Assembly (NCBI GenBank): GCA_009392915.1
Contig: CP045477.1
Coordinates: forward strand, 352,001 to 416,000
Source: Candidatus Forterrea multitransposorum CG_2015-17_Forterrea_25_41
GTDB lineage: Archaea > Iainarchaeota > Iainarchaeia > Iainarchaeales > CSSED10-239
DNA: 64,000 nucleotides
Direction: 5' to 3'
Shown here: one piece after another, positions 1-64,000 of the stretch
Numbering within the stretch: position 1 is the first letter of the stretch
Layout of the letters: every line of letters starts with the position of its first letter
Program-made: the position numbers and the translations under genes
Notes under the pieces: generated by a model
Told to the model about the DNA's origin: nothing
What the model saw: the letters and a program-made list of their open reading frames with translations, nothing else
The model's database searches: none

Positions 1-23
1 AACCTCCAGAATGTCAAAATAGA

Positions 24-521
24 ATGAAAATTATAGATAAAGAAACAGGACAAGTAATTGATCAAGCAATTGATGAAATTATAACAACTCCTGATGGATT
101 TATTGTAAGAACAGAAGATGGACAAGAACATAATTTTGAATTTAGTGCAGAAGATGGTGTCCCTAAATTAAAGTATAATGATCAAACAGAAACTTTACTT
201 TCAGCACAAGGTAAAAATGGTTCTTTCTGGTATGATCCTAAGACAGGTAATTGGTATACAGAAAACGGTCACTTAATACCATTTGATCCAGAATACAGAG
301 ATGGAATGACATTTAAAGTTGGAGAAGATGGTAAAGCTTATGGAACAACAGTTAATAACCTTCTTGGAAATCCAGCTGCAACAGGAGGAAGTGATAGAGG
401 TACTTTAAATCTTCCATTAACTCCTGAAAAAATACTTCCATTCACTCTTTATATCTTAGTAATAATGGCAAGTTTTATGTACTTGTTTTCATCTAGAAAT
501 CAAAAATTTAAGAAAAGGTAA
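24..521 (+). CDS. hypothetical secreted/surface protein with C-terminal TM anchor and basic tail (sorting-signal-like); may be 5'-partial, since the frame is open to the window start
   Basis: ORF track. The C-terminus is ...PLTPEKILPFTLYILVIMASFMYLFSSRNQKFKKR, i.e. motif, hydrophobic helix, basic cluster. No stop between position 3 and the first ATG. Confidence 0.5.
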   Translation: MKIIDKETGQVIDQAIDEIITTPDGFIVRTEDGQEHNFEFSAEDGVPKLKYNDQTETLLSAQGKNGSFWYDPKTGNWYTENGHLIPFDPEYRDGMTFKVGEDGKAYGTTVNNLLGNPAATGGSDRGTLNLPLTPEKILPFTLYILVIMASFMYLFSSRNQKFKKR

Positions 522-757
522 AACTTTTCTTATTTTTTAGGATTTCTTTTAATTAGTCTTTTGCTATTATCTCTAGATGCATTTTCTTTTTCTAAAAAAT
601 TAGAACTACTATTTTCTCTTGATTCTTTTCTTGGTTTCATGAATTTTCTTAAAAATGGCATTTGTTATAACCTCTTTTATATTTTCTTAAATATATTATT
701 TACAATAATCTATTTAAATATATTTATATATAATATATTAATTAAGGTGAAACAATT

Positions 758-2266
758 ATGGCTGAAATAAATGAATATGAACAAAATAGAAAAACTAATT
801 TTCAAAAATTAGTAGATAATGGTATAGAACCATATCCATATACTTATGATAGAACACATCACACTATTGATATTTTAGAAAAACATAAAGATTTAAAAGA
901 AGATGAATATACAGAAGAGAATGCAAGTGTTGCAGGAAGAATATTACTTATTAGAAACTTAGGAAAAATTGCATTTTTAGATCTTCATGATAAAACAGGA
1001 AAAATCCAAATTGTTGTAAAAGAAGCAAATCTTAATGAAAAAGAAAAAATAATTCTTAATGCTTTAGATAGAGGAGACATTATTGGAGTTAAAGGAAAAA
1101 TATTTAAAACAAAAAGAGGAGAAATTTCAATTGACTTAGAAAATTTAACTTTTCTTTCAAAAGCTTTTATGCCTCTTCCTGAAAAATATCATGGAATTAA
1201 AGATACAGAATTAAAATACAGAAAGAGATATATTGATTGGATGGTAAATAAAGAATCAAGAGATATATTTATAGTTAGATCAAAAATAATTTCTCTTATG
1301 AGAAAGTTTTTAGATGAAAAAGGATTTTTAGAAGTTGAAACTCCTCTTTTACAACCATTATATGGTGGAGCAAATGCAAGACCTTTTGTAACTGAAAGTT
1401 TTGTATGGAAAAGAAATCTTTATTTATCAATTTCACCTGAACTTTATTTAAAAAGATTATTGGTTGGTGGGTTTGAAAAAGTTTACACTATTTGTAAAAA
1501 TTTCAGAAATGAAGGTGTAGATAAATCTCATAATCCTGAATTTACAATGCTTGAACTTTATGAAGCTTATAAAGACTATAACTCAGCTATGGATATTTTA
1601 GAAGAAATGCTTGAATATGTCACTACAAATATTTTTGGAACAACTAAAATAATTTATGATGGAAATGAGTTTGATTTTAAAAGACCATGGCAAAAAATGA
1701 CAATGAAAGAAGCTATCTTTAAATATGCAAATATAGATATTGATAAATTATCTGACCAAGAAATTAAAGATTTATTAACAAAAGAAAAAATAGAACTTGA
1801 AGAATATAAAAGAGGACTTGCTATTGCAGAAATCTTTGAACATTATTGTGAAGATAAACTATATGGTCCAATACATATAATTGATCATCCAAAAGAGACA
1901 ACACCTCTTTGTAAGTTACATAGAGATGATAAATCATTAATTGAAAGAAACGAACCTTACTTAAATAGTATGGAACTTGCAAATATATACAGTGAACTTA
2001 ATGATTCCTTTCTTCAAGAAGAATTAATGATTGAACAAAAAGATCAAGGAAAATCTAAGGGTGAAAATCATCCAATTGATACAGATTTTATAGAATCATT
2101 AAAGTTTGGTATGCCTCCTGCTTATGGTATAGGTATGGGTATTGATAGACTTGTTATTCTTTTAACAAATTCTCAAAATATTAGAGATGTAATATTATTT
2201 CCTTTATTAAGAGAAGAAGAATCTTCTAAAAAGAAAGAGGGAGAAAGTGATAAAGATGGTGCATAA
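758..2266 (+). CDS. lysS: lysyl-tRNA synthetase, class II
   Basis: N-terminal OB anticodon-binding region. Class II motifs FRNEG, NPEFTMLELY and GMGIDRLVILLT. Strong global resemblance to bacterial LysS. SD-like AAGGTGA lies 7 nt upstream. Confidence 0.85.
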   Translation: MAEINEYEQNRKTNFQKLVDNGIEPYPYTYDRTHHTIDILEKHKDLKEDEYTEENASVAGRILLIRNLGKIAFLDLHDKTGKIQIVVKEANLNEKEKIILNALDRGDIIGVKGKIFKTKRGEISIDLENLTFLSKAFMPLPEKYHGIKDTELKYRKRYIDWMVNKESRDIFIVRSKIISLMRKFLDEKGFLEVETPLLQPLYGGANARPFVTESFVWKRNLYLSISPELYLKRLLVGGFEKVYTICKNFRNEGVDKSHNPEFTMLELYEAYKDYNSAMDILEEMLEYVTTNIFGTTKIIYDGNEFDFKRPWQKMTMKEAIFKYANIDIDKLSDQEIKDLLTKEKIELEEYKRGLAIAEIFEHYCEDKLYGPIHIIDHPKETTPLCKLHRDDKSLIERNEPYLNSMELANIYSELNDSFLQEELMIEQKDQGKSKGENHPIDTDFIESLKFGMPPAYGIGMGIDRLVILLTNSQNIRDVILFPLLREEESSKKKEGESDKDGA

Positions 2267-2414
2267 ATGTATAAAATGTAATAAAATAATTGATTCTACA
2301 AGAATCTATTGTAAAGCTTGTGAAGCAAATATTAGAAAAAAGGATGAAATAAAAAGATTAAAAGAAAACCAATGGAATAAGGCAGATTTCTTTGAAAGAC
2401 AAAGAATGAAGTGA
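2256..2414 (+). CDS. small zinc-ribbon protein (52 aa, CxxC-x13-CxxC), overlaps the lysS stop and is not in the ORF track
   Basis: Translated by hand: MVHKCIKCNKIIDSTRIYCKACEANIRKKDEIKRLKENQWNKADFFERQRMK. It has four Cys in a ribbon arrangement and a basic C-terminus. Confidence 0.3.
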   Translation: MVHKCIKCNKIIDSTRIYCKACEANIRKKDEIKRLKENQWNKADFFERQRMK

Positions 2415-2421
2415 TTTTTTA

Positions 2422-3360
2422 ATGAAAAAAATATTAATTATTTCTCATAGAGATTTAGATGGAATTACTTCTGCTGTAAGTTATATCTGGAATTATTTAG
2501 AAACAATAAATGTTTCTAAAAATATTAAGAATATTTCTAAATATTCAGATATAATTGATTATAACCATGGAGAAGATATTTTAAAGAAATTAAAATTAAA
2601 AAAAATAGATCTTAAAAATTATTCTCATTTAATAATTACAGATCTTTCTTTTTCTTTTGAAATAATGAATTTTTTTTATAAAAAATTTAAAGAAAATTTA
2701 ATCTGGATCGATCATCATAAAAGAATTACAGATGAACTTGAAAAAGAATTTTCTAAACAAAAAATTAAAATTACAGGTATAAGAGACTTTAAACATGCTG
2801 CTTGTTTTTTAGTTTGGAAATTTTTTAAAAAAGATGCACCTGATTTTGTAAAATATGTACAAGATATGGATCTTTGGACTTTTAAACTTGAAAATTCAAA
2901 AGAATTTATTGCAGGTTTAGATACTTTTAAAGGACCATATACTAAGAAAAATATTAATTTTATTTTAAAATTTATAGATATTGATTATTTTAATAAACAA
3001 AAACAAAAAATTATTGAAAGAGGAAAAATAATCCAAGAACATCAAATTAAACATGTAAAAGAACAATTGTTTTCTGGAAAAATTATTGATTTTTTTGGAA
3101 AAAAAGCTTTTGTTGTTAACAGTATCTTTATACCAGGTGTTTTTGCAGAAGTAATATTTAAGGAAAAAAAATATAAATCTGCAGAAATTTTAATAATTTG
3201 GTATAAAGACCATAATACTAATAAATTTAAGTTTAGTTTAAGAAGAAGAGAAAACTCAAAGGTTGATCTTTCCCTAATTGCAAAAAGATTAGGCGGAGGA
3301 GGGCATCCTGCTGCTTCTGGCTTTACTTTAAATTCTTTAGCAGAATTTAAATATGAATAG
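2422..3360 (+). CDS. DHH/DHHA1-family phosphoesterase (NrnA-like nanoRNase/pAp phosphatase)
   Basis: DHH motif IWIDHHK. DHHA1 GGGH motif GGGGHPAASGF. The N-terminus has Asp motifs (SHRDLDG). Confidence 0.7.
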   Translation: MKKILIISHRDLDGITSAVSYIWNYLETINVSKNIKNISKYSDIIDYNHGEDILKKLKLKKIDLKNYSHLIITDLSFSFEIMNFFYKKFKENLIWIDHHKRITDELEKEFSKQKIKITGIRDFKHAACFLVWKFFKKDAPDFVKYVQDMDLWTFKLENSKEFIAGLDTFKGPYTKKNINFILKFIDIDYFNKQKQKIIERGKIIQEHQIKHVKEQLFSGKIIDFFGKKAFVVNSIFIPGVFAEVIFKEKKYKSAEILIIWYKDHNTNKFKFSLRRRENSKVDLSLIAKRLGGGGHPAASGFTLNSLAEFKYE

Positions 3361-3362
3361 AT

Positions 3363-4238
3363 ATGACAGAATACTTAATAAACCTTGCAAGATTTGTATC
3401 CTACAATGAAAAGAAAGAAATCTACAGAGACCTTAAAAATAAAGGCTACTTTGTTTCAAATGATTCTTGGTCTTATAGAAGACTTATAGTTAATAAACCT
3501 GTAAAAAATAAACCTTTTGTTGCAAGTTTAATTGAACTTAAAGAAACTTTTTATCAAAATAATTTAAGTCAAACAATAGATAGACTTTCAAAATATAAGA
3601 TAAAAGAAATAAAAGCAAAAATTGAAAGAAATGTGCCTTTTCATTCAAAAGCTATAACTGAAAGATATCTTAAAAAATATAAATTTGATCCAGAAGGAGA
3701 AACAATTTATCTTGAAGCAAGACTTGAAAAAGATAAAGTTGCAATAAGACTTGGTTTTTATTTAGATGATAAAGAAAATATTCCTGTTAAAAAAGAAGTT
3801 GTATATCCAGATATTGGAATTGAAAGCCCATTTACTTTAGGAGAAGTTGGAGATTTTTTAAGACTTTCAAAAACTTTTAAAACAAAAGTTTTTATTTTTA
3901 CTTTAAATGATCCTGATTGCTTAAATAATATCCAAAATTTTTTAAAAGAAAATAGTTTTGATAAAGGAAATATAACTATTGTAAAAGATATTGAATCTTT
4001 TAGAAATGAATATGAAATTATAGGATTTAGTATGTGGGGTAAAGATCCTCTTGAAACAATTATTAAAAATAAAGAAAAAAAGAAATTATTATTATTTGGA
4101 AATGAAAGAAGAGGGCTTTTAAAAAAAACAATGGATCAGTGTAATAAAATAATAAAGATTGGATCTTCTTCTGAACCATTAAGAGCAACTCAAGCAGCAT
4201 CTTTTGCTTTAGGATATATTTTTTCTAAAGAAAATTAA
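3363..4238 (+). CDS. SPOUT-family (TrmH/SpoU-like) RNA 2'-O-methyltransferase with N-terminal extension
   Basis: The C-terminus LLLFGNERRGLLKKTMDQCNKIIKIGSSSEPLRATQAASFALGYIF matches the SpoU methylase knot motifs. Confidence 0.55.
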   Translation: MTEYLINLARFVSYNEKKEIYRDLKNKGYFVSNDSWSYRRLIVNKPVKNKPFVASLIELKETFYQNNLSQTIDRLSKYKIKEIKAKIERNVPFHSKAITERYLKKYKFDPEGETIYLEARLEKDKVAIRLGFYLDDKENIPVKKEVVYPDIGIESPFTLGEVGDFLRLSKTFKTKVFIFTLNDPDCLNNIQNFLKENSFDKGNITIVKDIESFRNEYEIIGFSMWGKDPLETIIKNKEKKKLLLFGNERRGLLKKTMDQCNKIIKIGSSSEPLRATQAASFALGYIFSKEN

Positions 4239-5377
4239 ATCTTATATTTAGATACTGCTTTATCTATTTCTTTTATAACTTTTTTATCAAGAACAGAAGG
4301 AATTATTTTCTTTTCTGTTGGTTTTTTAATTACACCAGCAATTGCTTTTGAAACATCTATTTTTAGTTCTTGAGAAATATCTATAACATTATATTTTAAT
4401 AAAGCTTTAAAAAGACCAGGAAATACTAAAACATTATTTATTTGATTTTCAAAATCACTTCTTCCAGTTGCTATAATTTTAGCTTTTCCTTTTTTAGCGT
4501 CTGTTGGAAAAATTTCAGGAGTTGGATTTGCAAGAGCAAAAATTATTGAATCTTGGTTCATTGTTAAAATATCTTTTGAAGTTAAGAGGTTACCTTTTGA
4601 AGCACCTATAAAAATATCAGCATTTTTTATAGCTTCTAAAAGATTTCCAGAAATATTTTCTTTATTTGTTATATCTAATATTTCTTTTTTATAACTATTA
4701 AGATCTTTTCTTTCATTTGAAATTATTCCTTTAGAATCACACACTAAAATATTCATAAAACCAGCAGCATGTAAAAGTTTAGTTATTGAAAGTCCAGCAG
4801 CACCAGCTCCGTTTATTACAATTCTACTATTTTTATCTTTTTTTGTAACTTTTAAGGCATTAATTAGGGCAGATAAGACCACAATTGCAGTTCCATGTTG
4901 ATCATCATGAAAAACAGGTATGTCTAGCTCTTTTTTAAGCCTATTTTCTATTTCAAAGCACCTAGGAGCGGCTATATCTTCTAAATTTATGCCACCATAA
5001 CTTTTTGAAATTAATTTAACTGTTTTTATTATTTCTTCTGTATCTTTTGAATCAATTGTTATTGGAAAAGCATCAACATCTGCAAATTCTTTAAAAAGAG
5101 CAGCTTTTCCTTCCATGACAGGTAAAGATGCTAAGGGACCAATATCTCCTAAGCCTAAAACTGCAGAACCATCTGTTATAATGGCAACAGTATTTTTAGA
5201 AGAAGTTAATTGTTTTGCTTTTTTAAAATCTTTATAAATTTCTAAAGAAACAGCACCTACACCAGGAGTGTAAAGTAAAGATAAATCTTTTTTTGAGGAA
5301 ATTTTCTTTTTTGAAACTATTTCAATTTTACCTTTTAGTTTGTTATGTAGTTTAATACTTTCTACATTATAATCCAT
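4235..5377 (-). CDS. NAD(P)-dependent malic enzyme (short archaeal/bacterial type)
   Basis: YTPGVG, ITDGSAVLGLGDIG, PVMEGKAALF and DQHGTAIV motifs of the malic-enzyme N-terminal and NAD domains. Confidence 0.8.
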   Translation of the reverse strand: MDYNVESIKLHNKLKGKIEIVSKKKISSKKDLSLLYTPGVGAVSLEIYKDFKKAKQLTSSKNTVAIITDGSAVLGLGDIGPLASLPVMEGKAALFKEFADVDAFPITIDSKDTEEIIKTVKLISKSYGGINLEDIAAPRCFEIENRLKKELDIPVFHDDQHGTAIVVLSALINALKVTKKDKNSRIVINGAGAAGLSITKLLHAAGFMNILVCDSKGIISNERKDLNSYKKEILDITNKENISGNLLEAIKNADIFIGASKGNLLTSKDILTMNQDSIIFALANPTPEIFPTDAKKGKAKIIATGRSDFENQINNVLVFPGLFKALLKYNVIDISQELKIDVSKAIAGVIKKPTEKKIIPSVLDKKVIKEIDKAVSKYKI

Positions 5378-5466
5378 ATTATATCATCTCTGTTATATTT
5401 ATTAAAAATAATTAAATTATAAAAAAATAGTAAAAAAATAAAAAAAATAGTTTTTATGAAAAAAAA

Positions 5467-5697
5467 CTATTTTAAAGCTTGATCAATTGCAGGTTTGTTA
5501 AAACCTATGATAACTTGACCATTAACATCTAAAACAGGAACACCTTGTTGTCCTGATTTTTGAACCATTTCCATAGCTCTTTCCATGTTTGATCCAACAT
5601 CAACATCTTCAAATTCAATGTTTTTAGATTTTAAATATTCTTTTGCCATAACACAATAAGGACATGACTTTGTAGAATATACAGTTACATTATTCAT
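5467..5697 (-). CDS. glutaredoxin (CPYC)
   Basis: 76 aa, CPYC active site, Grx/NrdH fold pattern (VPVL...G). Confidence 0.75.
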   Translation of the reverse strand: MNNVTVYSTKSCPYCVMAKEYLKSKNIEFEDVDVGSNMERAMEMVQKSGQQGVPVLDVNGQVIIGFNKPAIDQALK

Positions 5698-5699
5698 AT

Positions 5700-5969
5700 T
5701 TATTCACCTTTTAATTTTTTAATATCAGATATTATTTTTAATAATAGTTTTTTATTTTTTATTTTTATACACTTAGATTTATTTATTTTTTCAATAGTTA
5801 TAATTCCTTCTTTTTTAAGAATTGCTAATTGTCTTGAAATAGTAGAAAGATCTTTACCTGTAAAGGATGCAAGATCTGTACAACAATTATCTTTCTCATT
5901 TAAAAGTTTTAGAACTATTGAATACCTGGTTTCTTCTCCAAGTGCCTTAAAGATTTTATATTCTTTCAT
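5700..5969 (-). CDS. ArsR/SmtB-family HTH transcriptional regulator
   Basis: 89 aa. wHTH pattern LGEETRYSIVLKLL...CTDLASFTGKDLSTISRQLAILKKEGII. Sits 3 bp upstream of the glutaredoxin on the same strand. Confidence 0.6.
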   Translation of the reverse strand: MKEYKIFKALGEETRYSIVLKLLNEKDNCCTDLASFTGKDLSTISRQLAILKKEGIITIEKINKSKCIKIKNKKLLLKIISDIKKLKGE

Positions 5970-6066
5970 ATTAAATTTTTCTTTTATTTTTTTAAAAAAC
6001 TATTATTGTATAAATATACAAGTAAAGAAATGTTTAAAAAGCTTTCTTTTAAATAAAAAAATACAA

Positions 6067-7896
6067 TTATTCAACAGTAACAGATTTTGCTAAGTTTCTA
6101 GGTTTATCAATCTCACAACCTTTAAGGTCAGAAATAAAATATGCAATAAGTTGCATAATTACAAGATTTAAAAAAGGAGTTAAATCATTATCAATATCTT
6201 CAACATAGATAACATAATCTGAAATTTTTAAAATATCCACATCTCCTTTTGTTGCAATAGATATTACAACTCCACCTCTTGCTTTTACTTCATTAATATT
6301 TGATATTACTTTTTCATAATTATTATTTTTATTAACAATAAAAACACAAGGCATGTCTTTATCAATTAAAGCAATAGGACCATGTTTCATTTCTGCTGCA
6401 GGATAACCTTCTGCATGGATATAAGATATTTCTTTAAGTTTTAAAGCTCCTTCTAAAGCTATAGGGTAGTTTATACCTCTTCCAAGATATAAGAAATTTT
6501 TAGAATTTTTAAAATTTTCAGCAATTTTTTTAACTTCTTCTACAGAATTATTAATTTCTTCAAAAATAATTTCTGGAAGAGATGAAAGATTTTTAATAAT
6601 TTTTAATCTATCTTCAATTGAAATTAAGTTATTCTTTTGTCCAACATATAAAACAAACAACCACATAGATATTAATTGATTTGTAAATGCTTTAGTTGAT
6701 GCAACACCAATCTCTGGACCTGCTCTAGTATAGATACCACAACTAACTTCTCTTGCAATAGTTGATCCAACAACATTTACTATTCCTAAAGTTTTTGCAT
6801 TTTTTTCTTTAGCTTCTCTTAAAGCTGCAAGAGTATCTGCAGTTTCTCCAGATTGTGAAATTACAATTACCAAAGTATCCTGGTCAACTAAAGGATCTCT
6901 ATATCTAAACTCTGAAGCATAATCAACTTCTACAGGTATTTTTAAATATTTTTCAATAATAAACTTAGAAACCAAAGCACAATGCCAAGAAGTTCCACAA
7001 GCAAGAATAACTATTCTTTTTAATTTTTCTAAATATTCAAAATTAATAAAATCTAATCCTCCAAGAATAACAGAATTTGATTTTAAATCTATTCTTCCAG
7101 CTAATGCATTTTTAATAACATCTTTTTGTTCATAGATTTCTTTTAACATAAAATGTTTATAACCTTGTTTTTCTATTTGATCAAGAGTAACTGATAAAGT
7201 ATCTATATCTTTATCAATTATTTCATTATTAAAATCTGTAATATAATATCCTTGATCATTAATTAATGCAATTTCTCCATCATTTAAATAAATAACATCT
7301 TTTGTATACTCAATAATTGCAGAAGTATCACTTGCAATAAAATATTCATCCTCTCCAATACCTAAAACAACTGGAGATCCTTTTCTGGCTACAACAATTT
7401 CTCTTTTATTTTTAGATAAAACTAATATTCCAAAAGTTCCAACAACTTGAGAAATAGCTTTTAAAACAGCTTCCTTTAAATCTCCTTTATAAAAATAAAA
7501 AATTAATCCAACTAAAACTTCAGAATCAGTATCAGATCTAAAAGTAATATTTTTAGTTTGTAAAAATTTTTTTAAACTTTCATAATTTTCAATAATACCA
7601 TTATGTACTAAAGAAATATTATTTAAAAAATCAGTATGAGGATGAGAATTAACTTCTGAAGGAATTCCATGTGTTGCCCATCTTGTGTGTGCAATACCAA
7701 TAGTTGATTCTGTTAAAAGATCTAATTTTTCTTTTAACTCTAAAACTTTACCTTTTGTTTTTACAGTTATAAGATCATCATTATAAAGAAAAGAAACACC
7801 ACAAGAATCATATCCACGATATTCTAATCTTAAGAGTCCATTAATTAATATTGGTAAAACTTTTCTTCTTCCTAAGTATCCAATTATTCCACACAT
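6067..7896 (-). CDS. glmS: glutamine--fructose-6-phosphate aminotransferase
   Basis: N-terminal MCGIIG nucleophile, two SIS domains, C-terminal ...KSVTVE. Confidence 0.9.
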   Translation of the reverse strand: MCGIIGYLGRRKVLPILINGLLRLEYRGYDSCGVSFLYNDDLITVKTKGKVLELKEKLDLLTESTIGIAHTRWATHGIPSEVNSHPHTDFLNNISLVHNGIIENYESLKKFLQTKNITFRSDTDSEVLVGLIFYFYKGDLKEAVLKAISQVVGTFGILVLSKNKREIVVARKGSPVVLGIGEDEYFIASDTSAIIEYTKDVIYLNDGEIALINDQGYYITDFNNEIIDKDIDTLSVTLDQIEKQGYKHFMLKEIYEQKDVIKNALAGRIDLKSNSVILGGLDFINFEYLEKLKRIVILACGTSWHCALVSKFIIEKYLKIPVEVDYASEFRYRDPLVDQDTLVIVISQSGETADTLAALREAKEKNAKTLGIVNVVGSTIAREVSCGIYTRAGPEIGVASTKAFTNQLISMWLFVLYVGQKNNLISIEDRLKIIKNLSSLPEIIFEEINNSVEEVKKIAENFKNSKNFLYLGRGINYPIALEGALKLKEISYIHAEGYPAAEMKHGPIALIDKDMPCVFIVNKNNNYEKVISNINEVKARGGVVISIATKGDVDILKISDYVIYVEDIDNDLTPFLNLVIMQLIAYFISDLKGCEIDKPRNLAKSVTVE

Positions 7897-7973
7897 ATTT
7901 TATAAAATTTGTATTTTAATAATTATATAATAGTTACAAAACATTTATAATATAACTTTTCTTTTAAAAAAAA

Positions 7974-8585
7974 TCATTTTTTTTCTTCAACAAAAAACTT
8001 AAAGAAAATTGCAATAAAATTATGAATAGAATGTGCAATTGCAACAAAAATTAAATTTGTATAAAAAACATATATCATAGCAAGTAAAAATCCTTCAATA
8101 AAAACTAAAAGTAAGTCTAAATTTTTACGACTATAAATAACATGAATATACATGAAAAGTAAAGAATTAATAAAAACAACCATAATTGAAGAATTAAAGA
8201 TATCAAATAATTTAGGAATTAAATAACCTCTAAAAATAAATTCTTGTAAAAAGCATAAAGGAATAAAAACTAAAATATGGAATCTTTTTTCATGCCAATA
8301 ATGAATATAATGTTCTCTTTTTAAAACATATTTTGAAAGATAAATAATTGCAACAGAAACTAAAACAGTAAAAGCAATATATGGAAATATATGATTATCA
8401 ATATTATCAAATCTAATACCTAAATCATAAAATGTCATTCCTTCAATTATTATAAAGAAAATAACTATTAAAAAAATAGAAAAAAGAACATGTAGTCTAT
8501 ACTTAAAAGGAATAATTTTTTTATATAAAAGATATACAGGTAGTACAAAAACAAGTAATACCTGTATTATTGATATTAAAAACAT
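7974..8585 (-). CDS. CPBP-family (CAAX/Abi) intramembrane metalloprotease
   Basis: Multi-TM protein with QEFIFRGYL (EExxxR-like) and AHSIHNF (HxxxN) motifs. Confidence 0.6.
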   Translation of the reverse strand: MFLISIIQVLLVFVLPVYLLYKKIIPFKYRLHVLFSIFLIVIFFIIIEGMTFYDLGIRFDNIDNHIFPYIAFTVLVSVAIIYLSKYVLKREHYIHYWHEKRFHILVFIPLCFLQEFIFRGYLIPKLFDIFNSSIMVVFINSLLFMYIHVIYSRKNLDLLLVFIEGFLLAMIYVFYTNLIFVAIAHSIHNFIAIFFKFFVEEKK

Positions 8586-8617
8586 AATTTATCTTTTATA
8601 TATATTTTTTTTAAAAA

Positions 8618-9817
8618 TTAACCACATGTTGCGTCTGTTGTTGATGTTGTTGTTTGACTAAAACCAAATCCAGGAGTTGGAGAAGCTGAACTTAAAACTT
8701 CATTACATGCTCTTGGTAATGTTTCAAATCCACTACAAATTGTATTTAAAAGACTTTGAGGATCTCTATTTGAATTTACAACAGTCCCATTAATTACAAG
8801 TGTTGGTGAACCTTGAACTCCATATTTTAAATTATCAGCATCATGTACTAAAAACTTAGGATATCTTCCATTAAGCCATGAAGCTTTATCTTCATAAGAT
8901 GCCATAACATTAAATTCTTGATCAGTTTCTGTAATACATGTATCTAAAGAATCTCTTGTGATTTGTGTTTCTTCAAGACATCTATCTGTATTTCCATCTT
9001 CTAAGAAACAATAAAGATAGTCATTAAATTTGTCATTAAATTCTTCTTGAATACAATATTGAAGTAATTGTTCTTCAACTTCAACAATATCATGCATAGC
9101 ATAATTTACAAACTTAATTTTAAAATCAATTGTGTCTTGTAAAACATCAACTGCAGGTAAAATTCCTTTTTCAACTTGAGTTCCATAAGGACAGTGAGAC
9201 ATTACAAACAATTCTACTGTTGGTTTTTCAGTCTTTGGAATTTCTTGAACTTCAGGAGTTGTATTCTCTCCTTCTGCTAAATTCAGGTCAGATTTATTAA
9301 TTGGTTCTAAACCAGGAACGAAAACCATTTCTCCATCTAAAGAAGTATATATTTCTACTTCTTGTCCTTCAATTTCAAAAGTATTAAGGCATAAGCCATT
9401 AGAAGATACTGTTGAAATTAAACTTAAAGAAGGTAATTGAAATGTATCAATTAAGAAAGTTTGTGTGTCTGGTCCAATATTTGTTGCACATTCATTAGAA
9501 GTCAATGATTTTTCAGAATAATTATTATTTGTTTCAATATTATTAAATAATATTTCTAAATCATTTAATAAAATTGTGTCTGATTGTGGATTTTCAGATT
9601 TAATTATTTCTAATAAATATTCTAAATCTTCTGATGTAATATTAGATTTATTGCCAGTTAATGCAAAAATACCTACTACAATTAATAAAACTAAAAGAAC
9701 AAAAGAAGTTATTTGCCAAAAATGATCTTTCATTTTACAAGTTTTATGTTTAGAAGAACTTACATTATGATGTTCTTCTTTATGTGTAGGTGTGTTTTTT
9801 TTAATTGTTTTTTTCAT
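8618..9817 (-). CDS. membrane-anchored thioredoxin-fold protein (DsbA-like thiol:disulfide oxidoreductase) with long N-terminal extracytoplasmic region
   Basis: N-terminal TM FVLLVLLIVVGIFAL. CPYG active site (MSHCPYGTQ). DsbA-like GSPTLVINGTVV near the C-terminus. Confidence 0.55.
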   Translation of the reverse strand: MKKTIKKNTPTHKEEHHNVSSSKHKTCKMKDHFWQITSFVLLVLLIVVGIFALTGNKSNITSEDLEYLLEIIKSENPQSDTILLNDLEILFNNIETNNNYSEKSLTSNECATNIGPDTQTFLIDTFQLPSLSLISTVSSNGLCLNTFEIEGQEVEIYTSLDGEMVFVPGLEPINKSDLNLAEGENTTPEVQEIPKTEKPTVELFVMSHCPYGTQVEKGILPAVDVLQDTIDFKIKFVNYAMHDIVEVEEQLLQYCIQEEFNDKFNDYLYCFLEDGNTDRCLEETQITRDSLDTCITETDQEFNVMASYEDKASWLNGRYPKFLVHDADNLKYGVQGSPTLVINGTVVNSNRDPQSLLNTICSGFETLPRACNEVLSSASPTPGFGFSQTTTSTTDATCG

Positions 9818-9945
9818 ATCATACCACCATATTTTTAATAATAATTTATATATAATATTACAACAGAAATGTTTATAAAAAGAAAGAAAAATTAGATTCT
9901 AAAAATTTATTTTCAGAAAATAATTTTTAAAAAAAATAAAGAAAT

Positions 9946-10338
9946 TTATAAAGAATAAACTTCTTTATAAATTCCATGAATATTACATAAAGCCCTAATT
10001 GTAACTTTTCTTCCTAAAGGAACTTTAAAAACAACTTCTGGTTTATCCCAATAATTAAGACTCTTAACATATAAAGACCCATCAACAGAAATTTCAATCC
10101 ATTTAATGAAATGTTCTTGTGTCATTGGATGCATAGGATCTCCAATCTTAACATATATTTCTTTTTCGCCTCTAATCTCTATATAAGGTTTATGAATATC
10201 TTCATTTGATGTAACTTTTTCTTCTTTAATTTCAAGATCCATTTCTTTACCACAACAAACTAAAGTTCCACCACCAATTTCTTTTAGTTCTACAACATTT
10301 CCACAAACTGAACATTTATATTTATCTCCAACTTCCAT
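9946..10338 (-). CDS. dfx: desulfoferrodoxin (2Fe superoxide reductase)
   Basis: N-terminal desulforedoxin Cys cluster (CSVCGN...CCGK). SOR domain HPMTQEHFIKWIE...CNIHG. Confidence 0.8.
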   Translation of the reverse strand: MEVGDKYKCSVCGNVVELKEIGGGTLVCCGKEMDLEIKEEKVTSNEDIHKPYIEIRGEKEIYVKIGDPMHPMTQEHFIKWIEISVDGSLYVKSLNYWDKPEVVFKVPLGRKVTIRALCNIHGIYKEVYSL

Positions 10339-10514
10339 AATTTATTTCTCCTATAACTATCTTCTTTTTATCAAGTATATTATATAGAATAATTAATAAA
10401 TATATGGATTATTTATTAAAAAAAGTAATTTTGTTTAAAATATTATTATAGTATATTTTAAAGTTAAATGTTTAGTTTTTTATTAAATAAAAAAAAATAG
10501 ACAAGAAAAAATAT

Positions 10515-12941
10515 TTAAATATTTTCTCTAATTTTTGATTTTGAAAAACCAGCATCTAAAAGATCTTCTTCTGAATAACCAGCAAGTCTAAGCTCTTCTA
10601 AACTATAACCTACACTTCTAAGTTCTCTTGCAGAAAAATGTAATTCTTTAAGTTCTTTGGCACCATAATGAATAACTTTCATAAGTCTAATTCCAACACC
10701 TAAATCAAAAACATCTTTTGCAGGATAACCAGCATAATGAAGTTGTCTTGCAGTATATCCTACATCATAAAGATCTTTTGCAGAAAATCCACCTTCTTTC
10801 ATAGAAGATGCATCATAACCTGCAATTTTTAAATCTCTTGCAGAATAATATGGATTTAAATCTTTTGGATAAAATCCAGCTTGAGACATTTCTTTTGCAG
10901 TATATCCTGCATTATAAAATTCAGAAATTGGTATACCTAAACCATAAAGTTCTTTTGCTTTATAACCTGCAAATCTAATAGTTGAAACATCAAAACCAGA
11001 ATCATACATTTCTTTTGCAGTATATCCTGCAGCATGATATTGTTTTGCAGTATATCCAATACTTAAAAGTTCTTTTGCACTAAATCCAGCTCTTCTAAGT
11101 TCAAGTAAAGAAAAGCCTTCTAAATGAAGTTCTAAAGCAGTAAATCCTGCAAGTCTTAAATCAATTAAATTATAACCATTTGCAAGGAAATCTTTTATTG
11201 TACATCCAAGCATATGAACTTCTCTTAAAGAATAACCACCTTCAAGTAAATCAAAACATGTACATCCAGCATTCTTTAAATCAATTGCTTTGTATCCAGC
11301 TTCTTTTAAATCTTTAATAGTATAACCTAATTTTAAAAGTTCAGGTATACTGTACTTTAAATATTTAAGTTCTTCTAAAGATACAACTTTATCATCTGAA
11401 AGAACAACAGGTTCAATAGGTTTTAAAGCAATTAACTCTGAAATATCAAATCCTGCTTCTTTAAGTTCATCAATTGTAATTCCATTTTCATATAATGGTT
11501 TTGCAGAAATTCCTTCTTTTCTAAATCTTACAAGAGGAATCTCTTTTAGAAGTTCTTTATAAGTAAAACCAATATCTAAAAGTTCTTTAATTGTAAATTT
11601 TTCTGCAACAATTTCTTCTAAAGAATAAACATCTTTAATTTCTTTTAAAGTATATCCTTTTTTTAGTAATTGTTTTAATGTAAATATTTTTGAAAGATCT
11701 TTAATTGTAAAACCACAATCTAATATTTCTTTAAGTTTATAACCAGCAGAAACAATTTCTTTTAAAGAATAACCAGCTTTTTTAAGATCTTTCGCAGGAT
11801 ATGCATATTCTTTTAATTTTTTAGCTCTAAATTTTGCATCTCTTAAATCTTTTGCATCAAATTCTGCAAAAAGAATTGAATGTTGATCAAATTTAACTTT
11901 CTTTAAATCACTTGGAGTATATCCTAAGTTTTTAAGATCTTTTGTTGAAATTCCTGCTTTCTTTAATTCTTTTAAAGAAAAATTTACATCATTAATTTCT
12001 TTAGGAGTATATTGTAGATAATAAAGATCTTTTGCAGTGAAGCCAAGTGACTTTAATGCTTTTGCATTATATTTATGTTCTTTTAAAACTTCAGCTGTTA
12101 AGCCATATGAAAATATTTCTTTTGAAGACATTTTTTTTAAAGTTTGATCATTAATAACTATTTTTACAACTTCTTCTTTTTTATTTTCAACTTTTTCTTT
12201 TTTTGCTTTTTCTTTTTTAATTTTATCTGTTTTTTCTTTTTTGCTTTTTACTTTTTCTTTTGGAAATTTATTTAAAGGTTTTATTTTTTCTTCTTTAATT
12301 TTAATTCCAATTTCTTTATCTGTAAAACCTGCTTTTCTTAACTGATCAATACTATATTTTGCTTTTTTAAGTTCTAAAATAGTATATGTACCTTGATATA
12401 GTTCTTTAGCAGTTAAACCAATATTTTTTAATTGTGATGCATCAAAACCTGCTCTCTTTAAATCTTTAACACTAAAACCAACTTCTAAAAGTTGTCTTGC
12501 AGTAAATTTAACTTTTTTTAATTCTTTTGAAGTATAACCTACAGATTTTAAATCTTTTAAATTAATTCCAAGTTCTTTTAAATCTTTTAAAGGAAATCCT
12601 GCAACTTGTAAATCTTTAACTGAATAACCTACAGAATAAAGTTCTTTTGCAGTAAAATCTAAATTTCTTAGATTTTGAGAACTAAAACCAACTTCTTTTA
12701 ATTTCTTAACAGTAAAGCCTGCTTTTTCTAAAGTTCTAGCCTTAAAGCCTAATCCCTTTAAAACAGTATAATTTGCTTTTACTTCATTTAATTTTTTTGC
12801 AAATTCTGTTTTATTTATTTTAAATTTTGAAAAAATAGAAACTGTTATTGGAGAAATAATATATCTTGAAGGAGAACTGATTTGTTTCTCTAAATATTCA
12901 TTTAATTCTTTTTTTGTTAAATTTTTTAAGTCAATAGCCAT
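10515..12941 (-). CDS. 808-aa protein built from about 68 tandem 10-residue repeats (consensus G-[FY]-[TS]-x-K-[DE]-L-[KR]-x-[AV]), with an internal Lys-rich linker; unknown function
   Basis: Read from the translation: strict 10-aa periodicity over residues 60-210 and 270-800, and a 30-nt DNA periodicity (recurrent tcttttgcag.atatcc units). There is no signal peptide. Confidence 0.7.
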   Translation of the reverse strand: MAIDLKNLTKKELNEYLEKQISSPSRYIISPITVSIFSKFKINKTEFAKKLNEVKANYTVLKGLGFKARTLEKAGFTVKKLKEVGFSSQNLRNLDFTAKELYSVGYSVKDLQVAGFPLKDLKELGINLKDLKSVGYTSKELKKVKFTARQLLEVGFSVKDLKRAGFDASQLKNIGLTAKELYQGTYTILELKKAKYSIDQLRKAGFTDKEIGIKIKEEKIKPLNKFPKEKVKSKKEKTDKIKKEKAKKEKVENKKEEVVKIVINDQTLKKMSSKEIFSYGLTAEVLKEHKYNAKALKSLGFTAKDLYYLQYTPKEINDVNFSLKELKKAGISTKDLKNLGYTPSDLKKVKFDQHSILFAEFDAKDLRDAKFRAKKLKEYAYPAKDLKKAGYSLKEIVSAGYKLKEILDCGFTIKDLSKIFTLKQLLKKGYTLKEIKDVYSLEEIVAEKFTIKELLDIGFTYKELLKEIPLVRFRKEGISAKPLYENGITIDELKEAGFDISELIALKPIEPVVLSDDKVVSLEELKYLKYSIPELLKLGYTIKDLKEAGYKAIDLKNAGCTCFDLLEGGYSLREVHMLGCTIKDFLANGYNLIDLRLAGFTALELHLEGFSLLELRRAGFSAKELLSIGYTAKQYHAAGYTAKEMYDSGFDVSTIRFAGYKAKELYGLGIPISEFYNAGYTAKEMSQAGFYPKDLNPYYSARDLKIAGYDASSMKEGGFSAKDLYDVGYTARQLHYAGYPAKDVFDLGVGIRLMKVIHYGAKELKELHFSARELRSVGYSLEELRLAGYSEEDLLDAGFSKSKIRENI
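10545..12765 (-). repeat. intragenic 30-nt tandem repeats encoding the 10-residue protein repeats
   Basis: Recurrent near-identical 30-mers on the minus strand, e.g. at 10724, 10768, 10895, 11015, 11041 and 11075. Confidence 0.6.
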
Positions 12942-13044
12942 TTTAATACACCACCTAAAATATAATTATATTTAGTTAAATAATTATAGTAAAGTTAAGT
13001 TTAAATACACATTTATTTATTTATGTATAGTAAAAAAACTATAA

Positions 13045-14016
13045 TTATCTTCTAATAGATTTATTTATAACTCCTTTTAAAAATTCTAATGTTTTTTTTG
13101 TTGTAAAATCATCTTTTTCTCCAAAATAACTATGAAGTGTTGAATGATTTCTTTCTTTAACAATATAATGTTCTGCATAAATATTATTCTTAATAAGTTT
13201 TAAATAAAGATCTAAAGATTCAAGTTTTCCTATCCTTAAAATACTATTTTGTGCACTAAAAACAATCATTGGAGGAATATTTTTAGAGTCATTTATATAA
13301 TTTATTGAGGAGGCTTTTTTTAAAACTTCATTATTTTCTCCAAAAGGAAACATTAAATATTTATTTATAATTTGACCATCAATATCAAAATCTTTATACT
13401 TTAAAATATCATAACCAATTCCTTCAAGAAGAATTGTTCCTTTAATAACATTTAAATCTAAATCATTTTCTAGCAAATAAGATTCATCAGTTGAAATTAA
13501 AGAAATAATTTGTGCTCCTGCAGAATGTCCTTGAATAAAAATTAAATCTTTATTACCATTATAATCTCCAATATTATCATAAACCCATTTAATGGAACTT
13601 GAAACATCTTTTACATATACAGGAAATTTAACTTCAGGAAAAACTCTATAATTAATTGTAACCAAAATAAAATTATTATCAGTATAAAAAATACTTTTAA
13701 GCAAAGAATTTTTTTTAAAATCTTTATTTCCAAAAAAATCTGTCCATGCTCCACCATGTACAAAAATAACAACAGGTAAAAGTTTATTTTCAATAGTTTT
13801 TTTTGGAGTATAAATATCTAAAAGATTATATTTTATATCATGATTTACATCTTCAAGATTAATATATGGAATATCTTTATAATAATTAAAATTTGCTTTT
13901 TTTTCAAGATCATTATAATAATTATTTGTAGAAATTAAAGAAGATAAAAATATAATTATAATAATTGAAAAAAAAATAAACAGTTTATGTTTTTTAAGTG
14001 AATCTTTAATACCCAT
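13045..14016 (-). CDS. secreted/membrane alpha/beta-hydrolase (carboxylesterase/lipase family)
   Basis: N-terminal signal anchor. HGGAW oxyanion motif. GHSAGA nucleophile elbow. Confidence 0.65.
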   Translation of the reverse strand: MGIKDSLKKHKLFIFFSIIIIIFLSSLISTNNYYNDLEKKANFNYYKDIPYINLEDVNHDIKYNLLDIYTPKKTIENKLLPVVIFVHGGAWTDFFGNKDFKKNSLLKSIFYTDNNFILVTINYRVFPEVKFPVYVKDVSSSIKWVYDNIGDYNGNKDLIFIQGHSAGAQIISLISTDESYLLENDLDLNVIKGTILLEGIGYDILKYKDFDIDGQIINKYLMFPFGENNEVLKKASSINYINDSKNIPPMIVFSAQNSILRIGKLESLDLYLKLIKNNIYAEHYIVKERNHSTLHSYFGEKDDFTTKKTLEFLKGVINKSIRR

Positions 14017-14057
14017 AATTATTCTTTAAAAAATATAAAAAAACCTTAGAAAAGAAT

Positions 14058-14912
14058 CTAAGGTGTATACTCACAAGAATCTAAAAGTTCCTTTGCTCTA
14101 TTTTTTTCATCTTTAAGTTCTTGATTGTCTGGATCTTGAAGTAAAGCCATATATGCGCTTGTATGATCAGAGGTATATTTTGAATATTCTTCTTCTGTAC
14201 AATTACCATACATTCTTTCAGTCTCAATTTCATTTTCAGAATCTAACTTTTCATTTTCTGTATAAGTATCATTATCTTCTGTATAGTTTAAATAATCTTC
14301 TGTGTCGTTTGAAGAACTTGAGTTATTACTATAACTTGAATCTACAGCTAAATAATCATCTCCATAAAGATCTTTTCTTTTATCAGGATATCCATCAAAG
14401 TCTTTGTCAAAATCATCAAATATCCCATCATTATCAAAATCCCATGAATCTGCAAAACCATCTCCGTCTGTGTCATATCCTTCAATCTTACCGTTAGCAC
14501 CATAATCCCAGTTATCAGGAAGACCATCTTCATCTAGATCATACAAGATAACATCAATTTTAGCATCTCCGTCAAAATCAATTTTAATAACTTCAAAAAC
14601 TCCAGTGTTATCTAAATCATAGAAAAAACTATCAAGAATTTCATCTCCATGAACATCTATTGCTGCAAAATCAATAGAGCCATCTTTGTTATTGTCTATT
14701 GATACAAAATCTGAAAGTCCATCTCCATCTGTATCAACATTGTTTGCATAAAGATAAGGATTATTAATTACTTCTCCTTTCTCAAGATTATCCATAACTG
14801 AAACTTTATCTAGATCTTTTCCTTTCCCACCTGAAAATAAAAGTATTAAAATAAAAACAACTACTCCAATTATAATCCATGTTCTTATGTTATTTTTCTT
14901 TTTCACAGCCAT
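14058..14912 (-). CDS. membrane-anchored Asp-rich Ca-binding repeat protein (thrombospondin type-3-like DxDxDG repeats)
   Basis: N-terminal TM WIIIGVVVFILILLF. Multiple DTDGDG / DFDGD / DNDG motifs. Acidic low-complexity tail. Confidence 0.55.
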   Translation of the reverse strand: MAVKKKNNIRTWIIIGVVVFILILLFSGGKGKDLDKVSVMDNLEKGEVINNPYLYANNVDTDGDGLSDFVSIDNNKDGSIDFAAIDVHGDEILDSFFYDLDNTGVFEVIKIDFDGDAKIDVILYDLDEDGLPDNWDYGANGKIEGYDTDGDGFADSWDFDNDGIFDDFDKDFDGYPDKRKDLYGDDYLAVDSSYSNNSSSSNDTEDYLNYTEDNDTYTENEKLDSENEIETERMYGNCTEEEYSKYTSDHTSAYMALLQDPDNQELKDEKNRAKELLDSCEYTP

Positions 14913-14933
14913 AATATATCACCTAATATATAA

Positions 14934-17096
14934 TTAGTTATTAACAGGTGTTTTTTGTGTAATAACTTTTACATCCTCCCATTTATCTGTTGTATGGTTA
15001 AAGATTTGTAATCTGTTTTTACTAAGCCATGGAGAATAATATCTATACAACCTACCAGTTCCTTGAGCATCATCAAAAGTTTCAGTAGAACCTTTTGGTA
15101 TACTGTAGAATGCTTCAGAACCATCTTGTGCAGTTACTTTTTTAAAATCCATTTGTCCTCCAGTTTCTTCAAAATAAGTAGAGGTATTTGGATCATATAT
15201 TTTTATTTTAACTTTATAGTCACTTGAAATAATATTTCTTTCTGTATATTGTTGTAAATTTTGTTGAAGGAACCTATAATCACTATTTGAAACAACGTTT
15301 GCTTCTTTAGCTCTAGAATTATAATACTCTGTTGCTTTTGTAACTGCTTCTGCAGCTGTTTCAACACTGTTTCCTAAAGCTCCAACACCATCACTTAATC
15401 CTGGTGGAAGATAGTTTGCAACATTTTTAGTAATTGAACCCATAACTCTTAAGGCTTTAACAGCATCTTTTGTATTTGGATCTATATCTAAATTATTTAC
15501 TTTATCCATAAATTTTACATTGTCATAAGTATCGCTTGCCCAACCATAAACTTCATTAGCAGTTCCTACATTTTCATAAAAGTCTGCTAGTTGTTTTGAA
15601 GGTTTTACTTGATAAACAATATCTCCAACAGCACTACTTACACTTCCAGCTTGACTTGCTGCAAAGTTAGCCCAACCCATACCATCTCCAACTGAGCTTT
15701 TTAAATCATCAAAGACACCTGAGTCTGCAAGCATTGTATCTTTATAACCTTTTTCAACTATTGCTTTACTTAAATTTTTTTCAATATCTGATACGTTATT
15801 TCCAGAGTTTAAGATTAAATCAAGATCTTGGTTTTTACCTCCAAGTTCTAAATAAATATCTTTTAATTTTTGAATTTTTGAGTCTTGAGAATAATTTTTC
15901 TTTTCTTCTCTTAATTTTTGAATCTTATCATATGGATCTTCCATATCTTTAAGTTCTTCTGTTAAACGTTTAATTAACTCTTCATTACCTGCAAACATTT
16001 CTTTTAAATTTTTTTCAAGATCATTTACAAGTCCATCGATTGTTTCTTGTTTTTCTTTTTCAATATTTTCATAATGATTATCTAACATTTCTTTATTTTC
16101 TTCAATTTGTTTCTTTTGTGTATCTTCTTTAATTGCTTTTGAAGGGTCTTTTTTAGAATAAACGTTATCCCAATTTTCATTTATACAATCATAAGCTCTC
16201 ATTCTTGCCATATCTGAGTTATTACAGATTGCTAAAAAAGAACCAAAATTTTCTTCATAAAGTTTGTCAGAATCAAAGTTTGGAGAACATTCTTTTTCTA
16301 AATCATGATCTTGGAAAAAATCATCTAAATCTGCATCAACATTTGAAAATTTTGCTAAGGCTATTTGAGTTACATTAATATTTAATAGATCATCAACACA
16401 CATAATAAAGGTATTTTCAACAGTACCCTCTATCATACATTCATGACCATTATAACTATCTACAACTTGTATACCATCTTCAATTTTAAAATAAAGTTCA
16501 TTTATTTTATCAGAAGCTTCTTGTTCAAGTTGATCTGCATTAATTTTATCTCTACATTTTTTCATTTCAGTAGATTTTTTAGTTTCACATTCAGATGTTA
16601 AATTTAAGTTATCAACTATTAATTGACCACATGTCTTTGCTTCTAAACATTCACACTCTTCTTTTCCATCTACAGTAGTACAAGAAGGGTTTGCACAGTA
16701 TGACATGGTACTTATTTTTGAAGCATCTTCAAAACATAAGGTATTATAAAAAGTTGAATAATCACAATAATCTAAATAAGGTTTATAGATATCCTTAAAT
16801 TCTTTAAATTGTGGTGTAGAAATAATTGCATTATTTGCAATCATTGAAACTTTGCTAAAACAGTTTCTTTTTTCAAAATCCCAAGCATCTGCGTATTCTT
16901 GTTGGGAATTATAGTTTTGTCTTAAAACTTGGTTGTCATTAAATTCTTGTTGATATTTTTCTGCAACTTTTTGTTGTTCTTCTGTGAGATCAAAAAAGTC
17001 CATTGCATAAATTTGCGATGTTAATATTATAACACTAAATAAAAGTAGAAAAATAAATAAAATGTTTTTTTGTTTTAATTTATTTTTAAAAACCAT
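14934..17096 (-). CDS. large secreted Cys-rich / coiled-coil protein, unknown function
   Basis: N-terminal signal/anchor ILFIFLLLFSVIILTSQIYA. About 25 Cys in residues 70-300. Long E/K-rich coiled-coil segment. Confidence 0.5.
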   Translation of the reverse strand: MVFKNKLKQKNILFIFLLLFSVIILTSQIYAMDFFDLTEEQQKVAEKYQQEFNDNQVLRQNYNSQQEYADAWDFEKRNCFSKVSMIANNAIISTPQFKEFKDIYKPYLDYCDYSTFYNTLCFEDASKISTMSYCANPSCTTVDGKEECECLEAKTCGQLIVDNLNLTSECETKKSTEMKKCRDKINADQLEQEASDKINELYFKIEDGIQVVDSYNGHECMIEGTVENTFIMCVDDLLNINVTQIALAKFSNVDADLDDFFQDHDLEKECSPNFDSDKLYEENFGSFLAICNNSDMARMRAYDCINENWDNVYSKKDPSKAIKEDTQKKQIEENKEMLDNHYENIEKEKQETIDGLVNDLEKNLKEMFAGNEELIKRLTEELKDMEDPYDKIQKLREEKKNYSQDSKIQKLKDIYLELGGKNQDLDLILNSGNNVSDIEKNLSKAIVEKGYKDTMLADSGVFDDLKSSVGDGMGWANFAASQAGSVSSAVGDIVYQVKPSKQLADFYENVGTANEVYGWASDTYDNVKFMDKVNNLDIDPNTKDAVKALRVMGSITKNVANYLPPGLSDGVGALGNSVETAAEAVTKATEYYNSRAKEANVVSNSDYRFLQQNLQQYTERNIISSDYKVKIKIYDPNTSTYFEETGGQMDFKKVTAQDGSEAFYSIPKGSTETFDDAQGTGRLYRYYSPWLSKNRLQIFNHTTDKWEDVKVITQKTPVNN

Positions 17097-17233
17097 TTTT
17101 ATACCCCTTTTCTTTTTTTTTAAAAATATAAAATTAAACCTAATTTTTTGAATATTTATATATAATAGACATAATAATATTTATAAATAGAATTAATCTT
17201 TAAATAATATATAAAATAAGAAAATAATTACAT

Positions 17234-17707
17234 ATGACTAAAGAAAATATTATTGGAATTATAAAAAATGTCCAAGCTAAAGGAAAAAATACATTTATTA
17301 AGAAAAACTGCGATCTTTATTTTACAAATAAAAGATTAGTATGTGTAGTCTTAAGTAACTCTAATTTTGTTGCTGGGATGAGTGGTGGATTGATTGCAGG
17401 AGTTTCAGGCATTTTAGCATATTCTCAAGTAACAGATTATACAGCTAAAAATAAAAGACTTCAAAATAAAGAAAAAGAAGTAGATGAAATTATTAGCCAA
17501 TGCCCAAATAGTTTTGATATTAAGAATGAAGAAATTATATTTCAGAAATCAAGATTTGAATCTAGATTCTTAAAAACTTTTGGAATTTTTGCACAATTAA
17601 TAATTAAAACTGAAAATAAAAAATATTATTTTGATATTCCCTATAGTGATAGAAAAATGGCAAAAATAATTGTTTCAGAATACAGTTCAGAAATAAAAAT
17701 TAATTAA
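17234..17707 (+). CDS. hypothetical protein
   Basis: ORF track; one hydrophobic segment; no recognisable motifs. Confidence 0.4.
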   Translation: MTKENIIGIIKNVQAKGKNTFIKKNCDLYFTNKRLVCVVLSNSNFVAGMSGGLIAGVSGILAYSQVTDYTAKNKRLQNKEKEVDEIISQCPNSFDIKNEEIIFQKSRFESRFLKTFGIFAQLIIKTENKKYYFDIPYSDRKMAKIIVSEYSSEIKIN

Positions 17708-17712
17708 AAGAT

Positions 17713-18126
17713 TTATTCTCCAATAATCTTAATAATAACTCTTTTATCTCTTTTACCATCAAACTCTGCATAATAGACTTCTTCCCAAGGTCCAAAGTCT
17801 GCTTTTCCATTTGTTATTGGGATTGTAACTTCATGCCCTATTATCATTCTTTTTAAGTGAGCATCTCCATTATCTTCCCCTGTTAAATGATGTTTATAAT
17901 CTTTTCCAGACGGTGCTAAAGTTTCAAGCCATTCTTTTATATCCTCTATAAGTCCATTTTCAGCATCATTGATGTAGACACCAGAGGTGATATGCATGGC
18001 ATTAACATGGCATAAACCTTCTTTTACTTTAGAGTCTTCAATAGCTTGATTTACTTCTTCTGTAATGTTTATAAATTCCATTCTTTTTTTTGTTTTAAAT
18101 AACAAATATTTTGTAAAACTTTTCAT
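17713..18126 (-). CDS. YjbQ/UPF0047-family protein (secondary thiamine-phosphate synthase-like)
   Basis: 137 aa. C-terminal [41 protein letters not shown] is typical of UPF0047. Confidence 0.7.
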
Positions 18127-18133
18127 AATTATT

Positions 18134-18700
18134 TCATTCTTTTTTTATTTTTTTAAAAAACTTTAAAGCTTCAGGAATAGTAGTGACTCCATCACCTTGA
18201 CAAATATGCCCTTTTTTTCCAACATTAACTTCAGTAGCATCTAAATCTTTAATTAACTTAGTAATATCTTTCTTTATAGCAAAAGGATCATCTTGTGAAT
18301 AGATAACAATAAACTTCTTTGCCTTATCTTTTATCTTCTTAAAATCTATTGGGGTTTCTGCCCATGGCTTTGCAACAGACCATCCTTCATTTTCATCTAA
18401 ATTATTTTTATTAATAGTCATCCAAGGGGCAACTAAAATTACATTACCTACTTTTCCATTATACTTTTCTAAAAACCTTAAGATGGTTTGGCAGCCAACA
18501 GAGTGTCCAACAAATATAGTGGCTCCATCTACTTTTAAGGATTGTAATTTCTCAACCCATGGCTTTATCTTAGGATTATCAGTATCTGGCATTACTGGCA
18601 AAGATACCTTATATCCTCTTTCACTTACCTTTTCTTTAAGATAAGGAAACCAATCTGATTTAGGGTTAGCTCCCCATCCATGTATAATATATACTTTCAT
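18134..18700 (-). CDS. serine hydrolase, RBBP9/YdeN family (alpha/beta fold)
   Basis: [19 protein letters not shown]-terminus. GHSVGC nucleophile. About 190 aa. Confidence 0.65.
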
Positions 18701-18782
18701 TTTATCACATTAAATTTAATAAAAATACAAATATATTATTATATACACTTAAATGATTTATAAATATTTGTTTTAAAACAGA

Positions 18783-19331
18783 TTAGATCTCTTTCTTAAA
18801 ATAAAGCCTAACATTACCGTCTTTCTTACCAATTGAGATAAGCTTATAGTCATTCTTTAAAATATTCTTTTTACTATAAAGATTATCAGGATGTGCACTA
18901 ATAACTGAATATTTATAATTAATACTTTTAAGATAACCCTCTCTTAACTTTATAAGGTAATCTTGAAGCCCATGCCCTCTATATTTCTTTAAGACACCAG
19001 CTCCAGCAAACTCAGCTGTAAGGTCCATATCTTTTTTAGATATCTTACAGTATTTTTTAAAGTTTTCTTTAAATTTGTTATCTTCTTTAAAACAATACAC
19101 AAAAGAATAAGCAATAGGTTTATCTCTATAGTATGTTAAAAAAATAGCAGACTTATAATCAAAATCTTTCTTTAATAATTCATAATCATAAGGAAAGTCA
19201 AATTCTTTAGGTGTTTTTTTAAGTATTTCTAGATGTAATTTTTTAAAAATATAAACTTCACTTTTGTTTATCTTATAGGTTTTAAAAAGTTTATCTTTTA
19301 ATTTTACAGACTCAATATATTTCATAAACAA
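18783..19331 (-). CDS. putative GNAT-family acetyltransferase
   Basis: The motif-A-like segment AGAGVLKKYRGHGLQDYLI is weak. Confidence 0.4.
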   Translation of the reverse strand: MFMKYIESVKLKDKLFKTYKINKSEVYIFKKLHLEILKKTPKEFDFPYDYELLKKDFDYKSAIFLTYYRDKPIAYSFVYCFKEDNKFKENFKKYCKISKKDMDLTAEFAGAGVLKKYRGHGLQDYLIKLREGYLKSINYKYSVISAHPDNLYSKKNILKNDYKLISIGKKDGNVRLYFKKEI

Positions 19332-19513
19332 CTCTTTGGAATATCATTAAAAAAAATATTGATAATTTTTAAATTTGAACTTAATGATTCTATTTTAATT
19401 AAATCTAATAATAGAGTATTTACATTCATAAGATAATATAAATACAAATAATTTATAAATAGTTTGTGGGGATAATTTTAAACTATATTTTTAATAAAAA
19501 AGAATAAGAAAAA

Positions 19514-19644
19514 TATCCCTCCTCCCAGATTTGAACTGGGGATCTTCCGGTTACCGCCATTAAAAGAGATTAAAAATCTCTTTAATTTTAGTATAATCTA
19601 AAATGTCTACAGCCGGACGCACTAGGCCGCTATGCTAAGGAGGG
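19514..19644 (-). tRNA. tRNA-Tyr (GTA) with about 57-nt intron at the canonical 37/38 position; no encoded CCA
   Basis: Hand-folded. Acceptor CCCTCCT/AGGAGGG. Anticodon stem TCCGG/CCGGA with loop CTGTAGA. T-arm CCCAG-TTCAAAT-CTGGG. The intron contains a hairpin AAAGAGATTTTTAATCTCTTT. Confidence 0.85.
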
Positions 19645-19688
19645 ACTATTTACTATATATTATATTAGCAAAACATATTTAAATAAAA

Positions 19689-20141
19689 CTATTTTAAGAT
19701 AGCCTTCTTTAATTGCTTCTTTCTTGCAGGAAATAATATTTTATAATAACCAACAGCATCTTCTTCCATAATCTTATTATGTAATAAATATTTGTTTAAA
19801 GAATAGGACTTTAATACATCTAAAAGAACCTTGTCTTTTTTATATTCATCCTTTAAAATATTTTTTTCAATAACTTTTAAGAAAGATGCAGAAGATATTT
19901 CTTTTATAAAAGAAGTTACATCTTTTGTAAATAATTTTTCAATTTCTAAGTTAAAAGTATTAGTATCAACTATTTTTTCAAGAAGTCTATTTATCTGTAA
20001 GTTTGTTGTAACTTCAACAGATACTAAAAATTCTAAAACATCCATTTCCTTTACACCAGGAATTACTTTCATTTTTTTAACAGCTTTGTACTCTTGTGTA
20101 CTTGATATAAAATTAATTATTTCACTCATAATTATAGTCAC
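19689..20141 (-). CDS. hypothetical protein (150 aa), paralog of the adjacent 127-aa gene
   Basis: Shared pattern DVL.[YF]L...LLEK[AI][IV]D....LF....F[LI]KE[LI][NS]S..F.K.I with ORF 20138-20521. Confidence 0.45.
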   Translation of the reverse strand: MTIIMSEIINFISSTQEYKAVKKMKVIPGVKEMDVLEFLVSVEVTTNLQINRLLEKIVDTNTFNLEIEKLFTKDVTSFIKEISSASFLKVIEKNILKDEYKKDKVLLDVLKSYSLNKYLLHNKIMEEDAVGYYKILFPARKKQLKKAILK

Positions 20142-20521
20142 ATTTTATGCATTGATGGAAATATTTCTTTTTTTGAAAAATACTTTTCTAAAAGATAAAC
20201 TTTACAAGAATTATATAAAGCTTTCTTTTGATCTTTTTTATAATCTTCTAAGATTTCATTTATTTTCTTTTTAAATTTTTTTGAATTAAGTTCTTTTAAA
20301 AAATCATCTTCATTTAGAGTAAATAAATCTTGATTTTCTTTTTCTAATTTTTTAACATCTATTGCTTTTTCTAAAAGTAAAGTAACTTCTTTGTTTATTG
20401 GTCCTTGAATAGATAAATAATATTTTAAAACATCTAAATCACTGGTCTTAGATGTTAATACAATTTTTTGATCTTGTTTAAAATCTTTTAAGTTTGAAGT
20501 AAATTGAATGTAGTCTTCCAT
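20138..20521 (-). CDS. hypothetical protein (127 aa), paralog of the adjacent 150-aa gene; 4-bp overlap
   Basis: See the preceding feature. Confidence 0.45.
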   Translation of the reverse strand: MEDYIQFTSNLKDFKQDQKIVLTSKTSDLDVLKYYLSIQGPINKEVTLLLEKAIDVKKLEKENQDLFTLNEDDFLKELNSKKFKKKINEILEDYKKDQKKALYNSCKVYLLEKYFSKKEIFPSMHKM

Positions 20522-20603
20522 AAATCATCACATATATATAATTTGTAAATATTAATAGTAGATAAAGAATATAAACCTTTGGTAGTTTCTTTTTTGAAAG
20601 AAA

Positions 20604-21185
20604 CTATTTTCTAAAACATTTAGTACATCTTGCTTGGTAACTATCAGTTCCACCTAAAACAACAGTTTCCTTAGATTCTCCTAAACGATATGTTTTAGTT
20701 GCAGTTTCTCCACAATGATTACAAACAGCATCTAAATGTATTAAAAAATCTGAAAGTGCCATTAATGTTCCAATATGTTCTTTTTTATCTTTAAAAGGAA
20801 AAGGTTTTCCTTCAAAGGTCTGGTTTAAACCACATGTAAAAACATTTATTCCTTTTTTTGAAACTTCTAAAATTACATCTATAATATCTGATGTAAAAAA
20901 TTGCACTTCATCTATAAAGATATTAACTAAAGGTATTTCTTTACTTCTTTGAGAAGATAAATATTCTTCTACATTCTTTAAAATTTCTAAAGGAGAATTA
21001 ACAACAATTGCTTCTTCTTTAATACCATTATGGTTAACAATTGATTTTTCATCATATCTATTATCAAGTTTAGGTTTAAAGACAAAAGAATGTCTTTTTG
21101 CAACCTCTTCTCTTGACTTAAGTCTTAGAAGTTCTGTTGTTTTTCCTGAAAACATTGGTCCTGTTATTGTAGTTATTTTTCCCAT
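20604..21185 (-). CDS. tdk: thymidine kinase
   Basis: P-loop GPMFSGKTTELL, FIDEVQFF, and C-terminal zinc ribbon CNHCG...CTKCF. Confidence 0.85.
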   Translation of the reverse strand: MGKITTITGPMFSGKTTELLRLKSREEVAKRHSFVFKPKLDNRYDEKSIVNHNGIKEEAIVVNSPLEILKNVEEYLSSQRSKEIPLVNIFIDEVQFFTSDIIDVILEVSKKGINVFTCGLNQTFEGKPFPFKDKKEHIGTLMALSDFLIHLDAVCNHCGETATKTYRLGESKETVVLGGTDSYQARCTKCFRK

Positions 21186-21206
21186 ATCTATATCACATTA
21201 ATAAAT

Positions 21207-22001
21207 TTAATAAAAACGAGATTTAACCCCTAAAAGTAAATCTGTAAAATAAAGCTCTATTTTACCATCTTTATTTCTTTTGTAAAAAATATTTGAAAAA
21301 TTTTCAAAATCACCTATTCTTTTTTGATTAAAATCTGGTTTCGTAGGAATTTTTTTATGTTCTTGAATTAATTTAATTTTATTATTAATTTCAATAAGTT
21401 CTGTTTTAGTTAATAATTTTTGATTAAAATCTTTTTGTAAATTCTTAAGACCTGTAAAATCATAGACAATAACACTTTCTCTTTTACTTAGGTTTGTAAA
21501 TGCAAAATGTGGCTTTATTGTATTTACACCAAATTTTTGAAAAACTTGATTTGCAAGAAACTCATTGTTTGCAAGATAGTCTTCTTGTGTTACTTTTAGA
21601 AAAAAAGATTTTTTTTCACCCTTATCTTTTAAAAATAAATTTAACTTTAATAATTTTAGATTGTTAAAGCTATTGTTCTCTTTAATTGGTCTTATCTCTA
21701 AACTAAACTTTTTGGTGTTATGTATTGAATGTTTTGAAGTTTGAAAAATTCCTTTTGAAATAAGCTTTACAAGTTCAGGGTATTCTTTAATTAATTTTTT
21801 ACCTAAAACACTAAGATGCATAACTTCTGATTTATTTAATTTAACTGAATAAAACTGAGTTTTAGAGTTTATCTTCAAAACTTTTAATTGTTTTTCGCCT
21901 TGGTTTACAACTCTTCTTTTAACTTTAAAATTAGGATTAATGTTACCAATAGAAACAACTGGTTTTTTATTTGAAAATAATCTTTTAAAAAATCCAACCA
22001 T
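21207..22001 (-). CDS. divergent protein-kinase-like (ELK) fold protein, unknown function; paralog of 35151-36044
   Basis: FFLKV (beta3 Lys-like), IKPHFAF, DFTGLKN, IGDFENFSNIFYKR (catalytic-loop-like) and YFTDLL (DFG-like). Collinear with the second copy. Confidence 0.4.
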   Translation of the reverse strand: MVGFFKRLFSNKKPVVSIGNINPNFKVKRRVVNQGEKQLKVLKINSKTQFYSVKLNKSEVMHLSVLGKKLIKEYPELVKLISKGIFQTSKHSIHNTKKFSLEIRPIKENNSFNNLKLLKLNLFLKDKGEKKSFFLKVTQEDYLANNEFLANQVFQKFGVNTIKPHFAFTNLSKRESVIVYDFTGLKNLQKDFNQKLLTKTELIEINNKIKLIQEHKKIPTKPDFNQKRIGDFENFSNIFYKRNKDGKIELYFTDLLLGVKSRFY

Positions 22002-22026
22002 ATCTATCTACTTTTTATTAAAAAAA

Positions 22027-22320
22027 TATAGTGGTTTACTATAAGCCGCTTTATGTATTTAATAGCAATTAATCTAAGCGGAGATTTAAAAAAACTCCTT
22101 GCACCAATTTTTGCTTCCTGCATGATTTCAGCCTCTTTCTTCTCCCCTCAGTTTTACACATCACAGGTTTTTAAAAGGAAAAGAACCGTCTTGTTTCTGT
22201 TCAGGCATGCAAAAGCCCCATTAAGGACTTTATTTTTTTTTTAAAATATTTGGTGAGCGGACCTTCCTCAGATATTTAGAATTACTCTAAATAAATGTGC
22301 TAAACATAAACCACTATATA
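22027..22320. ncRNA. GC-enriched non-coding island bounded by 12-bp perfect inverted repeats (TATAGTGGTTTA / TAAACCACTATA); candidate structured ncRNA or MITE-like element
   Basis: No credible ORF; the 63-aa track ORF is low-complexity. Local GC is clearly above the surrounding sequence. An oligo-T run sits at 22236-22248 on the plus strand. Internal hairpins include CCGCTT/AAGCGG and GGAG/CTCC. Confidence 0.35.
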
Positions 22321-22348
22321 TAATATAAAGAAAAAATAGTTTATAAAG

Positions 22349-23050
22349 CTATTTATAAGCTTTATAAATTTCATTAAAAATAATAAATGTTACAAATATA
22401 TAAATATAGATAAATATTATTGTAAAAATACCTATTAAATAATAACTAATACTAGGAAATAGTAAAGTTAATATTGAAAGAACTAGTATATATCCTATTA
22501 GAAGAATAATTAAATATCCTAAAAGATAGAAAAAAGAAACTAACATATTTTTTGTAAAAACTATTTTAAAATGTTTTTTAAAATTAAAAAAATCTTCAAA
22601 TCTACCTGATTTAATATAAGACATATAACCTATGTTTTTTACAAATTCTAAAACTAAATAACAAAAAATAACTATAATTAACAATAGAATAACTATTAAT
22701 AGACCTGAATTAAATGAAAAAACATTTTCAACATCTATACTTGATTTAAGTAAAAATACTGGTATTAACAATATTATTGATATAATACCTTGAAATATTA
22801 AATATAAAAAAGATGCTATAAAATAAACTACAGATAGTTCAAATATTTTTAAAATTGTTTTAGAATTATAATTTTTAAGACTTGATAAAATATTTGCACC
22901 AACAAGTCCTATTGATAAAAAAACAGTTAAAATAATTGAAATTAAAGAAGCTGTACTTCCTAAAATAGTAATTAAGCTTAATATTAATATTATAAGTAAA
23001 AACTTAAAATTAATAAAAGGTATTTTTAAAGAGTTTTTAAATTCCATCAT
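22349..23050 (-). CDS. polytopic membrane protein, unknown function
   Basis: About 6 predicted TM segments and no motifs. Confidence 0.5.
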   Translation of the reverse strand: MMEFKNSLKIPFINFKFLLIILILSLITILGSTASLISIILTVFLSIGLVGANILSSLKNYNSKTILKIFELSVVYFIASFLYLIFQGIISIILLIPVFLLKSSIDVENVFSFNSGLLIVILLLIIVIFCYLVLEFVKNIGYMSYIKSGRFEDFFNFKKHFKIVFTKNMLVSFFYLLGYLIILLIGYILVLSILTLLFPSISYYLIGIFTIIFIYIYIFVTFIIFNEIYKAYK

Positions 23051-23150
23051 AATTAATCAATTAAACATATTTATTTTATATCATATAATTATAGATAGAA
23101 AAGTATAAATAGATATTTAAAATTAGAAAATTAAGTTAAAAGAAGAAAAA

Positions 23151-24092
23151 CTATCTTCTTTTCTTAATAAGAGAAGATCTTGGTTTTTTATCTTCTTTTT
23201 TCAAAACAGTAGTTTTTGGCTTAGGTGTTATATAACGTGCATATTTTAAAAATAAACTATGATTACTTGATTTACTTGGATCAACAACACTTAAAATTCC
23301 AATTTTGTTTTTCTTATTTATGAAGATAATATCAAAATTAAAGTATTTTTTACCTTTTTCATAACCAATACCAACACCAGGCATAAATAAAGATTTATCT
23401 CCCTTAATATTATAAGTTCCTCTAACTTGCCAGTACATATCTTTTAACTTAGTATCTCTAGCACTGAAAAAACCAAGAGCAGCTGTAAATGATTTTTTTT
23501 TGTCAGCAGCAAAATTAACCTCACCTATTCCAGAATAATTAGTTAATTTACCATTATTAAAATTTAAACTTACTGCACCTAATACTTTTTTACTAATTAA
23601 AGCAGCTTGTGCTCTAGAACCTTTTGATGCTTCAACAATATTAAATCCTTCAAGTTTATAATTATTTAATTTTTTATCAAAACCAATTTTTAAATTTATT
23701 TCTTTACCAAAAATTTTTGAAAGATTTGCAGCAAGGTTTACTTGTTCAAATAATTTATCAGTAGTAGGTTTTTTATCAAATAATAATGTATTTGTACCTA
23801 CAGTTAAACCTAAATTATATTTCCCTTCCATAAATTTATTTTTAAAATCAGCACCATATCTGGCTTCAAATGATTGAAATAAAAAATCTTTTTGAGTTAT
23901 GGTTGTACTTAATAAAGCAACACCATTTTTTTCCATAGAAGGTGTTAAACCAGCATAATTAGACAATTGCTGTGCTTTCACAGCAGGTAAAGTTAATGAA
24001 CCTATAACAATAGGTAACCCTGCAACTAATATCTTTGAATCTTTTAAAACTGCAGAAACAAAATCTTTAAAATCATTAAATTTATAAGTCAT
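23151..24092 (-). CDS. hypothetical secreted protein with alternating-hydrophobicity (beta-strand-like) segments and a basic C-terminal tail
   Basis: N-terminal hydrophobic segment ILVAGLPIVIGSLTLPAVKA. Stretches of alternating hydrophobic residues. Ends ...LIKKRR. Confidence 0.45.
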   Translation of the reverse strand: MTYKFNDFKDFVSAVLKDSKILVAGLPIVIGSLTLPAVKAQQLSNYAGLTPSMEKNGVALLSTTITQKDFLFQSFEARYGADFKNKFMEGKYNLGLTVGTNTLLFDKKPTTDKLFEQVNLAANLSKIFGKEINLKIGFDKKLNNYKLEGFNIVEASKGSRAQAALISKKVLGAVSLNFNNGKLTNYSGIGEVNFAADKKKSFTAALGFFSARDTKLKDMYWQVRGTYNIKGDKSLFMPGVGIGYEKGKKYFNFDIIFINKKNKIGILSVVDPSKSSNHSLFLKYARYITPKPKTTVLKKEDKKPRSSLIKKRR

Positions 24093-24200
24093 AATTAATT
24101 TTCCTTTTTTATAAATATTTTAAACAACAATTAATTTATAAAGATATTCTTTTACTTATTAATTATAATAGATTAAAAGAAATTAAAAAGAAGAACAAAA

Positions 24201-24776
24201 ATGATAAAGAAGTATGATAATTTAGCTTTATTAATACACCCAATGTATTCAATAGTTACTGACATATATAGAAATACAACAGGTATGGGTAAAATCACTT
24301 TTAAAGAAATGGAAAGTGAATATGTAAAGAGATTAAATGTCTATAAAGAAAGTATTTCTTCTTTTAAAAACACAAATACTCTTTTTGTACTTGTTGAACC
24401 TACAAAAGATTTAATGAATTTTAAATTAGAATTTTTCTATAAGCATATGATGGAAGATTTATATGTTTTTGCAAAAAAAGAACTTGGTCTTTCTTTTAGA
24501 AAAATAACAGATCTTAATTATCTTTCAGATATTAAAAAAATAACACCTACTCTTAAAAAAAATATTGGAGTTTTTTCTTTTGGAGAGCATAGAGAAGTTT
24601 GTGTTAAAACATTTAATGAATATACAATTAATTTTTTAAAAGAAAATAATTTTAAACCTATTTCTAAAGGAATACAAATAAAATTTTCATTTGATATTGA
24701 AAATAAAAGATTAAGACAAGTTCAAAAAGAAAAGCCTAAACCAAAGCCAAAAAAAATAATAAAAAAAAGAAGATAA
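24201..24776 (+). CDS. hypothetical protein with Lys/Pro-rich C-terminal tail
   Basis: ORF track. Ends KEKPKPKPKKIIKKRR. Transcribed divergently from 23151-24092. Confidence 0.45.
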   Translation: MIKKYDNLALLIHPMYSIVTDIYRNTTGMGKITFKEMESEYVKRLNVYKESISSFKNTNTLFVLVEPTKDLMNFKLEFFYKHMMEDLYVFAKKELGLSFRKITDLNYLSDIKKITPTLKKNIGVFSFGEHREVCVKTFNEYTINFLKENNFKPISKGIQIKFSFDIENKRLRQVQKEKPKPKPKKIIKKRR

Positions 24777-24781
24777 GAAAT

Positions 24782-24937
24782 TTAAGCCATTAATATTTCT
24801 GTATGACCAAAACATCCACAAGAGTCAGAACCGCAATCTCCTGCTTGTAAAATATCTGTATGTGTGAAACATCCACAAGAGTCTGAACCGCAATCTCCTG
24901 CTTGTAAAGTATTTAAATTAAAATTTTCTGTATTCAT
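24782..24937 (-). CDS. 51-aa Cys-rich peptide with a perfect tandem duplication of a 20-aa unit (LQAGDCGSDSCGCF[TG]HT[DE]IL)
   Basis: Hand translation gives MNTENFNLNTLQAGDCGSDSCGCFTHTDILQAGDCGSDSCGCFGHTEILMA. The SD-like AAGAGGT lies 8 nt upstream with a TATA-like box further upstream. Not in the ORF track because it is under 60 aa. Confidence 0.45.
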   Translation of the reverse strand: MNTENFNLNTLQAGDCGSDSCGCFTHTDILQAGDCGSDSCGCFGHTEILMA

Positions 24938-24997
24938 ATTTTATAACCTCTTTATATATTTTAATTATTAAAAAAAATAGTTTTTAAAAATAATATT

Positions 24998-25025
24998 CGC
25001 CTGCAAGCTTGGCGGAAAGCTTAAG
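24998..25025 (-). promoter_or_regulatory. conserved 28-nt tRNA 3' trailer hairpin (CTTAAGCTTTCCGCCAAGCTTGCAGGCG) directly after tRNA-Ala
   Basis: Identical, apart from one base, to the trailer after tRNA-Gly at 30261-30288. Contains two palindromic AAGCTT hexamers that can form a 6-bp stem. Confidence 0.5.
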
Positions 25026-25098
25026 TGGACTCTGCGAGATTCGAACTCGCGGCCTCGTCCTTGCAAGGGACGCGCTCTACCAGCTGAGCTAAGAGCCC
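25026..25098 (-). tRNA. tRNA-Ala (TGC)
   Basis: Hand-folded. G3:U70 identity pair. Anticodon loop CTTGCAA. T-arm CGAGTTCGAATCTCG. No encoded CCA. Confidence 0.9.
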
Positions 25099-25265
25099 TA
25101 ATAACTATTGAACCAATATATTATATATATTATAGAACAAAAATATTTATAAACACATCAGATTTATTTTTAATCAAAATTATAAAAATAAAATTATGGA
25201 CTGATAAATATACTTTTAAAAAAATATTATTAAATAAAAAAAGAAAAATTTCTTATAATTAAAGA

Positions 25266-25300
25266 AATTTTGATGTGTGGAAGAAAAACAAACACTTCAG
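25266..25300 (-). promoter_or_regulatory. 3' half of 16S rRNA processing stem (UCUUCCACACAUC...)
   Basis: Complementary to GAUGUGGAAGA upstream of the 16S 5' end (26918-26928), with a 2-nt bulge. This is the typical archaeal pre-16S bulge-helix-bulge (BHB) / processing helix context. Confidence 0.45.
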
Positions 25301-25364
25301 GTTAGGTAAGTTTTTAAAACTTTTAAAATAACAACTAACATTTAGTCATTATATAAAATAGGAG

Positions 25365-26854
25365 GTGATCCGTCCGCAGGTTCCCCTACGGACACCTTGT
25401 TACAACTTAGTCTACCTCGCGAAATATAGAATAACTTTATCCTTTAGTAGAGTAAAGTTCATCAACACTCCACTCGGTTGGCTTGATGGGCGGTGTGTGC
25501 AAGGCGCAGGGACATATTCACCGCGTGATAGTGACACGCGATTACTGGGGATTCCAGCTTCATGAGGGTGAGTTGCAACCCTCAATCCGGACTTAGACTA
25601 AGTTTTTGAGATTGCCACCCCTTTTCAGGTTAGATACTCTTTGTCTTAGCCATTGTATGCCGCGTGTTGCCCAGAACATTCACGCTATACAGACCTACCT
25701 TCGCCCACTCCTTCCTCATTGTTACCAATGCAGTCCTATTAGAGTGCCTTCTTTTGCAAGCAAAAAAAGTAGCAACTAATAGCATGGGTCTCGCCCGTTA
25801 CCTGAGTTAACAGGAAGCTTCACAGTACGAGCTGACGATGGCCATACAGCAGTTCTCAGCGCATCAGGTAACCCCTTCAGAGTGACCATCATATTGCTGT
25901 CAGCCCTGGTAAAATATCTGGCGTTTCATCCAATTAAACCGCAGCATCCACCCCTTGTAGTGCACCCCCGCCAATTCCATTAAGTTTCAGTCTTGCGACC
26001 ATACTTCCCAGGCGGTGAATTTAATGGTTTCCCTTCGGCCCTGAGCTAACTCGTAGTTAACCCAACACCTAATTCACATCGTTTACGGCTGGGACTAACC
26101 GGGTATCTAATCCGGGTTGCGCCCCCAGCTTTCGTATCTCACTGTCGAATCCGTACTCGTTAAGCGCCTTCGCCACAGGTGGTCTTTTTAGTATCTTAAG
26201 ATTCTACTCCTACTCTAAAAATACCCTTAACGTCTTCCGGTTCCTAGTCATGCCAGTATCTTTTGCAATTCAACTAGTTAGGCTAGCTGCTTTCACAAAA
26301 GACTTAACAAACCAGCTACACACGCTTTAAGCCAAATAATGCTGGATACCACTTGGGGATTACGTATTACCGCGGCGGCTGGCACGCATATTGCCCTCCC
26401 CTTATTCACATAGTTATTCACACTATATAAAAGCTTACATAGTAAGCACTTGGAATCTCTTTATCACGATTTCTCGCATTGTAAAAGTTTCGTAACTGCT
26501 GCACCCCGTAGGGCTAGGGACATTATCTCAGTTCCCTTCTCCGGGCTACCTCTCTCAAGGCCCGTACAGATCTTCGGCTTGGTAGGCAGTTACCCTACCA
26601 ACAACCTAATCTGGCGCAGTCCCATCCTTTCGCGCCAAAGAAGCATGATTCTTTGACCTTTAAAATAGTAATCATTCCAGATTTACTTTTTTATAGAGCA
26701 TTATACTCAGTTTCCCGAGTTTAACTCTTCAAAAGGGTAGGTTGACCACGTGTTACTGAGCCGTTCGCCAAAACCTCTCATAGCTGAGGCTTTAAGACTT
26801 GCATGTCTTAGTCAGATTCCAATAGCAGTATCCACCAGCAGGATCAGCTGGAAT
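25365..26854 (-). rRNA. 16S rRNA (archaeal)
   Basis: 5' ATTCCAGCTGATCCTGCTGG... and 3' ...GTAACAAGGTGTCCGTAGGGGAACCTGCGGACGGATCACCTCCT read on the minus strand. Universal segments (GTGCCAGCCGCCGCGGTAA etc.) present. About 1490 nt. Confidence 0.9.
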
Positions 26855-26904
26855 TGGATAATAAATTTGCACACTTTTCTAACACAGAGTGTTTTTGCTA
26901 AAAA

Positions 26905-26935
26905 TGTTTTCGTCTTATCTTCCACATCAGACTCA
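26905..26935 (-). promoter_or_regulatory. 5' half of 16S rRNA processing stem (GAUGUGGAAGA)
   Basis: Pairs with 25272-25284. Confidence 0.45.
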
Positions 26936-27080
26936 AAATAACTTGAGACCTCATAGTTTCCTAATAAATTAGGATCAAATGAGTTACTTTGCTAAATAGT
27001 TTAGCGCAGTAAAATAATACTAGTAGAGGTAAGTTTTTAAAGCTATTGTTTTTTACTTAGTAAAATTAGATTTTTTGAAT

Positions 27081-27100
27081 AACTTATATAAATACTTTTC
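27081..27100 (-). promoter_or_regulatory. putative rRNA promoter (BRE + TATA: GAAAAGTATTTATATAAG on the minus strand)
   Basis: Archaeal BRE/TATA-like box about 200 nt upstream of the mature 16S 5' end. Confidence 0.35.
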
Positions 27101-27126
27101 GCTTTAATCTGTAAAAAAAGTATTTT

Positions 27127-27585
27127 TTATTTTAAATCATTATTTTTTAAAATTTTTTTCAAGATTTTATCTTTATTTTTTTGATCAATAGGATGTCCAA
27201 CTAATGTTGTAATATAACCAGGATATTTTTCAAAATATACCCCACCAGATAATTCTCCAAACTTTTTATCATTAATTTTATGCATTGGATAAAGTTTAGT
27301 ATGTATATGATCTACTCCTTGTCCTTCAAAAACCATTGCAACTCTTTTAACCTTAAGACCTTTTTCTAAAATCTTAGCAACTTTTTTTGAAACTAACAAT
27401 AGTCTAGTATATACTTCTTCTGGAAGATTAAAAACATAAGAAGAATAATGTTTTTTTGTTAAGACTAAAGTTTGACCTTCAGTATTAGGATTACCATCTA
27501 ATATTGCAATAAAATCTTTATCTTCATAAACAATAGAAGCTTGCAGTTTTTTATCTGCAATCTTACAAAAAACACATTCTTTCAT
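27127..27585 (-). CDS. HIT-family (histidine triad) nucleotide hydrolase
   Basis: CVFCKI N-terminus and HIHTKLYP histidine triad. Confidence 0.75.
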   Translation of the reverse strand: MKECVFCKIADKKLQASIVYEDKDFIAILDGNPNTEGQTLVLTKKHYSSYVFNLPEEVYTRLLLVSKKVAKILEKGLKVKRVAMVFEGQGVDHIHTKLYPMHKINDKKFGELSGGVYFEKYPGYITTLVGHPIDQKNKDKILKKILKNNDLK

Positions 27586-27631
27586 AAATTAAAAAAATAG
27601 TAAGAGAGAAAAGTAAAATGCATCACTTTAT

Positions 27632-27763
27632 CTATGATGCAGCTCTTTTTCTTAAGTATCTTCTTTCTCTTCTTGTTTCTCTCATTTTTTTCTTTTTCCA
27701 TTTCCATCTTTGTCTGGATTTTGTTTTCTTAAATCTACTTGAATCTTTTTTTCTAGTACCCAT
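27632..27763 (-). CDS. rpl41e: ribosomal protein L41e (43 aa, not in the ORF track)
   Basis: Hand translation gives MGTRKKDSSRFKKTKSRQRWKWKKKKMRETRRERRYLRKRAAS. Extremely basic, with the RWKWKKK core characteristic of archaeal/eukaryotic L41e. Confidence 0.6.
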   Translation of the reverse strand: MGTRKKDSSRFKKTKSRQRWKWKKKKMRETRRERRYLRKRAAS

Positions 27764-27818
27764 GAATTTTCGCCTTTAATTTTAATATTAATTTTTTTTC
27801 CTTAACATATAAAGAAAA

Positions 27819-27892
27819 TGCTCTCGCCGGGATTCGAACCCGAGTCTCTGGCTTGAAAGGCCAGAATGATTACCGGACTACACCACAAGAGC
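27819..27892 (-). tRNA. tRNA-Glu (TTC)
   Basis: Hand-folded. Acceptor GCTCTTG/CGAGAGC. Anticodon stem-loop CTGGC-CTTTCAA-GCCAG. T-arm TCGGGTTCGAATCCCGG. Confidence 0.9.
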
Positions 27893-28109
27893 ATAAAGTC
27901 TTTTAGATTGATTTATTTTATAAAACTACAATAAAATAAGAAATATTATTTTGTAGTTTATAATATAAATAAGTAACGATTTATTTATATACTGTTTGTT
28001 TTTTTACTTCAGAGAAAAAACTCTTGTTTTAAATACCTTTTGTATGTTAAATATATAACATAATATATTAATATTTATAACAATTTAAAAATTATTAAGG
28101 TGAAACAAA

Positions 28110-28262
28110 ATGGAAACAATTGCAAAAGAAAGAAGATTAAAAAACATATGGGTTTGTATGTCATGTAATAATACAATGAGAAGTCCAAAGAAAATGGAAT
28201 ATTGTAATAAATGTGGTGCCATAAAAATCAGAGCTAAAAAGAAAGGAAAGAATGTAAAGTAA
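28110..28262 (+). CDS. rpl40e: ribosomal protein L40e (50 aa, zinc ribbon; not in the ORF track)
   Basis: Hand translation gives METIAKERRLKNIWVCMSCNNTMRSPKKMEYCNKCGAIKIRAKKKGKNVK, with the C-x2-C...C-x2-C pattern of L40e. Preceded by TTAAGGTGAAACAAA, the same SD context as lysS. Confidence 0.65.
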   Translation: METIAKERRLKNIWVCMSCNNTMRSPKKMEYCNKCGAIKIRAKKKGKNVK

Positions 28263-28264
28263 TT

Positions 28265-29062
28265 TTATTTTCTTTTAATTGGTCTAAAAATTTTTTTAGA
28301 CTCTCTACTTTTTATAAAAACATTTTTTTTAGAATCAAGAAGTCTTTTCTTCTTGATCTCAAAATTTTTTTCTATTTTTTTCTTAATATCATTTTCAATT
28401 ATATTTTCTAAAGAAATATTTTCTAACTTCAAGCCACCTTTAAGACCAGCCTGTATATATTGTCTTAATTGTCTATAATATTGAGAATTATCTTTATTTG
28501 TTTTAAAAGGAAGTTCTAAAAGAATATTTATTTTATTTTTATCAGCATATTTTTTAAATAAAGAAACAACTTTAACTCTCCAATTTTCATTAAGTTCTTT
28601 ATTTAATTTATCTAAATAAATTCTATTTTTTTCTAATAATTCAAGTTTATTATTATTTTTATTACTACCAATATATCCTTGAATATTACTTATTCTTAAA
28701 GTTATTTTATTATTCTTATTAATAGTAAAATAAATACCAAAAGTTGAAATTACATTCTTATTATAAGAAATTTGATATTCAATAATTGATTCAGGATGTA
28801 AATTTTCAAAAGGATTTACACGACTAACTTTAAATTTGTCATTTTTACCTAATTGTAAATTTTTTAAATTATTTTTTTCTAAAAATTGTAAATTTAATTT
28901 AAATGAATTTAAAATTTCTTCTTTAGAATGATTAGTATGCATAAGATCTATTAAATCAGATAATAAATGAACTTCTTTTGCATTTAAAGAACGTCCAACA
29001 TTATTTACAACATACTTTTTAATATCTAATTCATGCATCATAATAAATCTCTTTAAAACCAT
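28265..29062 (-). CDS. hypothetical protein (overlaps the fen start by 10 nt)
   Basis: ORF track; no motif recognised. Confidence 0.4.
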   Translation of the reverse strand: MVLKRFIMMHELDIKKYVVNNVGRSLNAKEVHLLSDLIDLMHTNHSKEEILNSFKLNLQFLEKNNLKNLQLGKNDKFKVSRVNPFENLHPESIIEYQISYNKNVISTFGIYFTINKNNKITLRISNIQGYIGSNKNNNKLELLEKNRIYLDKLNKELNENWRVKVVSLFKKYADKNKINILLELPFKTNKDNSQYYRQLRQYIQAGLKGGLKLENISLENIIENDIKKKIEKNFEIKKKRLLDSKKNVFIKSRESKKIFRPIKRK

Positions 29063-30096
29063 TTATCAATAGTTTTTTGTTTATTTGAATTAGTTCTAGC
29101 TGTAATAAATTTATCTAAACTATTTACAACTCTTTCTTGAGAAAAATTAAACCTATCTATTAATATATTTTCAATTTTATTACGATCAAACTCAGATTTA
29201 CTTATTTCTGGATTTTTTGAAATTAATGGATTTAAAAATATATTTTCAATTTCTTTATAATCAAAATTAACTACTTTATTTTTTTCTTTTAAAACTTTTT
29301 CAATACTTTCAAAACTATTATTTTCTAATACTAGTTTTAAAGCAGTTTTTGGGCCAATACCTTCAACTTTATCATTAAAATCAGTTCCAATAAGCATTGA
29401 AAGATAAATTAATTTTTCTCTTGAAATATTTAATTTTTCTAAAGTTTCTTTAAGATATATTATTTCAGGATTAATATCAACATAAACATTCTTTGAAGGA
29501 ATTTTTTTCTTTCTTGAAACAGTTAAATTTCTAACAAGATTTGGAGAACCAAATAATAAACAATCAAAATCTTGAGAAACAGTAAAATCTAATATATTTT
29601 CTTTTGTCATGTAAGAAATTTGAGCTTCAGCTTCAGAAGGAGCATTAATTATAGAGATACCCATTGCTTTTAATAGATCTTTTGATTCTTCTATTATCTT
29701 TTCATCAATTGAAGTTATTCTTTTTGAAAACTTATTCATATCTTCAAGATCTCCTCTTAAAACAGCATCTTTAAAATGTTCTTTAGCTATTTCTTTTCTA
29801 GATTTTCTTTCATCTTGTGTTTTTTGCTTTAAATCTATACTTTTTCCATCATATACAAAAAAAACATCAATGTCATTAGATAAAAGGTTAAGCATTCTAT
29901 AAAAAAGACCATTTAAATGGCTAGTAATATCACCATTTTCGTTCTTTAAAGGTTCTCCATCTACACCTCTAATTGTAGTTAAGAACTGATATAGAATATT
30001 ATAAGCATCAAAACCAAATTTTTTATGTTTATGTGTATGATTAAACTCAAATTTCTGTTTTGATTCTTCTATTAGTTTTCCAATTGCAACTCCCAT
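29053..30096 (-). CDS. fen: flap endonuclease 1 (FEN-1)
   Basis: MGVAIGKLI N-terminus, XPG-N/XPG-I pattern and H3TH region (GIGPKTALKLV). Confidence 0.8.
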   Translation of the reverse strand: MGVAIGKLIEESKQKFEFNHTHKHKKFGFDAYNILYQFLTTIRGVDGEPLKNENGDITSHLNGLFYRMLNLLSNDIDVFFVYDGKSIDLKQKTQDERKSRKEIAKEHFKDAVLRGDLEDMNKFSKRITSIDEKIIEESKDLLKAMGISIINAPSEAEAQISYMTKENILDFTVSQDFDCLLFGSPNLVRNLTVSRKKKIPSKNVYVDINPEIIYLKETLEKLNISREKLIYLSMLIGTDFNDKVEGIGPKTALKLVLENNSFESIEKVLKEKNKVVNFDYKEIENIFLNPLISKNPEISKSEFDRNKIENILIDRFNFSQERVVNSLDKFITARTNSNKQKTIDKWF

Positions 30097-30188
30097 ACTA
30101 TATTATTAAATAGATAAAGTATATAAACCTTTATCTGCATATAATATTTATAATGATAAAGTTATTTTTATCATTCTTTAAAAAAAAA

Positions 30189-30260
30189 GCACTCGTAGTA
30201 TAGTGGTTAGTATGTGAGCCTTCCAAGCTTAGGACTCGGGTTCGAATCCCGACGAGTGCA
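30189..30260 (+). tRNA. tRNA-Gly (TCC)
   Basis: Hand-folded. Acceptor GCACTCG/CGAGTGC. Anticodon stem-loop TGAGC-CTTCCAA-GCTTA. T-arm TCGGGTTCGAATCCCGA. A TATA-like TTTTTATC sits at about -25. Confidence 0.85.
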
Positions 30261-30288
30261 CTTAAGCTTTTCGCCAAGCTTGCAGGCG
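30261..30288 (+). promoter_or_regulatory. conserved 28-nt tRNA 3' trailer hairpin (CTTAAGCTTTTCGCCAAGCTTGCAGGCG)
   Basis: 27/28 identical to the tRNA-Ala trailer at 24998-25025. Confidence 0.5.
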
Positions 30289-30446
30289 TTGTTGACAAGC
30301 AAAGATGCTTAGTTAACAAGTATTATTTTATAATAATTAATAAGCATAAATTTAATTCTTTTTCTTCAACAAATATTTTTTATATCTAAAACAACTATTT
30401 ATAAATATAATACTTTAGTAAATATTTATATAAAAGATGATTAAAT

Positions 30447-31052
30447 ATGGCTAAAAGAAATTATGCATCAGAATTAATTAAAAAAATTAATTCAGGAAAT
30501 AAAAAACCAAAAGAACCTACTTCTTATTTCTCAATGAATGATAAAAACAGAATTGAAGAAATAGAGTATAAAAAAAAGAAACTTCAAAAAGAAAGAGAAA
30601 AACTAATTTTAGAATCTAAAAAAATAGCAAGAGAAAATAAAGAAAATGAAGCAATTGATTTAACTAAAGAATTATCAAAATATAAAAATATATTTCATCT
30701 TACAGAAAAATCTTCAAAAGAAGAAATAAATAAAATTATTAGAGATGAATTAAAAAATATAATCAGTAATAAAAAGAAAAATAAAGAAGACATTGTAAAA
30801 CTTGAAATTGAAGAAAGTTTTCTTAAAACAATGAACCAAATTTATAATAAATCAAAAAATAGAGACGATATAAAAGTATATATTGATTTTGTAAAATATG
30901 TTGATCAAATCTCAAAAATACAATTTGGAAGAGATGCATATAAACAAAATCTTTTTAAAAATCAAGCTTTAAAAGAAATTAATTCAAAAATATCAAATTC
31001 TAATGACATACATCAAACTTTTAGAGAAATATTTCTAAGTCTTAGTAAATAA
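30447..31052 (+). CDS. hypothetical Lys/Glu-rich coiled-coil protein
   Basis: ORF track; charged low-complexity sequence. Confidence 0.4.
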   Translation: MAKRNYASELIKKINSGNKKPKEPTSYFSMNDKNRIEEIEYKKKKLQKEREKLILESKKIARENKENEAIDLTKELSKYKNIFHLTEKSSKEEINKIIRDELKNIISNKKKNKEDIVKLEIEESFLKTMNQIYNKSKNRDDIKVYIDFVKYVDQISKIQFGRDAYKQNLFKNQALKEINSKISNSNDIHQTFREIFLSLSK

Positions 31053-31058
31053 AAAGAC

Positions 31059-32450
31059 TTAGAAAAAATAAGGTAAAATATTTAATATAAGTAAAATAAC
31101 TATAATAGTTCCAAAGAACTTAGAAACTTTACTCATTCTTTTCTTTTCAGTTTGTTTTCTTGAAAAATAACCTTCAAAAATAATTCTTGACATCATTCCA
31201 CCATCAAAAGGGAATGTTGGAAGAAAGTTAACTGTGGCAATCAAGAAATTTAATATTGCTGTCCATAAAATAAAGTCAACTGTATGTTTATACCAATTAT
31301 AGTTTGAAGGTATAGGATAATCTTCATCATAACCTACATTATAAGTAAAACCAAATCTACCCATTTCATTTGGTGTTAAATAAACTTCTCTTTCTATATT
31401 TGTATCTATGTTTTTAACTACAAATAAATTATTTGAATCAACATTTGTAATTGATTCACTTAAATCATAACGATTTTTTATTTCTTTACCATTAATAGAT
31501 AGAACAATATCATTTTTTTCTAAAACCCCGTATGCAGGGCTTTCAAATATAGTTCCACAAACAGAAATATTTTCATCAACTGAATTAATGAAAACATAAG
31601 ACTCTCTTTCAATTGCTATGTTTTTAGAATAATCTGCAAAACCTGGAGCTATTAAAAAATAAAGTAAAATAAAAAATATTGCAATAATAGCATTACTTGT
31701 AGGACCTGCTGCAAGCATTCTTATAACAGATTTATTTTTCTTTTTTTCAAGTTGTTTATCATCAGGTTCAACAAAAGCACCTAATGGTAAAATTCCAGCT
31801 AAAATAAAACCCATAGATTTTACTTTTGCTTTAAAAGTTCTAAGTAAAGCACCGTGTGCAAATTCGTGTATTATTGCTGAAAATATTAATATTATCCATC
31901 CATACCATGGTATTAATAAATCTACTTTTGGCATTTTAACACCAGGTAGAACAAGACCAACTCCAGGACATGCATTTCCTGCATTTCCTGCAAATAACTT
32001 AATTACAATATCATATGCAGAAAATACTAAAGATGCTAAAGTAAATCCTGAAAGACCCATGATACCTGTTAAAACACTCATGAAAACTATAAAGTTTGAA
32101 GATATCATTGGATTATTATTAAACACAATTTGTATTAAAATATATGAAAGATATGTAAAAACTATTGAAGATCCTAAAAATATTAAAAATCTTTTATATC
32201 TTGTAGTTATTTTTTCTTTAATAACATAATCAAGACCAAAAGATCCAAAACCTAAAATAATACCAAAATCTGTTAAAAAGTTTAATAGCTTTTTAGGTTT
32301 TGCTAATTTATCTAATAAAGGTATAAATCTTTTTGTTTTTGTCATTATAAATAACCCTAAAAAAATATCTGTTTTAAATATTTTTCTAGAAGCCTGTGAT
32401 ATTAAAAACAAAGAAAATAGTACGATAATAATCCATAGAATTGAATTCAT
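31059..32450 (-). CDS. site-2 protease (M50 family, RseP-like) with PDZ-like insert
   Basis: HEFAHGALL (HExxH) within a TM helix; multiple TM segments. Confidence 0.7.
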   Translation of the reverse strand: MNSILWIIIVLFSLFLISQASRKIFKTDIFLGLFIMTKTKRFIPLLDKLAKPKKLLNFLTDFGIILGFGSFGLDYVIKEKITTRYKRFLIFLGSSIVFTYLSYILIQIVFNNNPMISSNFIVFMSVLTGIMGLSGFTLASLVFSAYDIVIKLFAGNAGNACPGVGLVLPGVKMPKVDLLIPWYGWIILIFSAIIHEFAHGALLRTFKAKVKSMGFILAGILPLGAFVEPDDKQLEKKKNKSVIRMLAAGPTSNAIIAIFFILLYFLIAPGFADYSKNIAIERESYVFINSVDENISVCGTIFESPAYGVLEKNDIVLSINGKEIKNRYDLSESITNVDSNNLFVVKNIDTNIEREVYLTPNEMGRFGFTYNVGYDEDYPIPSNYNWYKHTVDFILWTAILNFLIATVNFLPTFPFDGGMMSRIIFEGYFSRKQTEKKRMSKVSKFFGTIIVILLILNILPYFF

Positions 32451-32504
32451 AATTAATCATTTTTTATTTTATATATTTATTTATAGACATATATAAAAAG
32501 CTTT

Positions 32505-33377
32505 TTATTTAAATTTATAAGCTATAATTTTATATACTAATTTTGCTAAAAAATAACTCTCAGAAGAAAAATTCCAATTAGCCCCTTTTGGTGAAAATTC
32601 AACAATGTCAGCACCAATAATTTCTTTTTCTTTAAAAATTAAATTTAAAATTTTCATTGTTTGATTCCAATTAAATCCACCTGGTTCAGGAGTATTTGTA
32701 TTTTTAATAATTGAAGGATCAAAAAAATCAACATCAATAGATAAGAATATTTTTTTTGGTAATTTTTTTAATTGTTTTTTAAAATTATTTAAAGATTTAT
32801 GTAAATTATCTGCATATATTACAGAAACATTTTTTCCATCTTTTGTTTTTAAAAAATCATATTCATAAAAATCTTGAGATCTAACCCCTGCAATTAATGT
32901 TTTATGATTTTTAGAAATATATCTTGAAACACAAGCATGATGCCAAGTATCTTTTCCCCATTCTTCTCTTAAGTCAGAGTGAGCATCAAGAACTATTATT
33001 CCAAAATCTTTTTCAATTTTTTCAAAAGCAGAAACTACAGGAAAAGTTGTTGAATGATCAGAACCTAAAATTATTGGGAATTTAAAAGAAGAAATATTTT
33101 TATAAACAGCATTTGAAATTTCTTTTGAAACTTTAAAAAAATCTTCTTTATTTTTTAAAAAATTAATTTCTTTAAAAGTATAAATTCCATTAAGATAAGG
33201 TTCTGTTTTTAAATCACAATCAAAATATTCAAGTTCATAAGAAGATTTAATAATTTCTTTTGGTCCCTTATAAGCACCCTCTCCAACAGTTACTTTACCA
33301 TTATAAAGTAAAGGTAAAATACATATTGAAGATTTATCTTTATTTGAATATTCTTTTAAAAGATTTAAAAATTGCAT
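32505..33377 (-). CDS. agmatinase/arginase-family ureohydrolase
   Basis: Mn-binding motifs LDAHSDL and SIDVDFFDP, plus GGxS-like TFPV region. Confidence 0.75.
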   Translation of the reverse strand: MQFLNLLKEYSNKDKSSICILPLLYNGKVTVGEGAYKGPKEIIKSSYELEYFDCDLKTEPYLNGIYTFKEINFLKNKEDFFKVSKEISNAVYKNISSFKFPIILGSDHSTTFPVVSAFEKIEKDFGIIVLDAHSDLREEWGKDTWHHACVSRYISKNHKTLIAGVRSQDFYEYDFLKTKDGKNVSVIYADNLHKSLNNFKKQLKKLPKKIFLSIDVDFFDPSIIKNTNTPEPGGFNWNQTMKILNLIFKEKEIIGADIVEFSPKGANWNFSSESYFLAKLVYKIIAYKFK

Positions 33378-33380
33378 ACA

Positions 33381-35027
33381 TTATCTTTTTTTAACATATT
33401 TTTTATTTTTTACAATTTTTTTTTGTTTCTTAATATCTTTCTTTACTTTTTCTCTAAACTTTGTATCATCTTTTTTTCCATCATTAAAAGAGGATCTAGG
33501 ACCATCTCTCTTTCTATCACCATCAAAGGAAGATCTTGGTTTATGTTTGTCAAAAGAAGGTCTAGGACCATCTCTTTTTCTATCTCCATCAGTATGTGGT
33601 CTAGGTTTATGTTTATCAAAAGAAGGTCTAGGACCATCTCTTTTTCTATCACCATCAAAGGAAGGTCTAGGACCATCTCTTTTTCTATCATCATGGAATC
33701 TATTTTTAGATCTTTGATTTTCAAAAGAGCTTTCAGAAACTGCTCTTTTTCTATCTCTAAAACTTGTTTCATTTCTTGTTGTTCTTGGATTTTGAGAACC
33801 TCTTGATTTTCTTAAAAAACCTACTTGTTTATTAAAAAAATCTTTTGCTCTAATATCTGATTTATTATTTGTATTTTTTTCAACATCTCTAGTCCTATCA
33901 AAAGAAACAACTTTAACTTCTGGAACATCAATTTTTTTAATTGAAAAACCAAATCTTTTACACATTTTTATAAATGTAGGTTCATCTCTATAATCAATAA
34001 AAGTTATTGCTTTTCCTTCTTGACCAGCTCTTGCAGTTCTTCCTATCCTATGAACATACTGAGTATCATCTTTTGGAAGATCATAATTATAAATATATTC
34101 AAGATTATCAATATGTATACCTCTTGCAGAAACATCACTTGATATTAAAACTGCAGTTTTATGAGTATGATATTTATCTATAGTGTGTGTTCTTTTTCTT
34201 TGTTCAAGTCCACCATGAAGTTTAAATGCTTCAACTCCATTTTTAATTAAATTATTATAAATTACATCAACTTCTCTTCTAGTATTTGAAAATACAATTG
34301 ATTTTTTAGGATTTTCTTTAATTAAATGTAAAAGAAGAGAAAATTTTTGATTTGATTTAACAACATAATATTCTTGTAAAAGTTTTGAAGGATCAACTTT
34401 TGATTCAACAGAAACTCTTTCTGCATTTGGAATATATTTTCTTTCAATATTTGAAACATCTTTTGTAATTGTTGCAGAAAACATTAAAGTTTGTCTATGT
34501 CGTGGAATTTTATCAATAATTTTTGAAATATCTTCTGCAAAACCCATATCACACATTCTGTCAGCTTCATCTAATATTAAAAATTTAACTCCCTTTAGAT
34601 TTAAATTACCTCTATTCATTTGATCGATTATTCTTCCTGGAGTTCCAATTACTATGTCTGAAAATCTAATATCTTTTGCTTGTTGAGAAACAGATTCTCC
34701 TCCGTAAACAGCACATGAAATTAATTTTTTAACTTCAGACATTTTTTTAACTTCTTTAAAAACTTGCAAAGCAAGTTCTCTTGTTGGAACAATAATTAAA
34801 GCTTGAACTTTCTTTTCTTTATTAACATTTGGTAAAATACCTGAAAGAAAAGCTACTGTTTTTCCTGTTCCTGTTGCAGATTCTGCAATTATATTTTTAC
34901 CTTCTAAGATTAAAGGTATTGTTTTAATTTGTATTTCAGTAGGTTTTAAAATACCCATATTTGTTACTGCTTGTAATATAGTTTTATCTTTAATTAAACT
35001 ATTAAAATTTTCATTAGAATTAGTCAT
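33381..35027 (-). CDS. DEAD-box ATP-dependent RNA helicase with C-terminal R/D/G-rich tandem repeats
   Basis: Q-motif, AESATGTGKT (motif I), DEAD, SAT and HRIGRTAR present. The C-terminus carries 5 copies of DGDRKRDGPRPSFDKHKPR. Confidence 0.85.
   Translation of the reverse strand: MTNSNENFNSLIKDKTILQAVTNMGILKPTEIQIKTIPLILEGKNIIAESATGTGKTVAFLSGILPNVNKEKKVQALIIVPTRELALQVFKEVKKMSEVKKLISCAVYGGESVSQQAKDIRFSDIVIGTPGRIIDQMNRGNLNLKGVKFLILDEADRMCDMGFAEDISKIIDKIPRHRQTLMFSATITKDVSNIERKYIPNAERVSVESKVDPSKLLQEYYVVKSNQKFSLLLHLIKENPKKSIVFSNTRREVDVIYNNLIKNGVEAFKLHGGLEQRKRTHTIDKYHTHKTAVLISSDVSARGIHIDNLEYIYNYDLPKDDTQYVHRIGRTARAGQEGKAITFIDYRDEPTFIKMCKRFGFSIKKIDVPEVKVVSFDRTRDVEKNTNNKSDIRAKDFFNKQVGFLRKSRGSQNPRTTRNETSFRDRKRAVSESSFENQRSKNRFHDDRKRDGPRPSFDGDRKRDGPRPSFDKHKPRPHTDGDRKRDGPRPSFDKHKPRSSFDGDRKRDGPRSSFNDGKKDDTKFREKVKKDIKKQKKIVKNKKYVKKR
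33470..33695 (-). repeat. intragenic tandem repeats (about 57-nt unit) encoding the helicase RDGPRPSFD tail
   Basis: Repeated ggaccatctctttttctatcaccatcaaaggaagg units. They create spurious overlapping ORFs on both strands (33372-33806 and 33443-33772). Confidence 0.7.
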
Positions 35028-35150
35028 ATTTAATTTTCCTTTTTTTAATTTTATTAAATAAGTTTATAACTTATAAAAGTATTAAACTCAATATATATTT
35101 ATGAAACAAATAGTTTAAAAAGAGCAAAGAAATCCTAAACAAAGCAAAGA

Positions 35151-36044
35151 TTATTTAACAATACCTTTATTTTTTGCAAAATCAAGTATTTCTTTAGGAT
35201 TTTTTAAATTTACATCTAAATATTCACTATTTAACATTTTAAAATCTGCAGAAAAAACATCTATTAAATATAATTTAATTTCTCCATTTGAAAGTCTTTT
35301 ATAAAAACAATTTTTTGGAGTAATATCTAAAATTTGAATAGAATCTTTTAACATAAAATTTGCAGTAACATCCATTAAATTATTTTTGATTTGTAAAAAT
35401 TCTTTTTCAGAAATTAATTTCTCTAAATATCCTTGTGTTACATTTTTAAGAGAAGTAAAATCATATGCAATAAAATGAATTCCTTTTTTAAGATGTGTTT
35501 TAGAAAAAGCAAATCTTGGCTTGATTATAGAAATTCCATTTTGTTCAAGATATTTTAAAAGAATCATTTCTTGAGCAGCATTTTTATAACTATAATTATC
35601 AAGAGCTACTTTAATATATAATGATTTATTTCTACCATTTTTATTTATGGTTAATTTATAAGAAGTAACAGTATTTCTTGACAAATAACTTAAAGATAAT
35701 TTTAAGGGTTCAACCTTAAATCTTCTCTTAGGATCAATATAGGAATATTCTTTTTCACTATTAATAATATTTTGTCTAAATTTTAAAGAGGATTTATTAA
35801 TTTTTCCTTCACCACCAAAAGATTTAAATAAATCATATATAACTTCAATGGAACTTGGAATATAATCTTTATAACCTTTTTTTCCTATACCTCTAGTGTA
35901 ATTTACTAAAGACTTAATTTTAGGATCATAAACAATCAAACTTGATGGAGAATCTTTAGATTTATATTTAGAAGTTTCAATATGTTTTAAAGGAGGTTTT
36001 GAAATTTTGGATGTGTTTTTTTTTAATCTAAAAGGTTTTATCAT
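35151..36044 (-). CDS. divergent protein-kinase-like (ELK) fold protein; paralog of 21207-22001
   Basis: YIKV (beta3 Lys-like), IKPRFAF, DFTSLKN, ILDITPKNCFYKR (HRDxKPxN-like) and YLIDVF (DFG-like). Confidence 0.4.
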   Translation of the reverse strand: MIKPFRLKKNTSKISKPPLKHIETSKYKSKDSPSSLIVYDPKIKSLVNYTRGIGKKGYKDYIPSSIEVIYDLFKSFGGEGKINKSSLKFRQNIINSEKEYSYIDPKRRFKVEPLKLSLSYLSRNTVTSYKLTINKNGRNKSLYIKVALDNYSYKNAAQEMILLKYLEQNGISIIKPRFAFSKTHLKKGIHFIAYDFTSLKNVTQGYLEKLISEKEFLQIKNNLMDVTANFMLKDSIQILDITPKNCFYKRLSNGEIKLYLIDVFSADFKMLNSEYLDVNLKNPKEILDFAKNKGIVK

Positions 36045-36050
36045 AATTAT

Positions 36051-37097
36051 TCAGTCTATTATTTCTATTTTTGGTCTTTCTAAATTAAAAAGATCAGTAT
36101 AGTAAATATAAGCTCCTGCATTTAAGAAAATAACTTTATCTCCTATCTTTGGAACATATCCTTCCTTAAAATATACTCTATATCTAAAAATATCTTCTGA
36201 AGCTGGAGTTAAACCTTTAATTGTATAAGGTTTAAGAGTATTAGTTTCACTTTCTCCATCAACTAAAAGTTTAATATGAGTAACTAAAGTATCCATTGAA
36301 CAATTAAATAAAGATGCATCAATAAAAATAGTATCATCAACAATATTTTTTATAGTTGTAATTAACTTTCCTGAAGGTGCAGCAATACTTCTTCCAGGTT
36401 CAGTTAAAAGTTTAATATTTAAACTATTTAAAAATATTTTAAGTTCTTTTAATTTATCATAAATAACCTCTATTGTTTTAGGATTAATGTTTTTATATAA
36501 AACAGGAAGCCCTCCTCCAATATCTAAAAAATCAATTTTTTCTAAAGTTTCTTTTATAAGAGAAGATGAAATCTCTTCAATTAAAGACCATTCAGATAAA
36601 TTTTGTGTTTTTCTATGGAAATGAACACCTAACTTTTCAATTAAAGGATTATCTTTTAATGAAATAATTAAATCATTAATTTCTTTTGAATAAAAACCAT
36701 AAACAAAAAACTTACCAGTAACAACAGTATATTCTTTAAGTCTCATTCTTAAAAGTAAAGTTATCTTATAATTATTTTTTTTAATTTCTTCTAAAAGAAA
36801 ATTTAAATCATTTTTATTATCAACAATAAATTTATCAATTCCTTCTTTAAAAATTACACTAATCTCTTCTTTATCAGGAGAATGAAGCATATACCATATT
36901 TTTTTTTTATCTTTTATTTTTTCAATCTCATTATTATGATGTATTAAAAAATTAGAAGAGGTGTTTTCTTCTAAAACTGAAGTAATATAAGGATTAGACT
37001 TAACACTATAACAAACAATATCAGATAACTTTTCTACTTTTTTATATTCTTTTAATATTTTTTCTTTTGAAAAAACAAATTTTGCATTTGATTTCAT
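36051..37097 (-). CDS. PLP-dependent fold-type III decarboxylase (ornithine/diaminopimelate/carboxyspermidine decarboxylase family)
   Basis: The PLP-Lys motif CYSVKSNP and the DIGGGLPV glycine loop are visible. Specificity cannot be assigned from sequence alone. Confidence 0.6.
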   Translation of the reverse strand: MKSNAKFVFSKEKILKEYKKVEKLSDIVCYSVKSNPYITSVLEENTSSNFLIHHNNEIEKIKDKKKIWYMLHSPDKEEISVIFKEGIDKFIVDNKNDLNFLLEEIKKNNYKITLLLRMRLKEYTVVTGKFFVYGFYSKEINDLIISLKDNPLIEKLGVHFHRKTQNLSEWSLIEEISSSLIKETLEKIDFLDIGGGLPVLYKNINPKTIEVIYDKLKELKIFLNSLNIKLLTEPGRSIAAPSGKLITTIKNIVDDTIFIDASLFNCSMDTLVTHIKLLVDGESETNTLKPYTIKGLTPASEDIFRYRVYFKEGYVPKIGDKVIFLNAGAYIYYTDLFNLERPKIEIID

Positions 37098-37104
37098 TTA
37101 AACA

Positions 37105-37734
37105 TCACACTTTTAAAACATAAGATGGAAGCTCTAGTTTTAGAGAGATTTCTTTTCCTTCTTTTGTAAAACACTTTAATTGATTTCTTTCAAAATCATA
37201 TGAAACAACTTTCTTTACATTATTTTTTGAAAGTATTTCTCTGTATTTATTAATTCTATTAAGATTTGCAGGAGTTTTTTCTAACTTAAAACCACCTATA
37301 TATTTTGAAAAACCTTTAAACTCTTCAAAAAACCAAGTTTCTAATTTTATTTTTTTAAATTTATTTATTTTAGAAAATTTAATTAAAAAGTCAGCATATT
37401 TTTTTATATCATATAAATTTCTTAAAGAGTTTTTATTATCATTTTTAAAAATTGTTTTTGAAAAATGTATACCATCTCTTTCAATATAAGATAGGAAAGA
37501 TACATATTTTGATTCTCCAACAATTGTTGTTCTTTTTTTATCAGTTAAGAAAGTAACTATTTTATCTTTATTAATAGCTTCATTTAATTCTTTTAAAGAA
37601 GGCTTTTCTGGAAAATATTCATACTTAACATCTTTATATCTTTCATTTAGTTTCTCATAAACACTTTTTTCTCTTTTGAAAGGATTTATTTTTTTTATAC
37701 TGGACCTAACTTTTGAAATACTTTTTTTAATCAT
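37105..37734 (-). CDS. hypothetical protein
   Basis: ORF track; no motif recognised. Confidence 0.4.
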   Translation of the reverse strand: MIKKSISKVRSSIKKINPFKREKSVYEKLNERYKDVKYEYFPEKPSLKELNEAINKDKIVTFLTDKKRTTIVGESKYVSFLSYIERDGIHFSKTIFKNDNKNSLRNLYDIKKYADFLIKFSKINKFKKIKLETWFFEEFKGFSKYIGGFKLEKTPANLNRINKYREILSKNNVKKVVSYDFERNQLKCFTKEGKEISLKLELPSYVLKV

Positions 37735-37737
37735 ACT

Positions 37738-38673
37738 TTAAAGCACTCCTTCTTTTTTTAAAGTATCAAGAGCAGAAACCATAGCTATTGGAAAAGTAAT
37801 TGTAACATCTCCAATAACAGTCACTGCATCAGAATTATCTTTAATCTTACCCCAAGATTTAGCTTCATCAGTTGTTGCACCAGAAAGACTTCCTGAACGA
37901 GGAGAGGCAGTTGTCATATAAAGAGCATAATCTGCTCCACCATTAATTAAAGTTGTAAGAATAATATGATGTTTTGAAACTCCACCACCAAGAGCAACAA
38001 TTCCTTTTTTTTCATCATGTGATGTTGAAAAAATAATATTTCTAAAATCATTAATAATATCAACATTAAAATCTTTATGTTCTTCTTTAAACAAATATAA
38101 ATGAAAACCAAAAGAGCCATCTGTTATTGCAGGACAAAAGACAGGAACATTGTTTATTGCTGCTTGATAAAGTATTGATGAAGGATCATTTAACTTAAGA
38201 CCAATCTCTCTTAAAAGTTCAGAGATTGTTAAAGATTTTTTTTCTTTATAAACTTCTAAAAGTAAATTTTTAATTTTTGCTTCAAGTTTTTGGTATTGAT
38301 CATTTGTAATTAAAATATTACCAACTCTATTTTCTCCTCTTTCATATAATTCTTCATCATTTGAAGAAAATGAACCTAAAATAAACTTATCTCCATCAGC
38401 TTTCATAATATCTTCTTCAATTGAACCTACAGTTGTAACTATAACATCACACATTTTCTTTTCAATTAACTGTGCAAAGAAACCTCTTAAACCAGAAGTT
38501 ACCATGTTAGAAGTAAATGAAAAATAAACTTTTGCACCTTCTTTTTTCATTTTAACTAAAAGATCAGATGCTCTTTTAAGTTCATAACTTTGAAAACCTA
38601 TCTTTCCATAACCTTCTAATAATTCTGAAACTGTTAAATTTTCTTTCCATAAAAAATCTTTTGTATAATCCAT
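37738..38673 (-). CDS. dys: deoxyhypusine synthase
   Basis: GGGVSKHH motif and overall collinearity with DHS (NAD-binding, spermidine-binding regions). Confidence 0.85.
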   Translation of the reverse strand: MDYTKDFLWKENLTVSELLEGYGKIGFQSYELKRASDLLVKMKKEGAKVYFSFTSNMVTSGLRGFFAQLIEKKMCDVIVTTVGSIEEDIMKADGDKFILGSFSSNDEELYERGENRVGNILITNDQYQKLEAKIKNLLLEVYKEKKSLTISELLREIGLKLNDPSSILYQAAINNVPVFCPAITDGSFGFHLYLFKEEHKDFNVDIINDFRNIIFSTSHDEKKGIVALGGGVSKHHIILTTLINGGADYALYMTTASPRSGSLSGATTDEAKSWGKIKDNSDAVTVIGDVTITFPIAMVSALDTLKKEGVL

Positions 38674-38773
38674 AAATAATCTTTATTTTTTGTTTATTTT
38701 ATAAATATTATATAGAAAAAACAATATTTAAATATACTTATAGAATAAATATATATATATAAATTATAAAGAT

Positions 38774-38977
38774 GTGAAATTTATGAAAAAAAGATATAAA
38801 AGAAATAGTAAAGATGTTATAATTGGTGGAGTTGCAGGAGGACTTGCAAATTATTTTAATGTTGACCCTGTATTTATAAGACTTGCATGGGTAATCCTTT
38901 TATTTGTAAGTTTTGGATTAATGCTTCTTGTTTATATTATTATGTGGATTGTTGCTCCAGTTGATCCAAAAAATTAA
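38774..38977 (+). CDS. PspC-domain stress-responsive membrane protein
   Basis: VIIGGVAGGLANYFNVDPVFIRLAWVILLF is a canonical PspC domain and is followed by a TM helix. Confidence 0.6.
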   Translation: MKFMKKRYKRNSKDVIIGGVAGGLANYFNVDPVFIRLAWVILLFVSFGLMLLVYIIMWIVAPVDPKN

Positions 38978-38994
38978 ATTTTATAGAAAGGGTT

Positions 38995-39921
38995 TTAGTT
39001 TGCACTTCTATTACCCATTTTTATAACTAAATTATATGCAACAAATCTTAAATTTTTTTCAATTAAATTAAAATATCTTTCACTGATATTGTTTTCTTTA
39101 GAAATTTTAAGAGCAATTTTTATACATTTATCAAATTGATCAATAATTGTTTTATAGTCCCATTTTCCTTCAATTACAGGAGTTACAACTTTATTTTTTA
39201 AATCATCTTCAAGATCAATATAATCATCAAGCATTTGTACAAAATATGCAAGTTCAAACATAAGTTTAATATTTTTTCTTTGGTTTTCTTTAGATATTGT
39301 AGAATATAAAAGCTCCATTGAACCAAAAATACCAGCTTTTCTATTACTTTCTTTACCTAAAAGACATCTTGTTTCAGCATCACACCATTTAAGTCCATAA
39401 TCTACTGCTTTTTTATCAAGGTTGCTTGCAAGATAAGATAAAAGAGATAACTTTCCTTTATTTAAAACTTTTTTAACTAAAGCTTCTTTAATTATTTTTG
39501 ATCTTTTTCTAGGTGATAATTCTTTATAATCATTATCATATATTTCATCAAGTAAAACATTACAAACAGCAGAATACATTATTTGTTTTCTAAGATTTTT
39601 ATTAACTGAAGTATATTTAATTATTTTTATAAAAACAAAATTATTAACTAATAGTTTTTTTGAAAAAAACCTATATTTATTATAACTTTTACCTGAAAGT
39701 AAAAGCATAATATATCCACCTAAAGCATATAACTCAGTTGAACCTAAAATTAGTTTTAAATAGAATTTTTCTTTTCTAATCTCAGGACAATAAATATCAA
39801 TTAATGGTTCTATAAATTGATTAAAATCATTTTTTGTTTTATTAAATAATATAGAAATTAATCTATCATCATTATCTTTAAAAAAAGAAACTAATTTTTT
39901 AATTCGCTTTTTTCTATCCAT
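38995..39921 (-). CDS. hypothetical protein, possibly isoprenoid-synthase fold (squalene/phytoene synthase-like); weak
   Basis: Asp-rich segment AYFVQMLDDYIDLEDD and YALGGYIMLL helix; low similarity. Confidence 0.3.
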   Translation of the reverse strand: MDRKKRIKKLVSFFKDNDDRLISILFNKTKNDFNQFIEPLIDIYCPEIRKEKFYLKLILGSTELYALGGYIMLLLSGKSYNKYRFFSKKLLVNNFVFIKIIKYTSVNKNLRKQIMYSAVCNVLLDEIYDNDYKELSPRKRSKIIKEALVKKVLNKGKLSLLSYLASNLDKKAVDYGLKWCDAETRCLLGKESNRKAGIFGSMELLYSTISKENQRKNIKLMFELAYFVQMLDDYIDLEDDLKNKVVTPVIEGKWDYKTIIDQFDKCIKIALKISKENNISERYFNLIEKNLRFVAYNLVIKMGNRSAN

Positions 39922-39932
39922 TTAAAAAATCC

Positions 39933-40538
39933 TTAAATTAAATGAGTTAAAGAAAGGTTTAATTTTAAAAGAGGATCTTGATAGAACTTTAAGATATCTT
40001 GATCTTCTCTAAGTCCATTATTATGCATTATTGCTTGAAATTTAGTAAATAGTTTTGTTGTAGCATAAACATCTGACATTGCTCTATGAGCATATTCGTT
40101 TTTAATATCAAAATAATTACATAAAGATGATAGCCTATAGCTTGGCATTGTTGAAATTATTTTTTTTGCAAGATTCATGGTACAAATATTTTTATTTTCT
40201 AAAGTTTGATTTAAATGTAAATTAAGATTATGATTTATAAAACCAATATCAAAAATAGCATTATGTGCAACTAAAATATCTTTTTTAATAAAATCTATAA
40301 AATTAGGTAAAACTTCTTGAATAGTTGGTTTTTCTTTAACCATATCATCTGTAATTCCTGTAAGTTGTGTAATTTCAGCTGGAATTTTCATTTGAGGATT
40401 TATTAATGTCTCAAATTTATCAACAATTCGATTTCCTTCAAGCTTTAAAGCAGCAATCTCAGTTATTTGATCTTTTGATCTATTAAGACCTGTTGTTTCA
40501 ATATCTAAGACAATGTATCTTCCAAGCATGTTTTTCAC
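39933..40538 (-). CDS. DEDDh 3'-5' exonuclease (DnaQ/epsilon-like)
   Basis: Exo I VLDIETTGL, Exo II LVAHNAIFDIGFI and Exo III HRAMSDVYAT. Confidence 0.7.
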   Translation of the reverse strand: MKNMLGRYIVLDIETTGLNRSKDQITEIAALKLEGNRIVDKFETLINPQMKIPAEITQLTGITDDMVKEKPTIQEVLPNFIDFIKKDILVAHNAIFDIGFINHNLNLHLNQTLENKNICTMNLAKKIISTMPSYRLSSLCNYFDIKNEYAHRAMSDVYATTKLFTKFQAIMHNNGLREDQDILKFYQDPLLKLNLSLTHLI

Positions 40539-40710
40539 CAGTTATGTATTATAAAATTATTTTTTAAGATTGTTATATTTAATATAGAACAACAGCTTTA
40601 AAAAAAGAACCATTAGTTTTCTTAACTTTTTATGTAGTGATTTAATTTTATTCTTTTTAGAAATATAAAAATAGTATTTATAATACTATTTATGGTACTA
40701 ATTATATATT

Positions 40711-41364
40711 ATGATACCAAAAATAACACCAAAAATATTTCCAAAATCAAAGATTGGAAGAAATAAGTTTAATAAAACATTAAAAAACGATCCTTCAGTT
40801 AAAAGAACTGAAATTCAACTTCTATCTATCCCTGGAAAAGGAATACATGATGTTTCTTCAAATAGACGAAAATATAGAGTTGGAAGAGATACTTTAAAGT
40901 TTGAAAAAATACTTAATGAAAGAGTAAAAGAATCTTTTAGAAAAAAATTAAGAAACTTAGAAAATAGAAGTCAACTTTTACACACACATATAACAAAAAG
41001 AAAATCTAAGAGTACTAAAGAAGAATTTGGAATGGCTCTTCCATCAAAATCAGATATTATTTCTTTTATGGAAGATAGAAGAAAAACTATTAAATATCAA
41101 ATAATTTCTGTAATTGACCCTAAGATTAGAAAACCTATAGGATATACAACTATTAAGATTAACACTTTAAAAGCAACACCTAAACAATTTATTGAAAGAA
41201 TAGATGGGTTTATTACAAAAGAAACTATTAAAAATGCTGAATATAAAAAACATATTTTTGAAATGATGGAAAGTTTAGGTATGGAGATTTATTTCACTCC
41301 TGAAGATGGTTATTCCTTAAATAGAAATTTTAATTATGTGAGGAAAAATGAAGCCAAGAAATAG
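40711..41364 (+). CDS. hypothetical protein, family A copy 1 (N-terminal PKITPKIFPK...; GYTTIKIN; C-terminal EIYFTPEDGYSL)
   Basis: Paralogous to the next gene, which overlaps its stop by 17 nt. Confidence 0.45.
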   Translation: MIPKITPKIFPKSKIGRNKFNKTLKNDPSVKRTEIQLLSIPGKGIHDVSSNRRKYRVGRDTLKFEKILNERVKESFRKKLRNLENRSQLLHTHITKRKSKSTKEEFGMALPSKSDIISFMEDRRKTIKYQIISVIDPKIRKPIGYTTIKINTLKATPKQFIERIDGFITKETIKNAEYKKHIFEMMESLGMEIYFTPEDGYSLNRNFNYVRKNEAKK

Positions 41365-42043
41365 TCCAAGAATAACTCCAAAAGTAAAAGCTTTGCCAAA
41401 GATAGGAAAAGTAAAATTTTCAAAAGAAATCAAAACTCTTGAAATTAATAAACTAAATAAAGTTGCTTTCTATAAAGCTCCTGGAGAAAAACCTGTAAGC
41501 ATTTCAGGAGATAGATTGAATTCTTTTGCAGTTATTGATTCTGCAAAGTTTGATGCTATTTTTAAAAATATTAATAAAAAAAGAACAGATACTGGAAAAA
41601 AATCTATAGATAAAGAAAAGGGAAGTCTTTTTTATTTTAAACTACAAGACCCTAAACTTAAAGGAAAATATAACAATGGAAATGCAATTCCTGATCTTTT
41701 TTCACTTATTGATTCAATGTTTAAATATCCTAAAACAAGACATGGTTATGATGTTATGGCTGTTGTAAGTCCAGAGAAAAAAGTCTTAGGATATACCACT
41801 GTTAAAATAAATCATGCATTTATGAAAAAAATACTTCCAGAAATTGAAAATAAAACTATTAAAAATAGAAATGATTTTACAAGAAAAATAGTACATCTGC
41901 TTTCGAATATGGAAGGAAATATTAAAAATAAAGAAACTGTTTTTAATGTTTTAAAAGTTTTAGAAAAGATTGGCTTTGAGGTTTATTTTACTCCTGAAAA
42001 AGGATATAAGCTTGATAAGGAATATAGATTTATTAAAGAATAA
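41348..42043 (+). CDS. hypothetical protein, family A copy 2 (GYTTVKIN; EVYFTPEKGYKL)
   Basis: Collinear with the N-terminal, central and C-terminal motifs of copy 1. Confidence 0.45.
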   Translation: MKPRNSPRITPKVKALPKIGKVKFSKEIKTLEINKLNKVAFYKAPGEKPVSISGDRLNSFAVIDSAKFDAIFKNINKKRTDTGKKSIDKEKGSLFYFKLQDPKLKGKYNNGNAIPDLFSLIDSMFKYPKTRHGYDVMAVVSPEKKVLGYTTVKINHAFMKKILPEIENKTIKNRNDFTRKIVHLLSNMEGNIKNKETVFNVLKVLEKIGFEVYFTPEKGYKLDKEYRFIKE

Positions 42044-42046
42044 TAA

Positions 42047-42808
42047 TTATCTCCAAAAAATAAATTTTTTATCAGAGTATTTTGAATATAATTCTTTTGT
42101 CATAAATTTTTCTTTTTCAGTTAAGCTAGATGTCATGAAATTAATATTAAAAATTTCCTCAAAACCTTGAACAATTGCAGAAATAATTTTTTCTTTTGGA
42201 ATTGTTTTATAATCATATAAACCACAAACAAGGTCTTTTGCAGATTTTACTTTTTTTTCAAGAAGTTTTTTATCGTCTATTTTTAAATATTTAAACATTA
42301 TTTCACATTCAGGTTTTAAAAGAATAGTACCATGATGCAAAATAACATTATCAACTCTTGTTTGTGCATTTCCAGAAATTTTTTTATTATTAAGTAAAAT
42401 ATCATTTACAGGTTTAAAAGTAGTTTCAAATCCAAGTTTTCTTAGTCCAGCTATAATACCACTGCATATTAAAGCATAAGATTTTTCAACATCTTTAGGT
42501 ATACAAAAATCATCTTCTCTAATAATTAAACTATAATTTATTTCATAAAGAGGAGACTTATAAACAGCCCCTCCTCCTGTAATTCTTCTAAAAATTTCAA
42601 TATTATTTTTACTACATTCTTCAAGATTTAATTCTTTTTTAGCTTCTTGAAAAAAGCCTAAAGAAACAGCAGGTTTGTTCCAAGAATAAAACCTAAGTGT
42701 TGGAAGAGAAGATTTATCTCTAACAGAAGACATAATAGCTTCTTCTGATGCCATTTTATAATAAGAATCTTCTTTATCTTCAAGAGAGATTAACCTCCAT
42801 TTTTTCAT
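42047..42808 (-). CDS. lplA: lipoate-protein ligase A (catalytic domain)
   Basis: LRFYSWNKPAVSLGFFQ, RRITGGGAVYK and ILLNNKKISGNAQ motifs of the BPL_LplA_LipB domain. Confidence 0.75.
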   Translation of the reverse strand: MKKWRLISLEDKEDSYYKMASEEAIMSSVRDKSSLPTLRFYSWNKPAVSLGFFQEAKKELNLEECSKNNIEIFRRITGGGAVYKSPLYEINYSLIIREDDFCIPKDVEKSYALICSGIIAGLRKLGFETTFKPVNDILLNNKKISGNAQTRVDNVILHHGTILLKPECEIMFKYLKIDDKKLLEKKVKSAKDLVCGLYDYKTIPKEKIISAIVQGFEEIFNINFMTSSLTEKEKFMTKELYSKYSDKKFIFWR

Positions 42809-43131
42809 TTATATTCCTCTAAAGCTTCTTTAACATATGACAAATAAACAAAAGAAGGTCCTCCTCCCATTAAAACTGCAACCCATGCAATTTCTAAGAT
42901 TTCCTCTTTAGTATATCCTTTATTTAATGCATTTTTTGTATGAATAAAAATACACCCCTTACATTGAGATTTAATTGCAATACCAAGAGCAACAGCTTCT
43001 TTTACTTTTGAAGAAACTTTTCCATCATTTTCTACAATTTGCATAAAATTTTGAAAAGCATTAATATGTTCTAAATTATTTTTTTTAAGATATATAAATA
43101 AATCATTAAATTTTTGTTCTTCATTTTTCAT
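42805..43131 (-). CDS. AhpD-like / carboxymuconolactone-decarboxylase-family protein
   Basis: 108 aa; CKGCIFIHTKNALNKG is a CxxC...H core of the AhpD/CMD fold. Confidence 0.6.
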   Translation of the reverse strand: MKNEEQKFNDLFIYLKKNNLEHINAFQNFMQIVENDGKVSSKVKEAVALGIAIKSQCKGCIFIHTKNALNKGYTKEEILEIAWVAVLMGGGPSFVYLSYVKEALEEYK

Positions 43132-43144
43132 ACTACAATCACCT

Positions 43145-43543
43145 TTACTTCATTGTTTTATCAAGCCATTCAATAATTTTATCTGCTTTAAATAAATCAT
43201 CTATTTCTTTAATATCAGATATCTTTAATTTAATAATCCAAGAATCATAAGGACTTTTATTTATTTTTTCAGGAGCATCATATAATTCTTGATTTATTTC
43301 AATAACCTCTCCACTTAAAGGAGAAGTTAAATGACCAGACCATTTTAAAGTTTCTAAAGAAACATATATGTCTTTTTTTTTTATTTTTTTAAAATCAAAA
43401 AATTTTATAAATAAAAATTCTTTTAATGTTTTTGCAATAGGTTCAATAATACCTATTGTTGCAATATCTTTTTCTATTTTAATCCAACTTGAGTCTTTAT
43501 TATATAATAAATTATCAGGAAGATCATATTCTTTATATTTCAT
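43145..43543 (-). CDS. GcvH-like lipoyl-carrier protein
   Basis: The lipoyl-lysine context SLETLKWSGHLTSPLSGEVIEIN aligns with the GcvH ESVKAASD...SGEV region. Confidence 0.7.
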   Translation of the reverse strand: MKYKEYDLPDNLLYNKDSSWIKIEKDIATIGIIEPIAKTLKEFLFIKFFDFKKIKKKDIYVSLETLKWSGHLTSPLSGEVIEINQELYDAPEKINKSPYDSWIIKLKISDIKEIDDLFKADKIIEWLDKTMK

Positions 43544-43550
43544 AATAAAA

Positions 43551-44807
43551 TCACTTTTTTATTTTATTCTTAATAAAAATAATTATCCCAGTTAAAATCA
43601 AAGCTATTAAAATAACTCCAATAGCAGAAAATATATTATTTAAAAGACCTGGAGAAAAGACAAGCATACCACCTAAAGATAACATCATCATACCTGAAAG
43701 TAATTTTAAGGATTCTCCTTGAGATTGAGATAATTTTCTTGCACCTAAAGTATATGTAAATATTAAAACTATTACAAGTAATGGTAAAACATACATTAAG
43801 TTATAAAATAATAAATAAGAATAATAACTTACATTACTTAATTGATTTAAAACTAATATTTTTGTAAAAACCATAGGGAAACCAGCAGTACATAATAACT
43901 CATAGATGTTTGCTGTTATTGCAAGAACTATTGTTCCAATCATCATTGAAGTCATAGATTCTGCTTTTAAAAGACCTCTCATCTTTGTAATCAAATTTTT
44001 TCTATGATCATCTGAAACTGATAAAGTAATTCCTTTTTTAAAAGCAAAAAAATCTTTAATATTTATAATTGCAATTACTAAAGCTATAATTCCTGCAATT
44101 GTTGTAACAATTGAAATATTTTGTGTGACTTTAAAAAAATTAAGCCATGCTGACATGAATAAAAAATAAATTAAACCAGAAAAGAAAATAAATGTAAGAC
44201 CAATAATTAGCATTCTTTTCTTATTCTTTGCATAAACAAGCATTGATAATAAAAATAATAAAACAAAAAAAGCACAAGGATTAAAACCATCTAAAAAACC
44301 TAAAATTATTGTTAAAAGTGGTAAAGAAACAGAACTTCCATCAATTTTACCAATTAATGGAATATTAAAGGTTTGGGAAGAATTTTGGTTTATGTCTTGT
44401 AAATTATTATCTTGATCTAAATTAATATCATTTACTTCAATTTTTGCATTTTCAATTATACCAATAATCTCATCATTCATTTGAGAGCTATAACCTACAA
44501 AATATTGATCACCTATAAAGGTTGTAGGCACACCCTGAGGTTGAAAACCATGAGATTGTGTTAAATCATAAAAGAGCTCCTGATTTTCAACTGAAGACAC
44601 TTCATAATAATTAATATTTAGATAATCATAATTATTTTCAATAGATGTTAAAAAATTTTTTAATTCTGCACAATGAGGACAAGTATTACTTACAAAAATA
44701 TTTACATCTAAATTGTTTTCTAAAGCATTAACAGATACTGAAAAAACTAATAAAAATAAAAAAGTAAATAAAAATATTTTGTTTAAGATAATTTTTTTTG
44801 TTTGCAT
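43551..44807 (-). CDS. thioredoxin-domain / CcdA(DsbD)-type transmembrane thiol:disulfide reductase fusion
   Basis: N-terminal signal, thioredoxin CPHC (NTCPHCAEL), then a multi-TM DsbD core with the FNPCAF Cys motif. Confidence 0.7.
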   Translation of the reverse strand: MQTKKIILNKIFLFTFLFLLVFSVSVNALENNLDVNIFVSNTCPHCAELKNFLTSIENNYDYLNINYYEVSSVENQELFYDLTQSHGFQPQGVPTTFIGDQYFVGYSSQMNDEIIGIIENAKIEVNDINLDQDNNLQDINQNSSQTFNIPLIGKIDGSSVSLPLLTIILGFLDGFNPCAFFVLLFLLSMLVYAKNKKRMLIIGLTFIFFSGLIYFLFMSAWLNFFKVTQNISIVTTIAGIIALVIAIINIKDFFAFKKGITLSVSDDHRKNLITKMRGLLKAESMTSMMIGTIVLAITANIYELLCTAGFPMVFTKILVLNQLSNVSYYSYLLFYNLMYVLPLLVIVLIFTYTLGARKLSQSQGESLKLLSGMMMLSLGGMLVFSPGLLNNIFSAIGVILIALILTGIIIFIKNKIKK

Positions 44808-44832
44808 GTTTACATCACCATATTTAGTTAAA

Positions 44833-45291
44833 CTACATTAATAATTCTAATTCTTTATTTAAAAAAATAATATTTTTATTATTTTCTTTTTTAACAAGAA
44901 CAATATTTTTTTCCTTAAGTTTTTTAATTAGCCTATGAGCTTTTATTTTGCCATATTTTTTTGCTAAAACCAATTGTTCTATTCTACCATTTTTTTCAAT
45001 AATATAACTTAAGAATGATTTTTCTTCAAAAGATAATATAGAATAAATAGTATTTTGATTTGAAAAAATAATTTTATTTTTTTTAGTTAAAGATAAAGAA
45101 TGAAGATAATAAAATAAAGATATTGAAAATATAATGATTAATAATATAAAAATAAAAAAAGTGTTTTGAGAAATAACATTACTACAAGTACAATCTTTTC
45201 CACTTAAATAATCTTTTTCAAGAAATATAAAAAAGATTATAATAGATATAAAAGAAATTATCGAAATTATAAAAGAATATTTTGATTGCAT
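44833..45291 (-). CDS. small membrane protein with C-terminal wHTH-like segment
   Basis: Two TM helices, then a KNGRIEQLVLAKKYGKIKAHRLIKKLKEKNIV HTH-like region; weak. Confidence 0.35.
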   Translation of the reverse strand: MQSKYSFIISIISFISIIIFFIFLEKDYLSGKDCTCSNVISQNTFFIFILLIIIFSISLFYYLHSLSLTKKNKIIFSNQNTIYSILSFEEKSFLSYIIEKNGRIEQLVLAKKYGKIKAHRLIKKLKEKNIVLVKKENNKNIIFLNKELELLM

Positions 45292-45352
45292 AATAAAAAA
45301 TAAAGTACAAAAAACTTTAAAAAGAGATGTTTCATAAAAATGAAACTTCTAA

Positions 45353-45592
45353 AAAAAACAGTTACTATATATTGAAACAAGATTTAAAAATAAAACTATT
45401 AAAAATAAAAATTACTTGACAAGAAAAATAATAAACCTAATTTTAAATATTAAAGAAAATATAAATAAAAAAAGAAGAAATGTTTCTAATGTTTTAAAAA
45501 TTTTAGAAAAGCTTGGTTTTAAAGTTTATTTAACTCCTGAAAGAAGATATAAGCTTGATAAGGATTATAATTATGTAATAGACGGAAAATAA
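45353..45592 (+). pseudogene. decayed C-terminal fragment of a family-A gene (third copy of the 40711-42043 paralogs)
   Basis: The frame reads ...NKTIKNKNYLTRKIINLILNIKENINKKRRNVSNVLKILEKLGFKVYLTPERRYKLDKDYNYVIDGK* with no start codon and an in-frame TAA at 45350. Clear nucleotide similarity to 41838-42043. Confidence 0.5.
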
Positions 45593-45728
45593 TTTTTATA
45601 AGTATAATTTAATCTTTTTTAAAATAATTGAACATAAGGTTAAAATAATTCGTAATTATCAATACATATAATATATAAAAATATTTTTAAATATTAGCAA
45701 TAACAGTACCAACAAAATACATTTATTA

Positions 45729-45775
45729 GGTATCTTTGTTGCCAAAAGCTTCTGGCGGGAATTGAACCTAAAGGG
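45729..45775 (-). other. degenerate tRNA 3'-end fragment (T-loop GGTTCAATTCCCGCCAG) fused to a decayed copy of the conserved tRNA trailer (AAGCTTTTGGC)
   Basis: Aligns with the tRNA-Gly T-arm and trailer GGTTCGAATCCCGACGAG...AAGCTTTTCGCC, but cannot fold as a tRNA. Confidence 0.3.
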
Positions 45776-45786
45776 AAAAGTGCTTT

Positions 45787-46743
45787 TTAATATCTAGATG
45801 GTTGAATTAAAGTTATTAAATAATCTTTCTTTAAAGAAGTCATAAGCAATTCAACTCTAAACCCTGTGTCTTGTAATATTTGTACAATTGAACCCATTGT
45901 AAATTTATAAGATCTGCCTATTAATAAAAAATCATCTTTTTCAAGTTTTATTTTTTCAGAACCTATCTCAATATAAATATCATCTTTTAAATAAATGGTT
46001 TGCTCAACCTGATTTAATAAAATATTCCAAGCAACATTATATTCTACTTGATCATCTTTAATTCCAAGATAATGTGGAACAAACATAACAAAATTATAAG
46101 CACCTGTTATTTTATATTTATTAATTATATTATCTGTTTTATAAATATTAGATAATTCTACACCTAATAACATATAATCATCTGAGCCCATTGAATCACG
46201 AATATTAGTAAGAACTCTTTCTCTATTAAAATGATTTCCTAAAGTAGAACCTAAAAAACAAAGTAAATTATTAAATCCATCTTTTTTTAAAGTATAAATT
46301 ATATCTGAAAATTGACCTTGCTCAAAATCAATATTGATAGGTAATATTTCTACATCAAATTTTTTAGATATATTATTTTTAGCTAAATTTAACATAGAAT
46401 TACTTATATCTATAGGCACATATCTAAAAACAATATTATTCTCTTTTAAATAATCTAAAATAGGTAATATTGGCTCACCAGTTCCACAACCAAGATCAAT
46501 AATATTTAGTTTAATATCCTTTAAATCGTAAGTAGATATTATATCTTGTATTCTTTTTTTAAGTAAAACAGATTCATTAGAATTAATTGTATTTTTAGAA
46601 TTAGCTCTTAAATTTGAAATATTAAACCAATTTTCTGCTCCTTTATCTAAATAAGCAAATTTTAATGGTATTTCACCAGTAGCCTTAATAGAGGTAATTA
46701 ATTCAAATTCTTGTTTTTGTGATAACATAAATAAATTATACAT
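45787..46743 (-). CDS. class I SAM-dependent methyltransferase
   Basis: Motif I IIDLGCGTGEP and motif II/III spacing; substrate unknown. Confidence 0.65.
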   Translation of the reverse strand: MYNLFMLSQKQEFELITSIKATGEIPLKFAYLDKGAENWFNISNLRANSKNTINSNESVLLKKRIQDIISTYDLKDIKLNIIDLGCGTGEPILPILDYLKENNIVFRYVPIDISNSMLNLAKNNISKKFDVEILPINIDFEQGQFSDIIYTLKKDGFNNLLCFLGSTLGNHFNRERVLTNIRDSMGSDDYMLLGVELSNIYKTDNIINKYKITGAYNFVMFVPHYLGIKDDQVEYNVAWNILLNQVEQTIYLKDDIYIEIGSEKIKLEKDDFLLIGRSYKFTMGSIVQILQDTGFRVELLMTSLKKDYLITLIQPSRY

Positions 46744-46817
46744 ATACTATTTAAATAATTTTCGGTTAAAATCTATTTTTAAACTTCTTATCGGTAATTG
46801 AACCTTATAAAAAAAAA

Positions 46818-48746
46818 CTATTTTCTAGTTTTTAAAATATTTATCTTATCCCTTAAAGTTATAGCTGCCTCAAAATCAAGATTATCAGAGGCCTTTCTCA
46901 TTTCTTTTTCAAGCTCTATTATCATTCTAGAAACGTCCTTTTTAGGTATTGACTTAACATCCTTAATCTCTGTGTGCTTCTCTTCAATAGGCTTAATGAT
47001 TGTCTTAGGTGTTATATTATTCTTTTTATTATATGCAAGCTGTATATTTCTTCTTCTTTCAGTTTCATCCACTGCTTTTCTAATAGATTCAGTTATTCTA
47101 TCAGCATAAAGAATAACTTTAGAATCTTTGTTTCTTGCAGCTCTACCAATAATCTGTATTAAACTTCTCTGGTCTCTTAAAAAACCTTCTTTATCAGCAT
47201 CTAAAATACCAATTAAACCAATCTCAGGAATATCAAGACCCTCTCTTAAAAGATTAATTCCTACAAGAAGATCAAACTTTCCTAAACGTAATTCTCTTAT
47301 AATCTCTGATCTTTCTAAAGTATTAATCTCTGAATGAAGATATCTTGTTTTTATGTTTTGTTCAGCAAAATATTCTGAAAGTTCTTCTGCAAGTTTTTTA
47401 GTTAAGGTAGTAACCAAAACTCTAAATCCTTTTTTAATAGTTTCATTTATGTTTTTTATTAAATGGTTTATCTGTCCTTCAGACTTATGAATCTCTATTG
47501 GAGGATCAACTAAGCCTGTTGGTCTGATAACAAGCTCTGAAATTAATTTTGATTTTGAAAGTTCATAATCTCCAGGAGTTGCTGACACAAAAATAACTTT
47601 ATTCATGAAATTCTTTTCAAACTCTACAAACTTTAAAGGTCTGTTATCATATGCTGATGGAAGACGGAAACCATAATCAATTAAGTTTTTCTTTCTTGAA
47701 AAGTCCCCTGCATACATTGCTCTTAATTGCGGTAGAGTTTGATGACTTTCATCAATAACTAAAAGAAAATCTTTTGGAAAATAATCAATTAAGGTGTATG
47801 CCCTTTCACCAGGTTTTCTTCCATCAAAATGTCTTGAATAGTTTTCAATACCTGAACAATAACCAGCTTCTCTTATCATCTCTAAGTCATACATTGTTCT
47901 TTGTTTAAGTCTTTGTGCTTCTAAAGCACCCATAGAAGGGAGGACTTCATTTAGTTCTTTTTCAATAGATTCTAGAGCTCTTTGTTTTGAAACATCATCA
48001 ATAACAAAGTGTTTTGCAGGAAAGATATAAAGAGAGTTAATCTTTGATAAAACTTCTCCAGTTATTTTATCAATCTCTGTTATTCTATCTATTTTTTTAC
48101 CAAATAACTCTATTCTTATGATATTTTGTGAATATCCTAAGATTAAATCAATAACATCTCCTTTAACTCTGAATTTTCCTTGTGAAAGCTCTAAATCATT
48201 TCTTTCATATTGTATGTTTACTAAATTTTCTAAAATTTCTTGTCTTGAAACCTCTTGTCCAAGATTAATCTCAAAACCCATTTCTTTAAATTTTTCTGGA
48301 TTTCCTAAAGAATAGATACAAGAAACAGAAGCAACAACAATAGTGTCTTCTCTAGAAGCAATTGATGCTGTAGCAGAGAGCCTTAACTCTTCTATCTTTT
48401 CATTAATCTTTGTGTTTTTTTCTATATATAGATCTCTTTGAGGAACATAACTTTCTGGTTGGTAATAATCATAATAAGATACAAAATATTCAACTTTATT
48501 GTTTGGGAATAACTCTTTAAACTCTCTGTAAAGTTGAGCTGCTAATGTTTTATTGTGTGCAAGAACAAGGGTTGGTTTTTGATGTTGTTCAATGATCTTT
48601 GCAACAGTAAATGTTTTACCACTTGCAGTTATTCCTTTAAGGGTTTGTAGTTTAGTTCCTTTTTTTAAAGAAGCTGATAGCTGTTCAATTGCTTTTCCTT
48701 GATCTCCTGCAGGAGAATATTTTGAAACTACTTTAAATTTATTCAT
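46818..48746 (-). CDS. uvrB: excinuclease ABC subunit B
   Basis: [28 protein letters not shown] and the beta-hairpin and helicase motifs are collinear with bacterial UvrB. Confidence 0.9.
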
Positions 48747-48810
48747 GTTTTTCTTTTTTAAATAATAAGTATATATATTAGTTATTTTAAAAATATAAAT
48801 AGGTTTCTAA

Positions 48811-48831
48811 AGAGGGTAAATGGCCGAGAAA
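48811..48831 (+). repeat. 21-bp direct repeat AGAGGGTAAATGGCCGAGAAA (copy 1)
   Basis: Exact copy at 52347-52367. Flanking similarity extends about 35-40 bp (TAA.GAGGG... ...GAAGAAT). Confidence 0.6.
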
Positions 48832-48895
48832 ATTAAAAAGAAGAATTTATAAACTTTTTTAATAACTTTATAAATATATTAAATAGGGAATAAAC

Positions 48896-49675
48896 ATGCC
48901 TCAAAGAAGAAATTTACTTAGAAAAAATCCATCCATCTCAGAATCAATTAAAAACACAAGAGAAAATCCAACCAAAAACAGAAGGAAACTAAATGAAACT
49001 TTAGAAAGATCAAAATCACAACAATATGAAGGTTGGAGAGGTTGTGATGGTGGTTTTCAAAGATATAAAGAAGTTTTTAAAAAAAGTTTAAATGATAGAC
49101 CTACTAATTTTCTTTTAGAAGAATTAAAAGTACATAATCCAAATGTAATGATGCTTGGACCTGGAAAAGGACATTATGCAGCTCTCTTTAAAAAAGAGCT
49201 TGAAAGTATTGGTGTTAATATTCACATAGATACGCTTGGCTTTAGTAAAACTATTGATAAAGAATTAATTAGAGATGAATTAATAAGAAAAGATCATTCT
49301 CCACATATTTCAAAAGCAACTGCTTTTGAACATATAAACCCAAAAGAACATCCAAAACTTATAAAAAAAATAAAAGGAAAATATCATCTAGTCATAGGAG
49401 AAAGATCTGTAGGTTTATATGGTGAATCAAAGCCTTATGCTATTTTTCAAACAGCTTTATTACTTGAAAAAAGAGGAAGAGCATTTTTGGACGTGCAATT
49501 TACTAAAGAAACCTTAAAAGATATTGTAGAAGTCTCAAAAAGGATGTTAAGAGCATATAATAAAGCAAACAATACAGATTTAGAGTATAAAATAACTGCT
49601 TTAAAGGACACTTTAGTTACCTCTCAAGATCTTAGAACACAAGCAATATATATTCAAATAGATAGGGTAAATTAG
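48896..49675 (+). CDS. hypothetical protein
   Basis: ORF track; basic N-terminus and an MLGPGKGHYA Gly-rich loop; no family assigned. Confidence 0.4.
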   Translation: MPQRRNLLRKNPSISESIKNTRENPTKNRRKLNETLERSKSQQYEGWRGCDGGFQRYKEVFKKSLNDRPTNFLLEELKVHNPNVMMLGPGKGHYAALFKKELESIGVNIHIDTLGFSKTIDKELIRDELIRKDHSPHISKATAFEHINPKEHPKLIKKIKGKYHLVIGERSVGLYGESKPYAIFQTALLLEKRGRAFLDVQFTKETLKDIVEVSKRMLRAYNKANNTDLEYKITALKDTLVTSQDLRTQAIYIQIDRVN

Positions 49676-49707
49676 TTATTCTTATTTTAAAAAAAAGTGT
49701 TTTACTT

Positions 49708-50274
49708 ATGATCTTAAATTGGAAATTAATTATAAAAAAATCAAAAGCATTAATGGAAAAACAAACAAAATTAAATAAATCTCCTCCATTGCAACTTACA
49801 AAAATTGCAATAGAAAAAGGAAAAGACTTATCCAAAAGTCATAAAGTGGATAAAAATTTAGTAATAGTCTCTCTCTATTTAGCACACACAATATTTAATC
49901 AACAGAAATCTTCAAAAATAAGAAAAGAACATCCTAAATTAAGTTCTAATTTTGTAAAACCATATTTAAACGAATGGAAAATACCTATAAAAGAGCAAAA
50001 AATAATATTAAATAGTATAGAAGCACATCACGGTAGTATAAAAACAGAAACTAAAATTGCAGAAGTTGTAAAAAATGCAGAATGTTTTAAATTTGTCACA
50101 ATAGAAGGTTCTTTAATATATTTTCACGAGCTTGGTAAAAGAGGTACAAATTATAAAGAAGCAAAAAAGTTAGTTTTAGAAAAAGCAAATGAAAAGTACA
50201 AGTTATTAACATTTAAAGAATGTATTAAAGATGTTGAAGAACAAATGAAGGTTATAAACCATATTTTTAAATAA
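49708..50274 (+). CDS. hypothetical protein
   Basis: ORF track; no motif recognised. Confidence 0.4.
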   Translation: MILNWKLIIKKSKALMEKQTKLNKSPPLQLTKIAIEKGKDLSKSHKVDKNLVIVSLYLAHTIFNQQKSSKIRKEHPKLSSNFVKPYLNEWKIPIKEQKIILNSIEAHHGSIKTETKIAEVVKNAECFKFVTIEGSLIYFHELGKRGTNYKEAKKLVLEKANEKYKLLTFKECIKDVEEQMKVINHIFK

Positions 50275-50300
50275 ATAAAAAGAATCAATTTTAACAAAGC

Positions 50301-50399
50301 TTAAAGATAATGGGCATATACCTTACCATTATAGATAGCTGATTTTTTAAAAAGCCCTTCTAACGGTCCGATTTTTTCGGACACTTCGCTTTCTTTTAA
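50301..50399 (-). pseudogene. remnant of the C-terminal about 30 codons of a GNAT acetyltransferase gene (paralog of 52383-52934)
   Basis: The minus-strand frame reads ...SEKIGPLEGLFKKSAIYNGKVYAHYL*, versus ...KEGLLKKSAIYNGKVYDNYLYALLK* in the intact gene. About 65 bp of nucleotide identity with 52386-52452. Confidence 0.5.
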
Positions 50400-50444
50400 T
50401 TAACTATATATCCTACAAGTATATTTATTTTTAAAAAAAATATA

Positions 50445-51206
50445 TCATACAATTATCTTTAAAATTAGTTTTTCAATTATATCTTTATTTATTCTAAGTA
50501 TGCTAGAGACCTGTTCTAGTTCTTCTTTAGTTATATTTGTTTTAAATTTAATCAATCTTTCTTTAATCGTGTGATTTTTTATAAAAGAAATTAAAGTAGA
50601 TATATCTTCTCCAGAATATAAACATAAAGCAACTATATCACAATAATCTTTAATCTTTTTATGTGTTTGACCTCTATTTACTACAGAATTTATCTTAGTA
50701 GCTAATAATAGAGGTGGAGAGGGTAGCCATAATTTTTTATTAAATTCAATTAATTCTGTTCTATATTTTTTATTCTCAAACACTAACTTAACTAAAGGTT
50801 CATCTGCAGGTGCAAATCCAAGTTCATTTATTATTTGTTTGTTAGTTTCTGCAATTAAAAGATCAATATACATAGGAAAAATATTATGAATAGGAGTGGT
50901 GATTGATTCTTCTTTGGTTAGTTCTTTTCCAGTTTCATAATTTATTTCTTTTAAATATCTAAAACTAACTAATTTAAATCCATTTTCTTCTAAAATATTA
51001 GATGTATATTTAAATGATTTTATAGTATTAAACCCTAAATCTACATCTCTTGAACCAATATAATCAGTTCCAAATTCTGATTTATATCTTGAATTTACAG
51101 TTAAATATGTAGCCCAACCTCCAATAATTATAATTGGTTCTTTTAGTTTAGATATAATTATTTTTAAATAATCATAACTAATTTCAGTTTCTTTTTTGTC
51201 GTACAT
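50445..51206 (-). CDS. AbiEii-like nucleotidyltransferase toxin (type IV TA / abortive infection)
   Basis: IIIGGWATYL...YIGSRDVDLGF matches the AbiEii/DUF1814 NTase motif (GG.A...R.S.D.DL). Overlaps the upstream wHTH gene by 23 nt. Confidence 0.55.
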   Translation of the reverse strand: MYDKKETEISYDYLKIIISKLKEPIIIIGGWATYLTVNSRYKSEFGTDYIGSRDVDLGFNTIKSFKYTSNILEENGFKLVSFRYLKEINYETGKELTKEESITTPIHNIFPMYIDLLIAETNKQIINELGFAPADEPLVKLVFENKKYRTELIEFNKKLWLPSPPLLLATKINSVVNRGQTHKKIKDYCDIVALCLYSGEDISTLISFIKNHTIKERLIKFKTNITKEELEQVSSILRINKDIIEKLILKIIV

Positions 51207-51777
51207 ATTTATTAAGTAGTATATTATATGCTTCTATACATACCCCACCTTCTTTTTTAAGATCAATTAATAATTGAGGAATAGAGACAACCTTGAGTTC
51301 GTTTATTTTATTTGATTCTTTAAAAACATCTTTACCTTTTGAAATGATTAAAACTACATTTCCATTACCAATCAATCCTTTAGTTAAGATTAAATCTTTC
51401 CATTTTACATAATCTTCTTTAGAAATATATGCTTGAAATTTGTGTGGGAATAGATGATGATTAATTATATTTTCAGCAGCATAGGTTGTTAATGCATAAT
51501 CTAAGTTAGTTGTTTTAAAAAAATCAAGTGGATTTGATATATGAAAGTAATATTGTTCATATTTTTTATCTATTTTTATATAATAATCAATAAGTTTATT
51601 GACATCAATAACTTTTGTTTTTTCAATAATCCCTTCATTTTCTAATTTTCTAAGAAATTGAATAGTCCAAGCAATAGAGGTATTTGAAATTTTTGAAAGT
51701 TTATACTTAGTTAAACTTCCATCTGGATTATTTAGAAGAATTTTTATGATTTTTAGATTTTTTATATTTCTCATCAT
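51184..51777 (-). CDS. AbiEi-like wHTH antitoxin/transcriptional regulator
   Basis: N-terminal winged-helix (LSKISNTSIAWTIQFLRKLENEGIIEK) plus a C-terminal domain; genetic coupling to the NTase gene. Confidence 0.5.
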   Translation of the reverse strand: MMRNIKNLKIIKILLNNPDGSLTKYKLSKISNTSIAWTIQFLRKLENEGIIEKTKVIDVNKLIDYYIKIDKKYEQYYFHISNPLDFFKTTNLDYALTTYAAENIINHHLFPHKFQAYISKEDYVKWKDLILTKGLIGNGNVVLIISKGKDVFKESNKINELKVVSIPQLLIDLKKEGGVCIEAYNILLNKYVRQKRN

Positions 51778-51791
51778 ATATATATTGGTTA

Positions 51792-52295
51792 TTAGAAGGG
51801 TTTATAAAGGTTACCGATATATTGGTAATATTGGTAGTATATAAACTTAACCAATATAGCTATTAACCAATACTTCTTTTTATACTCTCTAGCATCAATT
51901 CTTTCTTTTAATTTTATTCTTTCTTCTACAAGTTCTTGTTTTCTTGTCTGAATTGCAAAATAACTTTGAGCAAATGCAATTTCTTCTTTTCTTGAGTCTC
52001 CATTTTGTGCTATTAAGTAACATGCATATCTAGTTAATGTATAATCAATTATTTCTCTTTCTGCATCAGATCCTAATTTAACCTTTTTCCTGACCTCAAG
52101 AAAATGGTCATTAATATTAAATCCTGAATTTTTACAAGAAATTTTTGCTTTTTCAATTATACTTACAAAATTTTCCCATTTAGTATAACCTAAAAGGTCT
52201 TGTAACTCCCTTGCAAGCCAAAATTCAAGATTATCTTTAAAATAAGCACTATCTTGAAAACTTTTAGTTAGTTTATAAATTATTTCTCTTTGCAT
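51792..52295 (-). CDS. DinD-like (DNA-damage-inducible protein D / BRO-N-like) protein
   Basis: The N-terminal half is collinear with E. coli DinD: FWLARELQDLLGYTKWENF...NDHF...GSDAEREIIDYTLTRYACYLIAQNGD...YFAIQTRKQEL. Confidence 0.65.
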   Translation of the reverse strand: MQREIIYKLTKSFQDSAYFKDNLEFWLARELQDLLGYTKWENFVSIIEKAKISCKNSGFNINDHFLEVRKKVKLGSDAEREIIDYTLTRYACYLIAQNGDSRKEEIAFAQSYFAIQTRKQELVEERIKLKERIDAREYKKKYWLIAILVKFIYYQYYQYIGNLYKPF

Positions 52296-52346
52296 AGAAC
52301 ATCACATATATATAAGAGTCTTTAATTTATATATTGATTTTGTAAG

Positions 52347-52367
52347 AGAGGGTAAATGGCCGAGAAA
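52347..52367 (+). repeat. 21-bp direct repeat AGAGGGTAAATGGCCGAGAAA (copy 2)
   Basis: Exact match to 48811-48831. Confidence 0.6.
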
Positions 52368-52382
52368 GAGAAGAATAGAATT

Positions 52383-52934
52383 TTATTTTAATAAAGCATA
52401 AAGATAATTATCATATACTTTACCATTATAGATAGCTGATTTTTTTAAAAGCCCTTCTTTTTTAAATTTACTTTTTTCTAAAACTTTAATAGAGCCTATA
52501 TTTTTAGTACAAACTTCAGCTGCTATTCTTTTAATACAGGTATTTTTAAATAAAAAATGAATATATGCTTTTATAGCTTCAGACATAAATCCTTTATTCC
52601 AATAAGAAGAATGAAGCATAAAACCTAAATCACATCTTTTAAAATCTTTAATAATTGTAAAAATATCAATAGAGCCTATTAATTTATTTTCATAAGTTAT
52701 AAAAAAAGAAGCTCCTTTTCTTTTTTTCCAAGCATCTACTTTTCTTAAAATTTGTTTTTCTACAATCTTTCTTGAGTTTTTATTATCTCCAGAACCATTA
52801 TATATCCAGAGATTTTTATCTTCATATAACTTATAAAGTTCTTCTTTATATTTTATATCTGGTTTTATAAGTAATAATCTTTTTGTCTTTACTGGCTTAT
52901 ACTTATAACCTTTGTTAAATATTTTTTCATCCAT
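52383..52934 (-). CDS. GNAT acetyltransferase (RimJ/RimL-like)
   Basis: Motif A region and the C-terminal ...KVLEKSKFKKEGLLKKSAIYNGKVYDNYLYAL typical of the RimL family. Confidence 0.7.
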   Translation of the reverse strand: MDEKIFNKGYKYKPVKTKRLLLIKPDIKYKEELYKLYEDKNLWIYNGSGDNKNSRKIVEKQILRKVDAWKKRKGASFFITYENKLIGSIDIFTIIKDFKRCDLGFMLHSSYWNKGFMSEAIKAYIHFLFKNTCIKRIAAEVCTKNIGSIKVLEKSKFKKEGLLKKSAIYNGKVYDNYLYALLK

Positions 52935-53619
52935 GGTTTAACCTTTTATATTCTTTAATTGCTTTATTAAGTACATTTAAAAAATTAGGATCTTTTTTCC
53001 ATTCTTCTAAAATAAATACTCTTAATTTAGAATGTTTAGAATAACCATCATCTTTAATTTCTATTAAATCTTTAAATTCCTCATTAATTATTACTGTAAA
53101 AGATTCTTTAATATCATGAATTTCAGATTCAGATAAATTACTTTCTTTACAAACGTTCCAAAAATAACTATGAAAGAATAAATGCATAAGCTCATGAATT
53201 ACAACTCTAAATAAATATTTATCCACATATTCGATATAAATGAATATTCCAAACCACTTTTGGTTTTTTCTAAATTCATAAGGACAAGCAACAAAAGTAT
53301 TATATTTAATATATACTTTATTAACAGGAAATTTATTTTTGTGAATCTTTTCTAATTTATTTATTATCTCATCCTTATATTTATTCAATTTTAGATTAGA
53401 ATTATAAAAATTAGTTAAATACTTTTTAGAATAAAATTTTTTAGTGTATTTATCTATTAACTCAACTTTTTTAGAATCAGATGCACTTATTAAAGAATTT
53501 TTAAAATCCTCAGGATAATCTTTAAACCAATCATTACCATAAGCACTAGAGTTTTTAATAAATTTAAGCCAATTTTTTAAATTTTCTTCTTTTGATACAA
53601 TAAATTCTATTTCAACCAT
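52927..53619 (-). CDS. putative HExxH zinc-metallopeptidase-like protein
   Basis: VVIHELMHLFFH motif; otherwise unassigned. Confidence 0.4.
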   Translation of the reverse strand: MVEIEFIVSKEENLKNWLKFIKNSSAYGNDWFKDYPEDFKNSLISASDSKKVELIDKYTKKFYSKKYLTNFYNSNLKLNKYKDEIINKLEKIHKNKFPVNKVYIKYNTFVACPYEFRKNQKWFGIFIYIEYVDKYLFRVVIHELMHLFFHSYFWNVCKESNLSESEIHDIKESFTVIINEEFKDLIEIKDDGYSKHSKLRVFILEEWKKDPNFLNVLNKAIKEYKRLNHG

Positions 53620-53627
53620 AATAAATC

Positions 53628-54008
53628 TTAAATTTCAATTATGTATTCTTTTAAAACTTTTGTACCCCATATTCTAAACTGAGTTGCTTTAGATGAATTT
53701 ACTCTATATCCTACTGATATTATTGCATCTAAATTATAAAAATCAACATTTCTTTTAACATCTCTAGTTCCTTCTTTTTGAACTATTAGGAATTTCCTAA
53801 TAGTTTGATTTTTATTTAACTCTGCAGAATCATATATATTTTTTAGATGTTCATTTATAGTTGGGATTTCAACTCCAAATAATTCTGCAATCCTTTTCTT
53901 AGTTAACCATATATTTTCATTATAAATATAAACATCTAATTTTACTTCTCCATCTGGAGATTTATACAATAAAAATTTATTATTTTTAGAAATGATCTCT
54001 TTAGTCAT
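53628..54008 (-). CDS. RhuM-family (virulence/phage-associated) protein, N-terminal domain only
   Basis: NLDAIISVGYRVNSSKATQFRIWGTKVLKEYI is the hallmark RhuM segment. The gene is about one third the usual length. Confidence 0.6.
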   Translation of the reverse strand: MTKEIISKNNKFLLYKSPDGEVKLDVYIYNENIWLTKKRIAELFGVEIPTINEHLKNIYDSAELNKNQTIRKFLIVQKEGTRDVKRNVDFYNLDAIISVGYRVNSSKATQFRIWGTKVLKEYIIEI

Positions 54009-54361
54009 AATATTTATTCTACTTTTTATATTTATTCTACTTTTTATATTTATTATTCTTTTAAATTATTTAATCACAAACAATTTTTCTAAGTATAATA
54101 ATAGAAGATTATTTATGTTTAAAAAGCTTTCCAAAGTGCCTGACCATAAAAGGATTTTTAATCTTTTGATAACTTGTAGTATAGTTATTAATATTAAATT
54201 TTTCAGAATCAGAAACACCCTTTTTTGATACTTTTTAACTTAAAAATATCATGAGTGATACTTTTTTAATTAATAGTGTCAAAAGACTACCTTTTTGATA
54301 ATTTTCTAATAATCTACAAAATAAGTTATGTTTAAATAGATTATTAATTATTAAACTATCT

Positions 54362-54817
54362 ATGGATATAGAAAAATTACCTTTTAGAAAAGAAGTTACA
54401 GCATATATTGTAAATGAAAATAAAGAATTTATAGTTATCTTTTCAGCACTTGCAAACAGGTTTTGTAAAACTCCTGCTGGAGGTGTTGAAGAAAATGAGC
54501 CTTCAGATAAAGCAATATTAAGAGAAATTAAAGAAGAACTTAATCTTGATATAGAAATTATTGCAAAATCAAAGATAGAATACAAATGGGAACATACAAA
54601 AGAAAGAATAATTGAAAGAAACTTAAAATTTAGAGGATCAACTGGAGAAGTTTTTCTTGCAAAAATAAACCCACCAAATCAAGAGATTAAAATACAAGAA
54701 GAAGAAATCTCAGGGTATAAATGGATTAAAAAAGAAGATGTAGATAATTATTTTGCAACAGACACTTTAAAAGAAACAGCAAGAAAGATGTTTGAAGAGT
54801 TTAAAGAATATTTTTAA
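54362..54817 (+). CDS. Nudix hydrolase
   Basis: Nudix box GGVEENEPSDKAILREIKEELNL. Confidence 0.7.
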   Translation: MDIEKLPFRKEVTAYIVNENKEFIVIFSALANRFCKTPAGGVEENEPSDKAILREIKEELNLDIEIIAKSKIEYKWEHTKERIIERNLKFRGSTGEVFLAKINPPNQEIKIQEEEISGYKWIKKEDVDNYFATDTLKETARKMFEEFKEYF

Positions 54818-55406
54818 AAAAATGATATTATTTATGAAAATAAGAAAAATAAAATTAAGAGAGCTAAAAGAAGCAGATATTTTTAAAGAAAAAATATTAA
54901 ACCCAGAAAAAAAAAGAAGATATAGACCATATTATAAAATTTTAAAAAATTACAAAAGAGAGCCTTCTTTATTTATTGGAGCTTATGATAAAAATAGAAT
55001 TATAGGAGTTGCTTTTGGGCATATTATAAAAAATAGAATATTATTAGGTGAAATGGCTGTTTTAGAAGAGTATAGAAACAAAGGGATTGGAAAAAAAATA
55101 TTAAAAAAAATTGAACAAAATTCAAAAAAATTAAATAAGAAATATATAGAGCTTGGTGCTCTTGATAATGCAGAAAAATTTTATCTTAAACAAAATTACA
55201 AACCAATTATTTTTGTGCAAATATATCCAAAAAATATCTTGAAAAATTACAATCATTTAAATTATAAAATAATTAAAGAAACAAATTATGTTGATTCTAA
55301 AAGATTTTATATTGAGGTTAAAAGATATGATCCTAAATTAAAAGAAAAAATAGAAAAAGAATTTAAAGCATATGATGTAATCTATTTATTTAGAAAATAT
55401 TTATAA
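54792..55406 (+). CDS. GNAT-family N-acetyltransferase
   Basis: Motif A VLEEYRNKGIGKKIL. Confidence 0.6.
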   Translation: MKSLKNIFKKMILFMKIRKIKLRELKEADIFKEKILNPEKKRRYRPYYKILKNYKREPSLFIGAYDKNRIIGVAFGHIIKNRILLGEMAVLEEYRNKGIGKKILKKIEQNSKKLNKKYIELGALDNAEKFYLKQNYKPIIFVQIYPKNILKNYNHLNYKIIKETNYVDSKRFYIEVKRYDPKLKEKIEKEFKAYDVIYLFRKYL

Positions 55407-56924
55407 CTTAAAATCCCAAAGATGTTTACCATCAATAGTTGCATTCTTATCCATCTCTTGGATATACTTTCTAATTACCTTATAACTCTTTTCTAAAGGA
55501 GTTACTGGTTTTTTACCTTGATCAATTCTTGTAAAAGAAGAAATAATGTCTTCTTTTGAATATTCCTTAAGTAATAATTTATAAAAACCTTCTTGTAAGA
55601 AAGGTACAAGATTTCTAAAATAGGAAGAAGCTAGATTTAAATTATTTTTATTTTTTGCCTTAAGATACTCTTTAAAGTTATCTTGCATAAATTCAACCAT
55701 ATTTTTTAACTTTATTTCAATATTTATATAATCTAAAGATAAAATATACTTAGTTAATTCTTTTTTATCATTTTCAAATTCTTTTGTTTTAATTATTTTT
55801 ATCATTTTAAATAAAGATTTTTCTTTATTAACTAAAATTTTTAATTTTGGAGAATAATATACTTTTCCTTTCTTTCCATCAACTATAACTTCATCAAAAT
55901 TATTTGTTTCTTTTAATAATTTTGAAATATTAATACCACCAATACAAGGTATATTATTTTCTCTTGCAACTATTGCAGGATGTGAGGTTATTGAATCAAC
56001 TTCACAAATAACAGCTTTAGCTTTTTTAAAAATAAGGTCATATTCTGGAAAAAGAACATAAGTAACTAAAATATTTCCTTTTTTAAATATTTTATAAGCT
56101 TCTTTAGGGTCAGTTGCATCTGAAACATATTCTATGTTTCCTTTAGCATAACCATTTGAAAGGGTTATACCTTTTAGTTCTTTTTGGTTTTTTGCTTTAT
56201 TTACTATAATTTTTTTAATATTTTTTAAAGTAGTAATATTTCTTGTTTGTAAAAACCAAATTCTGTCTTTATTATCTATTGCAAATTCTATATCTTGAGG
56301 ATATTTAAAATATTGTTCAATTTGTTTTCCTTCTAGATATAATTTTTTAAAAGTTTTATTTAATTGTTTAGTAGTATTAATTTTTAAAGAATTTTTCTTT
56401 CCTGAAACCATTTCTTCTAGATGTCCTTTTACATGTTCTATTAAAAAACCTTTATTTGTTATTGGGTTTTTTGTAAAATATACTCCTGATAGTTTTGGTA
56501 TTATTTGTTTTTGTATAATTACAGCTAAGGTATCTTTTAATTTTTTATTAGTATATGATTTTAAAGAGATTTTCTTTTCTGAAGCAATAACTTTAGATAT
56601 TGCTAAAAATAGTTCTTTTTCATTATTTATATTTGTAATTGAGGTAAACTGTCCTGCAAAAGATTGTTTTACAGAATCTTCATAGATTGAAGAGCTTCTA
56701 ACAACTAAAGGGTATAATTCTCCTCCATAGTCTATTTGTTTTAAATAATCTTTAATTTGTTTCTTTAGATTAAGAGAAAAAGATTTTTTTATTATTTTAC
56801 AGAAATCTCTAGAGAGAACAAAACCATTAGGCACATTATAGGCTGCTCTTTTTAAAAGCATTAGGTTATATGCTTTATTTCCTACTTGTTTTTTATCAGC
56901 TACAGTGTAAAGGTTATAGATCAT
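55401..56924 (-). CDS. PEP-utilising-enzyme family protein (PPDK-type ATP-binding N-domain plus phosphohistidine swivel domain, no PEP/pyruvate TIM-barrel domain)
   Basis: The N-terminal VGNKAYNLMLL...VPNGFVL...VVRSSSIYEDSVKQSFAGQF...PQDIEFAID...LQTRNIT matches the PPDK_N domain. The C-terminal ICEVDSITSHPAIVARENNIPCIGGI matches the mobile His domain. Confidence 0.65.
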   Translation of the reverse strand: MIYNLYTVADKKQVGNKAYNLMLLKRAAYNVPNGFVLSRDFCKIIKKSFSLNLKKQIKDYLKQIDYGGELYPLVVRSSSIYEDSVKQSFAGQFTSITNINNEKELFLAISKVIASEKKISLKSYTNKKLKDTLAVIIQKQIIPKLSGVYFTKNPITNKGFLIEHVKGHLEEMVSGKKNSLKINTTKQLNKTFKKLYLEGKQIEQYFKYPQDIEFAIDNKDRIWFLQTRNITTLKNIKKIIVNKAKNQKELKGITLSNGYAKGNIEYVSDATDPKEAYKIFKKGNILVTYVLFPEYDLIFKKAKAVICEVDSITSHPAIVARENNIPCIGGINISKLLKETNNFDEVIVDGKKGKVYYSPKLKILVNKEKSLFKMIKIIKTKEFENDKKELTKYILSLDYINIEIKLKNMVEFMQDNFKEYLKAKNKNNLNLASSYFRNLVPFLQEGFYKLLLKEYSKEDIISSFTRIDQGKKPVTPLEKSYKVIRKYIQEMDKNATIDGKHLWDFKL

Positions 56925-57087
56925 ATTTAATCAAGTGTAATAGATATATGAGGATTTATGTTTAAAAGGCTTTCTTAAGTAGCTTATAAAAGGACTTTTT
57001 TCTTTAATCTGTAAAGAAAAACCTTAAAATCCTTAAAAAAAAGAAAATAATAAATAGATTAAAAATAATTTAATTTTAAATTATAAT

Positions 57088-57753
57088 CTATTTATTAATT
57101 ATATTGATAACATCAATTAAATCTTCAATTACATAATCTGGTTTATATAAAAAATGTTTATAAGGCAATTTAAGTGGATTATATAAAACAGCATTAATTC
57201 CATATTTTTTAGCTTCAATATCAACAGATAAATCCCCTATATGTAAAACATTTGAAGGTAAATAACCATCTAATTTAATTTTATTAATAAAATCAACATA
57301 TGGTTTACCAGATGCTTTCTTTCCACCTACTTCATTAGATAATGAAAAATATTTAAAATTATTAAATTTATTTTCTTTAACCCAATCTTTAATCCAGCTA
57401 GTTTTTGTATCACTAATAATTCCAAGAATATAATCTTTTTTTATTAAGTATTTTATTAATTTTAAAGTATTTTTAGAAAATTTATTTTTTAAAGTATATT
57501 CTTTGGAATTATTTATTATATTATTATAATTTTCAGAAATTGCTTTAGATAGACTTTTAGTATATTTAATATTAATTTTTTTTAATAAAACTTTTAAAAA
57601 AGCATCTTCTTTATATTTACTATTTTGAAAATCTCTCCAAGTTTCTTCAACAGCCTTAAGATAATTATTATATGTTAATGTAAAATTTTCTTTTTTTAGT
57701 ATTTTAAATTCACTTTTATATATTTCAAATAACAAATTTGGATCACTATCCAT
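57088..57753 (-). CDS. HAD-superfamily hydrolase
   Basis: Motif III/IV region HIGDLSVDIEAKKYGINAV and LGIISDTK. Confidence 0.55.
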   Translation of the reverse strand: MDSDPNLLFEIYKSEFKILKKENFTLTYNNYLKAVEETWRDFQNSKYKEDAFLKVLLKKINIKYTKSLSKAISENYNNIINNSKEYTLKNKFSKNTLKLIKYLIKKDYILGIISDTKTSWIKDWVKENKFNNFKYFSLSNEVGGKKASGKPYVDFINKIKLDGYLPSNVLHIGDLSVDIEAKKYGINAVLYNPLKLPYKHFLYKPDYVIEDLIDVINIINK

Positions 57754-58296
57754 AAATAAAGTATTTGAAACGTCAAAAGATATTATTTTTATAGTTTTAA
57801 TAATAATCCCTCTTTATTTTATATTTATAATAATATATAAAACTCATATATTATTTAATTATATCTTTTATAATAAAACATTTTAAATAAGAAAGAAATT
57901 ACAAGAAAAACCTTAAAATCTTTTCAAAAAGTTTAAAATTATCAAAAAAAGAATAAAAGAAAATAAAACTACTTACAATTAATAAGACTATTGGAAAATA
58001 TAATAAAAGGTTTCTAAATAAAACTAAAGGCCATGCAATAACATCCATTATAAAGAGAGAAAATTTATTCTTAAGTAGTAATAACTAAAAAAGTATTATA
58101 ACTATATTGATCTGTTTTTAATAAAAGAAAGGTAAAAATTTAAAAATATATTAATAATTGCAAAGGAAAAAGTGGCAATTAATAGATATATTGTTATTTT
58201 TTGTTTGTTTTTCATAATATAATATATTGTTAAAAGCTTTCTAACAGCTACAATTAAGTAAAACTTAAATATACTTATGTAACTCTTAATATTTAT

Positions 58297-58533
58297 ATGG
58301 TAGAAAAAGAACTTGCACTTATAATAAATGGAAACTTAAGAAAAAAGATAATATTAAGTTTAGCAATTCCTAACATAGCCACAAATTTAGCAAAAAAATT
58401 AGATGTTTCAAGATCTTCTGTATCAAGGACCTTATTATTTTTAGAGAAGCATTTTCTTGTAGAATGTATAAATAATGATGCAAGTTTTAACAGGTTATAC
58501 AAGCTTACCTTAAAGGTACAAGAAAGTTTCTGA
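58297..58533 (+). CDS. small wHTH transcriptional regulator (ArsR/PadR-like)
   Basis: LAKKLDVSRSSVSRTLLFLEKHFLVE recognition helix/wing pattern. The overlapping minus-strand 69-aa ORF is low complexity. Confidence 0.4.
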   Translation: MVEKELALIINGNLRKKIILSLAIPNIATNLAKKLDVSRSSVSRTLLFLEKHFLVECINNDASFNRLYKLTLKVQESF

Positions 58534-58566
58534 TATGTTAAGGAAGATGTGATTATTATACTTTAA

Positions 58567-59220
58567 TTAAGTATAAATTATTTTACTTTTTATAAATTTA
58601 ATTTCAAGTTTTTCTGTGCATTTAATTTTAATTATTATATTTGCACTTTTTGAAAAATTATCTGCAAAAATATTTATGTTTGAACTAATTTTATATATTT
58701 TATTTTTTTCAAATTTAATTTTAGGAAATCCAATAGGTATTTGTTTAATCATAGGTAAAATATTTCCATTTATATTTACACTTCCTTCAAAAAAATTAAA
58801 TAAATCTAAATAATGCAATTCATTTTTAGATAAATTAAAATTTTCTTTACCTTCAGAACATTTACCTTTATGAGTTGCACTCCAGACAAAATAATTAGGA
58901 TCAAAAGGATATATTTTTTTATTATTCAATTTTATTTCATTACATTTAATTTTAATATTGTTTATTGCTATTGAACCTATATTTATTACTTTTATTCTAA
59001 AATAAATTAAATTACAACTTGAACCATCATGTTGATTAATATAAATTTTATTAATCTTATGAACACAGTTAACATCATCTAAATCAATTTTAATTTTTGG
59101 TTTTTTAATAAAATTAATAATATCTTCTTTAAATAATGCAACAACTACTGCACATAGAGTTAAAAAAGCCATAATTATTTGAATAATTGAATCTAAATTA
59201 TTTTCAACCATCAATACCAT
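58567..59220 (-). CDS. single-pass membrane protein of unknown function, translationally coupled to hsdR (17-nt overlap)
   Basis: N-terminal TM IIQIIMAFLTLCAVVVALF; no motifs. Confidence 0.45.
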   Translation of the reverse strand: MVLMVENNLDSIIQIIMAFLTLCAVVVALFKEDIINFIKKPKIKIDLDDVNCVHKINKIYINQHDGSSCNLIYFRIKVINIGSIAINNIKIKCNEIKLNNKKIYPFDPNYFVWSATHKGKCSEGKENFNLSKNELHYLDLFNFFEGSVNINGNILPMIKQIPIGFPKIKFEKNKIYKISSNINIFADNFSKSANIIIKIKCTEKLEIKFIKSKIIYT

Positions 59221-62200
59221 CTCTACAAATTCTTTCTGCTTGTTCTAAAACCAATTTTACTGCTTCTGCTTGCATATCAGGAGGATAACCATACTTTGAA
59301 AGAATTCTCTTAACCAAAACTCTTATCTTTGCTCTTTCAGTTTCTCTAATTTCCCAATCAACGCTTGTTGTATTCTTTTTAATAGTATCTGTTAAAATTT
59401 TTGCAATAACAACTATTTGTTTATCCCCTAAAACATCTAAAGCACTTTTATTATTTGAAAGAGCATCATAAAAAGCAACTTCATCTTCGGATAAATCAAG
59501 TTCTTCACCTTTCTTTTCAGAAGCTTTAATTTCTTTTGCAATTTTTAATAGTTCTTCAATAACTTCAACAGTTGTTATACTTCTATTAGTATATAATTTA
59601 ATAATATTTTCAATCATTTCCTTAAAAGATCTTTGTTTTACAATATTTTTTCTAAATCTGGATTTAATTTCATCATTAAGAAGTTTTCTATACATCTCTA
59701 ATGCTAAATTCTTTTGAGGTAAATTTTTAATTTCAAGCATAAATTCTTCAGAAAGTATAGAAATATCTGGTCTTTTAAGTCCTGCAACTTTTAAAACATC
59801 CATAATTCCAGAAGACATTATTGATTTTGAAATTAATTGATTTAAATTTTGTTCTAAAAGCTCAGTTTGAGAAATATTTCTAGTAACAGTATTTTTTACA
59901 AACTGTGATTTAATTGCTTGGAAAAATGCAATTTCTTCTTTTAAATCTAAAGCTCTTTTATCAGGAACTGCTAAAGAGAATGCTCTTAAAAGATTAATAG
60001 TTGCATCAATAAATCTTTTTTTACCATCTTCTTGTTTTAATATATGTTCCATTGCATTAATTAAAAGCTTCATTCTATAATTTGTGTCTTTATTTTCTAA
60101 ATCATATTCAAACTTATATAATAAAGATTTAACAACATCATATTTATTTAATAATAAATTTACTGCTTCTTCTTGATTAATTCCAACCTTTTGTTGATCT
60201 TTTGGAGAATAATTACCTAAGGCTTCTTTTAATTGAGTAAGTATACTTATATAATCTACAATTAATCCACCTTGTTTTTCTCCAAAAACTCTATTTACTC
60301 TTGCAATTGCTTGCATTAAATTATGGTCTTTCATTGGTTTATCAATATACATTGTATGAAGAGAAGGAACATCAAAACCAGTAAGCCACATATCTCTTAC
60401 AATTACAAGTTTAATCTCTGAAGAAGGATCTTTAAAAACATCTCCAATTTCTCTTCTTTTTTCTGAATTTCTAATATGTCTTTGCCAGTCTAAAGGGTCA
60501 GTTGCGTTACCAGTCATTATTACCTTTAAAAATCCTTTTTTATCATCTTCGTTATCCCACTCTGGTTTAATTTTTATTATTTCATTATATAAATCTACAC
60601 ATATTCTTCTAGACATACAAACAATAATACCTTTTCCTGGCATTCCTAGTTGTCTTTCTTGGAAATGATTTATTATATCTTTTGCAATTTCTTTAATTCT
60701 TTCAGGATGACCTATTATTTTTTCAATTCTTGCCCATTTACTTTTTAATTGTTCTTTTGTATCTTTTTCTTCAGTTTCTGTTACATATTCAAAATCTTTA
60801 TCTAAAGTTATTTGAGATTCTGGATTTAAAGATATTTTTGCAAGTCTACTTTCATAGTAAATAGGAACTGTCATTTTATCTTCAACAGCTTTACTGATAT
60901 CATAAACATCTACATTTTCTCCAAATACATTTCTTGTACTTTTATCACTTTTTTCAATTGGAGTTCCTGTAAAACCAATATAGGTTGCATTTGGAAGAGC
61001 ATCTCTTAGGTTTTTTGCAAAACCTTCTAAAAAACCATATTGTGATCTATGTGCTTCATCAACAATAACAACTATATTTTCTCTATTTGATAGTTCTGGA
61101 TAAACTTCTCCTTTATTTTCTGATGAAAATTTTTGAATTGTTGAAAAAATAACTCCTCCAGAAGATACTTGTAATAGTCTTTTAATTTCTTCTCTATCTT
61201 CTGCTTGTTTTGGATCTTGTCTTAAAACATCTTTACATTTTGAAAATGTTGTGAAAAGTTGATCATCTAGTTCGTTTCTATCTGTTAAAACTAATAAAGT
61301 TGGATTGTTTAGTTGTTGTATAACTTTTCCTGAATAGAAAAGCATGGTTAATGATTTTCCTGAACCTTGAGTATGCCAAACAACACCTGCTCTTTTATCT
61401 TTTCCTTTAACAGCTTTAATTGTTGAAGATACTGCATTGTTTGTTGCATTATATTGATGATATGCTGCTATTTTTTTAATAGTTTTATCTTTATCTGCTT
61501 CATAGACTATAAAATTGTTTATTAAGTCTAATAATGTTTCTTTATTTAACATTCCTCTTATTAAAACTTCTAATTGTGTTAAATAAGAGGCTTGATCTTT
61601 ATATATTGTTTTCCAGATCATGAATCTATCTAGATTTGAAGAAATTGTTCCAACTCTTGTGTCTGTTCCGTCTGAAATTACTAAAATTTGATTATAGTTA
61701 AAGATTGTTGGAATTTCTTGTTTGTATGTTTGTAATTGGTTGTATGCTTTTTTAATATCTGCATTTTCATCTGTTGGATTTTTTAATTCTATTAAAACAA
61801 CTGGTATTCCATTTATAAATAAAATAATGTCTGGTCTTCTGGTATGTTCAGTTTCTTTAATTGTAAATTGGTTTAATGCTATAAATTCATTATTGTTTAT
61901 GTTATCTTTGTCTATTAAGTTTATTTTTATCCATTTTAGGTTTCCATTTATTCTTGTTTGAACGGTTATTCCTTCTGTTAGATATTTGTAAATTTGTTTG
62001 TTGTTTTCTATTAGTTTTTGTGATTCTATTCTTTGTAGTTTTTTAATAGCTTCTTGTTTTGCATCTTCAGGAAGATTTGGGTTTATATCACTTATTTTTC
62101 TTTTTAAAGTTTCATTTAAGAGCACTTGTGAGAAATCATCTCTTTCTGGTCTTTGGCTATCTGGAGCTATGTCTACTCCATTAAGTTTAGTGTAACCTAT

Positions 62201-62260
62201 TTCTTCAAACCAAGAAAGTGCTTGGTTTTCCACATCTCCTTCTCTTAAAAATGATGTCAT
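59204..62260 (-). CDS. hsdR: Type I restriction enzyme R subunit
   Basis: HsdR N-terminal nuclease region, SF2 helicase motifs (TGSGKS-like HTQGSGKS, DEAH-like VDEAHRSQ) and a long C-terminal helical domain; 1018 aa. Confidence 0.85.
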   Translation of the reverse strand: MTSFLREGDVENQALSWFEEIGYTKLNGVDIAPDSQRPERDDFSQVLLNETLKRKISDINPNLPEDAKQEAIKKLQRIESQKLIENNKQIYKYLTEGITVQTRINGNLKWIKINLIDKDNINNNEFIALNQFTIKETEHTRRPDIILFINGIPVVLIELKNPTDENADIKKAYNQLQTYKQEIPTIFNYNQILVISDGTDTRVGTISSNLDRFMIWKTIYKDQASYLTQLEVLIRGMLNKETLLDLINNFIVYEADKDKTIKKIAAYHQYNATNNAVSSTIKAVKGKDKRAGVVWHTQGSGKSLTMLFYSGKVIQQLNNPTLLVLTDRNELDDQLFTTFSKCKDVLRQDPKQAEDREEIKRLLQVSSGGVIFSTIQKFSSENKGEVYPELSNRENIVVIVDEAHRSQYGFLEGFAKNLRDALPNATYIGFTGTPIEKSDKSTRNVFGENVDVYDISKAVEDKMTVPIYYESRLAKISLNPESQITLDKDFEYVTETEEKDTKEQLKSKWARIEKIIGHPERIKEIAKDIINHFQERQLGMPGKGIIVCMSRRICVDLYNEIIKIKPEWDNEDDKKGFLKVIMTGNATDPLDWQRHIRNSEKRREIGDVFKDPSSEIKLVIVRDMWLTGFDVPSLHTMYIDKPMKDHNLMQAIARVNRVFGEKQGGLIVDYISILTQLKEALGNYSPKDQQKVGINQEEAVNLLLNKYDVVKSLLYKFEYDLENKDTNYRMKLLINAMEHILKQEDGKKRFIDATINLLRAFSLAVPDKRALDLKEEIAFFQAIKSQFVKNTVTRNISQTELLEQNLNQLISKSIMSSGIMDVLKVAGLKRPDISILSEEFMLEIKNLPQKNLALEMYRKLLNDEIKSRFRKNIVKQRSFKEMIENIIKLYTNRSITTVEVIEELLKIAKEIKASEKKGEELDLSEDEVAFYDALSNNKSALDVLGDKQIVVIAKILTDTIKKNTTSVDWEIRETERAKIRVLVKRILSKYGYPPDMQAEAVKLVLEQAERICRDGIDG

Positions 62261-64000
62261 AATTTATCACAATTATTATTTTTAATAAAAACATATAATC
62301 TTTTTATTAATTCTTGAGTAATATTTGGTAAATCATTAAATTTTATTTCTTTATCAGTCATATATTTAATTGATTTTTTTGAAAATTCTAATTTAGAATT
62401 TATTTTTTTATATTTATTTGTATCTTGAATTGAATTAAATAAACTTGAATCTATTTTGTTATCTACAAATATATTTTGCCCTAATTCATCAGGAGTAAAA
62501 ACTTTATCTTTAAAACTAAAAATGTCATTAAAAATTTCACAAGGCAACAAATATTCTATTTCTTTATGATATGCCCAAAAATTAGAAGGTAAATTTTCAG
62601 ATAATATTTTTAATCTATTTCCTTTAATATTAATTTTTGGTTCAATAACATCATTTTCTGAATCTATAGATAAATATTTTTTACCAGTTAAAGGGTTATA
62701 ACCATCATTATCAGCAATAATAAAATTATTTTTATTAATTGCATCTACAGTAATTTTTAAATTATCTTCAATATCTAAAAAGTTAAAATGAACAATATTG
62801 CCTCCACCATATTCAATAAAAGAATAGTGTTTATCTTCATTAAATTTAATTAAACTTGAATCTGAATCAAAATATAATTCCAAATATTTTTTAATATATA
62901 GTCTATCAGATATCCCTTCTACCCAAATAATACAATTAGATAAAAATACAGATGAGTTACGTACTTCGAGTAAATCTAAAATATCCTTATTTTGAGTAGT
63001 ATTTTTAATTACAAAATTACTATTGTTTTTTTCAAATGAATAAATAGATTTATTATTATAATCAAGTGTAATATCTAAAAGATGATTGGAATGTGTAGTT
63101 ATAAATATTTGTGCATTTTTTGCAAATTCACTATTATATACTTCTAATAATTTTCTTTGCATCCCTGGATGTAATGTTAATTCTGGTTCTTCAATAAATA
63201 TTAATAAATTTTCATTAAAATATTTAAATAATGGAAAAGTACATATCATAATAGTCTGTAATCCATCTCCAAGTTCATAAATAGGTCTTTCAACATCATC
63301 AATTTGTATATACAGTACATCAGAATTAATATTAGGAATTAAATTTATGTGCCTATCATTAAAAAAAGATTTACTTAGAAAATCTTCATAATTTTTTATT
63401 AAATTTCTTTCTTTTTGACTTCCTAATAGCATTTTTTTAATATCCTCATATAAAGATAATCCTGTAAATATAAAACAATTGGGATATTTTGTATTAAAAT
63501 CAATAATATATTTATCAGAGTGATTTTCATTAAAATAATCGTATTTTGTTCTATCTTGATAACAATCAAAATCATTAAATAAAAAAGATTCACTAATTAA
63601 TTTTGATTTTTCATCAGAAGAATCATTTCTAATTATTGGTCTAAGACCTCTTAACATAGGAATATATAAATAAGTATATTTTTGATCTAATCCAACTGTT
63701 AGTTCATCTTTAGTTTTAATAAATTTATCTATAAATAGAGCTAATTCATTTGTTTTAATATTACCATTATAAGTAGTGACATCTCCATTAGTTGAAGTCT
63801 TTATATTTGTTTTAATTTCGTCGTGAAATTTTAAAGAAATAGACAGGTCAGAAACATATTCTATATCTTTATATTTTAAAGGAATATTTAACACTTCAGT
63901 ATTAGGTAATTTATCTATATTAGGATATTTTCTAATTAATTCTTTAGAAATATTTTCATACATATTATATACTTCTAAGGTTTTTACTGTATTATAAGTA
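62257..64000 (-). CDS. OLD-family-like ABC ATPase + TOPRIM nuclease protein, N-terminally truncated by the window edge
   Basis: Signature/Walker B/H-loop block YELGDGLQ...LLIFIEEPELTLHP...IFITTHS, then a TOPRIM-like IIWVEGISDRLYI. No Walker A within the window. The reading frame stays open from the M at 63963 to position 64000. 4-bp overlap with hsdR. Confidence 0.5.
   Translation of the reverse strand, partial: TYNTVKTLEVYNMYENISKELIRKYPNIDKLPNTEVLNIPLKYKDIEYVSDLSISLKFHDEIKTNIKTSTNGDVTTYNGNIKTNELALFIDKFIKTKDELTVGLDQKYTYLYIPMLRGLRPIIRNDSSDEKSKLISESFLFNDFDCYQDRTKYDYFNENHSDKYIIDFNTKYPNCFIFTGLSLYEDIKKMLLGSQKERNLIKNYEDFLSKSFFNDRHINLIPNINSDVLYIQIDDVERPIYELGDGLQTIMICTFPLFKYFNENLLIFIEEPELTLHPGMQRKLLEVYNSEFAKNAQIFITTHSNHLLDITLDYNNKSIYSFEKNNSNFVIKNTTQNKDILDLLEVRNSSVFLSNCIIWVEGISDRLYIKKYLELYFDSDSSLIKFNEDKHYSFIEYGGGNIVHFNFLDIEDNLKITVDAINKNNFIIADNDGYNPLTGKKYLSIDSENDVIEPKINIKGNRLKILSENLPSNFWAYHKEIEYLLPCEIFNDIFSFKDKVFTPDELGQNIFVDNKIDSSLFNSIQDTNKYKKINSKLEFSKKSIKYMTDKEIKFNDLPNITQELIKRLYVFIKNNNCDKL

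Follow-up and report, generated by a model that had tools for sequence, protein, structure and literature searches.

Four minus-strand open reading frames are tightly packed between positions 42047 and 44807 of the window, by which we mean the whole 64-kb stretch of DNA that was analysed. The window encodes an archaeal SSU rRNA, and the named genomes closest to it are DPANN MAGs. An earlier note on this DNA described four co-oriented genes with a 4-bp overlap and small gaps, and the ORF coordinates are exactly as claimed: the first two genes overlap by 4 bp (42047–42808/42805–43131) and are followed by gaps of 13 and 7 bp. A fifth co-oriented gene, absent from that account, lies 25 bp upstream of 43551–44807 and is the first gene of a five-gene unit, which is flanked on both sides by copies of a direct repeat. 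The features of the locus are as follows.

41844–42067, no strand assigned: left copy of a direct repeat of ~225 nt (repeat families D1 and D2)
42047–42808, minus strand: lipoate-protein ligase, catalytic subunit only, 253 aa (LplA-B_cat, PF21948, 2.5e-47)
42805–43131, minus strand: AhpD/CMD-family CxxC protein, 108 aa (CMD, PF02627, 1.1e-13)
43145–43543, minus strand: GcvH-like lipoyl carrier, 132 aa, no cysteine (GCV_H, PF01597, 2.6e-26)
43551–44807, minus strand: membrane protein with a Grx/Trx fold, here termed GrxMem, 418 aa (glutaredoxin-fold match, residues 36–102)
44833–45291, minus strand: membrane-anchored winged-helix regulator, 152 aa (from the ORF list; homologues upstream of membrane-protein genes)
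45384–45610, no strand assigned: right copy of the direct repeat (repeat families D1 and D2)

The two repeat copies are 77–80% identical and spaced ~3540 nt apart. The left copy is the 3' end of a 231-aa ORF (41348–42043), and the right copy holds a 58-aa ORF fragment (45416–45592) that resembles the C-terminal end of two paralogues, of 217 and 231 aa. Elsewhere in the window we recovered the desulfoferrodoxin gene (9946–10338) and the glutaredoxin gene (5467–5697) adjoining an ArsR regulator (5700–5969) that had been pointed out before. The exported Cys-rich protein encoded at 8618–9817 had been called DsbA-like; this label is weakly backed because its Thioredoxin_4 match is sub-threshold (17.4 bits against a cutoff of 23.2).

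The strong Pfam match of the carrier to GCV_H, together with the public annotation of its relatives as 'glycine cleavage system protein H', would fit an ordinary glycine-cleavage H protein that lies with its ligase by chance beside unrelated redox genes. The lipoyl-lysine K67 (within ETLKW, nt 43340–43354) is invariant in an alignment that includes canonical GcvH sequences, and H proteins in the PDB are matched at about 1e-18 to 3e-18. However, the carrier scores below both NCBIfam cutoffs for GcvH, that of the equivalog model TIGR00527 (74.2 against 115.85) and that of the subfamily model NF002270 (96.2 against 117), and it falls in a clade specific to DPANN that is marked by the signature LE(A/T)(L/V)KWSGH, with a clade break at about 49% identity. 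No member of the GcvT, GcvP, Lpd, E1 or E2 families was found among the genes of the 64-kb window (precomputed Pfam matches, with the ORFs at 1–14 kb read), which bears out the absence of glycine-cleavage and 2-oxoacid dehydrogenase genes reported previously, and gcvT, gcvP and lpd are likewise all missing from more than 20 related loci. By contrast, canonical gcvH loci, which made up the majority of the metagenome-scan matches to a single GcvH-like query and were used as negative controls, are arranged gcvT-H-PA-PB and lack all of the partners described here. Given also that DPANN of different lineages keep the gene next to that of the membrane protein, we consider an ordinary glycine-cleavage role very improbable.

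The ligase is of the archaeal bipartite LplA type, and its sequence ends after the catalytic domain without the accessory C-terminal domain. It carries RRITGGG (nt 42569–42589) and KKISGNAQ (nt 42362–42385), which we take to be the lipoyl-AMP loop and catalytic-lysine motifs, respectively. In the PDB it is matched best by 2ars and 3r07 ('Lipoate-protein ligase A subunit 1'; 3e-31), presumably both Thermoplasma acidophilum proteins. Homologues of LplB and LipA, and a lipoyl reductase, were all absent from the 64-kb window.

The AhpD-type protein scores above the cutoffs of both PF02627 (51.4 against 23) and the AhpD core domain model TIGR00778 (36.2 against 27.8), and its best PDB match is the AhpD structure 5dik (2.9e-17). 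The Glu-x11-Cys-x-x-Cys-x3-His constellation is complete (E45, C57-K-G-C60, H64; nt 42940–42963) and is kept in five loci. The gene is found at the same cluster position in L005, L082 and L108 but most related clusters lack it, and of three unbiased AhpD look-ups two fell outside such clusters. AhpD thus belongs to the cluster as an accessory component, restricted to certain lineages. The AhpD-type peroxidase chemistry proposed in the earlier note was not borne out because there is no peroxiredoxin partner in the window, where no gene gave an AhpC-TSA/Redoxin match.

GrxMem consists of a signal/anchor helix, a Grx/Trx-fold domain with a CPHC motif (residues 43–46, nt 44670–44681) and a 7-TM domain with two cysteines. 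The membrane domain is built as 3+3(+1) TM helices, of which the broken TM1 and TM4 contain a cysteine each; C178 (FNPCAF) lies within nt 44268–44282 and C306 (ELLCTAGFP) within nt 43881–43898, both at helix breaks in the structural model. The CPHC motif, C178 and C306 are invariant in 24 GrxMem homologues. The predicted topology places the CxxC Trx-fold domain on the outer face, and this soluble part is a minimal Grx/Trx fold whose best matches are thioredoxins and glutaredoxins of ~85–140 residues. It can be seen that all cysteines of GrxMem, AhpD and the regulator lie within conserved motifs and that the carrier has none; the lipoyl-lysine and CxxC residues whose loss would have counted against a redox role are all present and conserved in the alignments.

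The membrane part of GrxMem has no Pfam family match, and neither DsbD_TM (PF02683) nor DsbD_2 (PF13386) reaches E<=10 on it; the nearest family is SfLAP/GAP, sub-threshold and in two relatives only. An hhalign comparison of a 134-sequence alignment against templates verified as DsbD_TM/DsbD_2 gave a probability of 73% (P = 3.1e-5) over 213 columns, with a score of 41 for the real alignment and of 20 or less for the reversed and 30 shuffled controls, and both membrane cysteines, C178 and C306, align with the DsbD_TM redox pair. This result is significant only with 134 sequences, a 14-sequence alignment giving a non-significant probability of 1.3–1.6%. A membrane-domain HMM gave no direct match to DsbD_2/CcdA proteins, and hhalign of the two halves of the domain detected no internal repeat. 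Because the homology is remote, the hhalign result indicates membership of the superfamily and not of the family. The earlier identification of this protein as CcdA therefore stands at the superfamily level, where the cysteines align, and falls at the family level, where there is no Pfam DsbD match. We read GrxMem as a putative DsbD/CcdA-like transmembrane thiol–disulfide relay in a family of its own.

That family is large (about 4000 clusters at 50% identity) and is also found in Nitrospirota, Geobacter relatives and cultured Shewanella, its bacterial members being named 'cytochrome C biosynthesis protein' by NCBI. True CcdA genes co-occur with GrxMem homologues in some genomes. One homologue is fused to VKOR and another to ZnuA. 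Bacterial homologues have genes of thiol and peroxide defence around them: the Shewanella homologue is encoded among OhrR/OsmC-Ohr/AhpF genes, and ORFs read by eye place Trx and CcdA beside the homologue in L032, and a peroxiredoxin and a thioredoxin near the homologue in Omnitrophota. A radical-SAM gene near the Omnitrophota homologues clustered with LipA and proved to be BioB, and a bacterial lipoate link was dropped for this reason.

The direction of electron flow is open to some doubt because CPHC resembles DsbA and because of the fusion to VKOR. We take CPHC to carry the dipeptide of the oxidase DsbA, whose active site in E. coli has this same motif. The outer domain might accordingly act as a DsbA-like oxidase of exported proteins, passing electrons inward to an oxidised lipoyl carrier that would be re-oxidised by AhpD, peroxide or a Nox-like flavoprotein, in a quinone-free replacement for DsbB/VKOR. 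To our knowledge DPANN generally lack respiratory quinones, a Cys-rich exported protein is encoded in the window and the flavoprotein found in related clusters is of the CoADR/NADH-oxidase class, all of which would suit such a scheme. Against it, all characterised DsbD-family members that we know of carry reductant outward, the bacterial gene neighbours are reductive and antioxidant, and the soluble domain is a Grx/Trx fold of minimal size, not a DsbA with an inserted helical domain. Lipoamide (E0' about −0.29 V; PMC6067878) would moreover be a poor acceptor from a DsbA-type couple. We regard an oxidase of this kind as quite unlikely.

The regulator has two TM helices, a cytoplasmic winged helix-turn-helix (wHTH) domain and a C34-T-C36 motif (nt 45184–45192) in a predicted outside loop. 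The protein itself has no Pfam or NCBIfam match, and its PDB profile matches are weak and to Lrp/MarR wHTH domains; 12 of the 14 members of its family match PF24034 (DUF7343) and wHTH families. Homologues lie directly upstream of the membrane-protein gene in 13 archaeal loci, with a CxC or CxxxC motif kept.

The pairing of carrier and membrane protein is widely conserved. A GcvH-like gene of the distinct DPANN clade immediately follows the membrane-protein gene in 14 of 16 assessable archaeal genomes, whose membrane proteins are 44–66% identical to that of the window, whereas none of 62 bacterial membrane-protein loci has an adjacent GcvH-like gene. In the reverse look-up, each of three divergent representatives of the GcvH-like clade comes after a membrane-protein homologue, and the same order is seen in L082, L083 and L108. 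LplA is invariably found with the carrier, and related clusters add a CoADR-class reductase, bona fide LipA, LplA/LplB and sometimes AhpD. The gene for the CoADR-class flavoprotein reductase directly follows gcvH in many relatives, overlapping it by 4 bp in L099; LplB follows LplA in L058, L099 and L103, and LipA is also found near the ligase in relatives.

The constant presence of LplA with the carrier would also be expected of lipoate salvage, storage or relay, in which the carrier serves only as lipoyl acceptor and donor, like B. subtilis GcvH or S. aureus GcvH-L, and LplA is supplied by a membrane protein from a LysE-superfamily transporter lineage that imports lipoate from outside or reduces it. 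The window, with LplA and without LipA, fits salvage; the nearest Pfam family to the membrane domain, SfLAP, is of transporter type (PMC4608589), although sub-threshold and in two relatives, and in S. aureus GcvH-L stores and donates lipoyl groups (PMC12440151). However, uptake would be unneeded in the many related clusters with a bona fide LipA gene, and neither the window nor the related loci encode a lipoyl-accepting E2 or an amidotransferase. Two invariant, DsbD-aligned membrane cysteines would be unexpected in a plain transporter, and in bacteria the homologues show no linkage to lipoate genes. Such a salvage, storage or relay module is in our view improbable.

In L003 and L103, genes for TusA, YeeE/Sulf_transp and DsrE/DsrH lie between gcvH and lipA, which points to sulfur trafficking in some related clusters. 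The lipoyl dithiol and the cysteine relay might, with TusA/YeeE/DsrE, pass sulfane sulfur or thiosulfate across the membrane, or else soft metals or arsenite, in the manner of LbpA-sHdr or MerP-MerT-MerA. ORFs for ArsC, ArsR and ArsP were often seen by eye near bacterial homologues (in a 15-locus cluster), Zip and cation-efflux genes flank L099, and the ZnuA fusion could be read in the same way; LbpA, moreover, is a GcvH-like sulfur-oxidation protein with its own ligase (PMC6067878). Such genes are, however, absent from the window operon and from L005, L082 and L108, which are likewise minimal clusters; hdr-like genes occur in none of the loci examined, and the carrier has neither of the cysteines that are typical of LbpA. 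The ars neighbourhood lies largely within related Nitrospirota, which implies few independent events. Sulfur or metal(loid) handling thus seems to us unlikely.

On balance we favour, with some reserve, a reading of the five genes as one operon in which a dedicated lipoyl protein is the cytoplasmic partner of a transmembrane thiol–disulfide relay. LplA would attach lipoate to K67 of the carrier or, in relatives, octanoate that is then sulfurated by LipA. An NAD(P)H flavoprotein would reduce the lipoyl group to the dithiol; in many relatives this could be the CoADR-class enzyme, and because no lipoyl reductase is encoded in the window, this genome presumably has one elsewhere or has replaced it. 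The dihydrolipoyl arm may then reduce the buried C178/C306 pair of the DsbD-like domain, either directly or via the AhpD-type CxxC protein as a possible thioredoxin-like adaptor, and this pair would in turn reduce the CPHC Trx-fold domain on the outer face. The outer domain could keep surface or exported thiols reduced, or repair or detoxify oxidised targets, and the membrane-anchored winged-helix protein probably senses the outside redox state through its outward Cys pair and controls the operon. What we observed are the identities of the genes, their conserved residues, the topology, the remote DsbD homology and the conserved linkage; we infer that electrons pass physically between the parts, in which direction and to which substrates, and what AhpD and the regulator do. 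That the pairing recurs from one DPANN lineage to another suggests that protein-bound lipoate here carries thiol reducing power through the membrane and does not serve metabolism. The earlier interpretation is partly supported: its core idea, that a lipoyl redox module is coupled to a Trx-membrane relay outside glycine cleavage, has much firmer backing from conserved synteny than the sequence by itself could give.

The usual view of lipoate is that it serves a handful of complexes of central metabolism as their cofactor, and we know of few reports of other roles (the M. tuberculosis AhpD relay, sHdr-LbpA and GcvH-L). We found no paper describing a pairing of a lipoyl carrier with a DsbD-like membrane protein. 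In the present case, organisms of minimal metabolism show a genetic link between a transmembrane cysteine relay and a dedicated carrier with its maturation enzymes and a reductase. Should this link prove functional, it would explain why 'glycine cleavage H' and lipoate-ligase genes are kept in reduced DPANN genomes, assign a function to a large family of membrane proteins that lacks annotation, extend the DsbD paradigm by a new electron donor in the cytoplasm and offer a tractable five-gene system for reconstitution. We advance more tentatively the possibility that, in DPANN without 2-oxoacid dehydrogenases or glycine cleavage, protein-bound lipoate serves solely as the cytoplasmic redox partner of this new DsbD-like family, replacing thioredoxin, with its own LplA/LplB/LipA and CoADR-class reductase. 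Were this true, lipoate would have a third, non-metabolic role, and thiol chemistry on the cell surface of an episymbiont would be powered in a previously unknown way. Since lipoamide and NAD(H) are nearly isopotential, such a relay might even operate inward in sulfidic habitats, drawing reducing power from outside the cell.

Several known systems resemble parts of this module. The ligase, being catalytic-subunit-only and best matched in the PDB by this enzyme, resembles archaeal bipartite LplA/LplB, and differs in that no LplB gene is present in the 64-kb window. In the GcvH-L-LplA2-SirTM-macrodomain operon of S. aureus and Streptococcus (PMC12440151, PMC4518038), an H-like carrier is likewise encoded with its own ligase, GcvH-L being a second, stress-linked carrier. 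The analogy that had been drawn with this operon fails on its defining genes, since neither a sirtuin nor a macrodomain protein is encoded in the operon described here, and membership was rejected; the host here is an archaeon, whose carrier has its link to a thiol relay in the membrane.

LbpA is a GcvH-like lipoate-binding protein with a dedicated ligase in sHdr sulfur oxidation (PMC6067878, PMC10332631), and it is recognised by two conserved cysteines near its N- and C-termini (PMC6067878). Shared with it are a GcvH-like carrier outside glycine cleavage, a single-domain LplA-type ligase and lipoyl synthase of its own and, in some relatives, TusA and DsrE genes. In contrast, the carrier is cysteine-free, no locus has hdr-like genes and the lipoyl synthase of the relatives is classical LipA and not LipS1/S2; membership of the LbpA group was rejected on the first two grounds. 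In the M. tuberculosis relay, a precedent for the scheme favoured here, electrons pass from NADH through Lpd, lipoyl-DlaT and AhpD to AhpC (PMC12028322). Here too a lipoyl carrier is paired with an AhpD-family CxxC protein in which Glu, both Cys and His are intact, but the carrier is a stand-alone H-like protein and not an E2, no AhpC is encoded in the window, the reductase of the relatives is CoADR-class and not Lpd, and the conserved partner is the membrane relay, with AhpD optional.

The closest parallel to the membrane component lies in the DsbD/CcdA relay. In that system, cytoplasmic thioredoxin reduces two membrane cysteines, which reduce an extracytoplasmic Trx-fold protein. GrxMem shares the alignment of its TM1 and TM4 cysteines with the redox pair and the CxxC Trx-fold domain outside. 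It departs from DsbD/CcdA in lacking a Pfam DsbD_TM or DsbD_2 match and in carrying the motifs FNPCAF and ELLCTAGFP in place of PC..P, and its conserved cytoplasmic neighbour in DPANN is a lipoyl carrier rather than thioredoxin or thioredoxin reductase.

The earlier note had described four packed, co-oriented ORFs at 42047-44807. These were confirmed on the minus strand, where one pair overlaps by 4 bp and the other two pairs are 13 and 7 bp apart, and a fifth ORF in the same orientation, which lies 25 bp upstream of this run, belongs to the same unit:

44833-45291, minus strand, putative regulator, a 152-aa membrane-anchored winged-helix protein
43551-44807, minus strand, membrane protein of 418 aa, a Grx/Trx-fold domain followed by a seven-TM, two-cysteine domain
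43145-43543, minus strand, carrier, a GcvH-like lipoyl protein of 132 aa
42805-43131, minus strand, AhpD
42047-42808, minus strand, LplA

The window has a G+C content of approximately 24% and is archaeal, since it carries an SSU rRNA gene at 25360-26854. NCP79283.1 (locus tag GW835_01800), from a MAG recorded as 'archaeon', has the same sequence as the 418-aa protein; among relatives with a taxonomic name, the closest come from DPANN MAGs (Iainarchaeum-like, Woesearchaeota, Nanoarchaeia, Aenigmarchaeota, Undinarchaeota and Pacearchaeota). As had been claimed, genes for the T, P and L proteins of the glycine cleavage system and for 2-oxoacid dehydrogenases are absent from the 64 kb searched. 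The redox genes reported around the unit include a desulfoferrodoxin and a glutaredoxin beside ArsR, both of which stood, but the 'DsbA-like' label given to an exported Cys-rich protein is weakly backed because its match to Thioredoxin_4 is sub-threshold (17.4 bits against a cutoff of 23.2).

The main new evidence is the linkage between the membrane protein and the GcvH-like gene, which is conserved and surprising. A scan of species-representative genomes identified relatives of the membrane protein in at least 510 genomes, with taxa including DPANN archaea, Nitrospirota/Thermodesulfovibrionia, Omnitrophota, Desulfuromonadales and Shewanella. The best 80 loci comprised 18 from archaea, 16 of which had downstream sequence, and 62 from bacteria. 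In 14 of these 16 archaeal loci the next gene was GcvH-like and from the DPANN clade of such genes, commonly with overlap at the stop codon, and none of the 62 bacterial loci had an adjacent GcvH-like gene. In the reverse direction, the genes for three divergent GcvH-like proteins (P0152, P0153 and P0155) each lie directly downstream of a membrane-protein homologue, and in loci L082, L083 and L108 the GcvH-like gene likewise follows immediately. Canonical gcvH loci, examined as a control, have the arrangement gcvT-gcvH-gcvPA-gcvPB and contain none of the partners of the membrane-protein cluster. Conservation of the four-gene arrangement in related DPANN genomes, which the earlier note had put forward as a check, was borne out by the full order regulator, membrane protein, GcvH-like protein, AhpD and LplA, which recurs in L005 (an Undinarchaeota MAG), L082 and L108.

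The membrane protein has a glutaredoxin-type fold at residues 36-102 and exactly four cysteines, namely the pair of the CPHC motif, C178 (FNPCAF) and C306 (ELLCTAGFP), all invariant in 24 homologues. In an AF2 model (pLDDT 76) a hydrophobic helix at the N-terminus is followed by the Trx fold, then by a disordered linker and the seven TM helices, with helix breaks in TM1 at C178 and in TM4 at C306. Successive loops contain 2/4/0/7/0/2/0/4 Lys plus Arg residues, and because these counts alternate the Trx domain is predicted to lie outside and the long TM3-TM4 loop inside.

The membrane domain had been named CcdA. A Pfam search with the window protein gave no match, so that it does not fall in the Pfam family, and only sub-threshold scores to SfLAP/GAP were seen, in two relatives; the LysE superfamily, of 3+3 TM architecture, includes both SfLAP/GAP and DsbD (PMC4608589). 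When an alignment of 134 sequences of the domain was compared, profile against profile, with eight DsbD_TM/DsbD_2 proteins from the loci analysed, all verified with Pfam, a match did emerge (73% probability, P = 3.1e-5, 213 collinear columns) in which both C178 and C306 align with the DsbD redox pair. The score of 41.1 exceeds those of a reversed template (15.4) and of the best of 30 column-shuffled templates (19.6). The domain is therefore a remote homologue of DsbD/CcdA, related to DsbD at the superfamily level only and forming a separate family. This family is large, with 4049 clusters at 50% identity for E<=1e-3, and almost all of the top 150 matches carry at least approximately 100 residues N-terminal to the domain, usually one to three Trx-fold domains. 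Shewanella homologues include WP_220735826.1, and members from cultured Shewanella are named 'cytochrome C biosynthesis protein' or 'thioredoxin family protein' by NCBI. Further members have two or three Trx-fold domains in tandem, and single homologues are fused to a C-terminal VKOR domain (P0048) or a C-terminal periplasmic ZnuA domain (P0190).

The lipoyl-lysine and CxxC residues that the earlier note called for are present on alignment, as K67 in the carrier, CxxC in AhpD and CPHC in the membrane protein. The carrier matches GCV_H (PF01597, 2.6e-26), and its lipoyl-lysine K67 is invariant in alignment with canonical H proteins. It scores under both curated GcvH cutoffs, however, and belongs to a clade separate from canonical GcvH: clade members share at least 49% identity (125-272 bits) with the window protein and the signature LE(A/T)(L/V)KWSGH, whereas the nearest canonical GcvH has at most 46% identity (approximately 90 bits). 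The carrier has no cysteines, unlike LbpA proteins, which have two conserved cysteines (PMC6067878). Assignment as a GcvH equivalog, LbpA or GcvH-L was rejected since the features that define them, when tested, did not match.

AhpD (PF02627, 1.1e-13) exceeds the cutoff for the AhpD core domain, has a complete and conserved Glu-Cys-x-x-Cys-His constellation, and is closest among solved structures to an AhpD, 5dik. LplA contains the catalytic domain (PF21948, 2.5e-47) with the expected motifs, its best PDB matches are 2ars and 3r07, and it is a catalytic subunit like that of bipartite archaeal ligases. The putative regulator is predicted to have two TM helices, a cytoplasmic winged helix and, facing outward, a conserved cysteine pair (CxC or CxxxC). 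Of its family, 12 of 14 members match DUF7343 and MarR/TrmB-type models.

Richer DPANN clusters encode a flavoprotein disulfide reductase of the CoADR/Nox class directly downstream of gcvH, which it overlaps by 4 bp in L099. Among NCBIfam models, that for CoA-disulfide reductase fits it best, but the 181-318 bits are well under the cutoff of 579; Lpd models give only approximately 100-130 bits. These clusters also encode a genuine LipA (340-355 bits; cutoff 310), LplA and LplB together, and a second anchored CPHC thioredoxin; TusA, YeeE and DsrE/DsrH are present in two loci. DUF169 (PF02596), which may belong to the module as well, lies between the GcvH-like gene and lipA in several DPANN clusters:

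L003, 10622-11359
L101, 3033-3815
L102, 2682-3464

AhpD is an accessory member: its gene is found in five of approximately 20 archaeal clusters, at least 14 of its 32 close homologues lie on a contig equal in length to that of a cluster member, and two of three unbiased look-ups fell outside such clusters.

Bacterial homologues neighbour thiol, peroxide and sulfur genes and are not linked to lipoate genes. The neighbours are MarR, OsmC/Ohr and an AhpF-like protein in Shewanella (Pfam-verified) and, for ORFs read by eye, peroxiredoxin, thioredoxin and an Npsr-like reductase in Omnitrophota and ArsC/ArsR/ArsP in Nitrospirota. In L032 (Nitrospiraceae) the membrane-protein gene is directly preceded by genes for a periplasmic Trx and a true, Pfam-verified CcdA. 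In L036, L046 and L048 (Omnitrophota/Elulimicrobium) a BioB-type radical SAM gene overlaps it and is followed by a methyltransferase-like ORF, and genes for an Npsr-like CoADR-class reductase and a peroxiredoxin are close by, as are split YeeE-like genes; at these four loci BioB, the CoADR-class reductase and CcdA were checked against family models and the remainder assigned by eye. Paired CbiA/ParA-type P-loop ATPases with 4Fe-4S domains flank the membrane-protein gene in L020 (Altiarchaeales; Pfam-verified), beside a Nitro_FeMo-Co-type protein; in L108 such ATPases precede the membrane-protein gene (precomputed Pfam), and L046 has ORFs resembling them upstream (by eye).

Around the operon, a direct repeat of approximately 225 nt (41844-42067 and 45384-45610; 77-80% identity, spacing approximately 3540 nt) flanks the five genes. 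A 231-aa ORF (41348-42043), a tandem paralogue of ORF 40711-41364 without a Pfam family, supplies the left copy with its 3' end, and the right copy encodes a 58-aa remnant from this gene family. It may be that the operon was inserted into a tandem array or recombined inside one. Immediately upstream is a Methyltransf_33 gene (45787-46743, minus strand; 4.2e-33) of the EgtD-type histidine-specific methyltransferase family, which could hint at a thiol-histidine (ergothioneine-like) antioxidant. Elsewhere in the window, tRNA-Ala (25025-25098) adjoins the SSU rRNA gene, no LSU or 5S rRNA scored above threshold across the 64 kb, and the rRNA genes appear unlinked. ORF 10515-12941 (minus strand, 808 aa, no assigned family) is nearly all short degenerate repeat of the (A/V)GF(S/T)xK(D/E)LK type. 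The region at approximately 50400-64000, with type I restriction-modification genes (HsdR 59204-62260, S subunit, AAA_15 ATPase, PIN_12 protein) beside RhuM-like and Bro-N-domain genes, looks like a defence or mobile-element region.

The best-supported reading is a dedicated relay in which electrons would pass from the lipoyl carrier to the DsbD-like membrane pair and on to the outer CPHC domain. Lipoyl-K67 would be made by LplA, with LplB and LipA where encoded, and reduced by a flavoprotein with NAD(P)H. The dihydrolipoyl arm would then reduce C178/C306 from the cytoplasmic side, directly or via AhpD as a thioredoxin-like adaptor, and this pair would reduce the CPHC domain, while the anchored winged-helix protein would sense outside redox through its own Cys pair. 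The gene identities, residues, topology, remote homology and linkage are documented here; whether the parts touch, which way electrons run, what the substrates are and how the unit is regulated, like its function, we infer from genomic evidence. The 64-kb window has no thioredoxin reductase, LipA or LplB; the absence of the latter two, and of a flavoprotein reductase, counts against the relay, as do sulfur-trafficking genes in some relatives. Electron flow through the same parts may also be inward or oxidative, because the dipeptide of CPHC is that of DsbA and one homologue (P0048) is fused to VKOR.

For the outward relay that we favour, the closest precedents are DsbD/CcdA fed by thioredoxin and the mycobacterial chain from NADH through Lpd, lipoyl-DlaT and AhpD to AhpC (PMC12028322). 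Full-text literature searches and a reading of selected DPANN genomics papers turned up no account in which a GcvH-like/LplA module is tied to a DsbD-like protein. Lipoyl-protein thiol relays and DsbD-type transmembrane relays are both known, and what appears to be new is their combination.

Follow-up and report, generated by a model that had tools for sequence, protein, structure and literature searches.

A 21-bp repeat forms the joints of a strain-variable patchwork of defence-type genes between uvrB and a GNAT gene in a DPANN-like archaeon

Cis-mobilisable elements (CIMEs), and site-specific accretion at gene 3' ends, are exemplified by ICESt1 and ICESt3 of Streptococcus thermophilus at fda. 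Among archaea, the integrative elements of the SSV and pNOB8 types rely on tyrosine integrases and insert into tRNA genes. The genomes of DPANN archaea are tiny and encode few mobile-element genes that can be recognised; nevertheless, their defence content is variable. AbiE and PDC systems were reported to be enriched in these archaea (PMC12988326).

In the DPANN-like archaeon considered here, defence-type genes form a 3.5-kb patchwork in the interval between uvrB and a GNAT gene. It is bracketed by a repeat of 21 bp, hereafter A (left copy A1, right copy A2). The whole stretch of DNA that was analysed, hereafter the window, is 64,000 nucleotides long; loci fetched for comparison are designated by L and a number. 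The features of the locus, in window coordinates, are as follows.

46818..48746, minus strand: uvrB, the conserved left flank (Pfam UvrB_inter, UvrB, Helicase_C and UVR)
48747..48810, minus strand: upstream (promoter) region of uvrB, the left flank of A1, which matches the left flank of the empty sites
48811..48831, plus strand: A1, uvrB side / A / ORF259 side, attL-like by empty-site comparison
48896..49675, plus strand: ORF259, member of a small DPANN-centred family, methyltransferase-like by weak profile matches
49708..50274, plus strand: ORF188, weakly HD-domain-like by sub-threshold profile matches
50288..50361, minus strand: B1, relic of the last 71 nt and stop codon of GNAT (74 nt, 91% identical to 52385-52458)
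50362..50387, minus strand: frag276, a PDC-S13/DinD-like relic fused in frame to B1, matching ORF276 of L003
50452..51858, minus strand: AbiEi/AbiEii-like two-gene module, with a homologous block in L103
50445..51206, minus strand: AbiEii-like nucleotidyltransferase, putative toxin (sub-threshold profiles and fold)
51184..51777, minus strand: AbiEi-like protein with an N-terminal winged helix, putative antitoxin/regulator (winged-helix profile matches)
51780..51872, no strand: operator-like array of direct and inverted repeats (ATATTGGTA / TTAACCAATA) upstream of the AbiEi-like gene
51792..52295, minus strand: DinD', N-terminal half of a DinD/PDC-S13 protein (profiles NF008573 and PDC-S13)
52347..52367, plus strand: A2, cargo side / A / GNAT side, attR-like by empty-site comparison
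52368..52458, minus strand: right flank, a 17-nt spacer and B2, the intact GNAT 3' end, identical or nearly so in the empty sites
52383..52934, minus strand: GNAT (Acetyltransf_3), the conserved right flank (Pfam 1.7e-19)

The repeat (AGAGGGTAAATGGCCGAGAAA) occurs exactly twice in the window, at the two places where an earlier note on this DNA had seen it, even when three mismatches are allowed, and has no match in 100 dinucleotide-preserving shuffles of the window (0 expected). The spacing of the copies is 3,536 bp, with 3,515 bp between them. A lies past the GNAT stop codon, about 15–16 nt downstream, which agrees with the placing of the second copy beside an intact GNAT 3' end in that note, and ~65 nt upstream from the start of uvrB. 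Beyond A, the similarity of the two copies (41 nt to the left, 64 nt to the right) does not exceed that of composition-matched controls, and homology with both L003 and the empty sites described below begins exactly at the left edge of A2. A 15-nt core (TAAATGGCCGAGAAA) is invariant in all copies of A from three lineages, whereas the flanks are only ~65–75% identical between species. No copy of A was found outside the uvrB-GNAT locus, either in the window or in 1.74 Mb of fetched loci, which rules out a generic multi-copy motif, and the 18-nt core (GGGTAAATGGCCGAGAAA) has no exact match in the viral contigs searched. An excised or circular molecule was not observed.

The comparison with relatives proposed in the earlier note reveals empty sites. 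In thirteen conspecific loci (L085-L093 and L095-L098), GNAT and uvrB are separated by a 99-nt spacer, and each locus has one copy of A. In all 13, which represent three variants of the neighbouring locus, A is flanked on the left as A1 is and on the right as A2 is. These strains share 95.6–97.5% nucleotide identity with the window over most of 35–58 kb (95.8–96.0% for uvrB between the window and the sister clade). The left flank matches that of L086 at 70/70 positions adjoining A and at 290/300 over a wider stretch; the right flank is identical to that of L086 for 101 nt and matches that of L092 at 296/300 positions. Within A, position 2 is the sole difference between the window and the empty sites. 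Virtual excision of 48832-52367 from the window gives the empty-site sequence, which supports the att-type duplication or recombination scar proposed earlier. As sister strains have a single A at this very position, the segment corresponds to a real insertion/excision polymorphism. The same gene order was read on 24/24 contigs in each of two look-ups (with the flanking UvrB and with GNAT) and the order of the window also on one further variant contig from another sample; therefore, the structure of the segment is not an assembly artefact.

Four kinds of junction can be distinguished. The attB-like junction (uvrB promoter / A / GNAT end) is that of the empty sites, the attL-like one (uvrB promoter / A / ORF259) is found at A1, and the attR-like one (cargo / A / GNAT end) at A2 and in L003. 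The attP-like junction (ORF86 promoter / A / ORF259) is carried by L104, which belongs to another species, where it is chromosomal and not on a circle. Flank homology is significant on both of its sides (z 5.8 between the window and L104 for A with the region upstream of ORF259; z 4.7 for the ORF86 promoter with A). The set of flanks that a reciprocal attB x attP exchange should yield is thus complete across three lineages, each of the four combinations being present. A recurs as a joint with sharp limits on both sides, and on either side it is the break point. L003 has a single copy of A and its boundary on the uvrB side lies 6 nt upstream of the ATG, which indicates that not every event at this locus was an exchange between two copies of A.

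The uvrB-GNAT interval is a strain-variable hotspot in which gene order differs among relatives, so that an invariant arrangement, which would have spoken against the earlier proposal, is ruled out. The GNAT alleles are mosaic among strains, with mosaic alleles or duplicates in L085, L086 and L092: L092 has GNAT147-DUF2330 between two copies of GNAT, and L086 a GNAT relic, a 323-aa gene and a divergent GNAT. A type I restriction enzyme is encoded ~7 kb from the segment, and RhuM/PDC-S05 is among the variable defence-type genes of the region.

The 3,515-bp interior is a composite of several modules and gene relics and not one simple element. ORF259, which adjoins A1, has 11 close homologues and 87 cluster representatives. 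It is probably a Rossmann-fold methyltransferase-like protein, as suggested by weak matches to Methyltransf_23, PRMT5 and spermidine synthase; its AlphaFold model (pLDDT 42) is too poor to use, and profile searches gave no recombinase signal for it. ORF188 resembles HD-domain proteins, all matches being below curated thresholds (PADLOC Cas3-HD, E 3e-4; TIGR01596, 1e-3; Pfam HD, 0.02). The duplicate of the GNAT 3' end that had been noticed inside the segment is real, but its extent is 74 nt at 50288-50361 instead of 65 bp at 50301-50362. This relic, B1, is 88–92% identical to the GNAT ends of other strains and reads ...EGLFKKSAIYNGKVYAHYL* on the minus strand. It is followed by frag276, which corresponds to about codons 60–68 of ORF276 in L003 (26 nt, 96% identical to L003 3101-3126), includes the hairpin GTCCGATTTTTTCGGAC and shares an exact 22-nt match found in L003 and the window only; the PDC-S13 gene from which it derives is intact at the same locus in strain L003. 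The joining of these two internal relics shows that at least one illegitimate joint contributed to the segment.

The two genes that follow, assigned earlier to the AbiEi/AbiEii type, form a divergent pair. The AbiEii-like protein matches Pfam PF08843 with 17.8 bits (3e-3), below the gathering cut-off of 22.5, and PADLOC AbiEii with 1.7e-4; 1/62 proteins of its family is named AbiEii/AbiGii by NCBI. A GG...SRDVD motif is invariant. The AlphaFold model (pLDDT 92.9) has as top Foldseek matches the NTase-like 5uvd and the MenT1 toxin 8an4 (prob 1.0, TM 0.43–0.53), and its predicted fold is that of a MenT/AbiEii-type nucleotidyltransferase. The AbiEi-like protein matches winged-helix profiles only (HTH_24, Crp and MarR, 3e-3 to 2e-2), and the AbiEi C-terminal domain was not recognised in it by profile searches. 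Its gene overlaps that of the downstream putative toxin by 23 nt and the two are conserved together in L103. By analogy with the known autoregulation of AbiEi, the ATATTGGTA / TTAACCAATA array may function as an operator. As a putative toxin-antitoxin pair, the two resemble the type IV toxin-antitoxin systems AbiE and MenAT, in which a small winged-helix gene overlaps a downstream DUF1814-type nucleotidyltransferase gene, in the predicted MenT1-like fold and in the upstream repeat array, and differ from them in that their sequence matches are below curated thresholds. The module is 86.8% identical over 1,408 nt to L103 1643-3047, where the gene context is unrelated; this alignment identifies it as a discrete, transferable block.

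The DinD-like gene reported between the repeats belongs to the family named, but it is not whole. DinD' matches NF008573 (5.6e-56) over profile positions 1–143 of 288, with 190 bits against a cut-off of 242, and PDC-S13 (7e-58) over positions 1–139 of 281; the match to the full-length family failed, the N-terminal half alone being covered. Its best-scoring homologues are mostly 270–290 aa long and align to only 81–82% of the query. These alignments identify DinD' as a truncated copy, cut at about residue 138–145, where the AbiE module begins. Relative to DinD, the DNA-damage-inducible protein D of Escherichia coli, and to the PADLOC candidate PDC-S13, its N-terminal 137 residues match strongly, whereas the C-terminal half, cut off by the AbiE module, is absent. 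L003 has a full-length member of another PDC-S13 subfamily.

No integrase had been noticed before, and wider searches agree. Profile searches found no recombinase family in the five proteins of the insert and no transposase, Cas1 or PolB gene in the insert or within ~10 kb; precomputed Pfam assignments contain no integrase or transposase gene within ~10 kb on either side, and none was detected among 20 further ORFs of the window, these regions being part of a 663-kb genome. Dyad symmetry in A is no better than in shuffled sequences, and, judged by dyad symmetry alone, A shows no dif-like site with two inverted arms around a spacer, as in IMEX. The predicted folding of A (-1.1 and 0 kcal/mol) does not exceed that of shuffles and gives no attC-type hairpin. 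An integron-type cassette array was rejected, as A does not fold as a hairpin and no adjacent integrase was found; a tRNA-gene target was likewise discarded, the insertion site not being a tRNA gene.

Taken as a whole, the segment is probably a non-autonomous composite array of defence cassettes in a uvrB-GNAT hotspot, with A1 and A2 as the attL- and attR-like joints of reciprocal recombination at A. Its history could be pictured as follows. A circular intermediate with one copy of A would recombine with the chromosomal A by a Campbell-type single crossover, and recombination between A1 and A2 would excise the segment precisely. The catalyst might be a recombinase encoded elsewhere (by a helper element or the host), or else short-homology recombination would do the work. 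The 74-nt copy of the GNAT end (B) may have served as a second recombination patch during the history of the array. The polymorphism could reflect either a gain by the window strain or a loss by the sister clade. As the arrangements of the window and L104, taken together, need crossovers at both A and B, homologous recombination at any patch held in common fits at least as well as a dedicated site-specific enzyme.

It is possible, although rather unlikely, that the segment results instead from the merger of two alleles, one with ORF259-ORF188 between A and the GNAT stop and one with DinD/PDC-S13-type cargo between uvrB and A. Homology-facilitated illegitimate recombination or a crossover in the GNAT 3' end would have joined them, a copy of A being kept from each parent and no dedicated site being involved, a route to which we give the same limited credence. 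The direct fusion of B1 to frag276 is an illegitimate joint of the kind required; relative to A1, B1 is placed on the right, in the order and orientation that A and B have in the empty sites, frag276 is oriented relative to A2 as ORF276 is in L003, L003 itself has only one A, with cargo on its left, and L092 and L086 have GNAT-anchored duplications. Nevertheless, two independent earlier insertions would be needed, each abutting the same 21 bp exactly, one per side; an allele with ORF259-ORF188 alone was not found among the alleles examined, and the supposed spacer relics around ORF259-ORF188 have no statistical support. A merger alone also leaves the attP-like junction of L104 and the unchanged core of A across species unexplained. 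In a further reading, which we consider unlikely, A is the attachment site of an unrecognised trans-acting DPANN recombination system, with no detectable integrase gene nearby, that would move promoter-bearing defence cassettes (DinD/PDC-S13, ORF86 and toxin-antitoxin modules) in and out of the place upstream of uvrB. If true, archaea would have their own version of the cassette platforms of the CIME or integron kind, kept across species.

The invariant core could also point to a primarily regulatory role, A being an operator or upstream activating site common to uvrB and to DinD-type/ORF86 cassettes, of which an incoming cassette brought its own copy. On its uvrB side, each copy of A stands upstream of a gene whose transcription leads away from the repeat (uvrB, DinD', ORF86), and TATA-like AT-rich boxes begin ~10 nt past A at 3/5 copies, as read from the sequence. 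In E. coli, both uvrB and dinD are DNA-damage-inducible. This reading, according to which recombination merely used a shared motif, seems decidedly improbable in both its parts: identity at 21/21 positions and indel boundaries exactly at the edges of A are unexpected of transcription-factor sites, the distances from A to the start codon vary from 52 to 141 nt (52, 65, 132 and 141 nt), TATA-like strings are ubiquitous at 24% G+C, and no further copy of A was found elsewhere in the window or in the 22-kb L104 locus, which has uvrC and the end of uvrA. Direct repeats around an insert and a single copy at the empty site are also what would be left by a transposon, or by a casposon-like element, that duplicated 21 bp of its target; a target-site duplication is among the origins named in the earlier note. 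Such an origin is highly unlikely: terminal inverted repeats are absent (the termini match at 10/25 positions, and the best local match is internal), transposase, Cas1 and PolB genes were not found in the insert or within ~10 kb, and chromosomal relics make a patchwork of the interior. A length of 21 bp exceeds that of usual target duplications, and in L104 A stands between both types of element end, an arrangement that cut-and-paste elements do not leave.

The locus provides a base-pair-exact example of the turnover of defence content in DPANN archaea. One 21-bp sequence acts as the joint not only in several strains but also in another species, and the AbiE-like and DinD/PDC-type modules behind it have been swapped, cut short and nested. 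Should A be the substrate of a dedicated enzyme, a new route of gene exchange would exist in DPANN archaea; if short-homology recombination alone is at work, patches of 21–74 bp would suffice for natural cassette shuffling.

Compared with known systems, the segment comes close to CIMEs: it is non-autonomous, integrated and flanked by att-type direct repeats without an integrase of its own, it lies just past the 3' end of a conserved gene, it has been built up from modules in tandem and its empty site is present in conspecific strains. Unlike CIMEs, it resides in a DPANN-like archaeon, its mobilisation is putative, and no helper element or integrase is known for it; moreover, A is located 16 nt downstream of the gene and not inside it, and the GNAT end was probably also used as a second homology patch. 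With the SSV- and pNOB8-type elements, it shares a probable reciprocal exchange that leaves direct repeats, as well as recognisable attB, attP, attL and attR junctions. In contrast to these elements, it has no integrase gene, whole or split, within ~10 kb, its target is not a tRNA gene, its repeat is only 21 bp long and its cargo consists of defence genes and not of viral or plasmid functions. Finally, like defence islands and hotspots, the locus has strain-variable AbiE-like, DinD/PDC-S13 and RhuM/PDC-S05 genes between conserved genes, and many truncated genes; it differs from them in that its exact joint is known and recurs across species.

The window derives from an archaeon of ~24% G+C and carries an archaeal 16S rRNA gene at 25360-26854; exact protein matches locate it on the 663-kb contig Ga0100381_1000002 of JGI metagenome 3300007985. 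Two exact direct copies of the 21-bp sequence AGAGGGTAAATGGCCGAGAAA (repeat A) are found in it, as the earlier note had claimed, one at 48811 on the uvrB side (A1) and one at 52347 on the GNAT side (A2); tolerating up to 3 mismatches reveals no further copy in the window, and none is expected by chance. A second pair, repeat B, corresponds to the final 74 nt of the GNAT gene (B1, 50288-50361; B2, 52385-52458; 91% identity). The note had reported the existence of this duplicate correctly, but not its extent (65 bp, 50301-50362). At the right-hand site, 17 nt lie between A2 and B2; at the left, ORF259 and ORF188 lie between A1 and B1. The 3,515-bp segment between A1 and A2 includes:

next to A1: ORF259, one of a small family that weakly resembles class I methyltransferases
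ORF188, weakly HD-like
50288-50361: B1, a relic of the GNAT 3' end fused in frame to frag276
50362-50387: frag276, a 22-26-nt relic of a PDC-S13/DinD-like gene, of which L003 (sister clade) has an intact copy at the same locus
50452-51858: AbiEi/AbiEii-like pair, a 1.4-kb block with 86.8% nucleotide identity to L103, a locus where it lies between unrelated genes
51780-51872: repeat array upstream of the winged-helix (AbiEi-like) gene

Outside of the 21 bp, the flanks of the two A copies (41 nt left, 64 nt right) resemble each other no more than composition-matched controls do. Neither an enlargement of the repeat leftward to take in the promoter (p 0.06-0.09) nor a third relic of the GNAT end on the right of A1 (p 0.2) is significant, and spacer relics around ORF259-ORF188 are not supported. 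A does not show any dyad symmetry and does not form any single-strand hairpin, and neither a tRNA gene nor an Rfam match (at gathering thresholds or with E up to 10) was found near the locus. The lack of tRNA or Rfam match and of dyad symmetry argues against A as a fragment of a tRNA 5' end or as a dif site. The exact 21-mer has 0 matches in GTDB genomes, a collection in which a UvrB scan retrieved only relatives with at most 64% identity, and its 18-nt core GGGTAAATGGCCGAGAAA has no match in viral contigs. Among metagenome contigs, exact A was found in L003 only, besides a chance match in the G+C-rich contig L004; copies at many unrelated loci, which the earlier note regarded as speaking against its reading, were thus not encountered.

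Exact look-ups of the flanking proteins UvrB and GNAT found the gene order of the window on 24/24 contigs read for each. Contigs of other strains were reached via cluster members of these two proteins. Thirteen loci (L085-L093, L095-L098) carry the GNAT gene, a 99-nt gap and uvrB with a single copy of A, i.e., the empty site that the note had proposed to look for in relatives. Virtual deletion of 48832-52367 from the window gives the sequence of these empty sites. In comparison with L086, the left flank matches at 290/300 positions and the right flank is identical over 101 nt before a divergent GNAT allele begins; in comparison with L092, the right flank matches at 296/300. The empty-site strains share 95.6-97.5% identity with the window across most of 35-58 kb and therefore belong to the same species. 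As this deletion reproduces the empty sites of conspecific strains, the segment is a true presence/absence polymorphism whose boundaries lie exactly at A. Position 2 of the 21-mer is A (AAAGGG) in 13/13 empty sites and G (AGAGGG) in both window copies and in the occupied site of L003; this base correlates with occupancy, within the sister clade too.

The same sequence is a joint at other loci. In L003, uvrB and a single A enclose other cargo, namely ORF86 (encoding an 86-aa winged-helix protein) and a full PDC-S13 gene; the left edge of A is exactly where homology with the window begins. L104 and L105 belong to another species, with 88.7% identity in uvrB and 76-83% in other genes. They have no intact GNAT gene beside uvrB, yet they carry two A-like copies. 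The proximal one, AATCGTTAAATGGCCGAGAAA, is located 63 nt upstream of uvrB; what follows it is probably a short relic of the GNAT end (p 0.04). At the distal one, AAAGGGTAAATGGCCGAGAAA, an ORF86 homologue with its promoter adjoins one side, and an ORF259 relic, with its upstream region and first 52 codons, adjoins the other; both flank homologies are significant (A-ORF259, z 5.8; ORF86 promoter-A, z 4.7). Between both copies, L104 9545-9917 harbors a ParE/RelE-like frame broken by two stop codons, whose stitched translation matches Pfam ParE_toxin with E 0.04. A 15-nt core, TAAATGGCCGAGAAA, is invariant across all A copies. Gene order around uvrB therefore varies among relatives (empty sites, L003, L104/L105), and four classes of junction can be listed.

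Junctions observed at repeat A
uvrB-A-GNAT: empty sites
uvrB-A-ORF259: A1 of the window
cargo-A-GNAT: A2 of the window and L003
ORF86-A-ORF259: distal copy of L104

These four classes are the pattern expected when an attB-type site and an attP-type site recombine reciprocally. Together with the single-A empty sites and the exact boundaries at A, they support the att-type duplication or recombination scar put forward in the note. This 21-bp joint recurring across species is the feature most worth pursuing.

The G+C content of the insert is that of the genome. In DNA searches of plasmid and phage collections, the dinD part alone was matched. The gene list given previously holds for the AbiE pair, although sequence matches of the toxin candidate to AbiEii fall under curated cut-offs; its AlphaFold model (pLDDT 92.9) has nucleotidyltransferase-like proteins and the MenT1 toxin as top structural matches. 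It holds for the DinD-like gene as well, but this gene is truncated, as it matches positions 1-143/288 of the DinD profile only and its end coincides with the start of the AbiE block. Many database proteins of 136-170 aa, some found on 11-15 contigs, have the DinD N-terminal domain alone; they are either a stand-alone form or products of DinD genes often interrupted at the same inter-domain point. ORF259 was considered as a hidden recombinase and rejected, as profile searches point weakly to methyltransferases; its AlphaFold model is unusable (pLDDT 42). A homologue is found in another context, alone and without A. No homology was detectable between ORF188 and the HD protein adjoining the AbiE module in L103. 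A marginal 15-nt exact match, AAAAGAATCAATTTT, links window 50273-50287 to L103 3111-3125, colinear with the AbiE module (E 0.003). Were this match real, B1 and frag276 (100 nt) would have been inserted into sequence lying downstream of this module.

Other alleles of the locus include GNAT-anchored duplications and mosaic GNAT genes. In L092 (7169-9901), L095 (7820-10552) and L085 (229-2961), two full GNAT copies surround a GNAT147 gene and a DUF2330 gene; the first copy of L085 has a divergent central section (~77% identity) between identical ends. This allele points to mosaic GNAT alleles and to a GNAT-anchored duplication. L086 (8059-9900) carries, in this order, an 83-aa GNAT relic (5' 158 nt joined to ~45 nt of the 3' end), an unannotated 323-aa gene and a divergent GNAT of 77.7% identity that returns to the exact window sequence over its last ~100 nt. 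L096 (10652-12578) and L097 (2699-4625) have uvrB broken into two ORFs of 533 and 126 aa, which reflects either a sequencing error or a frameshift that makes it a pseudogene.

Downstream of uvrB, in the stretch 45462-46809, the window strain has a histidine-methyltransferase-like gene (Methyltransf_33, 45787-46743) that is replaced in the sister clade by a 62-75-aa ORF (DUF7557 in L003), so that uvrB has variable DNA on both sides. The region 39924-45460 shares ~85% identity with the sister clade versus 96-97% on either side and looks like a tract imported by recombination. Another insertion/deletion difference, 38980-39924 (~940 bp), has no counterpart in sister-clade loci and coincides, by position only, with an unannotated 308-aa gene of L001. 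At 53628-54008, a RhuM/PDC-S05 ORF accounts for no more than 126 aa, the N-terminal part of a family with many profiles of ~330 aa; it is called in every sister-strain locus long enough to reach it. About 7 kb beyond the right-hand end of the segment, 59204-63963 encodes the R subunit of a type I restriction enzyme (1,018 aa) together with an AAA_15/AAA_21 ATPase, which supports describing the region as a defence neighbourhood.

Classical transposition, with A as target-site duplication, is an unlikely origin for the segment: it has no terminal inverted repeats, no transposase, Cas1 or PolB gene was found, 21 bp is unusually long for such a duplication and the attP-like junction speaks against it. 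A self-encoded integrase is excluded within the segment and ~10 kb on either side, nor did any show up in another 20 ORFs of the window, in agreement with the earlier observation. The internal B1/frag276 joint is illegitimate, and the arrangements of the window and L104 taken together need crossovers at both A and B. Taking these data with the lack of dyad symmetry or hairpin in A and the GNAT-anchored duplications, we favour a model in which circular DNA would exchange at A in a Campbell-type manner, catalyzed either by a recombinase supplied in trans or by short-homology recombination, with no preference between them. The circle resulting from A1 x A2 exchange would have the junction ...GATTTTGTAAG-AGAGGGTAAATGGCCGAGAAA-ATTAAAAAGAAG... 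Since the A-ORF259 junction dates back to the split from L104, the empty sites of the sister clade may be precise excisions rather than the ancestral state.

Candidate AbiE and PDC systems were reported to be enriched in DPANN archaea (PMC12988326), which fits the gene content of the segment. Literature searches retrieved no description of this locus, nor of integrase-less elements with flanking direct repeats in DPANN archaea. The closest analogues are, jointly, variable defence hotspots and CIMEs, i.e., non-autonomous att-flanked elements assembled by accretion at a gene's 3' end.

What the first reader, a model, noticed from the sequence alone, without database searches (positions are those of the whole stretch)
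62257..64000. OLD-family-like ATPase-TOPRIM gene overlapping the start of hsdR
The upstream gene carries the AAA_21-type signature/Walker B/H-loop block and a TOPRIM-like VEG..D motif. It overlaps hsdR by 4 bp, which implies co-translation. OLD-family nucleases are known with UvrD/GajB helicases or alone. A tight coupling to a Type I R subunit is not an arrangement I can name as described. No hsdM/hsdS lie downstream within the window. They may be upstream beyond the edge.
Basis: partly seen in the sequence, partly recalled or inferred. Interest (0 to 1): 0.6.

Follow-up and report, generated by a model that had tools for sequence, protein, structure and literature searches.

The report
OLD-type nuclease inside Type I restriction operon
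An archaeal Type I restriction-modification operon carries a stand-alone OLD-type ATPase-nuclease defence gene in a slot between hsdS and hsdR that holds different genes in related operons, which is an ordinary case of one defence gene embedded in another system rather than a new OLD-HsdR machine.

Summary
On the minus strand, an ORF cut by the window edge (62257..>64000) encodes an ABC-type ATPase fused to a Toprim nuclease. Its TGA overlaps the ATG of a 1018-aa hsdR (59204..62260) as ATGA.

I recovered the source contig (663 kb, archaeal). The full protein is 627 aa and has a Walker A motif. It lies in one compact operon: hsdM, two small membrane proteins, PIN_12, hsdS, OLD-like, hsdR, 217-aa ORF. 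So hsdM and hsdS are just upstream of the window edge.

The protein belongs to a large family (more than 3,500 homologues). All OLD catalytic positions are invariant, and the closest solved structures are OLD proteins.

The adjacency to hsdR is not conserved:
- Only 2 of 80 genome loci have hsdR within 10 kb, and none of 18 viral loci.
- None of five close metagenomic relatives is next to hsd genes.
- No neighbouring gene recurs.
- In the three closest Type I operons (HsdR 91, 76 and 61% identical), the hsdS-hsdR slot holds three unrelated genes.

The gene is therefore swappable defence cargo. This "embedding" is already described (PrrC, Rlo genes, TgvAB, Payne et al. 2024). It is a new member of a known kind, of low to moderate interest.

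The parts
62257..64000 (-). OLD-family-like ABC ATPase-Toprim gene. The window holds codons 48-627 plus the stop. The true start is 140 nt beyond the window edge (equivalent to position 64140), and the full protein is 627 aa.
63256..63273 (-). ABC signature-like motif LGDGLQ (aa 290-295; Q295 invariant in the family)
63169..63207 (-). Walker B / D-loop LLIFIEEPELTLH (aa 312-324; E318, P319 and H324 invariant)
63082..63099 (-). H-loop TTHSNH (aa 348-353; H350-H353 invariant)
62905..62925 (-). Toprim glutamate motif WVEGISD. E408 is the metal A ligand. D412 sits at the position of BpOLD E404 (metal B).
62701..62715 (-). Toprim DxD motif ADNDG (D477 invariant, D479 in at least 90% of sequences)
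62554..62562 (-). E527-I-E529 at the start of the C-terminal helical domain. It corresponds in position to BpOLD T506/E508 (metal B); the spacing from DxD is 48 residues against 49.
62392..62394 (-). Invariant K583 in the helical domain. It corresponds in position to BpOLD K562; the spacing from ExE is 54 residues against 54.
62257..62260 (-). ATGA overlap: stop of the OLD-like gene and start of hsdR
59204..62260 (-). hsdR, Type I restriction subunit (1018 aa; HSDR_N, SWI2_SNF2, T1R_D3-like, T1RH-like_C)
58567..59220 (-). Last gene of the operon, a 217-aa ORF with an N-terminal hydrophobic helix and no family match. It overlaps the hsdR 3' end by 17 nt.

Best explanation
The gene encodes a self-contained, single-protein OLD-family (Class-1-type) defence nuclease. 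It has an N-terminal ABC ATPase that acts as sensor or regulator, and a C-terminal Toprim plus helical domain that cleaves nucleic acid by two-metal catalysis.

It sits as exchangeable cargo in a variable slot between hsdS and hsdR of a complete archaeal Type I R-M operon (hsdM, 163-aa ORF, 160-aa ORF, PIN_12, hsdS, OLD-like, hsdR, 217-aa ORF). It is co-transcribed and probably translationally coupled with the hsd genes, so the cell expresses two independent defence layers together. The Type I enzyme restricts unmodified DNA. The OLD-type nuclease is inferred to be switched on by an infection cue through its ATPase, and then to nick or degrade DNA and stop viral replication.

Shown here: gene identity, intact motifs, operon layout, non-conservation of the adjacency, and the variable slot. 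Inferred: co-transcription, nuclease activity, the trigger and the defence role.
For: Identity:
- AAA_15 4.5e-17 and AAA_21 5e-16 across aa 5-356.
- PADLOC GajA, Old, AriA and AbiLi models at 1e-13 to 1e-18, with GajA models covering aa 313-485 including the Toprim.
- Best solved-structure sequence match is Thermus scotoductus Class 1 OLD, 6P74, 3e-12.
- The AF2 model has pLDDT 82.7. Its top Foldseek full-length hits are all OLD proteins: retron-Eco8 OLD 9e-11, GajA 1e-7, TsOLD 2e-7.
- The C-terminal 233 aa modelled alone (pLDDT 82, pTM 0.82) hits the Xcc and Bp OLD C-terminal regions as the top four of 350,542 chains, with probability 0.97-1.0 and TM 0.43-0.50.
- Across 68 homologues these are invariant: K35/S36, Q295, E318, H350-H353, E408, D412, D477, E527, E529, K583. 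Their spacing matches the BpOLD catalytic set E400/E404/D455/D457/T506/E508/K562.

Stand-alone nature:
- No recurrent neighbour in 80 species-level loci.
- About 18 full-length relatives on viral or prophage contigs.
- The closest relative (56% identity) sits in a different defence island with UvrD-PDDEXK, GmrSD and SLFN helicase genes.

Cargo slot:
- Operons with HsdR 91, 76 and 61% identical and HsdM 80-93% identical carry unrelated 187-, 422- and 292-aa genes between hsdS and hsdR. They also carry differing gene sets between hsdM and hsdS.

Operon:
- All junctions overlap or are separated by 2 nt, and GC3 is uniform at 6-13%.

Literature:
- Embedding in Type I R-M is common, and ABC ATPase-Toprim cargo has been validated as defence (HEC-04).
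- Class 1 OLD proteins defend on their own (Vc OLD).
Against: - No experiment exists: nuclease activity, trigger and substrate (DNA or RNA) are all inferred.
- Pfam OLD-like_TOPRIM is below its gathering score (17.4 against 23.2 bits).
- The domain-level fold match is specific in rank but modest in score (TM 0.43-0.50, E at or above 6e-3).
- An archaeal OLD class (Cran1) has a non-defence, cell-cycle role, so an OLD fold does not guarantee defence.
- Archaeal promoters could not be scanned, so a single transcript is inferred from gene overlaps only.
- Independence from HsdR is argued from non-conservation, not shown.
Confidence: 0.72

Rival explanations
1. Guard of the restriction system (an anti-anti-restriction module). 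The OLD-like protein is functionally tied to the Type I enzyme it is embedded in. It stays latent while the enzyme works and is activated when a virus inhibits it, for example with a DNA mimic. This is how PrrC behaves with EcoprrI and Stp, and how PARIS AriA behaves with Ocr.
For: - The gene is embedded and overlaps both hsdS and hsdR.
- The ATPase scores among its best PADLOC hits on AriA models, 5.5e-18.
- PARIS senses the Type I inhibitor Ocr through its ABC ATPase.
- PrrC is almost exclusively embedded in Type I R-M. Payne et al. report that Ocr activates PARIS and Gabija and that Stp activates PARIS and PrrC.
- A second embedded instance exists in Pontibacter oryzae.
Against: - 78 of 80 genome loci, 18 of 18 viral loci and 5 of 5 close relatives have no hsdR nearby. 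The family therefore does not depend on a Type I partner.
- The same slot holds unrelated genes in sister operons.
- Sensing a diffusible anti-restriction protein would not need genetic linkage, so linkage is weak evidence either way.
Confidence: 0.15
2. Physical accessory subunit of the Type I enzyme. Translational coupling delivers the OLD-like protein into a complex with HsdR, adding a second nuclease or ATPase to the restriction motor.
For: The 4-nt ATGA overlap with hsdR and the 1-nt overlap with hsdS.
Against: - Such overlaps occur at every junction of this operon, including those with unrelated cargo.
- The adjacency is not conserved in the family.
- Orthologous HsdR proteins (61-91% identity) work in operons without it.
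- This HsdR has a complete standard domain set, including its own HSDR_N nuclease domain.
Confidence: 0.04
3. Non-defence housekeeping OLD ATPase, comparable to the archaeal Class 5 protein Cran1 that acts in cell-cycle and chromatin processes. On this reading its position in the operon is incidental.
For: The host is an archaeon. Cran1 shows that an OLD-family protein in archaea can be essential and not antiviral.
Against: - Cran1-type proteins are a clade conserved across Sulfolobales, and they have an alpha-helical insertion in the Toprim domain.
- This family is patchily distributed over Bacteroidota, Bacillota, CPR, methanogens and DPANN, and also occurs on viral contigs. That pattern is typical of mobile defence genes.
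- Here it lies inside an R-M operon with PIN_12 cargo.
- The closest relative lies in a defence island.
Confidence: 0.05

Closest known systems
Class 1 OLD family nucleases (P2 Old, Thermus scotoductus OLD 6P74, Vibrio cholerae Vc OLD)
   Same: - Single polypeptide: an ABC ATPase with an inserted helical region, then a Toprim and a helical domain.
- Invariant E, D, DxD, ExE and K catalytic positions with BpOLD-like spacing.
- No conserved partner gene, variable neighbourhoods, and members on phages or prophages.
- TsOLD is the best solved-structure sequence match, 3e-12.
   Different: - Only about 12-17% identity to solved OLD proteins.
- Pfam OLD-like_TOPRIM is below threshold.
- About 100 aa longer than TsOLD (627 against 528 aa), with 69 residues between the Toprim Glu and DxD, against 55 in BpOLD.
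- In this genome it is embedded in an operon rather than isolated.
- Activity and trigger are untested.
Defence genes embedded in Type I R-M operons: PrrC/RloC, C. jejuni rloA/rloB, V. cholerae TgvAB, and the HEC/PDC candidates of Payne et al. 2024 (including the ABC ATPase-Toprim fusion HEC-04)
   Same: An unrelated defence gene inserted between hsd genes and co-oriented with them. ABC ATPase plus Toprim chemistry recurs among such cargo.
   Different: - HEC-04 was defined from Hma systems and is not among this protein's 25 best PADLOC matches.
- RloA/RloB, AbiL and PARIS split the ATPase and Toprim into two proteins.
- PrrC is nearly always embedded, whereas this family rarely is (1 of 80).
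Gabija GajA (Class 2 OLD) and PARIS AriA/AriB (Class 4 OLD)
   Same: Same ATPase-Toprim module. GajA and AriA models are among the best PADLOC hits, 3e-17 and 5e-18. GajA and AriB appear among the fold matches.
   Different: - No GajB/UvrD-like helicase is adjacent here or in relatives.
- The ATPase and Toprim are fused, unlike in most PARIS systems.
- None of the matches reaches full model coverage.

Membership tests
OLD family nucleases (general) | N-terminal ABC-type ATPase with Walker A, signature/Q, Walker B and H-loop motifs | tested here: met
OLD family nucleases (general) | C-terminal Toprim domain with an invariant Glu and a DxD motif | tested here: met
   E408 (WVEGISD) and D477-N-D479 are invariant or nearly so. 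Pfam OLD-like_TOPRIM scores only 0.006, below gathering, but GajA models cover aa 313-485 at 3e-17.
OLD family nucleases (general) | Second metal site and catalytic Lys contributed by a C-terminal helical domain (BpOLD E404, T506, E508, K562) | tested here: inconclusive
   Invariant D412, E527, E529 and K583 occur at matching spacings, 48 against 49 and 54 against 54 residues. The correspondence rests on spacing and a modest fold match (TM 0.43-0.50 to 6njv and 6nk8), not on a residue-level superposition.
OLD family nucleases (general) | Overall fold similar to solved OLD proteins | tested here: met
   Top Foldseek PDB hits for the full model are retron-Eco8 OLD, GajA and TsOLD, E 9e-11 to 4e-7. 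For the C-terminal domain alone, the top four hits are OLD C-terminal regions. Global TM scores are low (0.21-0.28), which is expected for multi-domain proteins.
Class 1 OLD | Stand-alone gene with no conserved partner (no UvrD/GajB helicase, retron RT or separate AriB) | tested here: met
   80 genome loci show no recurrent neighbour. No helicase or RT flanks the gene here. In this genome, however, the gene is inside an R-M operon.
Class 1 OLD | Metal-dependent nuclease or nickase and ATPase activity; anti-phage or RecBCD-linked phenotype | not testable with these tools
   Requires biochemistry and genetics.
Gabija (Class 2 OLD, GajA) | Adjacent GajB UvrD-like helicase | tested here: not met
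   The neighbours are hsdS and hsdR. No UvrD-like gene lies within 10 kb on L001, and none recurs in relatives.
PARIS (Class 4 OLD, AriA/AriB) | ABC ATPase AriA plus a DUF4435-type Toprim AriB, usually as separate genes | tested here: inconclusive
   AriA models hit the ATPase only, 5.5e-18. The AriAB fusion model gives 2.5e-16 but covers only profile positions 232-450 of 694. AriB ranks 8th in the domain fold search at probability 0.16.
Type I R-M system (host operon) | hsdM, hsdS and hsdR present and co-oriented | tested here: met
   HsdM (HsdM_N + N6_Mtase 4e-111), HsdS (Methylase_S 4e-17) and HsdR (TIGR00348 1e-198) lie on one strand of L001.
Defence genes embedded in Type I R-M ('guilt by embedding') | A non-hsd gene located between hsd genes of one operon, with homologues that also occur outside such operons | tested here: met
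   The gene lies between hsdS and hsdR. 78 of 80 homologue loci have no hsdR within 10 kb. Sister operons carry other cargo in the same slot.

The most novel reading that the evidence does not exclude
In this DPANN-like archaeon, the embedded OLD-type ATPase-nuclease acts as a guard of its host Type I enzyme. It would be triggered when a virus inhibits restriction, an archaeal single-protein analogue of PrrC or PARIS. More broadly, this archaeal Type I operon lineage would be a two-slot platform that collects and exchanges defence genes that are mostly still unknown: the 163-, 160-, 187-, 217-, 292-, 379- and 422-aa ORFs.
Probability: 0.12. Interest if true: 0.6.

Novelty: new member of a known kind. 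Interest (0 to 1): 0.27.

Why it matters
It adds a clear archaeal example, from an AT-rich, small-genome lineage, of layered immunity: a Class-1-type OLD nuclease riding inside a Type I R-M operon.

Comparing four orthologous operons pins down two junctions, hsdM|hsdS and hsdS|hsdR, where cargo is exchanged. That gives a short list of small uncharacterised ORFs as candidate archaeal defence genes.

It does not reveal a new kind of OLD-HsdR machine. The protein family (more than 3,500 members, none characterised) would be a reasonable target for anyone studying how stand-alone OLD nucleases are triggered.

Tried and rejected
- **Specific OLD-HsdR coupling.** I tested it by neighbourhood analysis of 80 species-level loci, 18 viral loci and 5 close metagenomic relatives. 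I rejected it because the adjacency is not conserved.
- **A conserved partner gene** (helicase, RT, HNH, PIN). All-against-all BLAST of immediate neighbours found none. A few loci have overlapping small genes, such as HNH_2 in L043, but they are unrelated to one another.
- **Cargo in sister operons being divergent OLD or ATPase genes.** There is no BLAST similarity and no Pfam hit. The only PADLOC hits are weak: DUF3644 1.2e-4 and HEC-08 0.005 on the 187-aa ORF, and PtuB 0.005 on the 292-aa ORF.
- **Recent horizontal import of the OLD gene, judged by composition.** GC3 is uniformly 6-13% across the operon, so there is no signal.
- **NCBIfam.** It gave no meaningful match for the protein: MADS3, E 0.005, far below its cut-off.
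- **Promoter and terminator scanning.** I skipped it because the tool covers sigma-70 signals only and the host is archaeal.
Full report
**What is in the window.** All relevant genes are on the minus strand. The ORF ending at 62257 stays open up to base 63999, so the window edge cuts it, and 580 codons are visible. Immediately downstream, 59204..62260 encodes a 1018-aa Type I restriction subunit: TIGR00348 hsdR 1e-198, with HSDR_N, SWI2_SNF2, T1R_D3-like and T1RH-like_C domains. The two ORFs share ATGA at 62257-62260. They are the LGDGLQ signature, the LLIFIEEPE Walker B, the TTHSNH H-loop and the WVEGISD Toprim Glu motif, plus an ADNDG DxD motif. Pfam gives AAA_21 and AAA_15 above threshold and OLD-like_TOPRIM at E 0.006, below threshold. 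PADLOC GajA, Old and AriA models match at 1e-9 to 1e-18.

**Recovering the missing context.** An exact-sequence look-up of HsdR found the source contig, JGI 3300007985 Ga0100381_1000002, 663,621 bp. The fetched locus L001 is identical to the window over all 14,797 shared bases. The full OLD-like protein is 627 aa and carries a Walker A motif, GGNNSGKS, at aa 29-36. It lies in one co-oriented string of genes:

- hsdM (505 aa)
- a 163-aa ORF with a hydrophobic N-terminus
- a 160-aa ORF with a hydrophobic N-terminus
- PIN_12 protein (323 aa)
- hsdS (430 aa)
- OLD-like (627 aa)
- hsdR (1018 aa)
- a 217-aa ORF

Every junction either overlaps by 1, 4 or 17 nt or is separated by 2 nt. GC3 is uniformly 6-13%. 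The ATGA overlap is the norm for this operon, not a special feature of the OLD/hsdR pair. The window also carries an archaeal SSU rRNA, so the host is an archaeon with 24% GC.

**What the protein is.** It belongs to a large family: more than 3,500 homologues at E below 1e-3 among the 8,000 candidates scored, typically 600-670 aa. Members occur in Bacteroidota, Bacillota, CPR bacteria, methanogens and DPANN archaea. In a 68-sequence alignment the following are invariant: Walker A K35/S36, Q295, Walker B E318, H350-H353, and the C-terminal residues E408, D412, D477, E527, E529 and K583. D479 is conserved in at least 90% of sequences.

Schiltz et al. 2019 define the catalytic set of Burkholderia pseudomallei OLD as metal A ligands E400/D455/D457, metal B ligands E404/T506/E508, and K562. 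The present family has chemically equivalent invariant residues in the same order. The spacings nearly match: DxD to ExE is 48 residues against 49, and ExE to Lys is 54 against 54.

I modelled the last 233 aa alone (pLDDT 82, pTM 0.82). That model retrieves the OLD C-terminal regions of Xanthomonas and Burkholderia as the top four of 350,542 chains, at probability 0.97-1.0. The scores are modest, with TM 0.43-0.50 and E at or above 6e-3. I therefore file the protein as an OLD-family ATPase-nuclease with intact catalytic residues. The residue-level equivalence of the second metal site remains unproven.

**Is the link to hsdR conserved?** No.

- I fetched 80 loci from different GTDB species with 10-kb flanks. 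I screened them with the window's HsdM, HsdS and HsdR by phmmer and again with profiles built from several Hsd proteins.
- Only two loci have hsdR nearby. In Pontibacter oryzae (L002) the homologue sits inside a decayed Type I locus with a split hsdM, no hsdS and a split hsdR. In Planococcus citreus (L007) a complete but divergently oriented EcoR124-type system is adjacent.
- Immediate neighbours in the 80 loci are unrelated to one another. The only similarity links are seven pairs, and no cluster has more than two members.
- The five closest metagenomic relatives with usable contigs are not next to hsd genes. The nearest (56% identity) lies in another defence island with UvrD-PDDEXK, GmrSD and SLFN-helicase genes. 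Others lie beside integrases or housekeeping genes.
- About 18 full-length relatives sit on IMG/VR viral or prophage contigs, none with hsd genes.

This pattern matches the definition of Class 1 OLD genes: stand-alone genes in variable neighbourhoods.

**Is the slot variable?** Yes. The closest HsdR proteins (91, 76 and 61% identity) come from operons whose HsdM is 80-93% identical to this one. Their layouts are:

- L092: hsdM, 324-aa ORF, PIN, SLFN_AlbA_2, hsdS, 187-aa ORF, hsdR
- L093: hsdM, 379-aa ORF, PIN_12, hsdS, 422-aa ORF, hsdR
- L094: hsdM, DUF3800, 219-aa ORF, 159-aa ORF, hsdS, 292-aa ORF, hsdR

The four occupants of the hsdS-hsdR slot (OLD-like, 187, 422 and 292 aa) share no detectable similarity and mostly lack any family match. 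Some hsdM-hsdS cargo is shared: PIN_12 at 43% identity, and the 160/159-aa ORFs at 64%. Both junctions thus behave as cargo slots, and the OLD-like gene is one interchangeable occupant.

**Comparison with what is known.** Genes embedded in Type I R-M operons are well documented:

- rloA/rloB lie inside the C. jejuni hsd locus, and RloB is a Toprim-superfamily domain linked to Type I R-M.
- TgvAB lies inside the V. cholerae VPI-2 Type I operon.
- Payne et al. 2024 showed that Type I R-M, BREX and DISARM systems frequently contain embedded genes. They report that PrrC is almost exclusively embedded, that many defence types are embedded only occasionally, and that ABC ATPase-Toprim cargo such as HEC-04 gives defence dependent on both active sites.

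The arrangement seen here is an instance of that phenomenon. OLD classes are defined by genomic context: Class 1 alone, Class 2 with GajB, Class 3 in retrons, Class 4 PARIS, Class 5 Cran1. This family fits Class 1 by context, and its best solved-structure sequence match is the Class 1 protein TsOLD.

**Mechanism.** The most likely reading has confidence about 0.7. The ATPase senses an infection-related cue and controls the Toprim/helical nuclease, which nicks or degrades nucleic acid by two-metal catalysis. This follows what is known for TsOLD, BpOLD and Vc OLD. Embedding gives co-expression and co-inheritance with the Type I system, so unmodified DNA and restriction-evading viruses are both covered.

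A guard model is attractive by analogy with PrrC and PARIS. In it, the protein is activated when the Type I enzyme is inhibited. The distribution of the family does not support it, and I give it about 0.15. The accessory-subunit model and the housekeeping model are each unlikely, at 0.05 or less.

**Verdict.** The proposed tight, novel OLD-HsdR coupling is not supported. This is a new member of a known kind. Interest is low to moderate, mainly as an archaeal example and as a pointer to a set of small unknown cargo genes in a variable Type I operon.

Noticed in passing
window 25360-26854 (-): A complete archaeal SSU rRNA gene (Rfam RF01959, 1354 bits), with tRNAs at 25026-25098, 27819-27892 and 30189-30260. 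The host is an AT-rich (24% GC) archaeon, and the source contig is 663 kb.
   Followed up: partly
window 58567-59220 (-): A 217-aa ORF with an N-terminal hydrophobic helix overlaps the hsdR 3' end by 17 nt and has no Pfam, NCBIfam or PADLOC match. In the sister operon L092 its homologue (82% identity over 49 aa) is only 65 aa long and lies 62 nt upstream of a Y1_Tnp transposase gene.
   Followed up: partly
L001 4891-6832 (beyond the window edge, equivalent to window positions 65429-67370): Three further embedded genes lie between hsdM and hsdS: 163-aa and 160-aa ORFs with hydrophobic N-termini, and a PIN_12 protein (3e-11). The 160-aa ORF (64% identity in L094) and PIN_12 (43% identity in L093) recur in sister operons. 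They are candidate defence cargo of unknown function.
   Followed up: partly
L092 4733-5296; L093 5050-6318; L094 9081-9959: The same hsdS-hsdR slot in the three closest operons holds unrelated 187-, 422- and 292-aa ORFs with no Pfam match. The only PADLOC hits are weak: DUF3644 1.2e-4 and HEC-08 0.005 on the 187-aa ORF, and PtuB 0.005 on the 292-aa ORF.
   Followed up: partly
window 51792-54008 (-): Downstream of the operon are a RhuM-like gene (53628-54008) and a Bro-N domain gene (51792-52295). Acetyltransferase genes (52383-52934 on the minus strand, 54792-55406 on the plus strand) and a NUDIX gene (54362-54817, plus strand) lie beside them. The region looks like a mobile or accessory island.
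   Followed up: no
L021 3-3538 (Methanoculleus MAG): The start of the OLD homologue overlaps by 1 nt the stop of an Eco57I/TaqI_C/N6_Mtase (type IIG-like) gene. This is a second kind of association between the family and restriction-modification genes.
   Followed up: partly
L002 6584-14687 (Pontibacter oryzae): A decayed Type I locus (hsdM split in two ORFs, no hsdS, hsdR split and N-terminally truncated) still encloses the OLD homologue and a 574-aa ORF with no family match.
   Followed up: partly
L043 11743-12516: An HNH_2 endonuclease gene overlaps the stop of the OLD homologue by 4 nt. It may be a lineage-specific two-gene variant.
   Followed up: no
L096-L112, L124 (IMG/VR contigs): About 18 full-length relatives (24-36% identity) lie on viral or prophage contigs, several of them near contig ends. 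This recalls P2 old, which sits at a phage accessory locus.
   Followed up: partly
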